Notes under the pieces: model-generated
What the model was told of the DNA's origin: nothing
The model's input: the letters and a program-made list of their open reading frames with translations, nothing else
The model's database searches: none
Assembly (NCBI GenBank): GCA_964627425.1
Contig: CAZVIY010000001.1
Span: 160,128 to 224,127, forward strand
Source: an uncultured Gemmatimonadota bacterium
GTDB taxonomy: Bacteria; Gemmatimonadota; Gemmatimonadetes; Palauibacterales; Palauibacteraceae
Direction of reading: 5' to 3'
Length of the DNA: 64,000 nt
Made by a program: the position numbers and the translations under genes
Shown: in pieces, positions 1 to 64,000 of the stretch
Position numbering within the stretch: position 1 is the first letter of the stretch
Layout of the letters: every line of letters starts with the position of its first letter

Positions 1-269
1 AGCTGCTCTTGATCCTCACCGACGTGGACGGCGTCTACCGGAACTACGGCACGCCCGATGCACGGAGGCTGTCCCGGATCGCCGTCGACGAGGCCCGGAC
101 GCTGCTGGAGGAGGGCGAGCTGGGCGAAGGGAGCATGGAGCCCAAGGTGGAGGCGGCCGTCCGCTACCTGGAGGGAGGAGGCGGGCGCGCGGTCATCGCC
201 GCCCTGGAGGACGCGGCGGCCGCCGCCGAGGGCGAGGCGGGGACCACCATCGTCCCGGGACACGCCTGA
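1..269 (+). CDS. arcC: carbamate kinase, C-terminal fragment (5' end outside the window)
   Basis: The frame is open from nt 1. The translation LILTDVDGVY...GSMEPKVEAA...GTTI matches the conserved carbamate kinase C-terminus. Confidence 0.8.
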   Translation, partial: LLLILTDVDGVYRNYGTPDARRLSRIAVDEARTLLEEGELGEGSMEPKVEAAVRYLEGGGGRAVIAALEDAAAAAEGEAGTTIVPGHA

Positions 270-356
270 CGGGCCCACCCACGCGCGCCTGGCCGCCGGC
301 GCGGCGGCCGGTCCAGGAGAGTCATTCGCAATCAGGGAAGGACGGAGAGCCAGCGT

Positions 357-1499
357 ATGGACATCCACGAGCATCAGGCGAAAGAGATCTTCCGGAGACA
401 CGAGATCCCGGTCCCGCCGGGGAAGGTGGTCTCCACGCCCGACGGGGCCGCCGAGGCCGCCGGGCAGTACGGGGGACGGGTGGTGGTGAAAGCCCAGGTC
501 CACACGGGTGGACGGGGGAAGGCCGGAGGGGTGAAGCTCACCGAGGGTGCCGGGGAGACCCGTGCGGCGGCCGACGAGATCCTGGGCATGGAGATCAAGG
601 GCCACCGCGTGGGGAAGGTCCTGGTCACCCCGGCCGTGGAGATCGAGCACGAGGCCTACGCGGGCATCGTCCTGGACCGCTCCTCCGGCCGGGCCGCCTT
701 CATGGTCTCCCGGGAGGGAGGGGTGGACATCGAGGAGGTGGCCGAGCGGACGCCGGAGGCCATCCACCGGCTCCACGTGGATCCGCGCTACGGCCTGCTC
801 CCCCACCAGGCCCGGACCCTGGCCCACCGCCTCTACGACGACCCCGACGTGGCGAGGCAGGCGGGGGGGATCCTCACCTCCCTGTGGGAGGCCTTCTCCG
901 CCAGCGGTGCCACCCTGGCCGAGATCAACCCGCTGGTCACCACCCCCGACGGGGAGCTCGTGGCCATCGACGCCAAGATGACCCTGGACGACAACGAGCT
1001 GTTCCGTCACCCGGAGCTGGCCGAGATGCGCGACGAGGACGCCGAGGAGCCGTCCGAGCGCAAGGCGCGCGAGGCCGGACTCAGCTACATCGAGCTGGAC
1101 GGGACGGTGGCCTGCTGCGTGAACGGCGCCGGCCTGGCCATGGCCACCATGGACCTGGTGAAGTACTACGGGGGTGAGCCGGCGAACTTCCTCGACATCG
1201 GCGGCTCCTCGAACCCCGACAAGGTGGTGAGCGCGCTGGAGATCATCACCGCCGACGAGCGGGTGTCGTCCATCCTCTTCAACATCTTCGGTGGCATCAC
1301 CCGCTGCGACGACGTGGCCAACGGCATCGTGGAGGCCACGGGGCGCCTGGACCTCGACGTTCCCCTCACCATCCGGCTGACGGGGACCAACGAGGAGGAG
1401 GCCCTGGGCATCCTGGAGGACAACGGCTTCGAGGCCATGACCGACATGGACCGGGCCGTGGAGCGGGCCGTCGAGGTGGCCTCCGGGGGGACGTCGTGA
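357..1499 (+). CDS. sucC: succinyl-CoA synthetase beta subunit
   Basis: 380-aa ORF starting [15 protein letters not shown]. It has an ATP-grasp N-half and a CoA-ligase C-half ([19 protein letters not shown]). sucD lies directly downstream. Confidence 0.95.
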
Positions 1500-1569
1500 G
1501 ACGGCCGTCCGCCCCGGGGCCGGCACGGAGCGAATCGACCCTCCCATTCAGAACTCCCGAACGAATCCA

Positions 1570-2439
1570 ATGAGCGTATTCATCGACGAGGACACCCGCC
1601 TGGTGGTGCAGGGGATCACCGGCCGCGACGGATCCTTCCATACCCGGGCCATGATGGAGTACGGCACCCGGGTGGTGGCCGGCGTGGTGCCGGGCAAGGG
1701 CGGACGGCTCTTCGACGACTCGGTGCCGGTCTTCGACACCATGGCCGAGGCCGTGGAGGAGACCGACGCGAACGCCAGCGTGATCTACGTCCCCGCGCCG
1801 TTCGCCGGGGACGCCATCTTCGAGGCCGCCGACGCCGGCGTGGAGCTGGTGGTATGCATCACCGAGGGGATCCCGGTGGGGGAGATGACCCGGGTGATGC
1901 CCTTCCTGGAGGAACGGGGTGCGCGCCTCATCGGGCCCAACTGCCCCGGACTCATTGTGCCGGGCACCACGAAGGTGGGAATCCTCCCGGGGCAGATCGT
2001 CCAGGAGGGACCCATCGGCATCGTCAGCCGATCCGGGACCCTCACCTACGAGGTGATCCACCAGCTCTCCCAGGCCGACATCGGCCAGTCCACCTGCGTG
2101 GGCATCGGCGGTGACCCCATCATCGGCACCTCGTTCGTGGACTGCCTGGCGGCCTTCGAGGACGATCCCGACACCCGGGGCGTGGTCCTCATCGGAGAGA
2201 TCGGCGGCACCGACGAGCAGGTGGCGGCCCGATACGTGGAGCGGTCCATGACCACCCCGGTGGTGGGCTTCATCGCGGGCCAGACCGCACCGCCGGGCCG
2301 GCGGATGGGGCATGCCGGCGCCATCATCTCCGGCGCGGAGGGGACCGCCGGGGAGAAGATGCGGGTCTTCCGCGAGCACGGCGTGGAGGTGGTGGAGCGG
2401 CCGGCCGACATCGTGGACGTGGTCCGGGGCTGGCTCTGA
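1570..2439 (+). CDS. sucD: succinyl-CoA synthetase alpha subunit
   Basis: 289-aa ORF with [22 protein letters not shown] and the phosphohistidine loop MGHAGAII. Confidence 0.95.
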
Positions 2440-2504
2440 GGAGCCCCCGGAGCGTCCGTTCTTCCGCCGACGCCCCGTCAACCGTCGCGAACCAGGGACA
2501 CGAC

Positions 2505-2930
2505 ATGAGTGAGCAGCCACAGCAGACCCTCGCCATCATCAAGCCCGACGCCTTCGGCCGGGGGGACGCCGGCCGGATCCTGACCCATCTCGAGGACGAG
2601 GGCTTCCGCGTCCGGGCCGCCCGGGTGGTCCGCCTGAACCAGCCCGAAGCCGAGTCGTTCTATGCGGTTCACCGGGGGAAACCTTTCTTCTCCTCTCTGG
2701 TAGAGTTCATGACCTCGGGCCCCTGCATGGCCCTGGCGCTGGAGAGGGAGGACGCGGTTCCCGCCCTCAGGGAGGTCATCGGGGCCACCGATCCCGACGA
2801 GGCGGAGGAAGGGACGGTCCGTTCGCTGTACGCCGAGAGCGTGGAGCGCAACGCGATCCACGCCTCCGACTCCCGGGAGAACGCCGGGGTCGAGCTGGGG
2901 TTCTTCTTCCCCCGGACCGAGCTGATCTGA
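2505..2930 (+). CDS. ndk: nucleoside diphosphate kinase
   Basis: 141-aa ORF with TLAIIKPDA, the YAVHRGKPFF region and the NAIHASDS active-site His motif. Confidence 0.95.
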   Translation: MSEQPQQTLAIIKPDAFGRGDAGRILTHLEDEGFRVRAARVVRLNQPEAESFYAVHRGKPFFSSLVEFMTSGPCMALALEREDAVPALREVIGATDPDEAEEGTVRSLYAESVERNAIHASDSRENAGVELGFFFPRTELI

Positions 2931-2999
2931 AGGGCGCGGGAGCCGTGGGCCGCCCGTCCCGGTCCCCGGGGCGAGGAACCATCCGCACACGACGGGATC

Positions 3000-3509
3000 A
3001 TGCTGAAGCTGTCCCTATACGAACTGGGAGAAGGGCCCCTGCAGCGGGTCGGCGACGTACCCACGGACCGGGAGCCCTGGTCCGGCACCGAGCTGGAGTT
3101 CGCCGCTCCCCCGAGGGTGGACCTCCTCCTCCGGGAGACGGGGGACGGCGGGATCCACGTCACGGGCGAGCTGCGTGCCACGGTGATCGTCGACTGCCGG
3201 CGGTGCCTGAGGCCCGTCCACCGGGACCTGGAGGTGTCGGTGAACTGGCTCTTCGAGCCCGACCTTGACGAGGACGCGGAGCACGAAGGCATCTTCGCAC
3301 TGGAGGACGAGGACGAAGGCGAGCTGGACCTGGCACCGAAGATACGGGAAGAGCTCCTGCTGGAGGTCCCGGCCTATCCCCTGTGCTCGGAGGACTGCCA
3401 GGGGTTGTGCCCGGTCTGCGGCACCGATCGGAACGAGGGCTCGTGCGACTGCGACACCTCGGAGGTGGACCCCCGCTGGGGGCCCCTCCAGGACCTGGCG
3501 AGCTCCTGA
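3000..3509 (+). CDS. yceD: YceD/DUF177 family protein (large ribosomal subunit accumulation)
   Basis: 169-aa acidic ORF with the C-terminal Cys cluster CSEDCQGLCPVCGTDRNEGSCDC. It sits in the conserved position immediately upstream of rpmF-plsX. Confidence 0.85.
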   Translation: MLKLSLYELGEGPLQRVGDVPTDREPWSGTELEFAAPPRVDLLLRETGDGGIHVTGELRATVIVDCRRCLRPVHRDLEVSVNWLFEPDLDEDAEHEGIFALEDEDEGELDLAPKIREELLLEVPAYPLCSEDCQGLCPVCGTDRNEGSCDCDTSEVDPRWGPLQDLASS

Positions 3510-3533
3510 ACCCGCAAGAGGAAGGACGAGACC

Positions 3534-3716
3534 ATGGCCGTACCCAAGAAGCGAACGTCGAAGCAGCGCAAGAGGAAGCGCCGCACCCACCACAGGGCGG
3601 ACATCCTGGCCCACCAGGCCTGCGATCGGTGCGGGGATCCCCGCCGGCCCCACCACGTGTGTCCCACCTGCGGCTATTACGACGGCCGCCGGATCGTCGA
3701 CACGGAGGAATTCTGA
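3534..3716 (+). CDS. rpmF: 50S ribosomal protein L32
   Basis: 60-aa ORF starting MAVPKKRTSKQRKRKRRTHH, with a CDRCG...CPTCG zinc ribbon. Confidence 0.95.
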   Translation: MAVPKKRTSKQRKRKRRTHHRADILAHQACDRCGDPRRPHHVCPTCGYYDGRRIVDTEEF

Positions 3717-3774
3717 GCCTCGCCGCGGCGACCGGGATCCGTCCGGACGCCGTCCCTCCGCTCCTCCGCCCGGC

Positions 3775-4809
3775 TTGATCCGGGTCGCCGTCGACGTCAT
3801 GGGGGGCGACGCCGCCCCGGACGTTCCCCTCGCCGCCGCGCTGGCGGCGGCCCGGGCGGTGGGGCCCGAGCGGCTCCTCCTCCAGCTCGTGGGCGACCCC
3901 CGGCCCATCGAGCGTTTCCTGGACGGGGAGGGAGCGGCCCATCGGGAGCGGTTCACGGTGATCGGCGCCGAAGGTCGGATCCTCCCGGACGAGGCGCCGG
4001 CCATGGCGGTGCGCCGGAAGACCTCCAGCTCCATCGTCCGCGGGCTCGACCTCCAGGGCGAGGGTCGGTCCGACGCTTTCGTCTCGGCCGGGCCCACCGG
4101 AGCCGTCATGGCCGCCTCGCTCCTGCGGCTGGAGCCGCTGCCGGGTGTGGAGCGCCCGGCCATCGGCGCCGTCTTCCCCACGGTCGCCTCTCCCACCCTC
4201 GTCCTGGACGTGGGCGCCAACGTGGGGTGCCGTCCCGAGCACCTCCATCGGTTCGCCCACCTGGGGACCACCTACGCCCGGGACCTCCTGAAGCGGGAGG
4301 CGCCCCGGGTGGGACTCCTGAACGTGGGAGAGGAAGCGGGGAAGGGGGACGAGGTGGTCATCGAGGCCCACAGGCTTCTGGACGAGGACCCGTCCATCCG
4401 TTTCGTGGGCAACGTGGAGGGCAACCGGATCATCTCGGGGAGCTGTGACGTCCTGGTCTGCGACGGCTTCGCCGGCAACGTGCTGCTGAAGTTCTTCGAA
4501 TCCATGGCCGGGTTCGTCACCGGCTGGCTGGAGGATCGGGAGGGGTCGGGCGTCGGGGAGGAGCTCTCCGAGCTCCTTTCGGTGCTGGACTACGCCGAGT
4601 ACGGTGGAGCGCCGCTCCTGGGCGTCAACGGGGTGTGCATCGTGTGCCACGGGTCGTCGTCGGCCCGGGCCATGAAGAACGCCATCCTCTTCGCCGAGCG
4701 TTCCGTCCGGTCGGACATGGTGGACCACATGGTGGGAGAGATGGCGCGCTGGGCCCCGTCGTCCGGCGTCCGCCGGGGAGCCGGCGCCGACGACGTCGAG
4801 GGAAGCTGA
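3775..4809 (+). CDS. plsX: phosphate acyltransferase PlsX
   Basis: The N-terminal PlsX signature RVAVDVMGGDAAP and the GFAGNVLLK motif are present. The start is set at in-frame TTG 3775, because there is no ATG or GTG between the rpmF stop and the conserved N-terminus. The longer ORF 3265..4809 overlaps yceD and rpmF. Confidence 0.85.
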   Translation: MIRVAVDVMGGDAAPDVPLAAALAAARAVGPERLLLQLVGDPRPIERFLDGEGAAHRERFTVIGAEGRILPDEAPAMAVRRKTSSSIVRGLDLQGEGRSDAFVSAGPTGAVMAASLLRLEPLPGVERPAIGAVFPTVASPTLVLDVGANVGCRPEHLHRFAHLGTTYARDLLKREAPRVGLLNVGEEAGKGDEVVIEAHRLLDEDPSIRFVGNVEGNRIISGSCDVLVCDGFAGNVLLKFFESMAGFVTGWLEDREGSGVGEELSELLSVLDYAEYGGAPLLGVNGVCIVCHGSSSARAMKNAILFAERSVRSDMVDHMVGEMARWAPSSGVRRGAGADDVEGS

Positions 4810-4822
4810 AGGAGGCCGATCC

Positions 4823-5743
4823 ATGGGAACCGCAGTGCTCCTGCCCGGCCAGGGCTCGCAGTTCGTGGGGATGGGACGGGATCTCGCCGAGGGGTCGGAG
4901 ATCGCCGCCGAGACCTACCGACGGGCCGACGAGATCCTGGGAATGGAGCTGTCCCGGCTCTGCTGGGAAGGGCCCGCCGGGGAGCTCACGCGCACCGAGA
5001 ACGCACAGCCCGCCATCCTCGTGCACAGCTACGCCGTCTGGCGGCTGCTCCCGGAGGCCGTGCGGGAGGACGTGACGGTCGCCGCCGGCCACTCCCTGGG
5101 GGAGTTCTCCGCCTACCTCACGGCCGGAGCCCTGAGCTTCCCCGACGCCCTGCGGCTGGTCCGGCGCAGGGGGGAGCTCATGTCGGAGAGCCGGGAGGGC
5201 ACCATGGCGGCGGTGCTGGGACTCGACGAGGCCCGGGTCGCCGAGGTCTGCGACTCGGCGGAGGGGACCGTGGTGGCGGCGAACTACAACGCCCCCGGTC
5301 AGGTGGTCATCAGCGGGACGGTGGAGGCGGTGGAAGCGGCCGGCGAGATCGCCCTCGAGCGGGGGGCTCGCCGGGTCCTCCCCCTCGAGGTGAGCGGCGC
5401 GTTCCACTCCCCTCTCATGGGGGTGGCGCGAGACGGACTCCGGGACGCTCTCGAGGATGTCTCGTTCGGCGCTCCGCTCCATCCCGTGGTCGCCAACGCG
5501 GCGGCCCGACCGGTGACCGACGGGGAGGAGGCGCGGCGCCTGCTCGTGGAGCAGCTCACCTCGCCCGTCCGGTGGACGGAGTGCGTGGAGGCCATGCGGG
5601 AGGTGGAGCCCGACCGCTGGCTCGAGCTCGGTCCGGGCCGGGTGCTCACCGGGCTCCTGCGTCGCATCGATCGATCCCTGGAGTGCCGCGCCGTGGGCTC
5701 GCTGGAAGACCTGCAGGAGGTGGAGGATGGAACGGATGGATGA
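4823..5743 (+). CDS. fabD: malonyl-CoA:ACP transacylase
   Basis: 306-aa ORF with LLPGQGSQFVGMG, the GHSLGEFSA active-site Ser and the AFHSPLM motif. Confidence 0.95.
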   Translation: MGTAVLLPGQGSQFVGMGRDLAEGSEIAAETYRRADEILGMELSRLCWEGPAGELTRTENAQPAILVHSYAVWRLLPEAVREDVTVAAGHSLGEFSAYLTAGALSFPDALRLVRRRGELMSESREGTMAAVLGLDEARVAEVCDSAEGTVVAANYNAPGQVVISGTVEAVEAAGEIALERGARRVLPLEVSGAFHSPLMGVARDGLRDALEDVSFGAPLHPVVANAAARPVTDGEEARRLLVEQLTSPVRWTECVEAMREVEPDRWLELGPGRVLTGLLRRIDRSLECRAVGSLEDLQEVEDGTDG

Positions 5744-6473
5744 GCTGAAGGGAGAGGTAGCCATCGTCACGGGAGCGAGCCGGGGCATCGGCCTGGCCAT
5801 CGCCCGGGAGCTCGCCGAGGCGGGAGCGCGCGTCGTCGTGACGTCCCGGGCGGAGGCCCGGGCGGCGGACGCCGCGAGCCAGCTCGCCGGATCGGGCGGG
5901 AGGGGGTTCGCCTGCGACGTGTCGGTGAGCGACGAATGCACCGCTCTGGTGGAGCGGGTGAACGAGGAGATGGGCACCCCCACCATCCTGGTCAACAACG
6001 CCGGCGTGACCCGGGACAATCTGGTGATGCGGCTGAAGGACGAGGACTGGGAACAGGTATTGCGAACGAACCTCAGCGGTGCGTTCTTCATGACCCGTGC
6101 GGTGAGCCGGGGGATGATGAAGCGCCGGTCCGGACGGATCGTGAACATCGCCAGCGTGGTCGGCTTGACGGGCAACCGTGGCCAGGCCAACTATGCGGCC
6201 TCGAAAGGGGGCCTGGTGGCGTTCACCAAGTCCGTGGCGCAGGAACTGGCGAGCCGGAACATCCTGGTGAACGCGGTGGCCCCGGGGTTCATCGAGACCG
6301 ACATGACAGCGGAGATGGCCGAGGAAGCCCGGGAGTCCCTCTTCGACCGGATCCCCCTGGGTCGCTTCGGCCAGCCGGAGGACGTCGCGGGACTCGTACG
6401 CTTCCTGGCCGGACCCGACGCCGATTACATCACGGGCCAGGTGCTCCAGGTGGACGGGGGGCTGGCCACGTGA
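5736..6473 (+). CDS. fabG: 3-oxoacyl-ACP reductase
   Basis: SDR motifs TGASRGIG, NNAG and NYAASKGG. ATG 5736 gives the usual short N-terminus and overlaps the fabD stop (ATGGATGA). ATG 5727 is an alternative start. Confidence 0.93.
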   Translation: MDELKGEVAIVTGASRGIGLAIARELAEAGARVVVTSRAEARAADAASQLAGSGGRGFACDVSVSDECTALVERVNEEMGTPTILVNNAGVTRDNLVMRLKDEDWEQVLRTNLSGAFFMTRAVSRGMMKRRSGRIVNIASVVGLTGNRGQANYAASKGGLVAFTKSVAQELASRNILVNAVAPGFIETDMTAEMAEEARESLFDRIPLGRFGQPEDVAGLVRFLAGPDADYITGQVLQVDGGLAT

Positions 6474-6560
6474 GAGCCAGCCAGCTCCCGGGCCTCCGCC
6501 CGACGATGCGACGCAGGATCACGGAACCAGCGACCACGAACCGACACGAGAGGAGGAACG

Positions 6561-6794
6561 ATGTCTGACACGGCCGAGAGAGTGAAGGAGATCATCGCCA
6601 ACGAGCTCGGGGTGGAGAAGGGGAAGGTGACCGACGAGGCCTCCTTCGTCGAGGACCTGGGCGCCGACTCCCTGGACACCGTGGAGCTCGTCATGGCGTT
6701 CGAGGAGGAGTTCGGCATCGAGATCCCCGACGAGGACGCGGAGGGCATGCAGAGCGTCGGCGACGCCATCGAGTACCTGAGCGAGAACCAGTAG
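6561..6794 (+). CDS. acpP: acyl carrier protein
   Basis: 77-aa acidic ORF with the phosphopantetheine attachment motif [19 protein letters not shown] Shine-Dalgarno sequence lies upstream. Confidence 0.97.
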
Positions 6795-6817
6795 CCCTCC
6801 CTCCGGCCGCCTGATCC

Positions 6818-8077
6818 ATGGACGATCAACGCCGTGTCGTCGTCACCGGGATGGGGCTCCTCACCTCGGTGGGCAACGACCTGGAGACGAACTGGAGCGC
6901 CCTCCTGGACGGGGTGAGCGGAGCGGCTCCCATCACCCACTTCGATCCATCGGAGCTGTCCGTCCGCTTCGCCTGCGAAGTGAAGGACTTCGATCCGGAG
7001 GCGTACATGGATCGCAAGGAGGCGAAGCGTACCGACCGCTTCACCCAGTTCGCCCTGGCGGCCACCGAGCAGGCCGTGGATCAGGCGGAGATCGGGGGAC
7101 TGCTGGAGTCCGAGGCGCCCTCCGAGCGGGTGGGATGCATCGTGGGGAGCGGGATCGGAGGGCTGGCCACCCTGGAGGAGCAGCACAGCCGCCTCCTGGA
7201 GCGGGGCGCCGATCGGGTCTCCCCGTTCTTCATCCCCATGTTCATCGCGGACATGGCCGCCGGGATGATCTCGATGCGCTACGGGGCCCGGGGCCCGAAC
7301 TACTGCACCGTCTCGGCGTGCAGCTCCAGCGCCCACGCCCTGGGCCTGGCCCTCCGCTCCATCCGAAACGGAGAAGCCGACGTCATGATCGCCGGAGGGA
7401 CGGAAGCCACCATCACGCCGCTGTGCGTGGGGGGCTTCGCGTCCATGAAGGCGCTCTCCACCCGCAACGAGGATCCGGAGCGGGCATCGCGCCCCTTCGA
7501 CAAGCATCGGGACGGGTTCGTCCTGGGCGAGGGGGCCGGGATCATGATCCTGGAGAGCCTGGAGCACGCCCGCGGGCGCGATGCCACCCCCATCGCAGAG
7601 CTGGCGGGATTCGGCCAGAGCGCCGACGCCCACCACATGACCGCCCCGGCGCCCGGCGGGGCGGGGGCCCGAATCGCGCTCCGGATGGCCCTGGAGGACG
7701 CTGGCGAGGAGCCCGAGGCCGTGGACTACATCAACGCCCACGGCACCTCCACCCCGGCGAACGACGCCACGGAGACGGAAGCCATCAAGGGCACCCTGGG
7801 CGATCACGCCTACGAGGTCGTGGTGGGCTCCACCAAATCCATGACGGGGCACACCCTGGGCGCGGCAGGCGCCGTCGAGGCGGTGATATGCGCCCAGGTC
7901 TGCAGGGAAGGGCGCATCCCGCCCACCATCAACTTCGAAGAAGCCGATCCGGAATGTGATCTGGACTATGCCCACCACGGCCCGGTGGAGCGGGAGGTCC
8001 AGCTCAGCCTCTCGAACTCCTTCGGCTTCGGGGGCCACAACGTCACGCTGGCCATCCGTCGGTGGGACGGGAGCTGA
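6818..8077 (+). CDS. fabF: 3-oxoacyl-ACP synthase II
   Basis: 419-aa ORF with the KAS motifs VSACSSSAHA (active Cys), HHMTAP, NAHGTSTP and GHTLGAAG. Confidence 0.95.
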   Translation: MDDQRRVVVTGMGLLTSVGNDLETNWSALLDGVSGAAPITHFDPSELSVRFACEVKDFDPEAYMDRKEAKRTDRFTQFALAATEQAVDQAEIGGLLESEAPSERVGCIVGSGIGGLATLEEQHSRLLERGADRVSPFFIPMFIADMAAGMISMRYGARGPNYCTVSACSSSAHALGLALRSIRNGEADVMIAGGTEATITPLCVGGFASMKALSTRNEDPERASRPFDKHRDGFVLGEGAGIMILESLEHARGRDATPIAELAGFGQSADAHHMTAPAPGGAGARIALRMALEDAGEEPEAVDYINAHGTSTPANDATETEAIKGTLGDHAYEVVVGSTKSMTGHTLGAAGAVEAVICAQVCREGRIPPTINFEEADPECDLDYAHHGPVEREVQLSLSNSFGFGGHNVTLAIRRWDGS

Positions 8078-8162
8078 CCTCGCTCCGGACCCCGGCGCTC
8101 CCGCCGTCGACCTCCCCCCATAGACCGCCGCGTCTTCCCGAGACCCGTCGGGTCTCTCCGCC

Positions 8163-8678
8163 GTGAGGATCGGCCACGGCTACGACTCGCACCGTTTCGA
8201 TCCGGAGGTGCCTCTGGTGCTGGGAGGTGTCGAGATCCCGGATCACGAGGGGCTCGCCGGCCACTCCGACGGGGACGCCGTGATCCACGCCGTCATCGAC
8301 GCCCTCCTGGGAGCCGCCGGTCTCGGGAGCGTCGGCGAGCTGTTCCCCGACACGGATCCCGAGTGGGAGGACGCCGACTCGACCCGTCTGCTCCGGCGGG
8401 CGGTCCGGGAGGTCCAGGGGGAGAACTTCCAGGTGGTGAACCTGGACGTGACCGTGGTGACCGAGACCCCGAAGATCTCCCCCCATCGTGGGGCCATGTC
8501 CCGGCACCTGGCGGAGATCCTGCACGTCCGGCCGGACCAGGTGAACGTGAAGGGCACGACCAACGAGGGCATGGGATGGATCGGCCGGAGCGAGGGGATC
8601 GCCGTATGCGCGGTGATCCTCCTGGACCGGATGTCCGACGGAGGGCGTGCGGTGCCGGGGTTCCCCCCGGGGAGATGA
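8163..8678 (+). CDS. ispF: 2-C-methyl-D-erythritol 2,4-cyclodiphosphate synthase
   Basis: GTG start. The translation has RIGHGYDSHRF and GHSDGDAVIHA. No ispD is adjacent. Confidence 0.93.
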   Translation: MRIGHGYDSHRFDPEVPLVLGGVEIPDHEGLAGHSDGDAVIHAVIDALLGAAGLGSVGELFPDTDPEWEDADSTRLLRRAVREVQGENFQVVNLDVTVVTETPKISPHRGAMSRHLAEILHVRPDQVNVKGTTNEGMGWIGRSEGIAVCAVILLDRMSDGGRAVPGFPPGR

Positions 8679-8684
8679 GCCGGG

Positions 8685-9374
8685 GTGCTCGAACAGCTCC
8701 AGTCCCTGCTCCAGGTCCTCGTGGAGATCCCCCCCGCGGGTGTCTACGTCCTGGTGGGCCTGGGGACCGCCGTGGAGAACATCTTCCCCCCCGTCCCCTC
8801 GGACACGGTCGTGCTCCTGGGGGCCCTCCTGTCCGAGTGGCGGGTGGTGGAGTATCCAGGGGTCTTCGCCGTCGCGTGGATCGGGAACGTCTCCACGGCC
8901 CTCGCCGTGTACGGCGCGGCCCGCCGGTACGGCCGGGGGATCTTCGAGACCCGGTGGGGGCAGCGGGTGCTCCGTCCCCACCAGCTGAACCGCCTCTCCG
9001 CCTTCTACGAGCGGTACGGGACCGGTACCGTCTTCCTCAGCAGGTTCGTCCCGGTGTTCCGGGTCCTGGTCCCCGTCTTCGCCGGCATCAGCGGGCTGGG
9101 GTTCTGGCGGACCGCCGTCCCGGTGGGGCTGGCCTCCGCCCTCTGGTACGCCGTCCTCCTCGCCGGCGGCGGGCTCGCCGTTCGCAACCTCCCGCGCCTG
9201 GCCGAACTGGCGGCCCGGGCGAACTGGACCCTCTGGGTCGTGGCCGGCGTGGTGGGCCTGGCCGTCGGGATCTGGTGGTGGCAGACCCGCTCCGACGAGG
9301 CCGACGACCCCGAAGGGATGGAGGGCGAGTGGCCGCGGTCCCCGGGCGATCCGACGGACCCCTCGTCCCCGTGA
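8685..9374 (+). CDS. DedA/SNARE-associated family membrane protein
   Basis: 229-aa polytopic ORF with a DedA-type core (ENIFPPVPSDTVVLLGA ... RFVPVFRVLVPVFAG). Confidence 0.8.
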   Translation: MLEQLQSLLQVLVEIPPAGVYVLVGLGTAVENIFPPVPSDTVVLLGALLSEWRVVEYPGVFAVAWIGNVSTALAVYGAARRYGRGIFETRWGQRVLRPHQLNRLSAFYERYGTGTVFLSRFVPVFRVLVPVFAGISGLGFWRTAVPVGLASALWYAVLLAGGGLAVRNLPRLAELAARANWTLWVVAGVVGLAVGIWWWQTRSDEADDPEGMEGEWPRSPGDPTDPSSP

Positions 9375-10276
9375 GGACCGACGGCGAGGGCGGGTTCCTC
9401 CTGGAGGTCTACGCCGACTACCTCCAGTTCGAGCGAGGGCTGGCGGCGCGCACCCGGGACGCCTACGTGCGTGACTGTACGGCGTTCGCCGCCTTCGCGC
9501 GCGATCGGGACGTCCGGTCACCGGGAAGGGCGGACTACGCCCTCCTCCGGGCCTGGATCCAGGCGCTGGCCGAGTCGGGGCTCGCCGCTTCGACCCTGGC
9601 CAGGAAGATCTCCTCCCTGCGCAGCTATTTCGGCTTCCTCCTGGAGGAGGGAGTGATCGAGGAGGATCCCACCGAACGCCTCGAGCGCCCGCGAGGGGGG
9701 CGGTCCCTGCCGGAGGTCCTCTCCGTGGAGGAGGTGGAGCGGATCCTGGAGTCTGTCCGGCCGGAGGACGACTTCGCGCACCGGGACCTGGCGATGCTCG
9801 AGGTGCTCTACGGAGCGGGGGTGCGGGTCTCGGAGCTGGCGGGCCTCCGGGTCCGTGACGTCCTCGCCGAGGAGCGGCTCGTGCGGGTCCGGGGAAAAGG
9901 GGATCGGGAGCGGATCGTCCCGGTGGGGCGCCGTGCAGTGGAATCTGTGAACCGCTATCTTCGGGAGCTGCGTCCCCGCCTGGACCGTGGGGAATCCGAC
10001 GGAGTCCTCTTCCTCAACCAGCATGGCCGCCCCCTCACCCGAATGGGCATCTGGAAGATCCTGCGGAAGTACGTGGAGCGCGCCGGCCTGGAGAAGCGGG
10101 TCACGCCGCACACGTTCCGGCACACCTTCGCCACCCACCTCCTGAAGGGCGGGGCGGACCTGGCGGTGGTCCAGGATCTCCTGGGTCACGCCGACGTGTC
10201 CACCACGCAGATCTACACCCACGTGGACCGGAGCTATCTCCAGGAGGTCCACCGGAGCTTCCATCCCCGGGGGTGA
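9371..10276 (+). CDS. xerD: site-specific tyrosine recombinase, XerC/XerD family
   Basis: An SAM-like N-domain (YLQFERGLAARTRDAYVRD) and catalytic motifs ARVSELAGL, HTFRHTFATHLL and LLGHADVSTTQIYTHV. GTG 9371 overlaps the dedA stop (GTGA). XerC and XerD cannot be distinguished by eye. Confidence 0.85.
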   Translation: MRTDGEGGFLLEVYADYLQFERGLAARTRDAYVRDCTAFAAFARDRDVRSPGRADYALLRAWIQALAESGLAASTLARKISSLRSYFGFLLEEGVIEEDPTERLERPRGGRSLPEVLSVEEVERILESVRPEDDFAHRDLAMLEVLYGAGVRVSELAGLRVRDVLAEERLVRVRGKGDRERIVPVGRRAVESVNRYLRELRPRLDRGESDGVLFLNQHGRPLTRMGIWKILRKYVERAGLEKRVTPHTFRHTFATHLLKGGADLAVVQDLLGHADVSTTQIYTHVDRSYLQEVHRSFHPRG

Positions 10277-10279
10277 GCC

Positions 10280-10819
10280 GTGAGCCAGACCTCGCGGGTC
10301 CTGAACCTGGCCCGGAACCGACGGCCCGTCCGCTCGTTCGCCGACCGGCCGCTCCCGTCCGGGGCGGCCCGGGCCATCCTGGAGGCGGCACGCTACGCTC
10401 CGTCGGCCAGGGAGGCGCAGCCGTGGCGGTTCGTGGCCGTCCGTGAGGCACTCACGCGACATCGGCTGGCCCGGGCGGCGTTCAATCATCCCCACCTCCG
10501 CGAGGCACCGCTGGTCATCGCCTGTTGCGCACGAATCCACTCGCACGTGAGCGGCACGGGCCGGGAGAGCCATCCGGTGGACCTGGCGGCAGCCACCCAG
10601 ACCATGCTGCTCACCGCCGCCGACCTGGGCCTCGCCGCGTCCTGGATCACCGGGTTCCGGGAGGACTCGGTGCGGGAGGCGCTGGAGATCCCCGACGGCC
10701 TCCCGGTGGTGGCCATGCTGGGCGTGGGCTACGCCGACGGCCTGGAGCCGCTGCCGGAGCGGCGGCCCGAGTCGGCGGTCGTCGCCTGGGAGCGCTGGGA
10801 AGGGGAGGGGAGCCCTTGA
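10280..10819 (+). CDS. nitroreductase family protein
   Basis: 179-aa ORF with the RRPVRSF...AARYAPSAREAQPWRF nitroreductase N-terminal signature. Confidence 0.85.
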   Translation: MSQTSRVLNLARNRRPVRSFADRPLPSGAARAILEAARYAPSAREAQPWRFVAVREALTRHRLARAAFNHPHLREAPLVIACCARIHSHVSGTGRESHPVDLAAATQTMLLTAADLGLAASWITGFREDSVREALEIPDGLPVVAMLGVGYADGLEPLPERRPESAVVAWERWEGEGSP

Positions 10820-12309
10820 GGTTCCGTTCGGTCCCCCACCTCGTCCCGCTCGCCGCGCTGTATCTCGGAGCGGTCCTGTGTACCCCTCGCGGGGGCGTGG
10901 CCCAGGACGTCCGGTTCACGCCCCGGGCCGACGAGCCGGTGGAGCGCCGACTGGCGGAGTTCCTGGAACGGGACGGGTACGATCTGGTGGTGGGCGACAC
11001 CGTCCTGGCGGGCTCGGACACCATCCCCCGGGGACTCCTCGTCCTGGAAGGCATGGTCCGCCTCGCCGGCCGGGTGGAGGGCGACGTCTTCGTGGTGGAC
11101 GGCGATCTCTTCCTCCGTCCGGGGGCCGAGATCACCGGGGACGCCGTGGTCCTCGGGGGTGGCTTCTACGGCTCCCAGCTGGCGCGGGTGGACGGTGAGC
11201 TCCTCTACCGACCGAACCTGTTCCTCCAGGTGCTCCCCTCCGAGGGCGGGTGGGAGATCCACGTCACGCGGGAGATACCGGAGACCTTCGATCCCGACGG
11301 GTTCCACGGGATCCGCTTTCCCGAGGTGAATCGGGTGGACGGGTGGACCCCCTCCCTCGGCGCCCGCCTCCGGCTGGTGGAGGTACCGGGCCAGCCCACC
11401 CTCCACGGTGTCCTCTCCTACCGCACGGAGCGGGGAGAGGTCGGGGGACGACTGGAGCACTACTGGCATCCCTCGGGCCAGCTCCGGGCCGGTCTCGAGG
11501 TGGAGCGGGTCACGGCGAGCCGCGACCGGTGGCTCAGGGACGAGCCGTCCAACACCCTGTCCTTCGTCCTCACGGGCCGGGACCACCGGAATCACTACGA
11601 GGCCGACCGCTGGGGGCTCCGGGTGGATCGGCAGGTGGGGAGCGGCGACAGCGTCTCCCTGCGGATCGGCGCCGAGGAGGCCCGAAGCGTTCCCGCACGC
11701 ATGGGCAACGTCCTGCTGGGTTCGGACGTTCTCCGGGCCAACCCGGCGGTGGACGAAGGGACCACCTGGTCGATGGTCGTGGGGGGCGCGGTCCGGGAAG
11801 ACCTGGGGCCGGGCCGGCTCCACGGAGAGATGCGCCTGGAGGCGGCGGATTCCACCGTGGCCGGTGATTTCAGCTTCCTCTCCGCCGCGGGGAGGCTCGG
11901 CTGGAGCGTGCCGCTCCCGTACGACCATCGCTTCTCCGCCGAGTTCCTCGGACGGGGGGACCTGGCGGGGCGCCTCCCGCGGCAGCGCTGGTCCGCCGTG
12001 GGCGGGCCGGGGACCCTCCCCACCTTCCCGGTCCTCTCGCTCAGGGGACCGCGCCTCCTCATGGCCCGGTCCCGGTACGCGCTCCCCATCCCGTTCCTCC
12101 GCGTGCCGCGCCTCGGCGTGCCGGAGATCCACGCGGGCGCCGTGACCGCCGCCGCCTGGGGGCCCGGAGAGTCACCGGTCTTCCGCGAGAACCTCCTCGT
12201 GGGCGTACGGTTCCTGGCCCTGGAGCTGACCGGCTCGGTGGAGCCGTCCACCGGCGACGCCGCCCTGGTGCTGGGCGTCCGGCTGACCGATTGGGCCGGG
12301 GAGCGCTGA
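10816..12309 (+). CDS. secreted hypothetical protein: beta-helix (bactofilin-like repeat) N-domain plus Omp85-like beta-barrel C-domain
   Basis: In-frame TTG 10816 overlaps the nitroreductase stop and is followed by a signal peptide (LVPLAALYLGAVLCTPRGGVAQ). The segment RVEGDVFVVDGDLFLRPGAEITGDAVVLGG is a repeat pattern. The C-terminal part has alternating-hydrophobicity strands and an Omp85-like ...GGPGTLPTFPVLSLRG...YALPIP... segment. Confidence 0.6.
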   Translation: MRFRSVPHLVPLAALYLGAVLCTPRGGVAQDVRFTPRADEPVERRLAEFLERDGYDLVVGDTVLAGSDTIPRGLLVLEGMVRLAGRVEGDVFVVDGDLFLRPGAEITGDAVVLGGGFYGSQLARVDGELLYRPNLFLQVLPSEGGWEIHVTREIPETFDPDGFHGIRFPEVNRVDGWTPSLGARLRLVEVPGQPTLHGVLSYRTERGEVGGRLEHYWHPSGQLRAGLEVERVTASRDRWLRDEPSNTLSFVLTGRDHRNHYEADRWGLRVDRQVGSGDSVSLRIGAEEARSVPARMGNVLLGSDVLRANPAVDEGTTWSMVVGGAVREDLGPGRLHGEMRLEAADSTVAGDFSFLSAAGRLGWSVPLPYDHRFSAEFLGRGDLAGRLPRQRWSAVGGPGTLPTFPVLSLRGPRLLMARSRYALPIPFLRVPRLGVPEIHAGAVTAAAWGPGESPVFRENLLVGVRFLALELTGSVEPSTGDAALVLGVRLTDWAGER

Positions 12310-12310
12310 C

Positions 12311-14798
<2,488 letters not shown>

Positions 14799-14802
14799 GT
14801 CG

Positions 14803-15675
14803 GTGACGGAGCCGGCGGACGCCCTCTCGATCCTCGTCGGAGCCGGGGACGGCCTCTCGGTGGTGGCCGGTCCGTGCGTGCTCGAGGATCGGTCCCTCAA
14901 CCTGACCGTCGCCCGGCACCTCCGGGACGTGACGGAGCGGCTGGGCATCCGCCCGGTGTTCAAGGCCTCCTTCGACAAGGCCAACCGGACGAGCATCGAC
15001 TCGCCGCGGGGACCCGGCCTGCACGACGGAATCAAGGAGCTGGCGGCCGTCCGCGAGGAGACCGGCCTGCCGGTGCTCACCGACGTCCACGAATCGGTGC
15101 AGGTGCCCGAGGTGGCCGGGGCCGTGGACGTCCTCCAGATCCCGGCCTTCCTCTGTCGGCAGACCGACCTCCTCACGGCCGCGGGATCCAGCGGTCGTCC
15201 GGTGAACATCAAGAAGGGCCAGTGGATGGAGCCCTCGGCCATCGCCCACTCGGTGGAGAAGGTCCGCGCCGTCGGGGGGGAGCGGGTCACCGTCACCGAA
15301 CGGGGCACTTCCTTCGGTTACGGCCGATGGGTCGTGGACATGCGGGGCTTCTCGCTGATGCGGGAGGCCGCGGGGTGTCCGGTCCTCTATGACGCCACAC
15401 ATTCCATCCAGCTCCCCGGAGGCGGCGCGGGCCGGAGCGGGGGAGAGCCGAGGTTCATTCCCCCCCTGGCCCGCGCGGCGGTGGCCGCGGGAGCCGACGG
15501 CCTCTACCTGGAGATCCATCCGGATCCGCCCTCGGCGCCGTCGGACGGGGCGAACATGCTCCCCCTGGACCGGCTGGAGCCGCTGCTGGAGGATCTCCTG
15601 GAGGTGAGAGCGGCGTGCCCTCCGCCGGAGGAGGCGCTCCGGCCCGATGCCGTGGGCGGGGGACGGCGACCGTGA
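14803..15675 (+). CDS. kdsA: 3-deoxy-8-phosphooctulonate synthase
   Basis: 290-aa ORF with GPCVLE, FKASFDKANR, LQIPAFLCRQTDL and DATHSIQLPGG. Confidence 0.93.
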   Translation: MTEPADALSILVGAGDGLSVVAGPCVLEDRSLNLTVARHLRDVTERLGIRPVFKASFDKANRTSIDSPRGPGLHDGIKELAAVREETGLPVLTDVHESVQVPEVAGAVDVLQIPAFLCRQTDLLTAAGSSGRPVNIKKGQWMEPSAIAHSVEKVRAVGGERVTVTERGTSFGYGRWVVDMRGFSLMREAAGCPVLYDATHSIQLPGGGAGRSGGEPRFIPPLARAAVAAGADGLYLEIHPDPPSAPSDGANMLPLDRLEPLLEDLLEVRAACPPPEEALRPDAVGGGRRP

Positions 15676-16280
15676 GCCGCTCCGCGGGTGACCCGGACGG
15701 CCCGTCCGCCATGGGGCCCGAACGGGCCGGATCCGTCGAGCTGGTGATCCTCGACGCCGACGGCGTGCTCACCGACGGGGGGATCTACTGGACCGACGCC
15801 CTGGGCGAGGAGCCCGTGGGACTCCGACGGTTCCACGTGCGGGACGGTCTCGGGGTCCACATGCTCCACCGGGACGGGATCGAGGTGATCGTCGTCTCCG
15901 GCAAGGACTCCGAAGCGGTGCGCCGCCGGGCGCGGGAGATCGGCATCGAAGAGGTACACCAGGTGGATCATCGGCGGAAGCTGGTCGTGGTCCAGGAGCT
16001 TCTGGACCGGCGGGACCTGACGTGGTCGCAGGTGGCCTGCCTGACCGACGACCTGGCGGACCTGGGCCTCATGCGGGAGGCCGGCCTCCCGGCTGCCGTG
16101 GCCGACGCGGTGCCGGAGATCCGCGACGCAGCGTCGTGGATCGGCACCCGCCCCGGGGGACACGGTGCCGTGCGGGAGTTCTGCGAGACGCTGCTCCGGG
16201 CCCGGGGATCGTGGGACGAGCTGGTGGACGGATACGAACGGGAGATCACGGAGCCATGGCGACGGCCACGGAAGGGCTAG
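15672..16280 (+). CDS. kdsC: Kdo-8-phosphate phosphatase (HAD superfamily)
   Basis: HAD motif I LVILDADGVLTDG and the motif DDLADLGLM. GTG 15672 overlaps the kdsA stop (GTGA). Confidence 0.85.
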   Translation: MSRSAGDPDGPSAMGPERAGSVELVILDADGVLTDGGIYWTDALGEEPVGLRRFHVRDGLGVHMLHRDGIEVIVVSGKDSEAVRRRAREIGIEEVHQVDHRRKLVVVQELLDRRDLTWSQVACLTDDLADLGLMREAGLPAAVADAVPEIRDAASWIGTRPGGHGAVREFCETLLRARGSWDELVDGYEREITEPWRRPRKG

Positions 16281-17251
16281 ACCGGACCCGGGCCCTGGAG
16301 CGTGCCCGGGAGGTCCTCCGTATCGAGAGCCGGAGCATCGAGGCTCTGGAGGATCGTCTCGGTGACGACTTCCTGGAGGCGGTGGAGCTGCTGCTGGAGG
16401 CCCCGGGCCGGATCGTGGTCACCGGGATCGGCAAGTCGGGGGTGGTGGCCCGCAAGATCGCCTCGACCCTGGCCTCCACGGGGACGCCGGCCCTCTTCCT
16501 CCACCCGGCCGAGGGGATGCACGGGGACGTCGGGGTCCTGGTCCGGGGCGACGTGCTCCTGGCGGTCTCCAAGAGCGGCGAATCGCGCGAGCTGGCCGAT
16601 CTCCTCCCCTCGGTCCGCCGCCTGGAGATCCCGGTCGTCGCCCTGACCGGCACCCCTGCCTCGGAGCTGGGGCGGGCGGCCACCGTGGTCCTCGACGTGA
16701 GCGTCGACGTGGAGGCCTGTCCCCACGACCTGGCCCCCACCTCCAGCACCACCGCCGCCCTGGCCCTGGGCGACGCCCTGGCCATGGTCCTCCTGGACAC
16801 CCGGGACTTCGGTCCCCGCGACTTCGCCCGGCTCCATCCCGGCGGGACGTTGGGGCGACGCCTCCTCTGGGAGGTGGAGGACGTGATGCTGGAAGCCGGC
16901 GAGGACGAGGTCCCCGCCGTGGCGCCCGAGGACACCCTGGCCGACGCCATGCACGAGATCGCCTTTCGCAGGGGCACCGTACCCGTCCTGGACGATCGGG
17001 ACGCCGTCCTCGGCGTGATCACGGCGGGAGACCTGACACGCTACGCCGAGGAGCACCCCGATTTCCTGGGGCGGCCCGTGCGGGAGGCGATGAACCCCTC
17101 GCCCGTGGTCACCGAATCCCACGCCCTGGCCGTTGACGCCCTGGACCGGATGCGGGAGCACGGGATCATGGCGCTCCCCGTGGTGGATGGCGAGGGACGG
17201 CTGACGGGGATCGTCCACCTCCACGACCTCCTGGAAGCGGGCGTCGGATGA
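16256..17251 (+). CDS. kdsD: arabinose-5-phosphate isomerase (SIS domain plus tandem CBS domains)
   Basis: SIS motif VVTGIGKSGVVARKIASTLASTG and C-terminal CBS pairs. ATG 16256 overlaps the kdsC 3' end by 25 nt. Confidence 0.9.
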   Translation: MATATEGLDRTRALERAREVLRIESRSIEALEDRLGDDFLEAVELLLEAPGRIVVTGIGKSGVVARKIASTLASTGTPALFLHPAEGMHGDVGVLVRGDVLLAVSKSGESRELADLLPSVRRLEIPVVALTGTPASELGRAATVVLDVSVDVEACPHDLAPTSSTTAALALGDALAMVLLDTRDFGPRDFARLHPGGTLGRRLLWEVEDVMLEAGEDEVPAVAPEDTLADAMHEIAFRRGTVPVLDDRDAVLGVITAGDLTRYAEEHPDFLGRPVREAMNPSPVVTESHALAVDALDRMREHGIMALPVVDGEGRLTGIVHLHDLLEAGVG

Positions 17252-17799
17252 GGGGGGAGGCGCCGGGATGGCCGCTCGTCCTCCTCGCGGTGGTCCTCCT
17301 CACGGCCGGGTGCGGGGACGGCGAGGAGGTCGAGGTGGCGGGGCCCGAGCTCCTCCAGATCGGGGCCAGCCAGGTGATGGTGGACGTGGAGACGTACGTC
17401 ACACGCGAGGGCCTTCGGCGAGCCCACCTGGTCGCCGACACGGCCTTCTTCCTGGAAGGGGAGTCCGGCGTGAACCTCCGGCGCGTGCAGGTGGACTTCT
17501 TCGCCGACCAGGGGTTCCGATCGTCCCGACTCACCGCCCGCCGGGGCTGGTACGAGATGCAGTCCGGCGACATGCGGACCGAGGGAGACGTGGTGGTGAT
17601 CGACTCGGCGAGCGGTCGCCGCCTCGAGACCCCCCGCCTGGAATACCGGGCCGGTCGCGACGAGCTCAGGAGCGACACCGTCTTCGTCCTCTACCGCGGA
17701 AACGAGGTGATCCGGGGGGAGAGCTTCATCACCGACCCGTCCCTCAGCGAGATCCGCACGTCGAGCCCGTCGGGCGAGTCCCGCCCGTCGGGGGGCTGA
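17248..17799 (+). CDS. lptC: LptC-like LPS export protein (lipoprotein-type signal, LTAGC)
   Basis: 183-aa ORF with a lipobox LLTAGCG and an LptC/OstA-like beta-jellyroll pattern. It sits in the conserved position between kdsD and lptA. An ATGA overlap joins it to kdsD. Confidence 0.7.
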   Translation: MRGEAPGWPLVLLAVVLLTAGCGDGEEVEVAGPELLQIGASQVMVDVETYVTREGLRRAHLVADTAFFLEGESGVNLRRVQVDFFADQGFRSSRLTARRGWYEMQSGDMRTEGDVVVIDSASGRRLETPRLEYRAGRDELRSDTVFVLYRGNEVIRGESFITDPSLSEIRTSSPSGESRPSGG

Positions 17800-17808
17800 G
17801 ACCCGCCG

Positions 17809-19392
17809 GTGCACGATCCCCGCGACCGTGGGCCGCACGGCCCTCGACATATCCGGCTCCTGCGGTACGGGAGGGCGCCGGGATCCCGGTCCCGGATCCT
17901 CCTGCTCCTCCTCGGGGCGTGCGCGATCCTCGCGGCCACCGCCGAGGCGCGGGCGCAGGAGGAGGACCAGGAGGCCGGGGGGGAGCCCTCGTGTGTCCTG
18001 CGGTGGGCCTCCCTCACCGATTCCACCACCAGCCGGAGCGTGGAGATCGACCCGGACCGATACCGGCATCACGTATGGCACGGGATGAGGTGGACGTGCG
18101 GTGATGCGGTGATGACCGCCGACAGCGCCGTCCAGTTTCCCGGGGATCGCGTGGAGATGGTGGGTTCGGTGACCTACCGGGACAGCGTCCGCACGCTGGA
18201 CGCACGGCAGCTCACCTACCACCAGACGACGGATCTCATCGAGGCCCGGGATTCGGTCCGCCTGGTCCGAACCGCCACCGGCTCCACCCTCGAGGCTCCC
18301 CGGGTGGACTTCTATCGCGCGGGGAACCGGGAGATCCGCCAGACGGTGGCCGAGGGAGGAACGCGCATGCACGTGGTCCCTCCCGGGGAGGAGGAAGGTG
18401 AGGGATCCGGCCGTCCCTACCGGATCACCGCAGACCGGACCGTCATCCTCCCGGACGACGAGACCGTCGCCGTCGGTGACGTGATCATCACCCGGGAGGA
18501 TCTCCGTGGCACCGGCGGCTACGGCCGCTTCGACCCCGACGGCACGGGTCTCCTCACCGAGGACCCGGTGCTCCGGGGCGAGGACTACCGTCTCACCGGG
18601 GACACGGTCTACACCACCTCGGCCGAGGGACGCATGGAGGAGGTCCGGTCGGTGGGGGCGGCACATCTGGAGAGCGGCGGGCTGGACGTGCGAGGGCCGG
18701 AGATCCGGATTGGCTTCAGCGAGGGGACGGTGAGGGATCTATGGGCCTACGGCGGCGGTGCCAGGAGCCGATCGGCGTCCCGGGTCATGCTCGGGGACTC
18801 CCTCCACATCGTCTTCGGCGAGGGCCGCCCCGATTCGGCCACGGCGGTGGGGCGGGCCGCGGCGCTGGAGCTGGAAGCCGACGAGGAGCTCCCCGTGGAC
18901 ACGGCGGCGGCCGACGAGGAGGAGGACCCGGCGGCGGAGCCCGGGGAAGGGGACGAACCCTCCCTCTTCACGGTGGACCGGGACTGGATCCGGGGCGACA
19001 CCGTCCGAGCCCGCTTCGCCCCGGCCGGCGATACCGCCACGGGCGAACCCGACGCGGACGAACCCGACGCGGAGGTCACGCTCCGGAGCCTGACGGCCCT
19101 GGGAGGGGCCCGGGCCTACTACCGCATCAGCCGGGATACGACCTCGGACCGCCGGGGCCGGAACTACCTGCTGGGACGGGAGATCGTCGTGGAGTTCCGG
19201 GAGGGTGACCCCTACCGGGTGAGGGGCCTCCAGGCCATCGGCGTGTACCTGGAGCCCGCCGGACCGGGAGCGGCCAGCAGCCCGGGCCGCCTCCCCCCCG
19301 CTGATACCGGGGCGGCGGCCCCTCCGCCGGACACCGCCGTCGCCCGGGACACGACGCTCTCCTCTCAGCCGCCCCCGGGGGAGACGAGATGA
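17809..19392 (+). CDS. lptA: OstA/LptA-family periplasmic protein, unusually long (527 aa)
   Basis: Signal peptide [21 protein letters not shown], several OstA-like segments, and acidic and Pro/Ala-rich insertions. It lies between lptC and lptB. The GTG 17809 start is uncertain. Confidence 0.65.
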
Positions 19393-20126
19393 GCGCCGAC
19401 GGCGGCTCCGTCCTCCAGGCCGAGGGCCTGGTCAAGTCCTTCGGCGGGCGGAGGGTGGTGGACGAGGTCGATCTCGCGCTCCGTCAGGGAGAGATCGTGG
19501 GACTCCTCGGGCCCAACGGGGCGGGGAAGACCACCACCTTCTACATGATCGTGGGACTCCTCCTCCCCGACGAGGGCCGGGTCTTTCTGGACGACCGCGA
19601 CCTGACCAGGATCCCCATGTACCAGCGAGCCCGCGCGGGCATCGGGTACCTCTCCCAGGAACCGTCCGTCTTCAGGAAGTTGACCGTGGAAGAGAACGTC
19701 ATGGCCATCCTGGAGACCCTGGACCTCTCCGACCGGGAGAGGGAGGAACGCCTGGAACGCCTCCTCGACGAACTCTCCATCAAGCACCTCCGGGACCACA
19801 AGGCCTACTCGCTCTCCGGGGGGGAGCGGCGGCGCCTGGAGATCACGCGTGCCCTCGTGACGGACCCCAAATTCATGCTCCTGGACGAGCCTTTCGCCGG
19901 GGTGGATCCCATCGCCGTCGACGACATCCAGCGCATCGTGGCGAGCCTGCGGGAGCGGGGGATCGGCGTCCTGATCACCGACCACAACGTGCGGGAGACG
20001 CTCTCCATCACCGATCGGGCGTATCTTCTCTTCGACGGCCGGATCCACATCGAGGGCCCGGCCGAGACGCTGGTGAACGACCCGGACGCGCGCCGGCTCT
20101 ACCTGGGAGCCGACTTCCGGCTCTGA
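19389..20126 (+). CDS. lptB: LPS export ABC transporter ATP-binding protein
   Basis: Walker [10 protein letters not shown], signature [11 protein letters not shown] and Walker [13 protein letters not shown] overlap with lptA. rpoN is downstream. Confidence 0.93.
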
Positions 20127-20221
20127 GTCACCGGGGAGGGCCCCCTCCTGTTCCCCCTGCCGGCCCGATGGGAACCCCCTCCCGGTCCGGACCGCCAGGA
20201 CCGGGGAACGGTACGATCACC

Positions 20222-20237
20222 TGGCACAAGCCTTGCT
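20222..20237 (+). promoter_or_regulatory. sigma54 (-24/-12) promoter TGGCAC-N5-TTGCT upstream of rpoN
   Basis: The sequence cCTGGCACaagccTTGCTa is an exact match to TGGCAC-N5-TTGCW. It is intergenic, on the + strand, about 90 nt upstream of the rpoN ATG. Confidence 0.7.
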
Positions 20238-20327
20238 AGGAGCCCGCGTCTCTCCTAGGTTGTACCGGACATGTGGCATCTTCGGGGGCCGGTTCGCCGG
20301 CCTCACCTCCAATCCGACCACGAGCCG

Positions 20328-21761
20328 ATGGCCGAACTGAAGAGCGGTCTCTCCCAGAAGGTCGAGACCAAGCAGGAGATGAAGGTCAATCCTCGCCTGT
20401 ACCAGGCGATGGATCTCCTGTACATGCCGCTCATGGACCTCCGCCAGCACCTGAAACAGGAGCTGGTCTCCAATCCCTTCCTGGACCTCGTCGAGCTGGG
20501 CGAGGAGGACGACGTCCTGGAGGAGGAGGAACTGGAGGAGGAGGAGATCGACTGGGAGGAGATCCTCCTGAACGGCTTCGACGCCGGAGGACGGAAGCAG
20601 GAGTACGAGGAGAAGGAGTTCTATCGCCCCACACCCCGGGCCACGTCGGACCTGTGGGATCACCTCCGGGACCAGCTGAAGCTCCTGCGGACCACCCCCC
20701 GCCAGACCCTCCTGGGCGAGGAGATCATCGGCAACATCGATCGGGAGGGATTCCTCACCTGCTCCCTGGAGGAGGTGGTGGAGGCGGCCAACGAATTCCT
20801 GGAGGAGACGGAGAACGAGGCGTGGGAGGAGACCGAGCCGTTCTCCCTCGCCGAGGCCGAGCGGATGCTCGAGGTCATCCAGGACTTCGAGCCCAGCGGC
20901 ATCGGGGCCCGGGACCTGCGGGAATGCATCCTCATCCAGCTCCGTGACCGGGGGGAGACGGACAGCCTCACCTATCGGATCGTCCGCGACGACTTCGAGG
21001 AGCTGGTCAACCACCGCTGGAGCGAGATCTCCAAGACGTACGGGATCTCGGCGAAGGAGGTCCAGGAGGCGGCCGATTCCATCTCACGGCTGGATCCGAA
21101 GCCGGGGCTGAAGTACTCGGACGAGGACGACGAGTACGTGATCCCGGACCTCATCGTGGAGAAGATCGACGGCGACTACTACACCTTCCACAACGACTCC
21201 AGCCTCCCCCGTCTGAAGCTCTCCAAGAGCTACCGCGAGGTGGCCAAGAACAAGGGGCAGTTCTCCGGGGAGAACAAGGCCTTCATCTCCAAGAAGCTCA
21301 ACAGCGCCCAGTGGATGATCCAGGCCATCGAGCAGCGGCGTCAGACCATGCTCAAGGTCATGAACTTCATCGTGGACCGCCAGCGTGACTTCTTCGAGAA
21401 GGGGGTCGAGCACCTGAAGCCCCTGACCCTCCGGGAGGTGGCCGAGCACATCGACATGCACGAGTCCACGGTCTCCCGGGTGACCAACGACAAGTACTGC
21501 CAGACGCCCCGGGGGGTGCTCCCGCTCAAGTTCTTCTTCTCCAGCGGGCTCTCCACCGACTCCGGCGGCGAGGTCTCCGCCCGGGGCGTCCGGGCCAAGA
21601 TCGAGCAGATCGTGGAGGACGAGGATTCCCACGATCCGCATACCGACCAGGAGATCGTGGACATCCTGAACGAAGAGGGGATCCAGATCGCCCGACGGAC
21701 CGTCGCCAAGTACCGCGACCAGCTCGGGATCCTCTCGGCCAGGATGCGCAAGCGGGTATGA
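20328..21761 (+). CDS. rpoN: RNA polymerase sigma-54 factor
   Basis: Region I MAELKSGLSQKVETKQEMKVNPRLYQAMDLL, an acidic region II, the HTH, and the RpoN box ARRTVAKYRDQLGI. ATG 20328 is chosen over the upstream ATG 20271 by N-terminal conservation. Confidence 0.93.
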   Translation: MAELKSGLSQKVETKQEMKVNPRLYQAMDLLYMPLMDLRQHLKQELVSNPFLDLVELGEEDDVLEEEELEEEEIDWEEILLNGFDAGGRKQEYEEKEFYRPTPRATSDLWDHLRDQLKLLRTTPRQTLLGEEIIGNIDREGFLTCSLEEVVEAANEFLEETENEAWEETEPFSLAEAERMLEVIQDFEPSGIGARDLRECILIQLRDRGETDSLTYRIVRDDFEELVNHRWSEISKTYGISAKEVQEAADSISRLDPKPGLKYSDEDDEYVIPDLIVEKIDGDYYTFHNDSSLPRLKLSKSYREVAKNKGQFSGENKAFISKKLNSAQWMIQAIEQRRQTMLKVMNFIVDRQRDFFEKGVEHLKPLTLREVAEHIDMHESTVSRVTNDKYCQTPRGVLPLKFFFSSGLSTDSGGEVSARGVRAKIEQIVEDEDSHDPHTDQEIVDILNEEGIQIARRTVAKYRDQLGILSARMRKRV

Positions 21762-22744
21762 GCGTCCCTCCTCCCCGGGAGGACGATCCGGGGAACGGAG
21801 ACGGGGCGGGGGAGGGCGGCGAGGCGGTGGACTTCAGCGTCATCGTCCCCGCCTACGACGAGGTCTCCAACATGGACGCCCTCTTCCGGGAGCTCGGCGA
21901 TGCGCTCCCCGGACTCCCCTGGAGCGGCGAGATCCTCCTGGTGGACGACGGGTCCTCCGACGGGACCCTGGAGGCCGCACGCAGCGCCGCCTCCGACGCC
22001 GGCCTGGCCGCGGTCACCTCCTTCCACCGGCACCGGCAGAACCGGGGGAAGACGGAGGCGCTCCTCACAGGAGCCCGTCATGCCCGGGGAGAGATCCTGG
22101 TGCTCTTCGACGCGGACCTCCAGCACTCGCCCTCGGAGATCCCCCGCTTCCTGCAGGAGCTGGAGAAGGGGTTCGACGTGGTCACCGGCCGGAAGGTGGG
22201 CGACTACCAGAAGCAGATGGTGTCCACCATCTACAACTGGCTGTGCCGGAAGATCTTCCGGGTGCCCGTCCACGACCTGAACGCCATGAAGGCCTTCCGG
22301 CGCGAGATCCTCGACGAGCTCCACCTGCGGAAGGACTGGCATCGCTACCTGGTGGTCCTGGCCCACGCCCGCGGCTACCGGGTCGGCGAGATCGACATCG
22401 AGCTCTTCCCGCGGCGCCACGGCCGCTCCAAGTATCGGGGTCAGGGCCGGATCCTGGTGGGGATCCTGGATCTCCTCGCGGTGTGGTTCCAGCTCGTCTT
22501 CAGCCGGAAGCCGATGCTGTTCTTCGGGATGACGGGCCTCTTCGTGCTGGTCCTCGGCGGCGCCGTGGGAGGGGCGGCCCTGTACATGAGGTTCGTCCTG
22601 GGACAGGGCTACCGGCCGCTCCTGAGTCTCATCGTCCTCCTGATCGTGGGGGGGCTCATCCTGTTCGTCGTCGGCTTCCTCGCCGAGCTGATCGCTGGCC
22701 TCCGGAACGAGATCGAGGCGCTCCGGCGCGAGATCGAGTCCTGA
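21758..22744 (+). CDS. GT2 polyprenyl-phosphate glycosyltransferase (GtrB/ArnC/CsbB-like, 2 C-terminal TM helices)
   Basis: GT-A motifs VIVPAYDE, LVDDGSSDGT and FDADLQH, plus C-terminal TM helices. ATGA overlap with the rpoN stop. Confidence 0.85.
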   Translation: MSVPPPREDDPGNGDGAGEGGEAVDFSVIVPAYDEVSNMDALFRELGDALPGLPWSGEILLVDDGSSDGTLEAARSAASDAGLAAVTSFHRHRQNRGKTEALLTGARHARGEILVLFDADLQHSPSEIPRFLQELEKGFDVVTGRKVGDYQKQMVSTIYNWLCRKIFRVPVHDLNAMKAFRREILDELHLRKDWHRYLVVLAHARGYRVGEIDIELFPRRHGRSKYRGQGRILVGILDLLAVWFQLVFSRKPMLFFGMTGLFVLVLGGAVGGAALYMRFVLGQGYRPLLSLIVLLIVGGLILFVVGFLAELIAGLRNEIEALRREIES

Positions 22745-22760
22745 GAGCCGGAGGAGACCG

Positions 22761-24380
22761 ATGACGGAGTCCAGCAGGGGAGCGGCGTCGGACCAGGGCC
22801 GTGTGTGGGGTCTCTCCCCGACGGGATGGTCGGCCCTGCTGGTGGGGATGCACGTGCTGCTGGGGCTCCTCCTGTTCGACCCCACCCTCTTCACCGGAGG
22901 CGACAACGCGGGGTACATGATCCTGGCCGACGCCCTCCGGTCGGGGGAGGGGTACGTGGACCTCTACCTCCCGGAGACGCCTCTCCATACGAAGTATCCT
23001 CCGGGCTACCCGGCGGCACTGGCGGTCCTGGGCCTGGCCGGCGGGCTCCAGCTCTTCAAGCTCTTCTCCCTGGCCTGTACGGCGACGGCGGTATGGCTCA
23101 CCCACCGGCTGGCGCGCCATCGGCTGGAGGCGGAGGCCGCCGTCGCGGCGACGGCCCTGGTGGCGGTGAATCCCGTCCTGCTGGAGTACTCCCACTACGA
23201 GCTCTCGGAGGCCTTCTTCCTGGCCGCCGTCATGGCCGCCCTGGTGGCCTATCTCACCCGGGAGCGCTGGCTCCAGGGAGCCGGGGCCTCGCTGGGAGCG
23301 TTCCTCGTCCGGACCGCGGGGCTCCCGCTCCTGGTCGCCACGTGGCTGTATCACCTGGGCCGGAGGGAGTGGCGACGACTGGGCACCACGGTGGCGGCGG
23401 GAACGGCCGTGGCCGGGGGATGGGCCCTCTACCAGACCCTGGGCGGGCGCAGCGGCGAGGGCTACCTGCAGCAGCTCGTCATGCGCAATCCCTACGACCC
23501 GGCGGCGGGCACGGCCGGGCCCGCGGAGCTGGTGACGCGCTCCGCGGGGAACCTGTGGGTCTACACGTCGGAGGTCCTCCCCCGATCCCTCCTGGGCGGC
23601 CCGCTCTCGCCGGAGGGAGGCACGGCGGCGATGGCCGTCGGCGTGACCGTGGGGGCGCTCGTCCTCACCGGTTGGCTCGCGGCGTCCCGCGACGAGCTCG
23701 GAGTGCCCGAGCTGTTCCTCCCCCTCTACGCCGGGATCATCGTCCTGTGGCCGGAGCAGTGGACGGACCGTCGGTTCCTGCTCCCCCTCCTCCCCCTGAT
23801 GCTGGTCTACGCGATCCGCGGGCTGGCGGCGGCCCGGCGCTGGGCCCCGGTGAAGGAGGGAGCCTCCATACGGTTCGCGGTGGCGGGGGCGCTCCTCCTG
23901 GCGGCACCCGGGATCGCCTCGGCGGGCCTCCAGGCGCCCGACCGGATCCGGTGCACCACCGCCCACTGGCGGGGCTCCCCGTGTGTGGATCCGGCCTGGA
24001 CGAGCTTCTACGACGCCGCCCGGTGGGCCGGGGACAACACCTCCGAGGACGCCATCGTGGCGAACCGGAAACCCCGGATCTTCTTCTGGCTCTCCGGGCG
24101 CCGCGGGGACGTCTATCCGTACAGCAGGGAGACCGGGGTCGTCCTGGAGGGCCTCCGGGAGATGGGAGCCGGGTACGTGGTGGTGGACCAGCTGTTCTCC
24201 ACCACGGCGACCTACCTCATCCCGGCCGTGCAGGCCCGGCCCGACCGGTTCGAGGCCGTCTACTCCGCCGGCTCTCCCCGGACCTTCATCCTCAGGATCC
24301 GGAGCCGGCCGCCGACGGCCGGGACCACCGGCGCCGACGATGGATCCGAGGGGGCCGCCGCCGGGCCAGCGGGGCCGTGA
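22761..24380 (+). CDS. polytopic GT-C-fold glycosyltransferase (ArnT/PMT-like)
   Basis: 539 aa with about 10 or more predicted TM segments. The first loop has a GGDNAGY...YLPETPLHTKYPPGYP motif typical of ArnT/PMT_2-type enzymes. A GGAGGAG Shine-Dalgarno sequence lies upstream. Confidence 0.7.
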   Translation: MTESSRGAASDQGRVWGLSPTGWSALLVGMHVLLGLLLFDPTLFTGGDNAGYMILADALRSGEGYVDLYLPETPLHTKYPPGYPAALAVLGLAGGLQLFKLFSLACTATAVWLTHRLARHRLEAEAAVAATALVAVNPVLLEYSHYELSEAFFLAAVMAALVAYLTRERWLQGAGASLGAFLVRTAGLPLLVATWLYHLGRREWRRLGTTVAAGTAVAGGWALYQTLGGRSGEGYLQQLVMRNPYDPAAGTAGPAELVTRSAGNLWVYTSEVLPRSLLGGPLSPEGGTAAMAVGVTVGALVLTGWLAASRDELGVPELFLPLYAGIIVLWPEQWTDRRFLLPLLPLMLVYAIRGLAAARRWAPVKEGASIRFAVAGALLLAAPGIASAGLQAPDRIRCTTAHWRGSPCVDPAWTSFYDAARWAGDNTSEDAIVANRKPRIFFWLSGRRGDVYPYSRETGVVLEGLREMGAGYVVVDQLFSTTATYLIPAVQARPDRFEAVYSAGSPRTFILRIRSRPPTAGTTGADDGSEGAAAGPAGP

Positions 24381-25711
24381 TGCGGGTCCTCCACGTGGCC
24401 ACCGCCTTCGCCCGGCACGAGGAGGACCCCATCACCCCCTGGATGGTCGAGCTCCTCCACGGCCTCCAGCGCCAGGGAGCCGAGGTGGAGGTCCTGGCAC
24501 CCTCCTACCGGGGGATGGACGATCACGTGGTCCACGGGATCCGGGTCCGGCGCTTCCGCTACGCCCCGGCCGTCCTGGAGACCCTCACCCACGAGGAGAC
24601 GACGCCGGACCGGATCCGGCACAGGCCCTGGTACGGGCTCCTCCTCCCCGCCTACCTCCTGGGCGGGCTCGTGCCGTCGGTGCGCCTGGGACTCGGCGGC
24701 TCCTACGACGTGGTCCACGTCCACTGGCCCATGCCCCATGCCCTCTTCGGGTCCGCCCTGCGCCTCGCCTCCCGCGGGCGCACGACAGTCGTCTCCAGCT
24801 TCTACAGCGTGGGCCTCACCTGGGTGGAGCATCGACTCCGGTGGCTCCGGCCGCTGCTGGCCTGGTCGGCCCGGAGCGCTGACGCCCTCACCGCCAACTC
24901 CACGGCCACGGCGGACAAGGTCCGGCGGCTCGTGGACACCCCGGTTCGGGTGGTCCCCTCGCCGGCCAGCTTCGGCGAGGGGGAGGGGAGGGGGGCGGAG
25001 GGTAGCGGTGACGGGGGAGCCGGCCAGGAGCCGGCCCGGCCCCCGCTGGACGGGAACGGGCCGGTGGAGCTGCTCTTCGTGGGCCGTCTGGTCGAGCGAA
25101 AAGGGGTCGAGTACCTTGTGCGCGCTCTCCCCCGAATCCTGGAGGAGCGGCCCGCCCGGCTCACGATCGTCGGGGAAGGGGAGTGGGAAGAGGAGATCCG
25201 GAGGGCCGTCGCCGACTGCGGGGTGGGTCGCCGGGTGAGGCTGACGGGATACGTCTCCCGGGAGCGCCTGAAGGAGCTCTACCGGACCTCCGACCTCTTC
25301 GTCCTCCCGGCGGTCGTGGACGAAAAGGGCGACACGGAGGGACTGGGGGTGGTCCTGCTGGAGGCCCTCCTGGCCGGGCGGCCGGTGGTGGCGTCGGCGG
25401 CCGGAGGCATCGTGGACATCGTGAAGCCGGGTCGGACGGGTTGGCTCGTACCGCCCGGAGACCCGGAAGCCCTGGCGCGGGCCGTCCTGGAAGCGGCCCG
25501 CGATCCGGAGGAGGCCCGGCGGCGGGCGGCAGAAGGGAAGCGACACGTCCTCGAGCACTTCTCTGCCGATCGCATCGCAGGGGAGCTCCTGGAGGTCTAC
25601 CGGAGGGCCTCCGGGTCCCGCCGGACCCCCGGGCCGACCGCAGGCGGCGCCGGCGGGAACGCCCGCCGCCGCGGCGACGGACGCCGAACCGAGGAAGGCG
25701 GAGACCCATGA
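24380..25711 (+). CDS. GT4 family glycosyltransferase
   Basis: N-terminus MRVLHVATAF... and a C-terminal GT-B motif FVLPAVVDEKGDTEGLGVVLLEALLAGRPVVAS. The start overlaps the upstream stop (TGATG). Confidence 0.88.
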   Translation: MRVLHVATAFARHEEDPITPWMVELLHGLQRQGAEVEVLAPSYRGMDDHVVHGIRVRRFRYAPAVLETLTHEETTPDRIRHRPWYGLLLPAYLLGGLVPSVRLGLGGSYDVVHVHWPMPHALFGSALRLASRGRTTVVSSFYSVGLTWVEHRLRWLRPLLAWSARSADALTANSTATADKVRRLVDTPVRVVPSPASFGEGEGRGAEGSGDGGAGQEPARPPLDGNGPVELLFVGRLVERKGVEYLVRALPRILEERPARLTIVGEGEWEEEIRRAVADCGVGRRVRLTGYVSRERLKELYRTSDLFVLPAVVDEKGDTEGLGVVLLEALLAGRPVVASAAGGIVDIVKPGRTGWLVPPGDPEALARAVLEAARDPEEARRRAAEGKRHVLEHFSADRIAGELLEVYRRASGSRRTPGPTAGGAGGNARRRGDGRRTEEGGDP

Positions 25712-28050
25712 CCGAGACGCCGGACACCGGGCGGTCGACGACGAGACCGGCCGATCGCTGGATCCCGTGGATCTACACGGCCGGGGTGCTGGTCCTGGCG
25801 CTGGCCTTCTACCGGGAGTTCGTCTTCCAGCCCGGGCGCATGCTCTTCGGCACGGACATGCTCGACCAGGCCTACCAGCTCCGGGAGTTCGGGCTCACCG
25901 AGGTCCGGGAGGGACGGGGCGTCCCCCTCTGGAACCCGTTCGTCTACGGAGGGCTCCCGTATCTCGCCATCCTCCCCGGTCCCGTGTTCTACCCCACGAG
26001 TCTGCTCTACCTCCTCATGCCCCTCTACCGGGCCATCGGATGGACCTTCGTGATCCACACCTTCCTGGCGGGGGGGATCGGCTACTTCGCTGCTCGCCGG
26101 TTCCGCCTGGATCGCCAGGCGGCGGCCGTCACGGGGCTGGCGTTCATGTTCACCGGCTACGTGGTCTCCCTCCTGTACGGCGGCCACGACGGGCGGATGT
26201 TCGCCATGATCCTCTTTCCCCTGGTCCTGGCCCTGGTGGAGGAGGGCCTGGAGCGGGGGCGGTACCCGTGGTTCCTGGCCGCGGGGATGGTCATGGGCCT
26301 GCAGATCCTCACCCCGCACGCCCAGGTGATGTACTACTCGTCGCTGATGGTGGCGGCGTTCGCGGCGTTCAGGCTCTGGGAGCGCTGGGAGGAGACGGAC
26401 CGGCCCGCCGAGCTCCTCCGGCCGGCGGGCTACGTGGCGTCCGCGTTCCTGGTGGCGGCGGCCGTGGGAGCGGTCCAGATCCTTCCCACCCTGGGGATGA
26501 TGGAGCACGGCGTCCGGGGCGGAGGAACGGGAGGGTACGAGTTCGCGTCCTCGTGGGCTCTCCCCCCGCAGGAGCTGACCGCCCTGGTGCTGCCCGACCT
26601 GGTGGGATCCTTGGACACCTACTGGGGATCGAATCCCTTCAAGCTGCACACCGAGTACCTGGGGGCGGTCCCGCTGGCGCTGGCGGTCCTCGGGGCGGCG
26701 GCACGGATCCGCCGCCGAACGATCTGGTTCCTCGTCGGCGCCTCGACCCTGGGGATCCTCTTCTCCCTGGGCGCGGCGACGCCGGTCCACAGGGTCGCCT
26801 ACGAGATCGTGCCGCTGGTCGACCGGTTCAGGGCGCCGGCCATGATGCTCGGTCCGGTCTCCTTCCTGATCTGCCTGCTGGCCGGCCACGGCTGGCAGGC
26901 GGTCCTCGACCGCCGCCGGGAGGAGGAGGGCGACGGGACGGCGATCCCGTGGGCATGGGCCTGGACCCTCTCGACGCCGGTCCTCCTCCTGGCCCTGGCG
27001 GCCGCCCTCGCCCCGGAGTCCCTCCAGCGGTGGGTTCACGTCGGCTGGTACCCCTCGGGTTGGGAGCGAAGCCCGGACCAGGCATCCGTCGCCGCGCTGC
27101 GGGCCAACGGCTGGCTCGTGCTGGTGGGCTGGGGCGCGGCCCTCGGATCCGGGTGGGCCGTGGCTCGCCGCCGGGTGGGCACCTGGATCGTCCTCGTCCC
27201 CCTCGTGCTCCTGGTGGGCGAGCTGTGGCGGGTGGACGCCCGCTACCTGGAGACGGCGGACCCGGAGCGCCAGTTCAGCTCCGACGCGGTGGTGGACAGG
27301 ATGCAGGAGGGCCTCGGGTCGGGCGAGCGGGCGTTCCCGCTGGAGCGCTCCTACGGCCCGAACGAGCTCATGTACTGGGACGTCCCCTCCGTCACCGGGA
27401 GCCAGAACTTCCGGCTGGCCTGGTACGACCGCCTGGTCGGCGGCGTCTCCTACGAGAACCTCATGAGCCGTCCCGTCCTGTGGCAGCTCCTGGACGTCCG
27501 CTATCTCACCACTCGCTCCGAAGTCCAGACGCCGCTCCTGGAGCCCGTCGCGCGGAGCGGACGCGCCCGGCTCTACCGGGTGGTCAGGGATGCGCCCCAC
27601 GCCTTCTTCCCCCGGGAGATCGTGGGAGCGAGCGACACGGCCGAGGCCCTGCGGCGTACCCTCGATCTGGAATCCCACGCGGCGGCCGCGGTGGTGGACG
27701 CCGACGCCCCCCTCCCTCCGGCAGGGGAGGGGGAGGCACGGCTGGAGCGGCTCGAAGCCGACGGTCTCGAGCTGACGGTCCGGGCCCGGGAGCGCGGCCT
27801 CCTGGTGGTCTCGGAGGTGTATCATCCGAACTGGAAGGCGACCCTCGACGGCCGGGAGATCCCCGTCCACCGGGTGAACGTGGCCCTCCGGGGTGTCGTG
27901 GTGCCCGAGGGGACCCACCGGCTGGAGTTCCGCTACGAGTCCGGGCTGTACCGGGCGGGGCTGGCCATCACGTCGGCGGGGGGAGGGATCGGGGCGGCGG
28001 CCCTCCTGATCTGGGCCGTGGCCGGCGTGCGGCGCCGCCGCGCCGACTGA
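25708..28050 (+). CDS. YfhO-family membrane glycosyltransferase (GT-C)
   Basis: 780 aa and polytopic. It has an N-terminal FGTDMLDQAYQLREF...PLWNPFVYGGLPY motif and the YfhO-type C-terminus VSEVYHPNWKATLDGREIPVHRVNVALRGVVVPEGTHRLEFRY followed by a final TM. ATGA overlap with the GT4 gene. Confidence 0.8.
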   Translation: MTETPDTGRSTTRPADRWIPWIYTAGVLVLALAFYREFVFQPGRMLFGTDMLDQAYQLREFGLTEVREGRGVPLWNPFVYGGLPYLAILPGPVFYPTSLLYLLMPLYRAIGWTFVIHTFLAGGIGYFAARRFRLDRQAAAVTGLAFMFTGYVVSLLYGGHDGRMFAMILFPLVLALVEEGLERGRYPWFLAAGMVMGLQILTPHAQVMYYSSLMVAAFAAFRLWERWEETDRPAELLRPAGYVASAFLVAAAVGAVQILPTLGMMEHGVRGGGTGGYEFASSWALPPQELTALVLPDLVGSLDTYWGSNPFKLHTEYLGAVPLALAVLGAAARIRRRTIWFLVGASTLGILFSLGAATPVHRVAYEIVPLVDRFRAPAMMLGPVSFLICLLAGHGWQAVLDRRREEEGDGTAIPWAWAWTLSTPVLLLALAAALAPESLQRWVHVGWYPSGWERSPDQASVAALRANGWLVLVGWGAALGSGWAVARRRVGTWIVLVPLVLLVGELWRVDARYLETADPERQFSSDAVVDRMQEGLGSGERAFPLERSYGPNELMYWDVPSVTGSQNFRLAWYDRLVGGVSYENLMSRPVLWQLLDVRYLTTRSEVQTPLLEPVARSGRARLYRVVRDAPHAFFPREIVGASDTAEALRRTLDLESHAAAAVVDADAPLPPAGEGEARLERLEADGLELTVRARERGLLVVSEVYHPNWKATLDGREIPVHRVNVALRGVVVPEGTHRLEFRYESGLYRAGLAITSAGGGIGAAALLIWAVAGVRRRRAD

Positions 28051-28060
28051 CCATCCGGAC

Positions 28061-29008
28061 GTGACCCGCCGTCGCTGGATCACCCTCGGCGCCGTCGTCT
28101 TCACGGCGGCCGGGCTCGTCTTCCTGGGCCTCGTGCTCGGAGACGAGTGGCACCGGCTCCAGGAGCTCACCGATTCGGTGGCCCGGCGGCGCTGGCAGGT
28201 GGAGCCGGCCCTCCTGGCGGCCTCCCTCGTGGTCGCGTCGGCCAACCTCGCATGCATGGCGACGATCTGGGTCCACCTCTACCGCCGGTCGGGCGGGGCG
28301 GTGGGCTACCTGGACGGCTGGCGCATCTGGAGCGCCACGAACGTGGGCCGGTACATCCCCGGAAAGGTGTGGCATCTCACGGGACTCACGGTCTATCTCC
28401 GGGAACGGGGCGAGTCGGGGGCCGCCGGCCTGGTGTCCTCGCTGGCGTTCCAGGTCCTGGTCCTGGCCACGGGGGCGGCCACGGCCGCGGTGGTCTTCGT
28501 CGGCGGCCCGGCCGCCCCCGACGGCCTCTCCCCCCTCCGGGCCCTCCTCGGCGCCGTCCTCCTGGGCCTCTTCCTGCACCCGGCGGTCCTCCGGAAGGGA
28601 ACCGAGTGGGCCGCGCGGCTCACCCGTGAAGACGTGGGCCATCCGGACCGGATCTCCGGCACGACCCTGCTGACGGCCGCCCTCGCCCTGTGTCTGTGCT
28701 GGCTGATCTACGGCCTCTCCCTCTGGCTGATGATCGAGGGCCTCCTCCCCGACGTGGAGCTCTCGGTCCCGGCCGCCACCGGAGTCTTCGCCGCCAGCTA
28801 CGTGCTCGGATACCTGGCCTTCCTCTCGCCCGGAGGCCTGGTGGTGCGGGAAGGGGTCATGGGCGGCCTCCTGGTGGTCCTGGGCGCCTCCGGCGCGGCG
28901 GTGGCCGGCGTCCTGGCCGTGGCCCACCGGATCCTGGTCACCGCCTCCGAGCTGCTCTTCCTGGCCGCGGCCTTCGGCATCCACGGGATACGACGCCGGG
29001 ACGCATGA
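28061..29008 (+). CDS. UPF0104 / lysyl-PG-synthase-TM-like (flippase-like) membrane protein
   Basis: 315 aa with about 8 TM segments and a RYIPGKVWHLTG loop. This family is commonly paired with GT2 polyprenyl-P glycosyltransferases. Confidence 0.6.
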   Translation: MTRRRWITLGAVVFTAAGLVFLGLVLGDEWHRLQELTDSVARRRWQVEPALLAASLVVASANLACMATIWVHLYRRSGGAVGYLDGWRIWSATNVGRYIPGKVWHLTGLTVYLRERGESGAAGLVSSLAFQVLVLATGAATAAVVFVGGPAAPDGLSPLRALLGAVLLGLFLHPAVLRKGTEWAARLTREDVGHPDRISGTTLLTAALALCLCWLIYGLSLWLMIEGLLPDVELSVPAATGVFAASYVLGYLAFLSPGGLVVREGVMGGLLVVLGASGAAVAGVLAVAHRILVTASELLFLAAAFGIHGIRRRDA

Positions 29009-29045
29009 CCCTCGCTCAAACCCTCTAATCGACTACTACTACTTA

Positions 29046-29054
29046 TGTTACAAT
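29046..29054 (+). promoter_or_regulatory. candidate extended -10 promoter element TGtTACAAT
   Basis: It lies in an AT-rich patch (29021-29060) within an otherwise roughly 70% GC context, 86 nt upstream of the ATG at 29140. No convincing -35 element is present. Confidence 0.35.
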
Positions 29055-29139
29055 CTGTCGCCTCACCTCGTTTCGAGACACTCGGGCCGGAGCCGGATCC
29101 ACCCGGAGGCCACCGCGGACGTCCCGGGAGCCCGGGACG

Positions 29140-29862
29140 ATGACACCGTACCTGGTCGTCATGCCCACGTACAACGAAGCGGCGAACCTGCCACGGATCG
29201 TCCCCGCCGTCCTGGACAGGGACGAACGATTCCAGGTCCTGGTGGTGGACGACGCCTCTCCCGACGGCACCGGACGGATCGCCGAACGGCTGGCCCGCGA
29301 CCATCCCGAACGGGTGCACGTGCTCCACCGGGAAGGGAAGCAGGGCCTGGGGAGTGCCTACGTGGCGGGATTCGAATGGGCCCTGGCGCGGGATTACGAG
29401 CTCATCTTCGAGATGGACGCCGACTTCTCCCACGATCCCGATCACCTGGAGGATTTCGTAGCGGCCTCCCACGACCACGACCTGGTGGTGGGAAGCCGAT
29501 ACCTGGACGGCCGCGTCACCGTGGTGAACTGGCCCATCACCCGCCTCCTCCTGAGCTATTTCGGCACACAGTACGCCCGGATCGTCACCGGACTCCCGGT
29601 CTCCGACGCCACCAGCGGCTACAAATGCTTCCGCAGGAGCGCCCTCGAAGAGCTGGATCTGGAGCGGGTGGCCTCCAACGGATACGTCTTCCAGATCGAG
29701 CTCACCTTTCGAGCCTGGAAGAAGGGTCTCTCCATCGGCCAGATTCCCATCGTCTTCGAGGAGCGCACCGAGGGAGAATCCAAGATGTCGAAAAGGATCG
29801 TGCTGGAGGCCGTCTGGAAAGTATGGCAGCTCAGACTACTCAGTCTCTTGGGGCGCATATGA
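29140..29862 (+). CDS. polyprenol/dolichol-phosphate mannose synthase (Ppm1/Dpm1-like GT2, soluble)
   Basis: 240 aa with VVMPTYNEAANL, VVDDASPDGT, EMDADFSHDP and SGYKCFRR motifs. GC content falls toward the 3' end. Confidence 0.9.
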   Translation: MTPYLVVMPTYNEAANLPRIVPAVLDRDERFQVLVVDDASPDGTGRIAERLARDHPERVHVLHREGKQGLGSAYVAGFEWALARDYELIFEMDADFSHDPDHLEDFVAASHDHDLVVGSRYLDGRVTVVNWPITRLLLSYFGTQYARIVTGLPVSDATSGYKCFRRSALEELDLERVASNGYVFQIELTFRAWKKGLSIGQIPIVFEERTEGESKMSKRIVLEAVWKVWQLRLLSLLGRI

Positions 29863-29910
29863 TTAGGGAAGGTCGAGATCCCACCTGCGAGGGCCCGTTG
29901 ATCTAGCGCG

Positions 29911-29938
29911 AGTTTACATAATGTATATTATACGACAT
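29911..29938 (-). other. dif: dif chromosome dimer resolution site (XerC arm - 6-bp spacer - XerD arm)
   Basis: The minus strand reads ATGTCGTATAA-TATACA-TTATGTAAACT. On the + strand, 15 nt (CATAATGTATATTAT) are identical to the E. coli dif core. The site sits between convergent genes at the gene-orientation switch. Confidence 0.8.
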
Positions 29939-30033
29939 TGTGGAAGAACCGGAATCGACCGGACCCATCGGGGCACTCCGGCGGACCGCCCGGGGCTGCG
30001 GATGTGGAGAAGTCGTCCCCGTTCAGGCCCTGC

Positions 30034-30735
30034 TCAGCTCCCGTCCGAGGAGCTCATGGCCGCCCGGACCTCGCCGAGCCGGAGGGCGTAGTTCCCCGCG
30101 TCCGGCGCGTCCTCGGGCGTCTCCTCGGCCAGGCGGGCGTAGATCTCGGCGGCCTCCTCCAGCTCCCCGGCCTCCGCCAGGAGCCGGGCGCGATCCGCCG
30201 CGGCCTCACGTCGCTGATACGCGAAGCGCGCCTCCTCGGCCAGACGAGCCTGGACCTCCATGGCCTCCTCCAGACGACCGGCCCCTTCCAGGGCGGCGGC
30301 CCGCAGGACTCCGGCGGAGTACCCTACGGGCGTGTCGGGCGGGAGACCCGTCAGGGGCTCCAGGTGGCCCAGCGCCTCGTCCCAGCGGTCGTTCGCCAGG
30401 GAGATCCTCGCCAGGAGCAGACGGGCCCGATCCGCGTACTGGGTGCCCTCGTAGGTGGTGAGGAACCCCTGGAGCCGCGCCGCCACCGAGTCCGCTGGCG
30501 CGCCGGTCTGGAGCTGGGCCGCCAGCTGCTGATACTGTGCCGAGGCCTCCTCGGTGAGGCCCTGGCGATAGTTCTGGTAGTACAGCCCGCCGAGGGCGAG
30601 GATCACCGCCACCGCCGCGCCCACGGCCACCACCTGACTGTTCTTCTGGACCCATCCGGCCAGCTGCAGGGTCTTCTCGACGAAGACGTCCTCGTCGGCC
30701 GCCGGTCCCTTCCCCTTCTTCCGTTGATTCGCCAT
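30034..30735 (-). CDS. YfgM-like membrane-anchored TPR-like protein
   Basis: 233 aa with a basic N-terminus, a single TM (VVAVGAAVAVILALGGLYY), and then a helical repeat region rich in A/E/L/R. Confidence 0.6.
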   Translation of the reverse strand: MANQRKKGKGPAADEDVFVEKTLQLAGWVQKNSQVVAVGAAVAVILALGGLYYQNYRQGLTEEASAQYQQLAAQLQTGAPADSVAARLQGFLTTYEGTQYADRARLLLARISLANDRWDEALGHLEPLTGLPPDTPVGYSAGVLRAAALEGAGRLEEAMEVQARLAEEARFAYQRREAAADRARLLAEAGELEEAAEIYARLAEETPEDAPDAGNYALRLGEVRAAMSSSDGS

Positions 30736-30761
30736 ATGCCTCTACGCTCCCCGGTTGACTC

Positions 30762-31298
30762 TCATTCGCCTTCGAACTCCCGCGCTCCGGTCACCAGACA
30801 CCATGTCTCCCCCGTACCCTCGTCGTGCCGGCGGCCGACGGACACCGTTCCCACGGCGACGGCACCGGCCGACCGTACCTCCTGGAGGGCCTTCTTCGCC
30901 CCGCGGCCGGAGAGGACCGTCACCACGAGGACTCTCTCGCTCTCCATGAACGGGCTCCCGGGTCCCTCGGGAGCCGGGCGGGCTCCCGTCCGACGGCGGA
31001 GCGGCAGCCCGCACTCCCGGGCCAGGGGCGCCGCCAGCAGGAGGTCTCCGCTGCCTGCCGGCAGGAGGGCGTCGGGGCTCCGTCTCCGAACCTCGGGAGC
31101 CAGCCGGCGCACCGCCTCGTCCAGGAGCCGGGGCTCGGCGCAGAGCGCCGACCAGAGGGCCTCCTCCCCTCCACTGCCCGACAGCGCCCGGACCGCCTCG
31201 TCCTCGAGGGAGCGGGCCGCCTCGGGTACGTACACCCCGGCCCGCAGGAGCTCCTCGGGAACCGCGTCGGTGTCGTCCCCCTTCCCTTCCTGCGTCAC
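30762..31298 (-). CDS. phosphoribosyltransferase-fold protein with a degenerate PRPP loop
   Basis: The segment RVLVVTVLSGRGAKKALQEVRSAGAVAVGTVSV aligns to the PRTase VLVVDDVxTTGxT loop, but the acidic pair and TTG are lacking. GTG 31298 overlaps the yqaA stop (GTGA). Confidence 0.45.
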   Translation of the reverse strand: MTQEGKGDDTDAVPEELLRAGVYVPEAARSLEDEAVRALSGSGGEEALWSALCAEPRLLDEAVRRLAPEVRRRSPDALLPAGSGDLLLAAPLARECGLPLRRRTGARPAPEGPGSPFMESERVLVVTVLSGRGAKKALQEVRSAGAVAVGTVSVGRRHDEGTGETWCLVTGAREFEGE

Positions 31299-31918
31299 AG
31301 CACCCCCAGGGCCAGGAATCCGCCCACGACGGCGGCCGCCAGGGCCAGGGAGACCCAGCCGAAGTGGCGTTCGATGAACTCCCGAATCTGGGGGCCGAAG
31401 ACCCGGAGGAGCCCGGCGACGGCGAAGAACCGGATCCCCCGGCTGACCGTCGAGACGGCCAGGAACGCGGGGAGGGAGACCGCGAAGCCGCCCCCCGCGA
31501 TGGTGAACACCTTGAACGGGATCGGCGTGAGGCCGGCGGTCCCCAGCGTCACGACGAGGTTCTCCTGGAAGAGTCGGCCCACCCGTCGGTATTCCTCCAT
31601 GTATCCGTACAGCTCCAGGATGGGCGCCGCCACCGTCTGATACAGCCCCGCCCCGATGAGGTATCCCAGCGCCGCGCCCACCACCGATCCCAGGGTGCAG
31701 AGGGCGGCGAAGAACCAGGCCCGGCGGGGTCGACTGATGACCATGGGGATGAGGAGCACGTCGGGCGGAATGGGGAAGAAGGTGGCCTCCGCCACCGCCA
31801 CCCCCGTCAGCGCCCACGGGCCGCCCGGACGATGGGCCCACGAGAGGACCCACCGGTAGAGGCGGCGCAGGGGACGCCAGCCGGCCTCCGGCGCCTCCCC
31901 CGACGGCGCCCTCACCAT
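31295..31918 (-). CDS. YqaA-family (DedA-related) membrane protein
   Basis: The translation has VAEATFFPIPPDVLLIP and LTPIPFKVFTIAGG. ATG 31918 lies 1 nt from the pcm stop codon (7-nt coordinate overlap). Confidence 0.8.
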   Translation of the reverse strand: MVRAPSGEAPEAGWRPLRRLYRWVLSWAHRPGGPWALTGVAVAEATFFPIPPDVLLIPMVISRPRRAWFFAALCTLGSVVGAALGYLIGAGLYQTVAAPILELYGYMEEYRRVGRLFQENLVVTLGTAGLTPIPFKVFTIAGGGFAVSLPAFLAVSTVSRGIRFFAVAGLLRVFGPQIREFIERHFGWVSLALAAAVVGGFLALGVL

Positions 31919-32550
31919 CCCTCGTCGCCCAGCAGGGGCACGAAACGGGCCACGTCCACCGGCTCGTCGCTCCATCCCCCCTCGGTCCGCACCACCCTCC
32001 GCAGCTCCTGGGCGTCGCCCCGTCCCACCGGGACCAGGAGTCTGCCTCCCTCGGCGAGCTGGGCCCGGAGCGCCTCGGGGACCTCGGGGGCGGCCGCGCC
32101 CACCAGGATCACGTCGAAGGGAGCCGCCGACGGCCATCCCCGGCTCCCGTCCCCGACCCGGAGCTCCACGTCCACGGCGCCGATCTCCTCCAGCTCGCGC
32201 CGGGCCCGCTCCGCGAGCTCCGGGACCCGCTCGATGGAGTACACTTCGGCCGCCAGCCGGGAGAGGAGCCCCGTCTGGAAGCCCGAGCCGGTCCCCACCT
32301 CCAGCACCCGCTCCCCGCCCCGGAGCCCGGCCAGGGACAGGTGGAGCGCGTGGACGCTGGGCCGGGAGATCGTCTGACCGTGGCCGATGGGGAGCGCGGC
32401 GTCCTCGTAGGCGCGATGACGCACCCCCTCGGGGACGAACCGGTGCCGGGGCACGGCGTCGAAGGCGTGGAGGACGGCCATGTCGGAGATCCCCGACTCC
32501 CGGAGGCGCTCCACCAGCCGCCGGCGCTGGCGGCGATAGGAGGCCGTCAT
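31912..32550 (-). CDS. pcm: protein-L-isoaspartate O-methyltransferase
   Basis: The translation has GQTISRPSVHA, the SAM motif VLEVGTGSGFQT and LVPVG. ATGA overlap with the surE stop. Confidence 0.92.
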   Translation of the reverse strand: MTASYRRQRRRLVERLRESGISDMAVLHAFDAVPRHRFVPEGVRHRAYEDAALPIGHGQTISRPSVHALHLSLAGLRGGERVLEVGTGSGFQTGLLSRLAAEVYSIERVPELAERARRELEEIGAVDVELRVGDGSRGWPSAAPFDVILVGAAAPEVPEALRAQLAEGGRLLVPVGRGDAQELRRVVRTEGGWSDEPVDVARFVPLLGDEGW

Positions 32551-33335
32551 GACAGACCGACCTCCCATCCCCGGACCTCCTCCATCAGCCGGAAGTTCGT
32601 CAGGTCCAGGTGGAGGGGCGTGACGGAGATGTACCCGGCACGGACCGCCTTGAAGTCGGAGTCGTCCCGGCCCGACCACCGGGATTCCCCCCCGCCGATC
32701 CAGAAGTACTCCCGCCCCTGCGGGTCCTCCCGCCGGGCCAGCGAGTCGGCGTACACCCGCCGTCCCAGGGCCGTGATCCTGACCCCCGCGAGCTCGTCGG
32801 CGGACACCGGCGGGACGTTCACGTTGAAGAAGGTCTCCGGGGGGAAGTCGTCCCGGGACAGGAGGTCCTCCAGCAGGCGGGTCAGGGGCTCCTCGAACTG
32901 CCCCAGGGTCTCGGTGTCGCCCCCGGCGAAGGAGAGGGCCACGGCGGGGATGCCCAGGATGGTGGCCTCCATGGCTGCGGCCACCGTTCCCGAATAGAGC
33001 ACGTCCTCTCCCATGTTGGGACCGTGGTTCACGCCCGACAGGACGAAATCGGGCGACTCCTCCAGGAGTTGATTCACCGCCAGGAGCACGCAGTCGGTGG
33101 GAGTCCCGTCCACCACCTGTCGTCCCTTCCCCGCCCCGGTGACGCGGAGGGGCCGGTGGAGGGTGAGGGAATGGCTGCTGGCGCTCTGTTGCCGGTCCGG
33201 CGCCACGACCCGGACCCGGCCCAGGGACGAGGCCACCCGCACCAGGAGCGCGAGCCCCTCGGCGTGGACGCCGTCGTCGTTGGTGCAGAGGATCCGCCGG
33301 CGCCGCCGGGACTCCTCCTCCGGCGGGTCCGTCAT
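32547..33335 (-). CDS. surE: 5'/3'-nucleotidase SurE
   Basis: The translation has ILCTNDDGVHAEGL, GVNHGPNMGEDVLYSGTVAAAME and SVTPL. The conserved surE-pcm pair is present. Confidence 0.93.
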   Translation of the reverse strand: MTDPPEEESRRRRRILCTNDDGVHAEGLALLVRVASSLGRVRVVAPDRQQSASSHSLTLHRPLRVTGAGKGRQVVDGTPTDCVLLAVNQLLEESPDFVLSGVNHGPNMGEDVLYSGTVAAAMEATILGIPAVALSFAGGDTETLGQFEEPLTRLLEDLLSRDDFPPETFFNVNVPPVSADELAGVRITALGRRVYADSLARREDPQGREYFWIGGGESRWSGRDDSDFKAVRAGYISVTPLHLDLTNFRLMEEVRGWEVGLS

Positions 33336-33688
33336 TCCTCCAGCGACAGGAGGGACACCAGCTCGTCGGCCTCCCTGCGGAGGTCCCGGACCGTCTGGGA
33401 GTCCAGCGCCATGTTCGCCGCCCGATCCAGCCGGCCGTCCGATCGGAGCTGATCTAGCTTCTGCCGTGCGCCTTCGATGGTGTATTTTTCGGTATAGAGG
33501 AGGTGACGGATGAGCTGGATCAGCTTGATCTCCCTGCGGCGGAACACCCGGTTCCCCGCCTGGTTCTTGGACGGATTCAGGGAGCCGAACTGGCTCTCCC
33601 AGTACCGTATCACGTGGGGCTTGAGCTCGGTGATGTCGCAGACCTCACCGATGGAATAGTACTCCTTGGGGGCGATGCGGTCGTCCAC
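33332..33688 (-). CDS. MerR-family transcriptional regulator
   Basis: HTH YSIGEVCDITELKPHVIRYWESQF...NRVFRRREI. The GTG 33688 start, 5 nt after the gpsA stop, is tentative. The ORF track extends to 33787, overlapping gpsA. Confidence 0.8.
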   Translation of the reverse strand: MDDRIAPKEYYSIGEVCDITELKPHVIRYWESQFGSLNPSKNQAGNRVFRRREIKLIQLIRHLLYTEKYTIEGARQKLDQLRSDGRLDRAANMALDSQTVRDLRREADELVSLLSLEE

Positions 33689-33692
33689 GGGA

Positions 33693-34754
33693 TCAGCTCC
33701 AGTGCTCCGGTTTCGGTCGTCGGGCCATGAGATCGGCCAGGGCCTCCTTCGGCTCCACGCCGTCGTGCAGGATGGAACATACCGCATCCACGATGGGCAT
33801 CTCCACCCCGTGCTCCCCGGCCATCTCCCGCACGGCCCGGGCCGTGCGGAAGCCCTCCACCACCTGATCCATCTCCGCCAGGACCCGATCCACCGATCCC
33901 CCCCGTCCGATGGCCAGCCCCACCCGTCGGTTTCGGCTCAGATCGCCGGTGCACGTCAGGATCAGATCGCCGGTCCCGGCCAGGCCGGCGAGGGTCATGG
34001 GATCCCCTCCCATCTCCGTGACCAGCCGGAACAGCTCGGCCAGGCCCCGGGTGATGAGCGCGGCCCGGGCGTTGTTCCCCAGCTCCAGGCCGTCGCTGAT
34101 ACCGGCGGCGATGGCGATGACGTTCTTCACCGCCCCGCCGAGCTCCACCCCCACCACGTCGTCCTGGGTGTAGACCCGGAGATGGTCGTTCTGGAAGAGG
34201 GACTGGGCCCGGAGGGCGTTCTCCCGGCTCCGGGAGGCGGCGGCCACCGCCGTCGGGGCGCCCTCCACGAGCTCGGCGGCGAAGCTCGGGCCCGACAGCA
34301 CCACCAGGTCCCGCGACCAGGAGGCGTCGAAGACCTGGTGGAGGACCTGACTCATCCGGAGGTCGCTCTCCAGCTCCAGCCCCTTGGAGCCGCTGATCAG
34401 GAGTGGAGAGGATGGGAGGAACCCGGCCACGTCCTCGGCCACCTGGCGGACGGCATGGGAAGGGATGGCACACACCACGGCCTCGGCCTCTGCCAGCGCC
34501 GTGTCGTAGTCCTCCGTCGCCTGGAGGGAGGAGGGGAGCCGGGCCCCCGGGAGGTACTTCTCGTTGCGGGCCTCGTGCCGAACCTCCCGTGCCACGCGGG
34601 GATCGCGGGCCCAGAGCCGGACCCTGTGGCCGTTCCGCGCCAGGACCGCGCCCAGGGCGGTGCCCCAGCTCCCGGCGCCCAGGACCGTCACCCGCCGCGG
34701 CCGGCGGTCCTCCGGGAGGTCCGGGGTCGGGATCCGATCGTCGTCCACCCTCAT
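33693..34754 (-). CDS. gpsA: NAD(P)H-dependent glycerol-3-phosphate dehydrogenase
   Basis: The translation has VTVLGAGSWGTALG, GPSFAAE and GAVKNVIAIAAG. ATG 34754 overlaps the plsY stop (ATGA). Confidence 0.93.
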   Translation of the reverse strand: MRVDDDRIPTPDLPEDRRPRRVTVLGAGSWGTALGAVLARNGHRVRLWARDPRVAREVRHEARNEKYLPGARLPSSLQATEDYDTALAEAEAVVCAIPSHAVRQVAEDVAGFLPSSPLLISGSKGLELESDLRMSQVLHQVFDASWSRDLVVLSGPSFAAELVEGAPTAVAAASRSRENALRAQSLFQNDHLRVYTQDDVVGVELGGAVKNVIAIAAGISDGLELGNNARAALITRGLAELFRLVTEMGGDPMTLAGLAGTGDLILTCTGDLSRNRRVGLAIGRGGSVDRVLAEMDQVVEGFRTARAVREMAGEHGVEMPIVDAVCSILHDGVEPKEALADLMARRPKPEHWS

Positions 34755-35404
34755 CCCCCCGCGCCCCGTTCCGTCGGCTCCTCGGCCCCGCCGTCCCTGT
34801 CGCCCTCTCCTCCGCTCCCGCTCAGGGCCAGCTCGTCGCCACGCCGCAGCCGCGCCAGGTTGTCCCGATGCGTCCACCACGCGAAGGGCACCAGGATCAC
34901 GGTGAAGGCCACGGTGGAGCTCGGCTCGCCGAGACCCCAGGCCACCAGGGGAGTCAGCGTCACCGCCGTGAGGGACGCCACCGAGGGAGCTCCCACGGAG
35001 AGGAGGAGCCCCAGCCATCCCGTCGCCGCGACGAGGCCGGTGACCGGCGACAGGGCCAGGAGTACGCCGGCCGCGGTGGCGATGCCCTTTCCTCCGTCGA
35101 ACCGGAGGAAGACCGACCACACGTGTCCCGCGATGGCGGCGGCGCCGTAGACCAGGGGGAGGTGGGCCACGGCCGTCCCGTCGAGGAGGGGGAAGTACCA
35201 GACCGGGACGAAGCCTTTCAGGACGTCCACGGCCGCCACCGGAAGCGCGGCCCGGGGACCGAGGACCCGGAACACGTTGGAGCTCCCCAGGTTCCCGCTG
35301 CCCCGCCGGCGGAGGTCGATCCCCGCCCGGCGGCCCGCCAGGTGCCCCGCCGGCACGGACCCGCACAGATACGCCACCAGCACGAACGCGGCAGCCTGCA
35401 TCAT
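34751..35404 (-). CDS. plsY: glycerol-3-phosphate acyltransferase PlsY
   Basis: 217 aa with GSGNLGSSNVFR, DVLKG and the FLRFDGGKGIAT motif. Confidence 0.92.
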   Translation of the reverse strand: MMQAAAFVLVAYLCGSVPAGHLAGRRAGIDLRRRGSGNLGSSNVFRVLGPRAALPVAAVDVLKGFVPVWYFPLLDGTAVAHLPLVYGAAAIAGHVWSVFLRFDGGKGIATAAGVLLALSPVTGLVAATGWLGLLLSVGAPSVASLTAVTLTPLVAWGLGEPSSTVAFTVILVPFAWWTHRDNLARLRRGDELALSGSGGEGDRDGGAEEPTERGAGG

Positions 35405-35420
35405 GCGGACCGCACCTCCC

Positions 35421-36803
35421 TCACACCCGGTAGCCCCGGGGCTCCCGTCCCGACGATTCCTTCGTCTTGATCCGGACGGGCACGCCCTCGAACCCCCACG
35501 CGTCCCGGAACCCGTTCTCCAGATAGCGCAGGTAGTGGGCCGGGATCTCCTCCGGCCTGTTGGACCAGACGGCGAAGAGCGGCGGCTCCGACGCCACCTG
35601 GCTCCCGTAGAGGATCCGGACGTCTCCGCTGCCGCCCTGGGGGGGCTGCCGGCGTCCCACCAGCCCCTCCAGCACCCGGTTCACCTCGGCGGTGGGAATC
35701 CGGCGGGACCGCTCCGCGCGCACCTCCAGCGCCAGGTCCAGGACCTTCCGCACCCGCTGTCCGGTGAGGGCGGAAGTGGTCACCACCGGCACCCAGCGCA
35801 GGTAGGCGGCCCGGTCGCGGAGGGCCTCGACGAAGTTCGCCACCACCGAGGGGCCCCGATCCTCCACCAGGTCCCACTTGTTCGCCGCCAGCACCAGCCC
35901 GCGCCCCTGGTCCCAGGCGTCCTCGCCGATCCGGAAGTCCTGGTTCGCCACCCCGGCCTCACAGTCCACCACCAGCACGCACACCTCCGCCCGCCGGATG
36001 GCGGCGGCCGCCCGGACGCGGCTGTAGAACTCCACGTCGTCGGAGACCCGGGACTGCCGCCGGAGACCCGCCGTGTCGATGAGCTGGATCGTCCGGTCCC
36101 CGTACTCCAGGTAGGTGTCGATGGCGTCGCGGGTGGTCCCCGCCTCCTCGTGGACCACCACCCGCTCCTCGCCCAGCAGGCGGTTCACCAGGCTGGACTT
36201 TCCCACGTTGGGGCGGCCCACCACGGCCAGGCTCAGGTCCACCCCGGCGGGCGCGGACGGCTCGCCGGCCGGCAGCTTCTCCACCACCCGGTCCAGGAGG
36301 TCGCCGCTCCCCTTCCCCGTCATGGCCGACACGGGCTGGGGCTCCCCCAGGCCCAGGCTCCAGAACTCGTGATGCCGGAGATCGCCCGCCGGGTTGTCCA
36401 TCTTGTTGACGGCCACCTGCACCGGGCGGCCCGACTCGCGGAGGAGGTCGGCGATCTGGAGGTCCACCGGTGCCACGCCCTGGCCGGCGTCCACCACGAA
36501 GATCAGGACGTCGGCGTGCTCGATGGCGGCCAGCACCTGGCGGCGAACGGCCTCCTCCAGGGGGGCGTCGGCCCGGTCCTGGATCCCCCCGGTGTCCACC
36601 AGGAGGAACGGCCGCCCCGCCCACTCGGCTCGGGAGAAGTTGCGGTCGCGGGTCACCCCCGGACGCTCGGCCACGATGGCCACCCTCTCCCCCACCACCC
36701 GGTTGAAGAGGGTGGACTTCCCGACGTTCGGGCGGCCCACCACGGCCACCGTGGGCAGTGCCACGCCGGAGTCGGCGCGGCGGTCACGCGACGCGACGGT
36801 CAT
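35421..36803 (-). CDS. der: ribosome biogenesis GTPase Der (EngA), tandem GTPase domains
   Basis: Two G-domains (GRPNVGKSTLFN, GRPNVGKSSLVN) and a KH-like C-terminus. Confidence 0.95.
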   Translation of the reverse strand: MTVASRDRRADSGVALPTVAVVGRPNVGKSTLFNRVVGERVAIVAERPGVTRDRNFSRAEWAGRPFLLVDTGGIQDRADAPLEEAVRRQVLAAIEHADVLIFVVDAGQGVAPVDLQIADLLRESGRPVQVAVNKMDNPAGDLRHHEFWSLGLGEPQPVSAMTGKGSGDLLDRVVEKLPAGEPSAPAGVDLSLAVVGRPNVGKSSLVNRLLGEERVVVHEEAGTTRDAIDTYLEYGDRTIQLIDTAGLRRQSRVSDDVEFYSRVRAAAAIRRAEVCVLVVDCEAGVANQDFRIGEDAWDQGRGLVLAANKWDLVEDRGPSVVANFVEALRDRAAYLRWVPVVTTSALTGQRVRKVLDLALEVRAERSRRIPTAEVNRVLEGLVGRRQPPQGGSGDVRILYGSQVASEPPLFAVWSNRPEEIPAHYLRYLENGFRDAWGFEGVPVRIKTKESSGREPRGYRV

Positions 36804-36883
36804 GGTCTCGGGGGGCCGCGGCGGGCCGGCCCGCGCCGGTCCCCGGGGGGAACCGGACGGGCCGGAGGCTCAGGCCGCCGCGA

Positions 36884-38227
36884 TCAGAGCTCGCCGTAGC
36901 GGAAGGTCACGGCGCCGGCCGTCGCCTGGAACTGGGTCTGGAACTGGGTCCGCTCCCCCTGGGCGGGGAGCTCGATCTCCAGATCCCTGGTGTCGACCAC
37001 GTCGCCGTTCTCATCCAGGAGCTCGACGGCCAGGGTGATGGTCCCCTGATCCATGCTCACGTTCTCCACCACGCCCTGGATGGCGTAGGTGCCCTCGCCC
37101 GGCGTGGCCATGCCCAGCTGGTGGAACCTCACGGGCATGGTCTTCATCCGGTCCAGGAGGTCCTGCGCCCGCTGGGAATCACCGGCCTGGCTGAAGGCCC
37201 GTACGGCCAGGGAGAGGTTCTGGTTGTCGTGGGGGTACCACCGGGCCAGCGTGTCCGAGATGGCGGTGGCGGCCTCGAACTGCTTGGACTGGACCAGGGA
37301 GCTCCCCAGGTTCTCCATGGCCTCCTTGTTCATCGGGTTCAGCTCGCGGGCGGCCTGGAACGCCTCGGCGGCCATCTCGAAGTTCTGAGCCTGATAGAAC
37401 CCCACGCCCAGGCGGGTCCGACCCTCGAAGTCCAGCTGGTCGATCTGGCCCATCATCTCCGTGTAGATGGCCTGGGCCGAGTCCTCCTGGCCCGCCTCCG
37501 CCAGCGTCTGGGCGTAGTTGATCCGGAGGCCCACGTCCTCAGGGTTCTCGGCCATGAAGTGCCGGAGCATCGCGAGGGCCTCTTCGGGGCTCCCCTGCTC
37601 CCTGCGGATCTGCACCAGGTTGGTGACCGCTTCCCGGACCCGCTCCGGCTCCCCACCGGCGTCCAGGACCTGCTCGTACATCACCGCCGCCGAGTCCAGC
37701 TGGCCCTGCTGCCGGTACAGCGTCCCGGCGTTCACCAGGGACCGGGCGTCCTTGTAGATGTTGCTGGCCCTGACGAAGTAGGTGAGTGCCTCGGCGGTGG
37801 CCCCTCCCTGGTAGGCCTCGATGGCCTGGTTGTACAGGCGGGCCCACGCCGAGTATCGGACCTCCTCGGCGAAGCTCGCGCACTCGGAGCGGAGCTCCAC
37901 GAACCGGTTCAGGTACTGGTCGGCCCGATCGTAATTCCTCAGGCCGAGCTGGGCCTGGGCGGCCAGGACCCACAGGGTGGCGTCGTCGGTGCCCGACTCG
38001 ATGGGCTCCCGGAGCTGCTCCCACGCCCTCTGGAACAGCTCGCGCTGCTCCCCCTGGGCCAGGGCGCTGTCCTGCTGGGCCTGGGTCAGGAACTGCTGCG
38101 CCGCCGTGGCTTCGGGGCTGGGCTGCAGCTGACATTCCTGCTGCTGCTGCTGCTCCTGCCCGAGGGCGGTGGCCGGGAGGGCCAGGAGGAGGAACGAGAT
38201 GCAGAGGGTGCCGAGCGTCTTCTTCAT
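36884..38227 (-). CDS. secreted tetratricopeptide-repeat protein with a C-terminal beta-rich domain
   Basis: ATG 38227 has a GGAAGG Shine-Dalgarno sequence and a signal peptide MKKTLGTLCISFLLLALPATALG. A poly-Q tract, multiple TPR-like A/Y/L repeats and a beta-sandwich-like tail follow. Confidence 0.8.
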   Translation of the reverse strand: MKKTLGTLCISFLLLALPATALGQEQQQQQECQLQPSPEATAAQQFLTQAQQDSALAQGEQRELFQRAWEQLREPIESGTDDATLWVLAAQAQLGLRNYDRADQYLNRFVELRSECASFAEEVRYSAWARLYNQAIEAYQGGATAEALTYFVRASNIYKDARSLVNAGTLYRQQGQLDSAAVMYEQVLDAGGEPERVREAVTNLVQIRREQGSPEEALAMLRHFMAENPEDVGLRINYAQTLAEAGQEDSAQAIYTEMMGQIDQLDFEGRTRLGVGFYQAQNFEMAAEAFQAARELNPMNKEAMENLGSSLVQSKQFEAATAISDTLARWYPHDNQNLSLAVRAFSQAGDSQRAQDLLDRMKTMPVRFHQLGMATPGEGTYAIQGVVENVSMDQGTITLAVELLDENGDVVDTRDLEIELPAQGERTQFQTQFQATAGAVTFRYGEL

Positions 38228-38392
38228 GTCGTGTACCTTCCGGCTCCTGATTCGTGATCGTCCCGGGGCGTGACCGGCCGGGATCCTTGCGGTCGGACCC
38301 TGCTCTATCGTGGCTTCATCTACCGGAATGGGCCCGATCCGTTCCGCCGGCGGGTCCCCGGCGACCACCCCTGCCGCAACGCCCGCGGCACC

Positions 38393-39538
38393 TCAGTAGG
38401 TCAGGAAGTTCCCGGTGCTGAAGAGCACCACCGTCTCCCCGCTCTGGATCTCCCCGACCTCCACCAGCCGGCGGAGCCCGGCCAGGGCCGCTCCTCCTTC
38501 GATGCCCGCGCTCACCCCCTCGCGGGAGCCGAGGTCCCGCGCGCCACGGCGCATCTCCTCGTCGGGCACCGCCACCGCGCCGCCGCCGGACTCGCGGAGG
38601 GCACGGAGGATGAGGAAGTCGCCCAGGGCCGAGGGCACCCGGAGGCCGTAGGCCTCGGTCCGGGCGTCCCCCCAGGGCTCGGCCTCCTCCCGTCCCCGTT
38701 CCCACGCCCTCACCACGGGGGCGCAGCCCTCGCCCTGTACGCTGTACATCCGGGTGGGTACCTCCTCCAGGATCCCCCACTCCCGGAGCTCCCCCAGGAC
38801 CGTCCAGCTGGCGATGAGGCCCGTTCCGCCCCCCGTGGGATAGACCACGGCGTCCGGCGGTTCCCATCCCAGCTCCTCGAGGATCTCCAGCATCATGGTC
38901 TTCTTGCCCTGGAGCCTGTAGGGCTCCCGGAGCGTGGACACGTCGAACGCCCCGGTACGCCGGCCGAATTCGGTGGCCCGTTCCCCGCAGTCGGTGATCA
39001 GGCCGTCCACGTCGACCAGGTCGGCCCCGTACCGGCGGCACCGGCGCCGGACCCCCTCGGGGGTGTCCTCGGGCACGTAGACCCGGGCCGGGGCCCCGGC
39101 CCGGGAGGCGTAGGCCGCCAGCGCCGCCCCGGCGTTCCCGGCGCTGGGGATGACGAAGGAGTCCACGCCGTCCCGGACGGCCCGGGTCACCGCGGCGGAC
39201 AGGCCCCGGTCCTTGAAGCTCCCGGTGGGATTCTGCCCCTCGTCCTTCACCCGGAGGTCCACACCCGTCTCCGCGCCCAGCCGCGCCGCCCGGAGGCACG
39301 GGGTGGCACCCTCGCCCAGGGTGACCGGCGCCTCGTCCGGATCCAGGGGGAGGAGCTCCCGGAAACGCCACATCCCGCCCGGTCGACGGGCCCACCGCTC
39401 CGGGAGTCCGGTGGGGTCCGCGGGACGCGGGTAGCGGACCAGCCACGGCTTCCCGCACTCCGGACACACGGTGGCCCGGGGCTCCGCTCGGCATTCTCCT
39501 CCGCAGGCGCTGCACTCGAGCCGAAAGCGTTCGCTCAT
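38393..39538 (-). CDS. thrC: threonine synthase (PLP-dependent, N-terminal zinc ribbon)
   Basis: CSACG...CPECG zinc ribbon, the PLP-Lys motif NPTGSFKDRG and PSAGNAG. Confidence 0.8.
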   Translation of the reverse strand: MSERFRLECSACGGECRAEPRATVCPECGKPWLVRYPRPADPTGLPERWARRPGGMWRFRELLPLDPDEAPVTLGEGATPCLRAARLGAETGVDLRVKDEGQNPTGSFKDRGLSAAVTRAVRDGVDSFVIPSAGNAGAALAAYASRAGAPARVYVPEDTPEGVRRRCRRYGADLVDVDGLITDCGERATEFGRRTGAFDVSTLREPYRLQGKKTMMLEILEELGWEPPDAVVYPTGGGTGLIASWTVLGELREWGILEEVPTRMYSVQGEGCAPVVRAWERGREEAEPWGDARTEAYGLRVPSALGDFLILRALRESGGGAVAVPDEEMRRGARDLGSREGVSAGIEGGAALAGLRRLVEVGEIQSGETVVLFSTGNFLTY

Positions 39539-40986
39539 CCAGCTCCTCCTTCCGATGTCACGTCCAGGCCGCGGCGCAGCCGCCGCGTCGATCGCTCCCG
39601 GCCCTGGGCCCAGATGACCGACCCCAGCTCCGGTCCCTCCAGCTCACCGGTCAGGGCCGCCCGGAGGGGATGATAGAGGTCCCGTCCCCGGACGCCCGAC
39701 GCCCGGGAGGCCCGGTCCACGGCCTCCTCGATCCCCTCGCGCTCCCACCGGTCCAGGGATTCCAGCTCCTCCAGGAGCTCGGACAGGACCGCCCTCGTCG
39801 AATCCCCCGCCAGGGCGTCCCGGATCTCGGGCCGGGCCGGGTCCGGCTCCCCGAAGATGGTCTCCGCGTCGTCCCGGGCCTCGGAGAAGAGGTGGATCCG
39901 GTCCCGGACCACCTCGGCGAACCGGAGCAGGTCCTCACCGCCCAGGGCGAGCTCCTCCACCGGGACGAACCCGGAGAGGGCCTCCGCCAGGCGCGCCGGG
40001 TCCTCCCGCCGGACGTGCTGGCCCGAGAGCCACTCCATCTTCTCCGGATCCAGGGCGGCATCGGAGGCCCCGATCCGGTCCAGGTCCACCTCCCGCACGA
40101 GCTCCTCCCGATCCAGGACCTCGCGGCCGCTCTCGCTGGACCAGCTCAGCAGCGACAGGTAGTTCACCACCCCGTCGGGATGGAATCCGCGGCGCCGGTA
40201 CTCCAGGACCGACGGCGAGCCCTCCCGCTTCGACAGGTTCGAGCCGTCGGGCCCCAGGACCAGGGGGATGTGGGCGAATTCGGGGGGAGGGGCCGAGAGG
40301 GCCCTGTACAGGAGGACCTGCTTCGGCGTGTTCGAGAGGTGCCCCGACCCCCGGATCACGTGGGTGATCTCCATGTCGATGTCGTCCACCACCACGGCGA
40401 AATTGTAGGTGGGCCGTCCGTCGGAGCGCAGGATCACGAAGTCACCGAACTCCGAGCCCTCGATGGTGACCTCCCCCCGGACCCGGTCCCGGACGGCCAC
40501 CGGTCCGGGCTCCACCCGGAACCGGACCGTGGGCTCCCGTCCCTCCGAACGGAGGGCCCGCTCCCGCTCGGCGCTCAGGTCCCTGCACCGACCGTCGTAG
40601 ACCGGCTGATCCCCCCGCTCCAGGGCCTCCCGCCGGCGCTCCTCCAGCTCGTCGGGGCTGCAGTAGCAGCGATACGCCCGTCCGCGCTCCAGCAGGCCCT
40701 CGGCCTCCGCACGGTACAGGTCGCCCCGCTCGCTCTGTCGATACGGTCCGTGGGGTCCCCCGGCCCGGGGTCCCTCGTCGGGTGTCAGGCCCAGCCAGTC
40801 CAGGCTCTCGTGGATCACCTCCTCCGCGCCGGAGGCCTCCCGCTGGAGGTCGGTGTCCTCGAACCGCAGGAGGAACCGCCCCCGGTGACGTCGGGCCACC
40901 AGCCAGTTCAGGAGGGCGGTGCGGGCGTTCCCCAGGTGCAGGTATCCGGTGGGACTGGGGGCGAACCGGGTGCGGACCTGGCTCAT
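39535..40986 (-). CDS. gltX: glutamyl-tRNA synthetase
   Basis: RFAPSPTGYLHLGNARTAL (HIGH motif) and LSKREG (KMSKS-like). ATGA overlaps at both ends. Confidence 0.93.
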   Translation of the reverse strand: MSQVRTRFAPSPTGYLHLGNARTALLNWLVARRHRGRFLLRFEDTDLQREASGAEEVIHESLDWLGLTPDEGPRAGGPHGPYRQSERGDLYRAEAEGLLERGRAYRCYCSPDELEERRREALERGDQPVYDGRCRDLSAERERALRSEGREPTVRFRVEPGPVAVRDRVRGEVTIEGSEFGDFVILRSDGRPTYNFAVVVDDIDMEITHVIRGSGHLSNTPKQVLLYRALSAPPPEFAHIPLVLGPDGSNLSKREGSPSVLEYRRRGFHPDGVVNYLSLLSWSSESGREVLDREELVREVDLDRIGASDAALDPEKMEWLSGQHVRREDPARLAEALSGFVPVEELALGGEDLLRFAEVVRDRIHLFSEARDDAETIFGEPDPARPEIRDALAGDSTRAVLSELLEELESLDRWEREGIEEAVDRASRASGVRGRDLYHPLRAALTGELEGPELGSVIWAQGRERSTRRLRRGLDVTSEGGAG

Positions 40987-41228
40987 CGTGGCTCCTGGTC
41001 GGGGGAATCCGGGGAGGCGGACCCGGCGGCCCGCTCCCGTCCGCCTCCGTCGGCGGTCGGGGGTCGGGCCTCGTGGCCCTCACACCGGAGGACGGGGAGC
41101 CGGGGGTAGCGGCGATAGCTCGGGTCCCGGGCCGCCCGGCGACAGAGCCAGAACCGCGACCCCCGGTCGCTCTCCACCACCCGGGCGTGCCGGCAGTCTC
41201 CGCAGAGTCCGGGGTCGGGGGACCTCAC
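40983..41228 (-). CDS. small Cys4 (zinc-ribbon-like) hypothetical protein
   Basis: 81 aa with GLCGDCRHARVVESDRGSRFWLCRRAARDPSYRRYPRLPVLRCEGH. GTGA overlap with the uvrC stop and ATGA overlap with the gltX start. Confidence 0.5.
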   Translation of the reverse strand: MRSPDPGLCGDCRHARVVESDRGSRFWLCRRAARDPSYRRYPRLPVLRCEGHEARPPTADGGGRERAAGSASPDSPDQEPR

Positions 41229-43123
41229 GCGGGTGATGAGCCGTTCCGGAGCCGCTCGCGGATCCGCCGGGCCGTCGTCGGGCCGATGCCGGAGACCTCC
41301 CGCAGCTCCTCCTCGCTGGCCTGCCGTACGGCGTCCAGGCTGCCGAAGCGACGGAGGAGCCGCTGTTCCCGCTCGGCGCCGACCCCCGGGACCTCCGAGA
41401 GGCGGGATCGCAGGGTGCGGCGCTTGCGCAGCGTTCGACTGTAGGTCACCGCGAAGCGGTGGGCTTCGTCCCGTGCCCGCTGGAGCCAGTGGAGCCCCGG
41501 ATCCGTCCGCGGGAGGCGGACGGGATCGGACCGTCCCGGCACGAACACCTCTTCGTCGCGCTTCGCCAGGGACGCCAGCGGCAGGTCGCCGGCCCCCGCC
41601 GCCGACTCCAGCGCCTGGGCGGCGGCCGCCATCTGGCCCTTCCCGCCGTCCACCAGTACCAGGTCGGGCAGCCGGTCCCCTTCCCTGACCCGTCGATCGA
41701 AGTACCGACCCACGATCTCCTGCATCATGGCGTAGTCGTCGGTCTCGCCCCGGGGGACCGACCGGATCCTGAACCTCCGGTATTCGTCCTTCGACGGGCG
41801 CCCGTCCTCCAGCCATACGGCGCTCCCGACGCTCTCGCTCCCCCCCAGCGTGGAGACGTCGAAGCAGAGGATGCTCCGGGGGGCCTCCTCCAGCTCCAGG
41901 GACTCGGCCAGCGACCGGGCGGCCCGGGGCGGCCCGCCCCCCCGCCCGTCTCCGTCTCCGTCGCCCCCGGCCGGGTCCTCACGCCGGTCGGCCCCGCCGC
42001 CTCCGTCCCGGGCCATCAGGTGCCGGGCGTTCTCCTCGGCCAGCTCGATGAGGCGCCGCTTCCGACCCCGCCGGGCCACGTGGATCCGGAACTCCCCGTC
42101 CCGACGGAGGGACAGGTACTCCTCCACCAGGTCCCGATCCGGGAAGTCCGACGGGACCACCAGCTCGGGGGGGAGATCCTCCTGCCGGAGGTAGGAGCCC
42201 TTCACCAGCGCCCCCACGACCCCGGCCTCCCCCTCACCGGAGGCGTTCCGGAGGTGGTGGACGTCCCGGCCGAGGAGCCGACCTCCCCGGACCCGGAGCA
42301 CCACGGCGCACGCCCGTTCGTCCCGCCGGACCACGCCCACCACGTCGCGATCTCCCCCCCGGAAGTCCACCGGCGTCCGTCGCCGCTCGAAGGACTCCAG
42401 CCCCTTGAGGACGTCCCGCAGCTCCCCGGCCCGCTCGAAGTCCCGGGCTTCGGCCGCCTCCTCCATCCGCGACCGGACCGACTCCTTCACCTCGCCGGTG
42501 TTCCCCTGGAGGACGCCCACCACCCGGTCGATCATCTCCCGATAGTCCTCCCGGTCCTGGTACCCGACGCAGGGCGCCCGACAGCGACCGATGTGGTAGT
42601 CCAGGCACGGGCGGTCCGGGGCGTCCTCGGGGAGGTCGTAGGAGCACGTCCGGACCGTGAAGACCTTCTTCACCATCCGGAGCGCCCGGCGCATGGCCCC
42701 CACGTCGGTGAAGGGACCGAAGTATCGTGATCCGTCCCGTTCCAGGCGCCGGGTGACGAAGACCCGGGGAAACGGCTCGTCCAGGGTGACCTTGATGTAG
42801 GGGTACGTCTTGTCGTCGCGGAGCTGGATGTTGTACCGGGGCGCGTGTTCCTTGATGAGGTTGGACTCCAGCAGCAGGGCCTCGGCCTCGGACTCCACCA
42901 CGAAGGTCTCCAGGTCGGCCAGCTCGGACCGGAGCCGGCGGACCTTGACGCCCATCCCCCGCTCGGAACCGAAGTAGCTCCGGACCCGGTCCCGGAGGGA
43001 CTTGGCCTTGCCCACGTAGAGGATCTCCCCGTCGGCGTCGCGGAAGAGGTAGACGCCGGGCCGATCGGGCAGGGACCGGACCTCCTCCAGGAGCGCCTCA
43101 GGATGGCTCGTCGGGGAGGTCAT
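41225..43123 (-). CDS. uvrC: excinuclease ABC subunit C
   Basis: GIY-YIG domain (GVYLFRDADGEILYVGKAKSL), a UVR domain, an Endo V-like domain and a C-terminal (HhH)2. Confidence 0.95.
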   Translation of the reverse strand: MTSPTSHPEALLEEVRSLPDRPGVYLFRDADGEILYVGKAKSLRDRVRSYFGSERGMGVKVRRLRSELADLETFVVESEAEALLLESNLIKEHAPRYNIQLRDDKTYPYIKVTLDEPFPRVFVTRRLERDGSRYFGPFTDVGAMRRALRMVKKVFTVRTCSYDLPEDAPDRPCLDYHIGRCRAPCVGYQDREDYREMIDRVVGVLQGNTGEVKESVRSRMEEAAEARDFERAGELRDVLKGLESFERRRTPVDFRGGDRDVVGVVRRDERACAVVLRVRGGRLLGRDVHHLRNASGEGEAGVVGALVKGSYLRQEDLPPELVVPSDFPDRDLVEEYLSLRRDGEFRIHVARRGRKRRLIELAEENARHLMARDGGGGADRREDPAGGDGDGDGRGGGPPRAARSLAESLELEEAPRSILCFDVSTLGGSESVGSAVWLEDGRPSKDEYRRFRIRSVPRGETDDYAMMQEIVGRYFDRRVREGDRLPDLVLVDGGKGQMAAAAQALESAAGAGDLPLASLAKRDEEVFVPGRSDPVRLPRTDPGLHWLQRARDEAHRFAVTYSRTLRKRRTLRSRLSEVPGVGAEREQRLLRRFGSLDAVRQASEEELREVSGIGPTTARRIRERLRNGSSPA

Positions 43124-44675
43124 CGGCAGAGGGGCGCCTGAAGACGCGAGGAGGTTTGCGGGCGATGGCGAGGTATGGTACCCCCGCCGCGAGGAGCGTT
43201 CCGGCCAGCACCGCCGCCGCCGGGAGCGTCCCCGCGGAGGGTTCCAGCCGGGACTCCAGCATCCCCCGGGCCAGCCATCCGACGCCCCCTCCCGCCGCCG
43301 CCGCGACGCCCAGGGTCACCAGGGGGCGGAGCGCCCGTCTCGGGAAGAGGCGGCCGATCCGACGGCCCAGCGCCCACCACAGGAGCCCCAGGTTCAGCCA
43401 CGCCCCGATGGCCCCGCCCAGGGGGATCCCCGGCGCCCCCAGCGGCTGCATGAGCAGGGCGCTGCAGGCCACCCCCGACCCGACGGCGACCGCGGTGATC
43501 TTCATGGGCGTCCGGGTGTCGCCCACCGCGTGAAACCCGCTGGCGAAGAGCTTCACCGAACTCGACGCCACCACCCCCATGGAGTAGGCGATGAGGATGG
43601 CGGTCACCCGGGCCGTGCTGGCCGCGTCGAACTCGCCCCGCTGGAAGAGGACCTGGACCATCAGGTCGCCGAAGAGGATCATGGCCACGGCCGAGGGGAG
43701 CACGAAGAAGAGGATCTGGAAGAACCCGTTGCCCAGCCTGGCCCTCAGGTGCTCGGCCGTCCGCTCCCGGGACATCTCGGGGAGCGACGCGGCGGCCACC
43801 GAGATCCCGAAGAGGCTCAGGGGGAGGTACACGATCCGCTGGGCAAAGTAGAGGCCGGCCATGGCGCCCTGGGCCAGGAAGCTGGCCAGGAAGACGTCGG
43901 CCAGGCTCGCCACCTGGAAGACCCCCTGACTGGCGGCCACGGGCCCCATGTTCCGTATCACCTTCCGGAGCGGCTCCCAGCTCCACCCCAGGCGCGGCTC
44001 CAGGGAGCCCCCGAGGAGTCGCCGCGCCGTGGGGAGCTGGACCGCCAGCTGGAGGACGCCCCCGAGGAGGGCGGACCAGGCGAGGACGTGGATCAGCGAG
44101 TCCCACCCCAGGTACGCCCCCAGGAGCAGCCCTCCCACCTGCGCCAGGTTCCAGACCACCGGGGCCACGAACGGCAGGAAGAAGCGCCGGTGGCTGTTCA
44201 GGACCCCCAGGGCCCACGCGGCCACCATGAAGGCGCCGGCCATGGGGAACAGGATCCGGACCAGCTCGGTGGTGAGCGCCTCCGCCTCGCCGCCGAGGCC
44301 CGGCGCCACCGCCCGGGTGATCCAGGGGGCCAGGAGCACCCCGAGGGCGCTCAGCAGGCACGCCAGCACCAGCATGGTCCCCAGCATGGAGCGGGCGAGG
44401 CGCCGGGCCTCCGCTTCCCCGTCCTCCTCGGCCTCCCCCTCCTGGCCGGCGAGGAGGTGGCTGTAGGCCGGGACGAACGCCGCCGACAGGGTCCCCTCCC
44501 CCAGCAGGTTCCGGATGACGTTGGGGATCTTCAGCGCATAGCTGAAGGCGTCGGCGGCGATCCCCGTGCCGAAGAACCCGGCGAAGGCCAGGTCGCGGGC
44601 GAACCCGGAGATCCGGCTCAGGAAGATGCCTCCCCCCACCGAGAAGGCCGACCGGCCGGTGTCCTCCCCGCTCAC
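43098..44675 (-). CDS. murJ: lipid II flippase MurJ (MviN)
   Basis: SRISGFARDLAFAGFFG N-terminus and a 14-TM MOP-family pattern. GTG 44675 overlaps the bshC stop (GTGA). The 3' end overlaps uvrC by 26 nt. Confidence 0.9.
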   Translation of the reverse strand: MSGEDTGRSAFSVGGGIFLSRISGFARDLAFAGFFGTGIAADAFSYALKIPNVIRNLLGEGTLSAAFVPAYSHLLAGQEGEAEEDGEAEARRLARSMLGTMLVLACLLSALGVLLAPWITRAVAPGLGGEAEALTTELVRILFPMAGAFMVAAWALGVLNSHRRFFLPFVAPVVWNLAQVGGLLLGAYLGWDSLIHVLAWSALLGGVLQLAVQLPTARRLLGGSLEPRLGWSWEPLRKVIRNMGPVAASQGVFQVASLADVFLASFLAQGAMAGLYFAQRIVYLPLSLFGISVAAASLPEMSRERTAEHLRARLGNGFFQILFFVLPSAVAMILFGDLMVQVLFQRGEFDAASTARVTAILIAYSMGVVASSSVKLFASGFHAVGDTRTPMKITAVAVGSGVACSALLMQPLGAPGIPLGGAIGAWLNLGLLWWALGRRIGRLFPRRALRPLVTLGVAAAAGGGVGWLARGMLESRLEPSAGTLPAAAVLAGTLLAAGVPYLAIARKPPRVFRRPSADDLPDEPS

Positions 44676-46276
44676 CCCTCCACGCCCTCCGTCCCGTGCC
44701 CCGCTCCGACCCGGCGACGGGTGGCCCGGTCCACGGCCTCCACGAACGCCCCGTCGTAGCGGGCCAGGTAGTACAGGGGGCTCAGCATCCGCTCCTGCGG
44801 GCGCCCGCCCGGGTACAGGTGACGGGCCGCCTTGCGGATCTGGGCGATTCGGCTCTCCTGCCGCTCCTCCACCCGGCCATCCACCGAGGCTTCCAGCTCG
44901 TCCACCGCCTCGAAGAGGCGGCTCCGGGCCTTGCCCACCGAGGCCCGGATGCCCGGCAGCTCGTCGCCCACCGCCCCCTCCACTCCCTGGAGCCCCCGTC
45001 CGATGGCGCTCCGGAGGTCCGCCAGCGCCTCGTCCACCCCCCGTGGACGTGAGCGAGCCACGACCTCGTCCACCAGGGACGCCCCGCCGTCCCGGAACCC
45101 CTCCGGCTCGGCCCCGAAGCTCCGGAGGACCTTCGCCACCTTCTCCTCGAGGACGGCCCAGGAGGGGCGGGCCGTGACCGCCGGCATCGGCACCCCGCGG
45201 AGCTCGAAGAGCCCGGAGAGCTGGGCCCAGTACGCGAGCTCTCCCGGTCCCAGCACCGTACGGGCCACCGGGAGGAGCCACGCCTCCAGCACCGGACGGA
45301 GCGCCACGTTGGGGCTGAAGGCGCCGGGCTCCTCCTCCATCCGCTCCCGGACCTCGGCCAGGGGGCTGGCGGCGCCGTCCCGCCCCACCAGGACGTCGTC
45401 GCCGTCCCTGTAGAGACGGAGACGCTCCTCTCCCGTGTCCCGGAACACGTGGGTGGCGCCCTCCAGGAGCGGCATCTGGAGGTCGTAGCCCGCCGCCGTG
45501 ACACGCTCGCTGCTCCGCCGGACGGCGTCCGCTTCCTCCCGGGCGCGCTCCACGCTCTCCAGGAGGAACGGCGCGGCGGCGCGCTTCACCGCGGGGCCGG
45601 CGGCGTCGAGGACGGCCAGCGGACGGGGCGCCACCAGGCGGAGGAGGAACCGCGCGAAGGCCTCGCCCAGGGCCCGGTCCGGTCGATGCGTATCTCGAAT
45701 CAACTCGATGTAACCACCCACAAACTCGGACGCTGGAAGGAGTTCCGATATCTCATCGATCCGGTCCTCCACCCGGTCCGGCAGCGGCGCGGCACCGGCC
45801 GGCCGGCCGACCCACCCCGCCGGCGGCTCGAGCCGCACCGTGCGGAGCTCGTTCTCCAGATCCAGGAGACGGAGGGACCCGGCTTCCTCCCAGTCGTGGT
45901 CGTCCGATCCCACCCAGAACATGGCCAGGGCCGGATCCCCGGTCTCCGCCTCCAGCCGCTCGGCCACGGCCACCGCGGCGAGCACCTTGTAGAGCACGTA
46001 GAGCGGTCCCCCGAAAGCCACCGGCTGCTGGCCGGTGGAGACGAGACGGCCCCGCCCCTCGAGCGCCGCCTCGAGCCGGCGCCGGGCCCCCTCGCCCGTC
46101 ACCCGGAACGCGTCGGCTCCCAGGCGCCCCCGGCGCTTCCGGTCCCCCTCGACCTCCGGCGGACGCAGGAGCTCTCCCGCCCTCTCCCGGCCCCGGACGA
46201 AGTCGCCCGCCACCGTCCCCTCGGGCGCCAGGGGACGGGACCGTATCTCCGGGGGCGCGGCGCCGCTCCCGCTCAT
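44672..46276 (-). CDS. bshC: bacillithiol biosynthesis cysteine-adding enzyme BshC
   Basis: 534 aa with the hallmark TGQQPVAFGGPLYVLYK, GPGELAYWAQL and a coiled-coil C-terminus. Confidence 0.85.
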   Translation of the reverse strand: MSGSGAAPPEIRSRPLAPEGTVAGDFVRGRERAGELLRPPEVEGDRKRRGRLGADAFRVTGEGARRRLEAALEGRGRLVSTGQQPVAFGGPLYVLYKVLAAVAVAERLEAETGDPALAMFWVGSDDHDWEEAGSLRLLDLENELRTVRLEPPAGWVGRPAGAAPLPDRVEDRIDEISELLPASEFVGGYIELIRDTHRPDRALGEAFARFLLRLVAPRPLAVLDAAGPAVKRAAAPFLLESVERAREEADAVRRSSERVTAAGYDLQMPLLEGATHVFRDTGEERLRLYRDGDDVLVGRDGAASPLAEVRERMEEEPGAFSPNVALRPVLEAWLLPVARTVLGPGELAYWAQLSGLFELRGVPMPAVTARPSWAVLEEKVAKVLRSFGAEPEGFRDGGASLVDEVVARSRPRGVDEALADLRSAIGRGLQGVEGAVGDELPGIRASVGKARSRLFEAVDELEASVDGRVEERQESRIAQIRKAARHLYPGGRPQERMLSPLYYLARYDGAFVEAVDRATRRRVGAGHGTEGVEG

Positions 46277-47106
46277 TCCGTCCCGGAGGCCCGGAGCCCG
46301 GTCCCGGCGGTCCGACCGGTCGCCCGCGGGGCCTGGAGGCGCGCCACCAGGATCGCCCGGGAGGAGTCCCGGGCGTGGGGACGGCCGTCGTAGTCCCCCA
46401 GCCGGTCCTCCACCCGGAACCCCCGGCTCCGCACCATCTCCTCCAGCTCACCGGCCTCGTACAGGCGGACGCGCTCGTGATAGACGGCGGGGGAGGCCTC
46501 GCCCCCTTCGGCCGGCTCGCTCCCTTCCGCCGGGTGGATCTCGATGCGCTTCTCCACCATCCCTCCCTCGATCCAGCGACGCTGGATCACCCGCCGCCCC
46601 CCCACCTCGCGCTCGTCCTCCGGGACCAGCTCCTCCCGGACCCGCGTGGCGTTGAGGTAGTCCAGGAAGAACGCGCCGCCGGGGGCCAGCACCCGGGCTG
46701 CCTCGTCCAGCACCAGGCCGTCGTCGGCGGGATCGCGAAAATACCCGAACGAGGTGAAGAAGCTGGCCACCGCCTGGAAGCAGGAGCCGGAGAACGGGAG
46801 GAGCCGCATGTCCCCCCGGACCAGACGGGACGCGCCGGAACGAGCCGCTTCCGCCAGGAGGGGCGTCGAGAGGTCCAGGCCGACGGCCGTCCGTTCCCGC
46901 TCCCGGAAGGCTTCCAGGTGCCGACCCGCCCCGCATCCCAGGTCGAGGATCGGGCCGGGGGACGGGTCCGCCCGCTCCAGGAGGAGGTCCACCGCCTCCC
47001 TGGCCTCGTCCCGGTCCCGGTGGGGATAGAGCTCCAGGTACCGGGTCCCGAACCACCTCCGGTACCACGGCTCCCGCCCGGCGTCGGACCCCTCGCCCCG
47101 GCTCAT
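46273..47106 (-). CDS. class I SAM-dependent methyltransferase
   Basis: SAM motif ILDLGCGAGRH and LAPGGAFFLD. ATGA overlaps with rlmH (upstream) and bshC (downstream). Confidence 0.85.
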   Translation of the reverse strand: MSRGEGSDAGREPWYRRWFGTRYLELYPHRDRDEAREAVDLLLERADPSPGPILDLGCGAGRHLEAFRERERTAVGLDLSTPLLAEAARSGASRLVRGDMRLLPFSGSCFQAVASFFTSFGYFRDPADDGLVLDEAARVLAPGGAFFLDYLNATRVREELVPEDEREVGGRRVIQRRWIEGGMVEKRIEIHPAEGSEPAEGGEASPAVYHERVRLYEAGELEEMVRSRGFRVEDRLGDYDGRPHARDSSRAILVARLQAPRATGRTAGTGLRASGTE

Positions 47107-47573
47107 GGGCCTCGATGATACGGTTCGCCGGCGATGATCGTCCCGGCGCGGTAGAGCTGCTCGGCCATCACGAGGCGCGCCAGATCGTGGGGCAGGGTCA
47201 TGGGAGACAGGGACAGCCGGTACCGGGCCCGCTCCAGCACGTCCCGGCCGAGCCCCCCGGCTCCTCCGACGATGAAGGCGGCGCCGGGGTGGCCGTAGGT
47301 CTGCATCCGCTCCAGATGGGCCGCCAGCCCCCGGGAGGACATCCCCTTCCCCTCCCGGGTGAGGGCGAACCAGTCCAGCTCCTCCGGCACGGCCTCCACC
47401 AGGCGTCGGGCCTCGGCCGGGCGGGCTCCGTCGTCCCCCCCGGCTCCCCCTCCCGCCGGGACCTCACGGACCTCGAACCGGAAGTAGCGGCCCGCACGCC
47501 GCTGATAGTCGGAGATCATCTCCGACATGGGACCGGACCCGGGAGACCCCACCGCCGCGAGCACGATGCGCAC
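47103..47573 (-). CDS. rlmH: 23S rRNA (pseudouridine1915-N3)-methyltransferase RlmH
   Basis: A VRIVLAAVG N-terminus (compare E. coli MKLQLVAVG) and the SPOUT C-terminus SLSPMTLPHDLARLVMAEQLYRA. GTG 47573 is preferred. ATG 47609 would overlap nadB by 31 nt. Confidence 0.88.
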   Translation of the reverse strand: MRIVLAAVGSPGSGPMSEMISDYQRRAGRYFRFEVREVPAGGGAGGDDGARPAEARRLVEAVPEELDWFALTREGKGMSSRGLAAHLERMQTYGHPGAAFIVGGAGGLGRDVLERARYRLSLSPMTLPHDLARLVMAEQLYRAGTIIAGEPYHRGP

Positions 47574-47578
47574 GGCCC

Positions 47579-49171
47579 CTACCGGACCAGGACGGTGTCG
47601 TGGAGACACCGTTCGCTGTCCCTGTGGGGATGCGTCCGGTTGTAGTGGAGGCCCCGGCTCTCGGGACGCCCGGCGGCGGACCGGACCACCAGGGCGGCCA
47701 CCTCCCGCATGAGCTGGACCTCCCGGAGGGCCAGGGCCCCCGGCGGCGTCCCGTCCCAGCGAAGGTCGATCCGGCGGAGCCGCCGGATCTCCTCGTCGGC
47801 CGCCGCCAGGCCCTCGTCACTCCGGACGATCCCCACCCGCTCCCACATGAGGTCCCGCAGCCTCTCGGCCACGGCCTCCGGCGGCGTCCCGGCCTCGGCG
47901 AGCTCCGGCGGCCCGGGCGGGGCGCCGGCCTCCTCCGTCCCTCCGGTGCCGCCCGATCCCGGGGGACGGAGGTCGCCCCGGAGGAACCGTCCCGCACGAG
48001 CGGCCAGGACCACCGCCTCCAGGAGGGAGTTGCTGGCCAGGCGGTTCGCGCCGTGGACCCCCGTGCAGGCCACCTCTCCCGCGGCCAGCAGGCCGGGCAG
48101 GCTCGTCCGCCCGGCCCGATCCGTCCTCACCCCCCCGCACAGGTAGTGGGCCGCCGGCACCACGGGGATCGGCTCGTCCGGGACCGCGATCCCCTCCTCC
48201 CGACACCGCTCGGCGATGGTGGGGAACCGGCGGGTGAACTCGGCGGTGTCCTGGCCCGACGCGTCCAGGAGCACGTGGGAGTCCCCGCTCCGCTCCATCA
48301 CCCGGTGGATCGCCCGGGCCATCACGTCGCGAGGAGCCAGGGAACCCGCCGGATGGTACTCCTCCATGAATTCGGTCCCGTCGATCCGTCGGAGCACCGC
48401 CCCCTCCCCCCGGACGGCCTCCGAGATCAGGAACGCCCGCGAACCGGCCGGATAGAGGGCCGTCGGATGGAACTGGACGAACTCCAGGTTGGCCACCGCC
48501 GCCCCGATCCGATAGGCGAGGGCCACCCCGCCGCCCGTGGCGATGGGGGGATTGGTGGTGTGCCGGTACAGCCCCCCGGCCCCACCCGTGGCCAGCATCA
48601 CGGCCGACGCCCGGACGTCCACCCAGGACCCGTCCTCCACGTCCAGCGCCAGGGCCCCGGTGCATCGGGGCGTCCCGCTCTCCGGGTCCGGGCCGGCCCG
48701 GAGGGACCACACGAAGTGATCGTCCAGCACCGTGATCCCTTCCGTCCGGGAGACGGCCGAGAGGAGGGCCCCCTCGATCTCCCTGCCCGTGAGATCGGCC
48801 GAATGGAGGATGCGCCGCCGACTGTGGCCTCCTTCCATCCCCAGGGCCAGGTCGCCCTGGTCCCTGCTGAACTCCACCCCCAGGTCCATGAGTTCCCGTA
48901 CCCTGTCCGGGCCCTCCTCCACCACCATCTCCACCGCCGGCCGGTGGCAGAGCCCGGCTCCCGCCAGGAGCGTGTCCCGCACGTGGAGGTCGGGGCTGTC
49001 GCCCGGCGCCACCACGGCCGCGATGCCGCCCTGGGCGTAGTTCGTGTTCGTGTCCCCCCGGGCCTTCTTGGTCAGGACCAGGACCCGGGCATAGCGACTG
49101 GCTTCGAGGGCGAAGGTGAGCCCCGCGATGCCCGAGCCCACCACCACCACGTCGGTCTCCCGGCGTCTCAT
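47579..49171 (-). CDS. nadB: L-aspartate oxidase
   Basis: FAD motif VVVVGSGIAGL, plus HPTAL and GANRLASNSLLE. Confidence 0.93.
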   Translation of the reverse strand: MRRRETDVVVVGSGIAGLTFALEASRYARVLVLTKKARGDTNTNYAQGGIAAVVAPGDSPDLHVRDTLLAGAGLCHRPAVEMVVEEGPDRVRELMDLGVEFSRDQGDLALGMEGGHSRRRILHSADLTGREIEGALLSAVSRTEGITVLDDHFVWSLRAGPDPESGTPRCTGALALDVEDGSWVDVRASAVMLATGGAGGLYRHTTNPPIATGGGVALAYRIGAAVANLEFVQFHPTALYPAGSRAFLISEAVRGEGAVLRRIDGTEFMEEYHPAGSLAPRDVMARAIHRVMERSGDSHVLLDASGQDTAEFTRRFPTIAERCREEGIAVPDEPIPVVPAAHYLCGGVRTDRAGRTSLPGLLAAGEVACTGVHGANRLASNSLLEAVVLAARAGRFLRGDLRPPGSGGTGGTEEAGAPPGPPELAEAGTPPEAVAERLRDLMWERVGIVRSDEGLAAADEEIRRLRRIDLRWDGTPPGALALREVQLMREVAALVVRSAAGRPESRGLHYNRTHPHRDSERCLHDTVLVR

Positions 49172-50286
49172 CCGTCCTCCGGGTCGCCCGCGTCGTCCCT
49201 ATCGTCCCCGAACCGCGGCCCGTCCGGATGCCCTCCGCCCGAGCCGCCCCCGAGCCAGGCCAGGTGATCGAGCTGGGCCGACAGACGGCGGGATCCCTCG
49301 GCCCACGCCACCTCCTCCGAGACGTACCACAGCGGGATCCGCGGATCCAGGCGGCCGGCCACCTTCACCACGTCCTTCAGCGTGCCCATCATCCCATCCT
49401 CTCCCGCGGCGCGGGCCATCTCCGCGACGGTCTCCTCCTCGATGTGGTGGTGATCCGGAAACAGGTAGGTATGCTCCAGGCCGGGACGTGACGCCGCCTG
49501 CCGGTCCAGAAACTCCTCCCCGTGCATGACCGAAGCAAACGCCACCCGGGGTGCGGCCTCGGGGCGGGCCGCCGCAGCAGCATTGACGGCCTCCAGGCCG
49601 GTGGACCGGATCCGGCACGCCGCCACGGCGGCCGCGGGAAACTGGAGCCGGAGGCACCCCATCAGCCCCGCCAGGCCGCTCCCGGGGGACGGATCCCGGC
49701 AGGTGAGGATCACGGCGTCGCTCCGGGCGAGCTCGCCCCACCGGTCCCGGGCGGGCCCGGCCGGAAGCCGTTCCCATGCCCGCCGACCCGCGTCCTCGGC
49801 CCTCACCACCGTCCACTCCAGGTCCCGGCCCAGGCGTCGGTGCTGGAACCCGTCGTCCAGTACCGCGACCCGTGCTCCCCGGGCCACCGCCGCGTCCACG
49901 GCCCGAGCCCGTTCGGGCGCCCCGGTCACCACCGCCCCCGGATTCAGCCGCCGGTGCACCTCCAGCTCGTCGTCGAATCCCCTGCTCACCACGGCGGTTG
50001 GTACGCCCCGGGAGAGGAGGCTCCCGGCGGCGCTGGCGGCCAGCGGGGTCTTCCCGCTCCCCCCCACGGTGAGCCCTCCCACCGACAGGACGGGCACGGG
50101 GGAGGGCCGCGGGGCGGCGAATCCGCTCTCGTAGGCCAGGTTCCGCAGGTCGGCTGCCAGGCCGAAGATGGAGGAGGCCAGCCGGAGACCCGGGCCGGCC
50201 CCCGACCGCCAGCCGGACCGGACCCTCCGCTCCGGCCCGCGCCTCCGGTCCCGGCGCGGGGCCGGTTCCCGGTGCGGGCCGCTCAT
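49168..50286 (-). CDS. lpxK: tetraacyldisaccharide 4'-kinase
   Basis: P-loop VGGLTVGGSGKTPL and DDGFQH. ATG 50286 overlaps the lpxB stop (ATGA). The 676-aa ORF-track extension is a shadow over lpxB. Confidence 0.9.
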   Translation of the reverse strand: MSGPHREPAPRRDRRRGPERRVRSGWRSGAGPGLRLASSIFGLAADLRNLAYESGFAAPRPSPVPVLSVGGLTVGGSGKTPLAASAAGSLLSRGVPTAVVSRGFDDELEVHRRLNPGAVVTGAPERARAVDAAVARGARVAVLDDGFQHRRLGRDLEWTVVRAEDAGRRAWERLPAGPARDRWGELARSDAVILTCRDPSPGSGLAGLMGCLRLQFPAAAVAACRIRSTGLEAVNAAAAARPEAAPRVAFASVMHGEEFLDRQAASRPGLEHTYLFPDHHHIEEETVAEMARAAGEDGMMGTLKDVVKVAGRLDPRIPLWYVSEEVAWAEGSRRLSAQLDHLAWLGGGSGGGHPDGPRFGDDRDDAGDPEDG

Positions 50287-51467
50287 GGGTGAGTCGTCCT
50301 CCCGAGCAGCTCCGCGCACCGGTCGGCCACCCGCCCGGCCACGCCCGGCCGTCCCAGCCGCCCGGCCACCGTCGACAGACCGTCGGCCATGCGGCGCCGC
50401 TCCTGCGACCCCCGGTCCAGCAGGGGTCGGAGGGCCTCCGCCAGGGGTTCCGGCTCCACCTCCTCCTGGAGGTATTCCGGGACGAGTCGGCGATCGGCGA
50501 TGAGGTTGACCAGGGCCACGTGGTCGACCTCCACCAGGTGGCGCGCCAGCCAGAACGTCATCGGGTGCATCCGGTAGGCCACCACCATGGGCGTGCGGTG
50601 GAGGGCGAGCTCCAGCGTCATGGTCCCCGACTTGGTGAGGGCCGCCGTGGCCGATCGGGCCGCCTCCTCCGGGGGGACCAGCCTCCCCTCCAGCCCCCCC
50701 TGCCCCGTTGCCGGGTAGTCCGTCGGATCCAGGTGGGGAGACCGGGCCACCAGGATTCGGAGGCCGGGACGCCGTTCCCGCAGCCTCCGCGCCGTCTCGC
50801 GGAAGACGGGGAGAAGCCGGACGACCTCCTGCCTGCGGGATCCCGGGAAGAGGCCGAGGACGGTTCGGTCCGGTCCGTGGCCCGCCCCGGTTCCCTCCCC
50901 CGGGTCCCCGCCCGCCGGCGGCGCTCCCCCCTCGCTCTCGTCCAGGAGGGGATGTCCCACGAACTCCACCGCCGCCGAGGCCTCGCGGAAGATCTCCTCC
51001 TCGAACGGGAGTACCACACAGAGCCGATCGGCGTACCGGGCGAGGGAACGGATCCGGGACCGATGCCACGCCCACACCTGGGGAGCGATGTAGTAGAGCA
51101 CGGGGATCCCCCGGCCGCTGGCGAACCGGGCCAGCGGGAGGTTGAAGCCCGGATAATCGATGGGGACCACCAGATCCACCTCCTGCCGGACGAGACAACG
51201 CCGCACCCGGCGCCTGAGGTGGAGGAAGAACGGAACGCTCCGGACCACCTCGGCCAGCCCGAGCACCGCCAGGTCGTCCAGCTCGGCCAGGAGCGAGACG
51301 CCGGCGGACGCCATCTCCCGCCCCCCCGTCCCCAGGAGGCGCACGTCGGGGAGCCTGTCCCGGAGGGCCCGGGCCAGCCGCCCTCCGTACCGATCGCCGG
51401 AGGTCTCCCCGGCGGAGAGATAGATGGTGGGTCCCGTACCCCGTGCCGGGGAGGGATCAGCCGACAC
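50283..51467 (-). CDS. lpxB: lipid-A-disaccharide synthase
   Basis: The translation has IYLSAGETSGD, IDYPGFNL and YYIAPQVWAW. GTG start at 51467. Confidence 0.92.
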   Translation of the reverse strand: MSADPSPARGTGPTIYLSAGETSGDRYGGRLARALRDRLPDVRLLGTGGREMASAGVSLLAELDDLAVLGLAEVVRSVPFFLHLRRRVRRCLVRQEVDLVVPIDYPGFNLPLARFASGRGIPVLYYIAPQVWAWHRSRIRSLARYADRLCVVLPFEEEIFREASAAVEFVGHPLLDESEGGAPPAGGDPGEGTGAGHGPDRTVLGLFPGSRRQEVVRLLPVFRETARRLRERRPGLRILVARSPHLDPTDYPATGQGGLEGRLVPPEEAARSATAALTKSGTMTLELALHRTPMVVAYRMHPMTFWLARHLVEVDHVALVNLIADRRLVPEYLQEEVEPEPLAEALRPLLDRGSQERRRMADGLSTVAGRLGRPGVAGRVADRCAELLGRTTHP

Positions 51468-51591
51468 GATCCAGGAAGAACATCAGCGCCAGCGTCAGGA
51501 TCAGGAGGAGGATCAGGATCAGGTTCCCCGGCCCCTTCTTGGGGCGGGGGCCGAGCTTCTTCCGTTCCTCACGAATCTTCCAGAGCGTCAT
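51457..51591 (-). CDS. candidate 44-aa single-pass membrane microprotein (not in the ORF track)
   Basis: My own translation is MTLWKIREERKKLGPRPKKGPGNLILILLLILTLALMFFLDRVG*. A GAGGG sequence lies 8 nt upstream of the ATG. Third-position GC is high. It fills the only roughly 100-nt gap in the operon. Confidence 0.45.
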   Translation of the reverse strand: MTLWKIREERKKLGPRPKKGPGNLILILLLILTLALMFFLDRVG

Positions 51592-52612
51592 CCTCTAGTC
51601 CCTCGATCTCTCGCGTGATGCGGAGGGCGACCGCCAGTGCGTCGCGCGCCTCGCGGCCCGACACGAGCCGTGGAGATCCTCCACGGACGGCCTCCAGGAA
51701 GGCCTCCAGCTCCAGCTTCAGGGGCTCGCTCCCGTCGCCCCGGACGGGAACGCGATCCACGACGTCGGACAGGGTCGCCGGTTCCGGGGGCTGCTCCCCC
51801 CCGTCCCGTCGGCGCAGGAATTCGCCGCGCTCCGAGGCCAGGTCCAGGCTGAGGTAGCCGGAGTCCTGGAAGATCCGGAGCTCCCGGGTCTGCTCCATCG
51901 ACACCCGGCTGGCCGTGATGTCCGCCACCGTGCCGTCGGCGAAGAGCAACCGGGCGTTGGCGATGTCCACCGAGTCGGTGAGCACCGGGACCCCCACCGC
52001 GTGGAGTTCGGTCACCGGCGAATCCACCAGACCGAGGACCAGGTCGATGTCGTGGATCATCAGATCCAGGATCACCGTGACGTCGGTCCCCCGCCGCTGG
52101 AAGGGCGCCAGCCGGACCGACTCCAGGAAACGGGGGCGGTCCAGGTGGCGCCGGCCGGCGCGGACGGCTCCGTTGAACCGTTCCACGTGGCCGGCGCCCA
52201 GGAACACCCCCTCCTCGTCGGCGATCCGCAGCAGGTCGTCGGCCTCCTCCAGGGTCGGGGTGAGCGGCTTCTCCATGAGGGTATGACACCCCGCGTCCAG
52301 GCAGCGACGCCCCACCGAATGGTGGACGCTGGTCGGGACCGCCACCACCACCGCGTCGACCCGATCCAGCAGCCCTCCGAGCTCCGGGATGTGGCGGGTG
52401 TCCAGGCGGTCGGCCACCTCCCGTCCGCGGTCCTCCCGCCGGTCGTGGACGCCCATCAGGCGGGAGCCCGGGAGGGAAGCCAGGATCCTGGCGTGCTCGG
52501 CTCCCAGCCGGCCCACTCCCACCACCCCGGTCCTCAGAGGCTCCGCCGTTCCCCCCGCCGGCGCGTCCCTTCCGGCACCGCCCCCGCCGGGGCCGGTCCC
52601 CTCAGGTGACAA
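51569..52612 (-). CDS. Gfo/Idh/MocA-family NAD(P)-dependent oxidoreductase (GnnA-like position in the lpx cluster)
   Basis: Rossmann N-terminus GVVGVGRLGAEHA, plus EKPL and the C-terminal Gfo/Idh/MocA fold pattern. The TTG 52612 start is uncertain. Confidence 0.85.
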   Translation of the reverse strand: MSPEGTGPGGGGAGRDAPAGGTAEPLRTGVVGVGRLGAEHARILASLPGSRLMGVHDRREDRGREVADRLDTRHIPELGGLLDRVDAVVVAVPTSVHHSVGRRCLDAGCHTLMEKPLTPTLEEADDLLRIADEEGVFLGAGHVERFNGAVRAGRRHLDRPRFLESVRLAPFQRRGTDVTVILDLMIHDIDLVLGLVDSPVTELHAVGVPVLTDSVDIANARLLFADGTVADITASRVSMEQTRELRIFQDSGYLSLDLASERGEFLRRRDGGEQPPEPATLSDVVDRVPVRGDGSEPLKLELEAFLEAVRGGSPRLVSGREARDALAVALRITREIEGLEDDALEDS

Positions 52613-53459
52613 CGCCGCGCTCGCTCGATCGGATGAAGTCCATCAGCTCGGCGACCTCCTCGCCCACGTCCTCCTCGCCCTCGAGGCGGTCCAGGGCCGC
52701 TCCCAGGTTCATCTCCGACTGGAAGAGGGAGCGGTAGGCGGAGCGCAGCTCACGCATCACCTCCCGGTCGAATCCGCTCCTGCGGAGGCCCACCGTGTTC
52801 AGGCCGTACGACTCGCAGGGATTGCCCGCCACCATGAGGTAGGGTGGGACGTCCTGGGGGAGCCGCGAGCCGCCGCCGACGAAGGCGTGCCGCCCGATCC
52901 GCACGAACTGGTGGATGGCCGTCACGCCGCCCACCACGGCGTGATCGCCGATCTCCACGTGGCCGCCCATGTTCACGGCGTTGGCCACGATCACCCCGTC
53001 GCCCAGACGGCAGTCGTGGGCCACGTGGGCGTAGGCCATGATCAGACACTTCTCTCCCACCGTCGTCCGGCCCGCCGCCCGCGTCCCCCGGTTCAGCGTG
53101 GCGTACTCCCGGACGACCGTCCCGGCCCCGACCTCGAGCGTGGTGGGCTCGCCCTCGTACTTGAGGTCCTGGGGATCGGTCCCCAGGACCGCCCCGTGGT
53201 GGATCCGGCAGGCCTCCCCCACACGGGTGTCCCGCTCGATGAGGGCGTTCGAGGCCACCCTCACGTCGGGCCCGAGGGTCACGCCCGGACCCACGACGCT
53301 GTGGGGACCGACCCGGGCCGTGGGATGGACCGAGGCGTCGGGATGCAGGTGAGCCGCAGGATGCATCCCTCCCTCCCATTCCACCGCCGGAGGGCGCCCG
53401 GCATCGATGGAAGCTCCAGCCTCCTCTGGCGCCTCGGCCGTTCCGGACTCGTCCCTCAT
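52602..53459 (-). CDS. lpxA: UDP-N-acetylglucosamine O-acyltransferase
   Basis: Hexapeptide-repeat left-handed beta-helix with a helical LpxA-type C-terminus (NTVGLRRSGF...AYR). ATG 53459 overlaps the lpxC/fabZ stop (ATGA). Confidence 0.92.
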   Translation of the reverse strand: MRDESGTAEAPEEAGASIDAGRPPAVEWEGGMHPAAHLHPDASVHPTARVGPHSVVGPGVTLGPDVRVASNALIERDTRVGEACRIHHGAVLGTDPQDLKYEGEPTTLEVGAGTVVREYATLNRGTRAAGRTTVGEKCLIMAYAHVAHDCRLGDGVIVANAVNMGGHVEIGDHAVVGGVTAIHQFVRIGRHAFVGGGSRLPQDVPPYLMVAGNPCESYGLNTVGLRRSGFDREVMRELRSAYRSLFQSEMNLGAALDRLEGEEDVGEEVAELMDFIRSSERGVVT

Positions 53460-54751
53460 CGGTCCACCACCCGTGCCATCATGGTCGCCTCCGCCACCGA
53501 TCGCCCGTCCACCCGGCCCACCCCCTTCATCCGGCAGATGCTCCCGCGGAACTGCAGCATCTCCAGCTCGAAGATCAACTGGTCCCCGGGCGTGACCGGC
53601 CGACGCCACTTCACGTCGTCCAGCGACATGAAGTATACCACCTTCTCCTCGGGGTCATCGAACTCGTTCATCAGGAGGAGTCCGCCCACCTGGGCCATGG
53701 CCTCGATGATGAGGACCCCCGGCATGATCGGATGTCCGGGATAATGGCCCTGGAAGAAGGGCTCGTTGATGGTGACGTTCTTGAGGCCCACGATGCGCTC
53801 GCCGGGCTCGAAGTCCACCACGCGATCCACCAGGAGCATGGGATAGCGGTGGGGGATGTACTCCAGGATCTCGTTGATGTCCAGGACGGGCCCACCGCCG
53901 CGCTCCTTCCGACGGAGCCGGCTGACGAGCTCCCGGGCCACGGCCACGTTCCCCCTGTGGCTGGGTCGCTCCGCCAGGACGTGCGCCTGCAGTCGAGCTC
54001 CCACGAGGGTCAGGTCTCCCACCATGTCGAGGATCTTGTGGCGGACGAATTCGTCGTCGTAGCGCAGCTCGGTCCCCCCGGCGATCCCGTCCTCGGTGAG
54101 GACCACCGTGTTCTCGTGGGACGCCCCCAGGGCCAGCCCCCGGGAGTGGAGGTCCTCCCGCCAGGCCTCCAGGCCGAAGGTCCTGGCGCGCCCCACGCTC
54201 CGGCAGAAGTCCCCGTCGCAGACGACGGCGCTGGCGAACTGCCGGCCGATGAGGGGATGCTCGAACTCGATCTCGGCCGAGATCCGGTACCGGGGGTGGG
54301 GACTCACCGTATAGCGCGAATCGCCCTCGACCACGGTGAAGGCCTCCTCCACCTCGAGCACCCGGGCCGGGCGATCCTGGGACCGGACCCCCACCTCCTC
54401 GATCAGCTCGCACCAGGGCGCCGCGCTCCCGTCGCCCGCCGGCGGCTCGGGTCCCTCCAGCCGAATCTCGGCGTTGTCCACCCCCGCGGCGGCCAGGGCG
54501 GCCAGCAGGTGTTCCATGGTCCGGATCCGCGCCTCGCCGCGGGCGAGGCTGGTCTCCCAGTCCACGCCGCTCACAAAGGCCACGTCGGCCGGGACCACGG
54601 GCTCTCCCTCCAGGTCGGTCCGGCGGAACCGGATGCCGGAATCGGCGGGAGCCGGGCCGATCTCCAGGGAGACGTCTCGACCGCTGTGGAGTCCGGTCCC
54701 CTCGAAGCGCCGGGTCCCGCCGAGGGTCTTCTGCTCCGGCACGGCGTTCAC
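53456..54751 (-). CDS. lpxC: bifunctional UDP-3-O-acyl-GlcNAc deacetylase / 3-hydroxyacyl-ACP dehydratase
   Basis: The N-half has LpxC motifs (GTGLHSG, TMEHLLAALA, HKILDMVGDL, ERPSH). The C-half has the FabZ hotdog (IPHRYPMLLVDRV, FFQGHYPGHPIMPGVL). GTG 54751 overlaps the lpxD stop. Confidence 0.93.
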   Translation of the reverse strand: MNAVPEQKTLGGTRRFEGTGLHSGRDVSLEIGPAPADSGIRFRRTDLEGEPVVPADVAFVSGVDWETSLARGEARIRTMEHLLAALAAAGVDNAEIRLEGPEPPAGDGSAAPWCELIEEVGVRSQDRPARVLEVEEAFTVVEGDSRYTVSPHPRYRISAEIEFEHPLIGRQFASAVVCDGDFCRSVGRARTFGLEAWREDLHSRGLALGASHENTVVLTEDGIAGGTELRYDDEFVRHKILDMVGDLTLVGARLQAHVLAERPSHRGNVAVARELVSRLRRKERGGGPVLDINEILEYIPHRYPMLLVDRVVDFEPGERIVGLKNVTINEPFFQGHYPGHPIMPGVLIIEAMAQVGGLLLMNEFDDPEEKVVYFMSLDDVKWRRPVTPGDQLIFELEMLQFRGSICRMKGVGRVDGRSVAEATMMARVVDR

Positions 54752-55854
54752 CGCCCTTCCTCCTCGCCGCCGGTGGCCACGACCTCCTCCACCCGGTCCT
54801 CCAGCGCCTTGAGCCGACGCAGCGCCTCGGGGAGGCGGAGCAGGGCCGCGCTGGCGCGCATGGCCTCGCCGTGGGGACGGGCCGGATAGCCCGAATACGT
54901 CGCACCTTCGGGCACGTCGCCGATGACGCCGGCCTGGGCGGCCACCCGGGCGCCATCGCCGATCTCCAGGTGACCCGAGATCCCCGCCTGACCGGCCAGC
55001 CTCACGCCGTCCCCCACGCGGGCGCTCCCCGCCAGACCCACCTGGGCCACGATCATGCAGTTTCGCCCGATCCGGACGTTGTGGCCCACGTGGACCAGGT
55101 TGTCGATCTTGGTACCGGCGCCGACCACCGTGTCCTCCAGGGTGCCCCGGTCGATGGTGCTGTTCGCCCCCACCTCCACGTCGTCCTCGAGGATGCACCC
55201 GCCCACCTGCGGCATCTTCCGGGCGGTGGTGCTCTCCGAGAAGACCCACCCGAACCCCTCGCTGCCGACGCGGGCGCCGGGGTGCAGGACCACCCGGTCC
55301 CCGAGGCGGGAGCCGCGTTGCACCACACAACCGGCGCCGACCCTGCACTCCTCACCGATCTCCACGCCGTCCTCCACCACCGCGTGGGGACCGATCCAGC
55401 TGCGTGCCCCCAGCTTCACCTCGTCACCGAGGACCGCGTGCTGCCCCACGGTGACCCCGTCGCCCATCTCGACGCCGTCCCCGAGGACCGCCGTCTCCGC
55501 CACGCCGGGCTCGGGCTCGGGCTCGGGATGGAACAGGCGCACGGCGCGAGCGAAGGAGGCCCGGGCGTCGTCCACGCGAATCAGGACGCTCTCCCCGGCC
55601 GGCACCTCGAGGTCGTGAGGCACGAGAACGGCTCCCGGCCGGGAGTCCCGCAGTGCGTCGGTATAGGGTTCGCCGACCACGAAGGTGAGATCCCGGGGGC
55701 CCGCATCCTCCACCGCGGCCACCCCCGTCAGGACCTGGTCCCCGTCCCCGTCCACACGACCGGACACGTGCTCCGCCACGGCACGGACGGGGACGCTCCC
55801 CCCCTCTCCGGCGCGGTCGCCGCGACCCATCGGACGCGGCGACATCCCCTCCAT
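54748..55854 (-). CDS. lpxD: UDP-3-O-acylglucosamine N-acyltransferase
   Basis: An LpxD N-domain followed by a long hexapeptide-repeat beta-helix. The start is ATG 55854 or 55845. Confidence 0.9.
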   Translation of the reverse strand: MEGMSPRPMGRGDRAGEGGSVPVRAVAEHVSGRVDGDGDQVLTGVAAVEDAGPRDLTFVVGEPYTDALRDSRPGAVLVPHDLEVPAGESVLIRVDDARASFARAVRLFHPEPEPEPGVAETAVLGDGVEMGDGVTVGQHAVLGDEVKLGARSWIGPHAVVEDGVEIGEECRVGAGCVVQRGSRLGDRVVLHPGARVGSEGFGWVFSESTTARKMPQVGGCILEDDVEVGANSTIDRGTLEDTVVGAGTKIDNLVHVGHNVRIGRNCMIVAQVGLAGSARVGDGVRLAGQAGISGHLEIGDGARVAAQAGVIGDVPEGATYSGYPARPHGEAMRASAALLRLPEALRRLKALEDRVEEVVATGGEEEGR

Positions 55855-55897
55855 CGGGCCCTCGGCGCCGCGCCGCTCCTCCCTCAGCGGTCCCGCC

Positions 55898-56491
55898 TCA
55901 GCGGCCGGAGCCGCCGGGGGTCGAAGGGCTACCGCTCGCCTGCTGCTCCTCCAGCCGCTGCAGAACGTCCTGGGTGATGTTCAGGGAGGGATCCGCCGCC
56001 ACCACACCGGGACCCGAGACGTCGAAGACCAGCGCATAGCCCCGCTCCTGGCGGAGCGCCTCGATCACGCCCTGGACCCGCTCCAGGATCGGCTGCAGGA
56101 GCTCCTGCTGACGGCTCCCCACCTCCTGCTCCAGCTGCTGGGCCCGCCGCTGGAGCTCCTGCCGCTTCTGGGCGATCTCCTCCTCGCGTCTCTGCTCGGC
56201 CTCGGGGGTGAGGGTGGATCGCTGCTGCTCCAACGCCTGCGTCAGCGAGTCGAGCTCGGCCTGCATCTGCTCGACCTCGGCCTGGTACTCCTTCAGCTCG
56301 GCCTGGAACGTCTGCTGGGCCTCGGTGGCACCCGGCGCGTTCATCACCACCTCCTGGGTGTTCACGAAGGCCACCGACGGAAAGTCGGCATCCTGGACCC
56401 CGCTCGCTCCCTCCTGGGCGGGGAGAGGACCGGCGAGGACGACCCCCGCCACGGCGACGGTCAGGGCGATGACTGCGAGACGTCTATACAT
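55898..56491 (-). CDS. skp: OmpH/Skp-family periplasmic chaperone
   Basis: Signal peptide followed by a Q/E/L-rich coiled coil. It lies between bamA and lpxD. Confidence 0.85.
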   Translation of the reverse strand: MYRRLAVIALTVAVAGVVLAGPLPAQEGASGVQDADFPSVAFVNTQEVVMNAPGATEAQQTFQAELKEYQAEVEQMQAELDSLTQALEQQRSTLTPEAEQRREEEIAQKRQELQRRAQQLEQEVGSRQQELLQPILERVQGVIEALRQERGYALVFDVSGPGVVAADPSLNITQDVLQRLEEQQASGSPSTPGGSGR

Positions 56492-56572
56492 GAGTGGGCT
56501 CCTGGTCCGTGATCGTGGTTCGGCGCTGTTCGTCTGTCGTCCAGTGGTGATATCCGCGGGCCGCCTGAAGGT

Positions 56573-58981
56573 TCAGAACATCCGCCCCAGCTTGAAGTGA
56601 AGTTTCCAGCCAGGATCCGGGCGACCGAGGACGTCCCGTCGGTTGAACCCGTAGGCGTAGTCGACGCCCAGGGGACCGAAGGGCGTGACCAGGGTGGCGC
56701 CGACCCCCGCCCCGGTGAGCAGATCGGCGGGATTGAACTCCCCGGCCGTGTCCCAGATGTTCCCCGCGTCCACGAAGGTGGTGATGGAGATCTGGTTGCT
56801 GAGTTTCACGCCCAGATGGGTGGTGGTGCTGAAATAGGCCCCGCCGGACCGCTCCAGGTTGGTGATCCCTTCCAGGCGCGCGTTCCTCGGGATGTGCCCC
56901 TGGGGTGTGACCGTCGCCTCCTCGTAGCCCCGAAGCTGCTGCCCGAACTGGGTGCCCCCCATGAAGAAGCGCTCGCGGAAGAACGGGTTGTCCCCGACCA
57001 CGAGCCCTCCCCGGAAGGCGATCCCCGCGCCGAACTGGACGGGGACCGATTGGAGTCCGCCGCCGATCTGGGCCACGGGAGCGAACCACTCGCTCTGGAA
57101 CTCGTACTTCCGGAAGTCGCCGTCACCTCCCAGCGGCCCGCCGGTGAACCGGGCGGTGAACGTGTTCCTGCTCCCGTCGGTGGGAAACAGGTTGTTGTTC
57201 CGGGTATCGCGTACGAGACGGACGTTCACCGTGCTCCGGGTCCCCGTCTGGACGAATCGGGAATCCTCCAGGGAGACGCCGAACAGATCGCTCAGCTCGT
57301 CCCGGAAGATGGAGTAGCCCGCGAAGACCCGGGTGTTGCGCAGGCCGAACAGCGGCGTCCCCACCTCCAGGCTCCCGCCGATCTGCCGGCGGGTCCCGAT
57401 GCTGAAGGTCCGGAAGACGTCCCGGGAGTTCATGAGGCTGACGGTGGCCGACTGGTCGGATCCGAAGATGGCCGGATCGGAGTAGGAGACTTCGATGTCG
57501 TTGGTCCGGCTGCCGAAGAGCCAGCGGAAATGGAGGTTCTTGGCCTGGCCGAACAGGTTCGGCTGGTCGTAGCCGATGAACCCGGCGAGTCCCGTCACGG
57601 CGGCCGCTGACGCACCGAAGTTGAGGCTCCCCGTCTGCTTCTCCTGGACGCGGATCCGGATGTCCACGTCCCCGTCGTCCCGGAACTCGATGTTCACCGC
57701 CTCCTGGGGAGGAATCTGCTCGAAGAAATCCATCCCCTGGATCCGCTGGAGGCTGTTGACCAGCCGCTGCTGGGAGTAGACGTCGCCGGGGAGCAGCGAG
57801 ATCCGGTCCCGGATGATCCGGTCGTGGGTGAAGTCGTTCCCCACGATCTCCACCCGGCGCACGTACGACGGCTGGCCCTCCTGCACCTGCCAGTGGGCAC
57901 GGATCCGCGGCGGCCCCTCCCCCTCCGGCGGCTCGATCTTCTGGACGCTCCCGGACACCCGCGCCTGGAGGTAGCCGCTGTTGCGGTACAGCTCCTCCAC
58001 CTGGCCCGCCGCCTCCCGGAACCCCACCTGATCGAACGGGGGGAGACTCCCCTCCGTCGTGTCGCCCTCCGTCAGGGCCGTCGCGGGGTCGTACATCCGG
58101 CGCAGCTCCTGGGCCGGGAACCGGCGTCCCCCCGAGACGTCGAACTCGGCGAGACGATACTGGGGGCCCTCGCGGACCTCGATCTCGATCCGGCCCTTCC
58201 CCGTCTCCCGATCCACCACCACCGTGTCGTCCACGACGGCGAAATCGATGAAGCCGTGCCGGGCGTAGAACTCCGGGAGCCGGCGGGCGAGATCCGCCTG
58301 GTACTCCTGGCTGTGGAAGCCCCCGCTCTGCCACCAGAAGAAGCCCTCCTGGCCCGTGGTCATCGCCGACCGGAGCTCGGCGTCGGTGAACGCCTCGTTC
58401 CCCCGGAAGGAGATGGCCGCCACGCCGAGACGGGGCCCCTCGTCCACCCGGAACGTCAGCCTGTAGCCGGGGAGCCCCTGGCCCGCCGGGGCCAGCGCCG
58501 TGTCCACCTCCGCGCGGGGGAACCCCGTTCGGGCGAGTCGATCCCGGATGAGCGCCCGGGCCCGCTTGATCCGGGCCGGATCCAGGGGTCCCTCGGCGGG
58601 GATCCCCGCCGAGTCCCGCACCGACTCCGGGCTCAGGTGTTCCAGCCCCTCGAACCCGTATCCGAAGACGTACGGGCGCTCCTCCACGAGGAGATAGAAG
58701 ACGGCCGGCCGGCCCGGGGAGACACGGATGTCGACGCTGGCGAAGTCACCGGTGGCGAAGAGGCGCTGGATCGCCTCCTGCAGGTCGGGCCCCCGGACCT
58801 CCGTGCCCGTCGAGAGGCCGCTCCGCCGGATGACCTCCCCGTCGGAGAGCCGCTCGTTGCCCATCACCACCAGGCTGTCGATCTGGACGGGCCCGGTGGG
58901 AGCCTCCTGGGCGTGGAGGGAGGGCGACCACGCCAGCGTCAGGAGGACCGCCAGCCCGGCCCCGACGACGGTACGACCCAT
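56573..58981 (-). CDS. bamA: outer membrane protein assembly factor BamA
   Basis: Signal peptide MGRTVVGAGLAVLLTLAWSPSLHAQE, five POTRA-like repeats, and an Omp85 barrel ending ...WKLHFKLGRMF. The alternative start GTG 58987 would overlap the clpC stop. Confidence 0.93.
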   Translation of the reverse strand: MGRTVVGAGLAVLLTLAWSPSLHAQEAPTGPVQIDSLVVMGNERLSDGEVIRRSGLSTGTEVRGPDLQEAIQRLFATGDFASVDIRVSPGRPAVFYLLVEERPYVFGYGFEGLEHLSPESVRDSAGIPAEGPLDPARIKRARALIRDRLARTGFPRAEVDTALAPAGQGLPGYRLTFRVDEGPRLGVAAISFRGNEAFTDAELRSAMTTGQEGFFWWQSGGFHSQEYQADLARRLPEFYARHGFIDFAVVDDTVVVDRETGKGRIEIEVREGPQYRLAEFDVSGGRRFPAQELRRMYDPATALTEGDTTEGSLPPFDQVGFREAAGQVEELYRNSGYLQARVSGSVQKIEPPEGEGPPRIRAHWQVQEGQPSYVRRVEIVGNDFTHDRIIRDRISLLPGDVYSQQRLVNSLQRIQGMDFFEQIPPQEAVNIEFRDDGDVDIRIRVQEKQTGSLNFGASAAAVTGLAGFIGYDQPNLFGQAKNLHFRWLFGSRTNDIEVSYSDPAIFGSDQSATVSLMNSRDVFRTFSIGTRRQIGGSLEVGTPLFGLRNTRVFAGYSIFRDELSDLFGVSLEDSRFVQTGTRSTVNVRLVRDTRNNNLFPTDGSRNTFTARFTGGPLGGDGDFRKYEFQSEWFAPVAQIGGGLQSVPVQFGAGIAFRGGLVVGDNPFFRERFFMGGTQFGQQLRGYEEATVTPQGHIPRNARLEGITNLERSGGAYFSTTTHLGVKLSNQISITTFVDAGNIWDTAGEFNPADLLTGAGVGATLVTPFGPLGVDYAYGFNRRDVLGRPDPGWKLHFKLGRMF

Positions 58982-58983
58982 GG

Positions 58984-61500
58984 TCACGTAGCGGATGCCT
59001 GCGAGGCCACCCGGAAGCTGAGGGACTCGCCGTCCGGCGCCACGTCCACCGCGATCTCGTCTCCCGGCGCGAACTCCGCCATGAGGATCTTCTCGGAGAG
59101 TCGATCCTCGATGTATCGCTGGATGGTCCGCTTCAGCGGCCGGGCGCCGTACTTCTCGTCGTAGCCCTTCTCCACCAGGAACCGGATCGCCCCGTCGCTG
59201 AGCTGGATGGAGAGGCCCTCCTCCTCGAGGCGGCCCTTCACGTCGCGCATCAGGATGTGGACGATGTCACCGAGCTGCTCCTTGGAGAGCGGGTGGAAGA
59301 CGATGACGTCGTCCAGCCGGTTCAGGAACTCCGGCGCGAAGGTGTTCTCCACCTCCTCGCGGACCCGCTCCTCCATGGCGTCGACGTCGATGCCCTCGCC
59401 CTCGGCCTGGAATCCCACCGTGGTGTTGGAGACGATGTCCCGGGCGCCCACGTTCGAGGTCATGATGACCACGGTGTTCTTGAAGTCGATGACCCGACCG
59501 TAGTTGTCGGTGAGCCGCCCCTCGTCCAGGACCTGGAGGAGGAGGTTGAACACCTCGGGGTGGGCCTTCTCGATCTCGTCCAGCAGCACCACGCTGTAGG
59601 GTCGGCGCCGGACCGCCTTGGTCAGCGTGCCGCTCTCCTCGTAGCCAACGTAGCCCGGCGGGGCCCCGATGAGTCGGCTCACGGAGAACTTCTCCATGTA
59701 CTCCGACATGTCCACCCGGACCAGCGCCTGCTCGTCGGCGAAGAGGAAGCGCGCCAGGGACCGGGCCACCTCGGTCTTCCCCACGCCGGTGGGACCGCAG
59801 AAGACGAAGCTCCCGATGGGACGGTCCGGATCCTTGAGACCGGCCCTGCTCCTCCGGATGGCCCGGCTGATGGCCTCGATGGCCTCGTGCTGGCCCACCA
59901 CCGTCTCGTGGAGCTCGTCCTCCATCCGGAGGAGCCGCTCGGTCTCGGCCTCCTGGAGGCGGGTCACCGGGATGCCCGTCCAGCGGGAGACGATGTAGGC
60001 GATGTCCTCCTCGCTGACCACGGGACGGTGCTCTTCCCGCTCCTTCTCCCACTCTTCCCGCAGGCGCTCGATCTCCTCCTGGATCTCCCGCTCCTCGTCC
60101 CGGAGGGAAGCGGCCCGCTCGAAGTCCTGGTCGCGGATGGCTTCGTCCTTGGCGTCGCCCAACGTCTCCAGCTCCTCCTGGAGCTCCTGGACGTCGGGGG
60201 GCGGGACCTGGGCGCCCAGCCGTGCCCGGGCGCCGGCCTCGTCCATGACGTCGATGGCCTTGTCGGGCAGGAACCGGTCGGTGATGTAGCGCTCGGACAG
60301 CTTCACCGAGGCCTCCACCGACTCGTCCGGGACCTCCACCCGGTGGTGCTCCTCGTAGTGCGGCCGGAGGCCCTTGAGGATCTCCACCGACTCCTCCACC
60401 GACGGGGCGTCGACGATGACGGTCTGGAAGCGGCGCTCCAGGGCGCCGTCCTTCTCCACGTATTTCCGGTACTCGCTCAGAGTGGAGGCCCCGACGCACT
60501 GGAGCTCGCCCCGGGCCAGGGCCGGCTTCAGCATGTTCGAGGCGTCGATGGCACCCTCGGCGGCGCCGGCCCCCACGAGCGTGTGGAGCTCGTCGATGAA
60601 GAGGATGACGTCCTCGCTCTGGGAGATCTCGTTGACGATGGCCTTCAGGCGCTCCTCGAACTGGCCCCGGTACTTGGTCCCGGCGATCACCGCGGCCATG
60701 TCCAGCGCCAGGACCCGGTGGTCCTCCAGGCTGTCCGGCACGTCTCCCCGGACGATGGCCTGGGCCAGGCCCTCCACGATGGCCGTCTTCCCCACCCCGG
60801 CCTCGCCGATGAGGACCGGGTTGTTCTTCTTCCGCCGGGAGAGGACCTCCATGACCCGCTCGATCTCCTCCTCCCGGCCGATGGTGGGATCCAGCTCGCC
60901 GTCGTCGGCCAGCTGGGTGAGATCCCGGCAGAAGTGGTCCAGGGCCGGCGTCTTGCTCTTCTTCTCCGACTGGCCGGCCCCGCTGCCGCCGCCTCCGCCG
61001 CCCCCGCCGGACGAGGAGCCCGAGGAGCCGCCGGAGGAGGATCCGGACCCCGACGCCGGCATGTCGGTGCCCAGCAGCTTCAGCGTCTCGGAGCGTGCGT
61101 CGTCCAGTCCGATGCCCAGCTCACCCAGGACCTTGGCGGCCAGGCCCTTCTCCTCGCGGAGCAGGCCCAGCAGCAGGTGCTCGGTGCCCACGTAGCTGTG
61201 GTTCAGGTCCCGGGCCTCGGCCATGGCGTACTCCAGCACCTTCTTGGCCCTGGAGGTATAGGGGAGCTCGCCCACGGTGGCGGACGACTTCCCCCTGCGG
61301 ACGTTCTCCTCCACCAGGTGGTGGAGCTCCTCCAGGTCGGTAGCCAGGTTCTTCAGCACCGTGGCCGCCACACCCTCTCCCTCCCGGATGAGGCCCAGAA
61401 GGATGTGCTCGGTGCCCACGTAGTCGTGCTGGAGGCGGATCGCCTCCTCCCGGGCCATGGCGAGCACCTTCCGCACTCGATCTGTGAAGTTGTAGTTCAT
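58984..61500 (-). CDS. clpC: ATP-dependent Clp protease ATP-binding subunit ClpC
   Basis: A duplicated Clp-N domain (two [10 protein letters not shown] repeats), a Gly/Ser linker, two AAA+ modules ([18 protein letters not shown]), and a UVR-like M-domain. Confidence 0.93.
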
Positions 61501-61551
61501 CTCTCCGAGGGGAGTGTCATGTGAGGATCGGCGACTCGCTCGTCGGACCCG

Positions 61552-62757
61552 TCACCGTCCATCGGCGGCCTCGTCGGCGTCGGGGGGCTCCGGGGCGTCC
61601 CGTTCGGACTCCCCGGTCGGGGCGGTGTCCGCTTCCGCGGGAGAGGCGCGTTCGGTGGCGGCACCACCGACCTCGGCCTCGTCGGCGGCCAGCCTCTCCC
61701 GTACGAACGCCGCGCGCCGGACATCGGGATCGCCGAGCTTGCGGCCCGTCACGCGTTCCAGATGCGCCGACTGGCCGAGGATCATGATCTGGTTGAGCGT
61801 GGATACCCGGGGTGACCGGAGAAGTTTCAGCGTCAGGCCCAGCCTCACGCCCGAGAGGAGGTTCATCATCTCCTGGAACGAGAGGGTTCGGGCGTGGCGG
61901 AGGATGCCGTACGCGCGCCAGACCTTGTCCTCCAGCACCGACGGCGCCTCCCGGAGCAGCACCCCCCGGGCCTGCTTCTCGTACTGGATCACCTGTCCCA
62001 CGATCCGATCCAGGTGGTCCACCAGGTCCGTCTCCGTCTTCCCGAGGGTGGTCTGGTTGGAGACCTGGAAGAAATTCCCCACCACTTCGGAGCCCTCGCC
62101 GTAGAGGCCCCGGTAGGTGAGGCCCACCTGCGAGATCCCCTGGAGCACCTTGTCGATCTCCTTGGTGAGGACCAGGGCCGGCAGATGGATGAGCACCGAG
62201 GCCCGGAGCCCCGTGCCCACGTTGGTGGGACACGACGTCAGGTACCCGAACTCGTGGTGGAAGGCGTAGGGCAGCCGCTCCCCCAGCTCGTCGTCCAGCT
62301 CCTCCACGTGGCCCCAGCACGACCGGAGGTTCAGGCCGCTCCTCAGGGCCTGCAGCCGGAGGTGGTCCTCCTCGTTCACCATCAGCCCCAGGGTCCGCCG
62401 ACCCGATCGCTCGTCCTCGAGAGCCAGGCCGGACGCCGCCGGGGGATCCTCGTCCTGCTCGCCGGTGAGGTCTCGGCTGACCAGGTGCCGCTCCAGGAGG
62501 ATCTTCCTGTCCACCCGCTCCAGCTCGTCCATGCGCCAGAGGGCGGCGTCCTCCAGGACGGAGGAGTCGTCCAGGGCGTTGCGCACCCGGTCCAGCACCC
62601 GCTCCCGGTCCTCGGCACCCGCCCGGGAGGAGAACGGCACGCCCTGGAGGTTCCGGGCCAGGCGGACCCGGGTGGACAGGACGATCCCCTGCTCCGAGCC
62701 CTCGCCGGTGAGCCACCCCAGCCCCCGGTCACCCACCGGGACGTCGTGCCGGATCAC
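61552..62757 (-). CDS. mcsB: protein arginine kinase McsB
   Basis: Phosphagen-kinase motifs NEEDHLRLQ and SCPTNVGTGLRASV, plus an acidic C-terminal tail. GTG 62757 overlaps the mcsA stop (GTGA). Confidence 0.88.
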   Translation of the reverse strand: MIRHDVPVGDRGLGWLTGEGSEQGIVLSTRVRLARNLQGVPFSSRAGAEDRERVLDRVRNALDDSSVLEDAALWRMDELERVDRKILLERHLVSRDLTGEQDEDPPAASGLALEDERSGRRTLGLMVNEEDHLRLQALRSGLNLRSCWGHVEELDDELGERLPYAFHHEFGYLTSCPTNVGTGLRASVLIHLPALVLTKEIDKVLQGISQVGLTYRGLYGEGSEVVGNFFQVSNQTTLGKTETDLVDHLDRIVGQVIQYEKQARGVLLREAPSVLEDKVWRAYGILRHARTLSFQEMMNLLSGVRLGLTLKLLRSPRVSTLNQIMILGQSAHLERVTGRKLGDPDVRRAAFVRERLAADEAEVGGAATERASPAEADTAPTGESERDAPEPPDADEAADGR

Positions 62758-63266
62758 CGCGCCCCTTCGGCCTCGAGATCCTCGATCCGGTCCCGGAGCT
62801 CGGCCGCCTTCTCGAAATTCTCCGACTCGATGGCCCGCTCGAGCCGGAGCTTGAGGGTGGAGATCCGGGTGAACCGCTCGTCGGACTCCGACTCGCTGCC
62901 CACGTAGAGCTTCCCCACGTGCTCGGTGGACCCGTGGATCCGACGCATGAGGGGCCGGAGCTGGTCCTCGAAGTGGGACCAGCACTGGGGACATCCCAGG
63001 CGACCCGTCCGGCGAAAGTCCGCCAGCGTCGTTCCGCAGTAGGAGCATCCGTCGGGGCGGGCGGGGACGGACGACTCCCCGACCCCCTTCCCCGACTGGG
63101 CGAGGAAGTCCGCCAGGGGGCCCGAGGAGGGACCCTCCTCGGAATGGGAATGGATCCCCTGCTCCGCCGCGCACTGACTGCACAGGTGAACGGTGGTCAT
63201 CTCGTCGTCCACGATCTGGGTGAGATGGACCTCCGCCTCCCGATCCTCGCAGTTCTGGCAGACCAT
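62754..63266 (-). CDS. mcsA: protein arginine kinase activator McsA (zinc fingers plus UVR motif)
   Basis: CQNC...CSQC and CSYCG...CPQC zinc-finger pairs, plus the UVR motif ENFEKAAELRDRIEDLE. Confidence 0.85.
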   Translation of the reverse strand: MVCQNCEDREAEVHLTQIVDDEMTTVHLCSQCAAEQGIHSHSEEGPSSGPLADFLAQSGKGVGESSVPARPDGCSYCGTTLADFRRTGRLGCPQCWSHFEDQLRPLMRRIHGSTEHVGKLYVGSESESDERFTRISTLKLRLERAIESENFEKAAELRDRIEDLEAEGAR

Positions 63267-63399
63267 GGAGCTATCCGCGGACCTCTACCTGGAATGAGAG
63301 ACCGGACACGAACTCCCCGGAGGTTCTCGGACGCCCGGGTCCGGAGACGCACATCTAATACATATCTATCGCCGGGCTGATCCTGCTCCAAACGGTCCG

Positions 63400-64000
63400 C
63401 TAGCCCCCGACCGCCCCGGCGTCCTGGTCGCCGATCGACGTTTCCTCCTCGGGCCGGAGCGTGCCGTCCCTGAGCTCCAGGATCCGGCCGGCGCGGCCCG
63501 CCAGGCGTTCGTTGTGGGTCACCACCACCAGGGCGGTGTCGTGACGATCCACCAGACGGAAGAGCAGATCGTGGAGGCGCTCGCTGGTGTCCACGTCCAG
63601 GTCCCCCGACGGCTCGTCGGCCAGGATCAGGGGCGGCTCGTTGGCCAGGGCCCGGGCCACCGCCACCCGCTGCTGCTCCCCTCCCGAGAGGCGGGAGGGC
63701 CGATGATCCTCCCGCTCCGCCAGGCCCACCTGATCCAGGAGCTCACGGCCCCGACGCCGCGCCTCCTCCCGGGACGCGCCCCCGATGAGACGGGGGACCA
63801 TGACGTTCTCCAGCGCCGAGAAGTCCCGCAGCAGGTGGTGGAACTGGAAGACGAACCCGACCTGCCGGTTGCGGACCTCCGCGAGCTCCGCGTCGTCCAG
63901 CTCGGAGATCCCGGCGCCGAAGAGGGAGACCGTCCCCCGGGTGGGACGGTCGAGCCCGCCCAGGAGGTGGAGCAGCGTGGACTTTCCGGAGCCGCTCGGC
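63400..64000 (-). CDS. ABC transporter ATP-binding protein, LolD/MacB/FtsE-like (5' end outside the window)
   Basis: My translation to the window edge gives Walker [14 protein letters not shown]. The signature [15 protein letters not shown] and Walker [13 protein letters not shown] are also present. Confidence 0.85.

Follow-up and report, generated by a model that had tools for sequence, protein, structure and literature searches.

Judging from the sequences of 87 distinct rpoN-upstream regions, predicted sigma-54 recognition sites are a clade-wide feature of the lptB-rpoN spacer in Palauibacterales-like Gemmatimonadota, where they occur in either orientation. The copy found in the window (the whole 64-kb stretch of DNA that was analyzed) is a candidate operator at which the sigma-54 closed complex would negatively autoregulate rpoN, a reading to which we assign a probability of about 0.5; the site very probably mediates feedback on rpoN, more likely as an operator than as a simple promoter. 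We infer both the binding of sigma-54 at positions 20222-20237 and the sign of the feedback on rpoN. Self-repression by the closed complex and control by an enhancer-binding protein are the two live explanations for this element.

The sigma-54 site of the window and its surroundings

The site occupies positions 20222-20237 of the plus strand and is composed of a -24 element TGGCAC (20222-20227), the spacer AAGCC and a -12 element TTGCT (20233-20237); the plus strand reads cCTGGCACaagccTTGCTagg at this place. All 11 specified bases of the consensus TGGCAC-N5-TTGCW are matched (11/11), and the GG and GC doublets are 10 nt apart. The intergenic region in which the site is embedded measures 201 bp, from the end of the lptB stop codon at 20126 to the rpoN ATG at 20328, which is located 106 nt downstream of the site on the same strand. 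An exact match to TGGCACNNNNNTTGCW occurs once in the 64-kb window and in 0 of 100 dinucleotide shuffles. Based on base composition (71% GC), 0.032 exact sites per window are expected when both strands are counted, and 5e-5 in the plus strand of the lptB-rpoN spacer, while sites with two mismatches are found in the window at the chance level (9 observed, 9.9 expected). The exact TGGCAC-N5-TTGCT element that the earlier note had placed between lptB and rpoN is borne out as the sole exact consensus in the window, and the TGGCAC hexamers at 3331 and 24495 are indeed without TTGC at the right spacing. A chance occurrence of the predicted site is ruled out. If the site fired as a sigma-54 promoter, transcription would be predicted to start at 20247-20249 on the plus strand, given the usual 11-13 nt from the -12 GC to the start point.

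We examined the conservation of the spacer in L161, a locus whose RpoN is 98% identical to that of the window; it was reached through a protein cluster, exact look-ups of RpoN (with either start) and of LptB having returned nothing. L161 is the only close relative in the genome and metagenome collections searched, and no relatives closer than L161 and a group with 80% RpoN identity were found in them. The lptB-rpoN spacers of the window and L161 differ at 43 of 201 positions (21%), compared with 9-16% at third-codon positions. The sigma-54 site carries 0 changes in 16 positions (P=0.019 under random placement of differences), and it is part of a longer conserved block on the plus strand, 20202-20240, which includes the 20 nt upstream of the site and the CTAGG downstream of it and has one substitution in 39 nt (permutation P 0.0007). 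A second block, in the 5' leader of rpoN (20283-20321, plus strand), is identical in L161 over its 39 nt, and about 40% of the positions between the two blocks differ. Because the site is unchanged in L161 while the spacer diverges faster than synonymous sites, the comparison indicates that the predicted site is under purifying selection in the lineage of the window. The leader block contains a hairpin, GGCCGG-TTCG-CCGGCC (20287-20302), followed by CACCTCC (20304-20310). The latter motif resembles the 16S rRNA 3' end, in the manner of an anti-Shine-Dalgarno sequence, and the rpoN ATG of the window is without an obvious ribosome-binding site. A scan of the whole window against Rfam returned no matches at the gathering score.

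The upstream neighbor of rpoN is lptB (19389-20126, plus strand), which encodes an ABC ATPase recognized by the Pfam ABC_tran domain and is 74-91% identical to the gene preceding rpoN in relatives. The rpoN gene itself (20328-21761, plus strand) encodes a protein of 477 amino acids with all three sigma-54 domains of Pfam (Sigma54_AID, Sigma54_CBD and Sigma54_DBD) and the canonical RpoN box ARRTVAKYR, and the predicted sigma-54 of this organism has canonical DNA-binding determinants. The start at 20328 is supported by a 100% identical NCBI protein of 477 aa (P0001) and by homologs, many of them with a strong Shine-Dalgarno sequence, that align from residue 1; on the same grounds we rejected the in-frame upstream ATG at 20271 as the start of rpoN. 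The frame from 20271 to 20327 is open in both the window and L161, with two synonymous and two non-synonymous codon changes between them, and 20271 is a possible alternative start.

Downstream of rpoN, a gene assigned by Pfam to family-2 glycosyltransferases (GT2; 21758-22744, plus strand) begins within the end of rpoN, its start overlapping the rpoN stop (ATGA, 21758-21761), and its position after rpoN is conserved across the phylum. The earlier note had described rpoN as translationally coupled to the glycosyltransferase genes that follow it. The 4-nt overlap is indeed present in the window, in L161 and in some relatives, but many relatives have a gap of 20-100 nt, and translational coupling is therefore not a conserved feature; co-transcription of rpoN with the glycosyltransferase gene is plausible. 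The gene order lptC, a 527-aa LptA-like ORF, lptB, rpoN, GT2 and a PMT_2-like gene was kept in every locus fetched, and lptC was confirmed by Pfam in the window. The 527-aa ORF (17809-19392) is encoded between lptC and lptB, at the expected position of lptA, and has only a sub-threshold LptA/LptD_N match in Pfam (E=0.026) and 26-41% identity across the phylum. We also observed that the order rpoN, GT2 and a PMT_2/GT87-like gene (20328-28050 in the window, which additionally has a YfhO-like gene) is conserved across Gemmatimonadota, with glycosyltransferase-type genes replacing the hpf/ptsN that follow rpoN in proteobacteria.

The hairpin reported by the earlier note after the lptB stop exists (GGAGGG/CCCTCC). 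No terminator-like site was found in the interval 19900-20500, including the stretch after lptB, and because no terminator follows lptB, read-through from this gene can supply basal rpoN expression.

Sigma-54 sites upstream of rpoN across the clade

In order to compare the lptB-rpoN spacer across relatives, which are labelled Candidatus Palauibacterales or marine benthic group, we took rpoN-upstream regions from 160 genome and metagenome loci and obtained 87 distinct regions. The lptB-rpoN spacers of the clade, which are otherwise scrambled and amount to 10.4 kb, contain 36 sites with at most one mismatch to the consensus (10 exact and 26 with one mismatch). The flanking DNA (512 kb) contains no exact site and two sites with one mismatch, and only three sites with at most one mismatch are found outside rpoN upstream regions in 816 kb. 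Consensus-grade sigma-54 sites are thus approximately 900-fold enriched upstream of rpoN in Palauibacterales-like Gemmatimonadota.

The orientation of these sites varies. A minus-strand site with at most one mismatch, pointing in the direction opposite to rpoN, is present in 57 of the 87 distinct regions, where the plus strand reads TGCAAGGGG[CT]GTGCC[AG]. Plus-strand sites of the same quality are found in six of the 87 regions, five of which also carry a facing minus-strand site, and the window is the only region of the 87 with a plus-strand site alone. When two mismatches are allowed, plus-strand sites are found in about 19 of 87 regions, compared with about 1% expected. In L010-L061 and L086-L119, reverse-strand sites are located directly after the lptB stop (for example, at 2887-2902 in L050 and at about 2902-2917 in L030). 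The different architecture types follow the RpoN tree. In lineages with double sites the distance between the pair is 12, 23-24 or 34 nt; this variable arm spacing, together with N5 spacers that are not complementary, led us to reject an interpretation of the double sites as a palindrome for a dimeric factor or as a hairpin.

Approximately 20 further regions, of types C and D, carry a conserved plus-strand motif, TGGTACGATTCTTGTG or TGGCATATATTTTGTG, at -87 to -164 and mostly at -94 to -126, which is the position of the site of the window relative to rpoN. When the window, L161 and types C and D are aligned, the invariant columns are exactly TGG.A......TTG, and these columns are the bases contacted by sigma-54. 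In type C (L019-L058, L094 and L112), TGGTACGATTCTTGTG is found at about -95 to -105 with T instead of C at -12, and its 5-nt spacer is conserved as well, despite scrambled flanks. In the clades neighboring the window the plus-strand motifs have three mismatches, one of them a T in place of C at -12, and their affinity for sigma-54 may be low. We also asked whether TGGTACGAT, the motif of type C, could be an extended -10 box, and rejected this as inconsistent with L003 (TACGAA), L023 and L041, only the TGG...TTG core being common. A small upstream ORF in type A spacers was likewise rejected by inspection, its frame not being conserved between L030 and L025.

Some relatives depart from this picture. 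The nearest outgroup, L001/L002 (80% RpoN identity), has no recognizable site in the rpoN-upstream region, and no recognizable sigma-54 site was found upstream of rpoN in L006, L009 and L012; the proposed feedback would be dispensable, because these lineages are without a recognizable site. In Gemmatimonadales and Longimicrobiales (L060, L062, L065-L067, L069-L080 and L123-L160) the lptB stop abuts or overlaps the rpoN start and no sigma-54 site is present; rpoN lacks a separate promoter region in these distant relatives and must be transcribed together with lptB. In L014 (733-2864), and also in L024, L089, L090 and L096, lptB and rpoN are separated by an inserted operon that runs divergently on the minus strand and codes for a type I phosphodiesterase (PF01663) together with a VTT/DedA-domain membrane protein (PF09335). 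About 25-70 nt upstream of the start of this operon there is an exact sigma-54 site on the minus strand, which may be its true promoter. Since the site of the L014 group is well placed as an ordinary promoter, minus-strand sites elsewhere could be antisense promoters and not operators.

Conservation of the motif in relatives, to which the earlier note had pointed as a check, holds in one sense: the site is identical in L161 and sigma-54 sites are enriched across the clade. The exact plus-strand site, however, is confined to the window and L161. Its origin may be visible in the sequence. A relic -24-like copy, CGGTACGATCAC, is located at 20209-20220 (plus strand), 13 nt too far from the -12 element. 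The 9-mer GGTACGATC is common to the window, where it is found just upstream of TGGCAC, and to the type C motif TGGTACGATCCTTGTG of L164, which suggests that the present perfect -24 element is the product of an insertion or duplication of about 13 nt into a type C site.

Such a history raises the question of whether the site is without function and arose recently, as a side effect of a small insertion or duplication while the spacer was evolving rapidly. The restriction of the exact site to the window and L161, a nearest outgroup without any site, and signs of rearrangement in the spacer (the relic GGTACGATC copy and a local alignment to the reverse complement of type A spacers) are all in keeping with this possibility. 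It is nevertheless very improbable in our assessment, given the chance expectation of 5e-5 for the spacer, the preservation of the site in L161 between flanks more diverged than synonymous sites, and the fact that independent lineages all keep sigma-54-type sites at the rpoN-upstream locus.

A candidate operator beside the core promoter

The neighborhood of the reversed sites offers a clue to what they might do. In 38 aligned type A spacers, two blocks alone are invariant, TGCAAGGGG.GTGCC and the bases TAT within a TATNNT box, and this box is found 16-17 nt after GTGCCR in 43 of 56 regions. This arrangement in the relatives fits a sigma-70-type promoter in which the reversed -24 element serves as the -35 hexamer. 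In type C lineages GGGGTGCCA-N17-TATCTT is kept and the GCAA half is lost, as expected if GTGCCR doubles as a -35 hexamer. By inspection we rejected the idea that the TATNNT box belongs intrinsically to sigma-54 sites as their upstream portion, since plus-strand sites have no mirrored box.

In the window, the candidate sigma-70-type promoter is TTGCTA-N17-TAGGTT (20233-20261, plus strand), the -35 hexamer of which overlaps the -12 element of the sigma-54 site. The spacer holds two weak candidates, of which this one, with four of six and three of six matches, is the better, and it is kept in L161 as TTGCTA-N17-TAGCTT. The other candidate, CGGACC-18-TACGAT, was rejected, its -10 hexamer TACGAT being changed to TACGAC in L161. 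A scan for E. coli-style sigma-70 promoters in 19900-20500 found none, and TTGCTA-N17-TAGGTT fails it too. We therefore infer the location of the sigma-70-type promoter in the window, and its overlap with the sigma-54 site, from the features described above.

The sigma-54 holoenzyme forms a stable closed complex on sites of this kind and does not start transcription without an ATP-driven activator. A closed complex at 20213-20243 would cover the region needed by the housekeeping polymerase; the -35 hexamer of the candidate promoter TTGCTA-17-TAGGTT overlaps the TTGCT half of the site, and the housekeeping polymerase would be excluded from it. Read-through transcription from lptB would be hindered by this complex as well. 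Transcription of rpoN would then fall as sigma-54 rises, which is negative autoregulation, and the repression would extend to the glycosyltransferase genes downstream, probably co-transcribed with rpoN.

The reversed sites bear directly on this proposal. Sites directed away from rpoN cannot serve as its promoter. The function common to the clade would therefore be independent of orientation, and what is conserved appears to be sigma-54 binding beside the rpoN core promoter and not a sigma-54-driven rpoN transcript. Such orientation-independent conservation favors an operator and argues against a simple promoter. The earlier note had spoken of a promoter in front of rpoN; a genuine and selected sigma-54-type element is indeed there, but the designation is too specific, with an opposite-strand site in 57 of the 87 regions.

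Because it faces rpoN, the copy in the window could also fire with an activator, and the operator and activator-dependent promoter roles could coexist at this site. The second explanation takes the latter role as the principal one: an ordinary activator-dependent sigma-54 promoter would transcribe rpoN and the glycosyltransferase genes from about 20248, an enhancer-binding protein would provide conditional positive feedback, and basal sigma-54 would come from lptB read-through. Its appeal is in the perfect consensus, the correct orientation and the typical distance of 106 nt to the ATG, as well as in the lack of a terminator after lptB, which allows read-through to supply basal expression, and in the distant relatives, where rpoN, lacking a separate promoter region, has to be transcribed together with lptB. 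The excess of plus-strand sites with at most two mismatches (about 19 of 87 regions, about 1% expected) and the sigma-54 promoters predicted upstream of rpoN in many bacterial classes (PMC12316311) point in the same direction. What this explanation does not account for is the opposite orientation of the site in most relatives, and positive feedback would be an unusual design for a sigma factor dependent on a separate activator. Moreover, no gene for an enhancer-binding protein (GAFTGA motif) was found within the 64-kb window, nor did the search for an upstream activator site reveal a conserved one: upstream of the sigma-54 site a perfect inverted repeat occupies 20181-20205, but it is not kept in L161. 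On balance we regard an ordinary promoter as possible but rather unlikely.

The earlier note had also claimed a perfect 7-bp inverted repeat overlapping the -12 element, and it is present as described: CTAGGAG-N9-CTCCTAG at 20236-20258, with arms at 20236-20242 and 20252-20258, extends from the -12 element to about +10. Taken alone, a repeat of this kind is within the range of chance: when the spacer was simulated with a first-order Markov model, inverted repeats of 7 bp or longer appeared in 39% of the simulations, and in 11% such a repeat overlapped the site. The predicted hairpin is weak (-8.8 kcal/mol), and the RNA fold of the repeat region, with a z-score of -1.45, is no better than that of shuffled sequences; on these grounds we rejected a structured-RNA reading of the region. 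Nor is an intrinsic terminator found at the repeat, the stem being followed by GGUUGUACC, with no U-tract. In L161 the repeat reads CTAGGCG-N9-CGCCTAG, a compensatory double substitution that leaves it perfect and extended to 8 bp. Depending on which local substitution rate is assumed, we estimate the chance of such a change at 0.004-0.07. The inverted repeat is absent from lineages other than the window and L161. It is probably under selection in the lineage of these two sequences, and the compensatory change hints at a second layer beyond the sigma-54 site.

It could then be argued that the selected feature is mainly the conserved block together with the inverted repeat, and that the sigma-54 match contributes little. 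This feature would function either in lptB read-through transcripts, as a hairpin by which they are attenuated or processed, or as an operator bound by another dimeric regulator. The compensatory double substitution falls within a stretch that is about 40% diverged, and conservation is as high in the 20 nt preceding the -24 element as in the site, both of which suit this argument. It is hard to reconcile with a hairpin of only -8.8 kcal/mol that has no U-tract and a z-score of -1.45, or with a repeat absent from all other lineages when the core bases of the sigma-54 site are invariant across lineages, and it leaves an 11/11 consensus match at the gene for sigma-54 itself unexplained. We consider it improbable.

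Returning to the feedback operator, the observations can be combined in a more specific proposal for the clade, which we put forward tentatively and at somewhat less than even odds. In an order-level clade of marine Gemmatimonadota, the sigma-54 holoenzyme would repress its own gene through an orientation-free operator, one half-site of which doubles as the housekeeping -35 hexamer: the reversed -24 element GTGCC in most lineages and the forward -12 element TTGCT in the window. The site would have been rebuilt repeatedly by flipping, by face-to-face pairs, or by the 13-nt duplication that restored the -24 element.

Relation to known systems and significance

Negative autoregulation of rpoN is known for Bradyrhizobium japonicum rpoN2, Rhizobium etli rpoN1 and Pseudomonas putida. 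In these proteobacterial systems, as proposed here, sigma-54 limits its own gene, and the operator is presumed to be an element of the -24/-12 type close to the rpoN promoter. The Gemmatimonadota case differs in resting on comparative genomics and in an operator that changes strand between lineages, and the genes downstream of rpoN in the window are glycosyltransferases, compared with hpf/ptsN at proteobacterial rpoN loci. The rpoN of R. leguminosarum has also been reported to be negatively autoregulated (cited in PMC3538637).

The statement of the earlier note that rpoN autoregulation through sigma-54 sites is described in a few proteobacteria is too narrow. A 2025 survey describes an enrichment of sigma-54 promoters in front of rpoN in eight bacterial classes and reads it as autoregulation; such promoters are predicted in Bacilli, Clostridia, Verrucomicrobiia, Planctomycetia and alpha-, beta- and gamma-Proteobacteria, and Geobacter and Dokdonia are cited as documented cases (PMC12316311). 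The promoters predicted there resemble the site of the window in having a consensus -24/-12 element upstream of rpoN and co-oriented with it. The term Gemmatimonadota has no occurrence in the main text of the survey, and since rpoN is treated there as transcribed from sigma-54 promoters, reverse-strand sites would not be reported in it.

Sites with an orientation or position unlike that of a classical promoter have been encountered elsewhere. Chromatin immunoprecipitation (ChIP) in Salmonella, E. coli and Vibrio has revealed non-promoter, intragenic and antisense sigma-54 binding sites, for which repression, transcriptional interference and antisense RNA are among the proposed roles (PMC3844500). 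Those sites are of high affinity, and the sites of this clade are consensus-grade as judged from sequence. The ChIP sites are scattered and their function is mostly unknown, whereas the sites of the clade are concentrated at the sigma factor's own gene and are conserved at the order level.

Autoregulation of rpoN and sigma-54 sites upstream of rpoN in several classes were known already; what is new is the phylum Gemmatimonadota, the predominance of reverse-strand sites and the visible turnover in the orientation of the site. The impact is moderate, because this kind of regulation is already known and the organisms are uncultured. The exploitation of silent sigma-54 binding as repression is still largely a conjecture from ChIP maps, and the rpoN locus is a compact and testable natural example from a phylum in which regulation by sigma-54 has received almost no study. 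Comparison can separate binding from promoter function here, since the site persists across lineages even as it switches strand. The locus would also tie the dosage of sigma-54 to the phylum-wide lpt-rpoN-glycosyltransferase block, which fits the proposal that sigma-54 governs the cell exterior (PMC3162934). If the operator reading is true, these spacers would be the clearest comparative case for closed-complex formation, and not transcription, as the selected activity of a -24/-12 element.

Follow-up and report, generated by a model that had tools for sequence, protein, structure and literature searches.

The chromosome of an uncultured, Gemmatimonadota-like bacterium carries, between two convergent genes, a 28-bp sequence that is very probably its dif site, at which XerC and XerD recombine. 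This identification draws on all that can be tested in 64 kb, the length of the whole stretch of DNA that was analysed (hereafter, the window). The sequence has the dif architecture and a dif-type XerD arm, is low in G+C, is intergenic and is unique in the window; it also lies near the GC skew maximum and at the switch in gene orientation, on a core chromosome that encodes a cognate XerD, and it leaves a footprint in relatives. The claim of the first-pass annotation that this is the dimer resolution site is supported on each of these points. Somewhat less firmly, we infer that both replichores end at or near dif, for which the complete reversal of gene orientation is the only argument not drawn from the site.

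Read directly, the plus strand of the site is AGTTTACATAATGTATATTATACGACAT and the minus strand is ATGTCGTATAATATACATTATGTAAACT, with the 11-6-11 layout around TATACA on the minus strand exactly as it had been described in the first-pass annotation (Table 1). We take the minus strand as the canonical orientation because TTATGTAAACT fits XerD arms far better. The two 11-bp arms show partial dyad symmetry around the 6-bp centre: the inner ATAA/TTAT bases are symmetric, and the arms are self-complementary at 6/11 positions. The presumed role of TATACA as the strand-exchange region follows from established Xer biochemistry. The 28-mer, placed in non-coding DNA, has a GC content of 21%, against 71% (70–71%) for the window.

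Table 1. Features of the window, and loci in other genomes with a DnaA-box-like motif beside dif.
Feature	Position	Strand	Remarks
Very probable dif, 28-bp XerC/XerD recombination site	29911..29938	-	reads ATGTCGTATAA TATACA TTATGTAAACT; kept at 89–93% in syntenic relatives
XerD-binding arm TTATGTAAACT	29911..29921	-	11/11 vs B. subtilis dif XerD arm, 9/11 vs E. coli
Central 6-bp (putative strand-exchange) region TATACA	29922..29927	-	5/6 vs B. subtilis; read from sequence
XerC-binding arm ATGTCGTATAA	29928..29938	-	inner ATAA kept, outer bases vary among relatives
DnaA-box-like 9-mer TCTTCCACA	29939..29947	-	plus strand TGTGGAAGA; abuts XerC arm; weak copy
Second DnaA-box-like 9-mer TTCTCCACA	30003..30011	-	plus strand TGTGGAGAA; same orientation, 64 bp from XerC arm
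Intergenic gap between convergent GT2 and TPR genes	29863..30033		171 bp
Family-2 glycosyltransferase (GT2) gene	29140..29862	+	Pfam PF00535, 6e-34; ends 48 bp from XerD arm
TPR_21-domain protein gene	30034..30735	-	Pfam PF09976, 1.6e-14; ends 95 bp from XerC arm
xerD, tyrosine recombinase	9329..10276 (start may be 9371)	+	expected to bind TTATGTAAACT arm
Left arm	1..29862	+	about 31 core genes: sucCD, ndk, rpmF, plsX-fabDG-acpP-fabF, ispF, xerD, kdsB, pyrG
Left arm, further genes	1..29862	+	kdsA/C/D, lptC/B, rpoN, glycosyltransferases
Right arm	30034..64000	-	about 31 core genes: pcm, surE, gpsA, plsY, der, gltX, uvrC, murJ, bshC, nadB
Right arm, further genes	30034..64000	-	lpxK/B/A/C-fabZ/D, skp, bamA, clpC, mcsB/A
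Motif on XerD side, other loci			L036, L028, L048, L007, L021, L049, L057, L078
Motif on XerD side, further loci			L092, L102, L103, L117, L132, L164, L190, L215
Motif on XerC side			L072, L088, L017, L205, L091, window

The fit to a degenerate dif consensus is perfect, as the first-pass annotation had it, with no mismatch on the minus strand, and the site is the sole match in the window when up to three mismatches are allowed. The consensus string had been given there as a published one; it was found neither in Carnoy & Roten 2009 nor elsewhere in the literature searched. In an exhaustive mismatch scan the runner-up 28-mer of the window differs from this consensus at nine positions, and no additional XerD-arm or XerC-arm half-site was detected anywhere in the window. 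The notion that the 28-mer is nothing but a chance AT-rich near-palindrome without function, for which its short length is the only argument, has next to no probability in our judgement: none of 100 dinucleotide-preserving shuffles matched the consensus at three or fewer mismatches, an identical 21-nt core occurs in 94 contigs of other genomes, and the phylogenetic footprint described below is sharp. The chance reading is effectively refuted by the shuffles, the recurrence of the core and the footprint.

Comparison of the proposed dif with the reference sites of Bacillus subtilis and Escherichia coli, in the form in which they are printed in Kono et al. 2011 (PMC3025954), places it closest to the former. 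The B. subtilis site (ACTTCCTAGAATATATATTATGTAAACT; CodV/RipX with SpoIIIE/SftA), which has been characterised by experiment, shares the 28-bp length and the 11-6-11 layout and is identical at 23/28 positions, and the identity of the XerD/RipX arm stated at first pass holds at all 11 positions against these printed sequences; the XerC/CodV arm matches at only 7/11. XerC arms are typically variable at their outer positions (Carnoy & Roten 2009, PMC2731167). Unlike B. subtilis, this Gemmatimonadota-like host has a high GC content and is a diderm, with lpx, bamA and lpt genes among those of the window. The E. coli site (GGTGCGCATAATGTATATTATGTTAAAT; XerC/XerD/FtsK) has the same architecture and likewise lies at a terminus between converging replichores, with 19/28 identical positions overall and 6/11 in the XerC arm. 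The stretch of 15 contiguous plus-strand bases identical to the E. coli core (CATAATGTATATTAT), to which the first-pass annotation had drawn attention, is real and reflects the near-palindromic nature of the core.

Within the phylum itself, a dif site has been predicted for Gemmatimonas aurantiaca (Kono et al. 2011, BMC Genomics 12:19). In that work dif in Gemmatimonadetes was predicted with both Proteobacteria and Chlorobi profiles, one genome being available at the time, and prediction in this group was best seeded by Firmicutes-type profiles (PMC3025954). Unlike G. aurantiaca, the genome studied here belongs to an uncultured lineage, with no more than about 73% identity to its nearest representative (L091) over the flanking genes.

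Genes were called by third-position GC, and one that the caller missed, kdsB (12311–12862), was added separately. To the left of the site are 30 plus-strand genes (31 with kdsB) and to its right 31 minus-strand genes, with none opposed on either side, so that about 62 of 62 genes point at dif and the strand switch falls exactly at the site. The orientation pattern had been noticed at first pass, with the same number of genes on the left and 32, rather than 31, on the right. A strand bias as complete as this, 31 genes followed by 31, is commoner in Firmicutes than in most diderm phyla. The gap between the two flanking genes has the length that was claimed for it, 171 bp, but its description as AT-rich applies only to the 28-mer: GC is 0.60 for the whole gap and about 0.67 when the 28-mer is left out, versus 0.71 for the window. 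Neither a sigma-70-like promoter nor an intrinsic terminator was detected in the gap.

Pfam scans of essentially all window genes define the content of the two arms (Table 1), and no plasmid, phage or transposon gene is present among those scanned. Since core housekeeping genes fill both arms, we regard the window as part of the main chromosome. One of its genes encodes a 431-aa LpxC-FabZ fusion protein (53456–54751). A Firmicute-style cluster of ClpC/McsB/McsA-like (UVR-domain) genes at 58984–63266 and a homologue of bshC, for bacillithiol synthesis, at 44672–46276 are found in what is a diderm, LPS-making genome.

GC skew also changes sign near the site. On the plus strand it is +0.028 to the left of dif and -0.071 to the right, and both the maximum of cumulative G-C and the best single change-point fall at about 28,506, which is 1.4 kb from dif as measured within the 64-kb window only. 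In proteobacteria the median distance from dif to the skew peak is 7.3 kb (PMC2731167), and 1.4 kb falls well within the published spread. The earlier impression of a G-rich left and a C-rich right half is confirmed as to the change of sign, but gene orientation and skew cannot be separated here. It is the first codon positions that carry the flip, with a coding-strand skew of +0.21 and +0.19 in the two arms; no flip is seen at third positions (-0.073 in the left arm, +0.008 in the right arm) or in intergenic DNA. As the flip resides in codon position 1 and all genes are co-oriented with the presumed direction of replication, the skew of the window adds nothing beyond gene orientation, and the window is without visible replication-linked mutational skew. 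Within 2 kb of dif, the GT2 side even has the "wrong" sign, and in the 8-kb flanks of the site in other genomes the expected sign is seen in only 40 of 61 cases. Some relatives show an apparent origin-type skew, which we dismissed, as local gene composition dominates flanks of a few kb.

Oligomer polarity behaves in the same way. The first-pass annotation had proposed to test whether G-rich octamers of the KOPS type reverse at the site; many oligomers do invert polarity at dif, and GGGNAGGG points toward rather than away from it by 35:8, but this polarity is not diagnostic. Unlike in E. coli, GGGNAGGG is not over-represented, with 43 copies observed against 49.9 expected in the window, and its polarity ranks 43 among 1,467 comparable patterns, about 5% of which are equally skewed, as codon structure predicts. 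We therefore set GGGNAGGG aside as evidence for KOPS: it is polar, but neither enriched nor exceptional, and its polarity is confounded with the coding strand. A second candidate for a guiding motif, GTGGARRA, is about 6-fold over-represented in the window (46 observed versus 7.5 expected; for example at 1753, 5720, 35860 and 62300), mostly in the form GTGGAGGA, which is itself polar toward dif by 25:6. It was also set aside, as it probably represents Val-Glu-Glu/Asp codons of co-oriented genes, and the two instances within the gap face away from dif.

Taking these results into account, it could be that the site is a genuine dif, but that the replication forks meet some distance away, with the strand switch being the junction of two co-oriented gene blocks. 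The coding-strand origin of the whole skew flip leaves no independent mutational signature of a terminus, which speaks for such an arrangement, as does the fact that relatives from the Gemmatimonadales and Longimicrobiales do not always have convergent genes beside dif. On the other hand, dif works only within the zone where FtsK-guiding polarity converges, and about 62 of 62 genes reverse exactly at dif. Comparative work bears on both sides of the matter: the site of termination can differ from dif (Kono et al. 2011, PMC3025954), whereas across proteobacteria the position of dif correlates with that of the skew peak with R2 = 0.998 (PMC2731167). We consider a distant meeting point of the forks unlikely, and continue with the reading in which the proposed dif marks the end of both replichores or a point near it.

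The recombinase gene in the left arm, reported at first pass as of the XerC/D family and 20 kb from the site, can be assigned more closely. It scores 349 bits on TIGR02225, the NCBI XerD equivalog model (cutoff 329.6), and stays below the cutoff of the XerC model; its best match among solved structures is E. coli XerD (1A0P, 3e-60, full length). Neither a second tyrosine recombinase (XerC) nor FtsK is present among the approximately 61 window genes scanned.

With its steps carried over from the established Xer/FtsK systems of E. coli and B. subtilis, the mechanism that we propose would run as follows. Once replication is complete, each sister chromosome would be bound by an XerC monomer at the ATGTCGTATAA arm and an XerD monomer at the TTATGTAAACT arm, and the two dif sites would synapse. 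The septum-anchored FtsK translocase, on reaching dif, would activate XerD for the first strand exchange across TATACA, and XerC would resolve the resulting Holliday junction, so that the chromosome dimer is converted to monomers. The site would mark, exactly or very nearly, the replication terminus of the main chromosome in a Gemmatimonadota-like bacterium, and this location is the proposed reason why the genes on both sides point to it. By analogy with the two model systems we infer the order of strand exchange; likewise, XerC and FtsK would be encoded elsewhere in the genome, and the forks would meet here.

Conservation in other genomes fits the identification of the site as dif. The 21-nt core, comprising the centre and the XerD arm, was detected in 94 contigs, with a single copy on each, that come from about 93 other genomes of many phyla, a set that carries an ascertainment bias, being the result of an exact 21-mer query against species-representative genomes. 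It is single-copy in 92 of the roughly 93 genomes and occurs on two contigs in one. Among these contigs the XerC arm varies and the XerD arm is kept, and in most cases the site falls between genes; the flanking genes converge more often than they take any other arrangement (34/76), and 64% of coding bases across these loci point at the site.

Two observations from this collection deserve separate mention. A deltaproteobacterial MAG of 49% GC (JAPLJZ010000098.1), otherwise an unrelated genome, contains the exact 28-mer of the window including the XerC arm, which illustrates the constraint on dif sequence. In a Rickettsiales MAG (JAIRZE01), two loci, L040 and L053, have in common a 57-bp identical stretch centred on one and the same 28-mer and share nothing else; it could be that this genome has two Xer sites, that the stretch is the junction of an element, or that the assembly forks there.

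The nearest relatives in the species-representative collection, which does not include the genome of the window, are Gemmatimonadota MAGs, namely L091, followed by L043, L010 and L083, and matches of 99.9–100% to the window come only from Logan contigs of at most 4 kb. The sequence is present in the samples SRR9010616, SRR26668056, SRR26668040 and SRR26668043. Synteny extends to both sides of dif in L091, L043 and L165. In L091, L043, L165, L010 and L083 the 28-mer is 89–93% identical to that of the window and the rest of the gap only 29–45%, and the gap alignment appears as a clean phylogenetic footprint of dif. L043 (CAXMRU010000217.1) is labelled Akkermansiaceae, but at 64% GC and with synteny to Gemmatimonadota on both sides of dif it is probably mis-binned.

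The neighbourhood of the site is conserved as well. GT2 glycosyltransferase homologues are found near dif in at least 14 loci, and linkage of GT2 to dif on the XerD side, which holds for much of the phylum, was noted in L013, L036, L094, L028, L037, L048, L011 and L007, and further in L072, L083, L093, L015, L102, L117, L164 and L185. Between GT2 and dif, Gemmatimonadales and Longimicrobiales carry a PlsC-type acyltransferase gene, sometimes along with 0.4–0.8 kb of non-coding DNA, and the window is without it. The gene neighbourhood at the terminus is unusually stable. Where relatives have long stretches free of genes, no Rfam family reached gathering score in the eight loci searched for structured RNA, and a protein gene starting just past dif was rejected for these genomes on account of junk translations and low third-position GC.

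In many loci of Gemmatimonadales and Longimicrobiales, the XerD arm is directly followed by TGTGGAAAA, GTGGATAAC or TGTGGAGAA. The consensus of these 9-mers, TGTGGAAAAC, is the reverse complement of the DnaA-box-type sequence GTTTTCCACA. When the motif is scored as TTWTNCACA with at most one mismatch, Gemmatimonadota loci contain 4.17 copies per kb within 100 bp of dif versus 0.11 elsewhere in the same loci (about 38-fold; Poisson p ~3e-25), and high-GC metagenome loci contain 2.93 near dif versus 0.19 elsewhere. Eleven further high-GC loci, from Brevibacterium, Sphingomonas and others, lack the motif, and 160 low-GC loci show no enrichment. An unbiased hexamer scan of non-redundant loci returned the same sequence, with TGTGGA, GTGGAA, TGGAAA, GGAAAA and GAAAAC at the top and the leading signal present in 12 of 36 loci, where about 0.25 would be expected (p ~1e-17).

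The placement of the motif is regular. Offsets are fixed and phased by about 10 bp, at +5/+15 as counted from the XerD arm, or at -11/0 relative to the XerC arm, and the CACA end always faces dif. A third, inverted box near +33 (TTATCCAC or TTGTCCAC) seems to be present in L103, L132 and L215, of which the scored scan called only L103. The window itself has no strict TTWTNCACA box in its 64 kb; TGTGGARRA occurs exactly twice, in both cases in the gap. These two weak copies are missing from four of the five closest relatives, and the significance of the motif copies in the window genome is uncertain.

Several sources of the motif were considered and rejected. Coding sequence was discarded as its origin. 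An oriC usually adjoins dnaA/dnaN at a skew minimum and combines several DnaA boxes with an AT-rich unwinding element. A cluster of DnaA boxes marking an oriC at dif was dismissed, as the relatives hold only one to three boxes, all at fixed offsets, and the genes converge instead of diverging. An IS or MITE origin was discarded in view of the lack of consistent terminal inverted repeats and of a transposase, and the homology that the flanks of motif loci do share is that of the converging PlsC-type acyltransferase gene, which the gene caller had missed. For the ISAba32 group in particular, no element homology extends beyond about 25 bp.

The motif bears likewise on the possibility that the 28-mer is not a chromosomal dif at all, but the attachment site or junction of a mobile element that exploits Xer recombination, such as an IMEX, a prophage, a plasmid-type xrs cassette or an IS of the ISAba32 group. 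IMEXs do use Xer sites, and ISAba32-group elements insert 5–6 bp from Xer sites with a TGT terminus (bioRxiv 10.1101/2022.12.17.520857); TGTGGA... motifs adjoin dif in this phylum. An integrated IMEX carries non-core genes between dif and a second dif-like site that is often degenerate, and an ISAba32-group insertion comes with a 5–6-bp target duplication. The first base of the motif nevertheless varies (T/C/G) and the motif lies mostly on the XerD side, unlike the ends of ISAba32. The core is also present in seven viral contigs, but all seven have a GC content of 30–46% and are unrelated. In the 30 kb to each side of the 28-mer there is neither a second or degenerate dif-like site nor a half-site; transposase, phage and plasmid genes are absent, and the flanks consist of core genes that are syntenic across dif in relatives. 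We hold a mobile-element junction to be highly improbable, and retain the assignment of the 28-mer as chromosomal dif.

A precedent for the motif may be sought in the accessory sequences of other Xer sites. Plasmid cer/psi sites, and xrs sites associated with ISAba32-group IS, resemble the Gemmatimonadota loci (+5/+15) in that a short and constant interval separates the Xer core from a conserved sequence. The accessory regions of cer/psi differ in being about 180 bp long, lying on the XerC side and binding ArgR/PepA/ArcA, and the ISAba32 ends differ in lying on the XerC side together with a transposase; the Gemmatimonadota motif comprises two to three DnaA-box-like 9-mers that lie for the most part beyond the XerD arm and are not joined to any element. 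No report of such a dif-adjacent element was found in the literature searched. It is conceivable, though we regard it as doubtful, that dif in Gemmatimonadota has acquired a lineage-specific accessory element of one to three phased DnaA-box-type 9-mers, degenerate in the window. We offer the hypothesis that DnaA or another protein may bind the motif beside dif.

As a dif, the site is ordinary: dif/XerCD is nearly universal and has already been predicted in this phylum, so that there is no new biology in the site itself. Its practical value is that dif would fix the terminus of an uncultured Gemmatimonadota-like chromosome, which helps assembly orientation, annotation and peak-to-trough estimates of growth rate. 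The dif-adjacent motif is the only part of these results that could lead to new biology. If it binds DnaA or another protein, it could couple dimer resolution or termination to titration of the initiator; it could also be a polar barrier at the point of fork fusion, or modulate the access of XerCD/FtsK. A phased motif that is restricted to one phylum and abuts dif would allow the idea of an accessory element to be tested on a dif site of chromosomal type.
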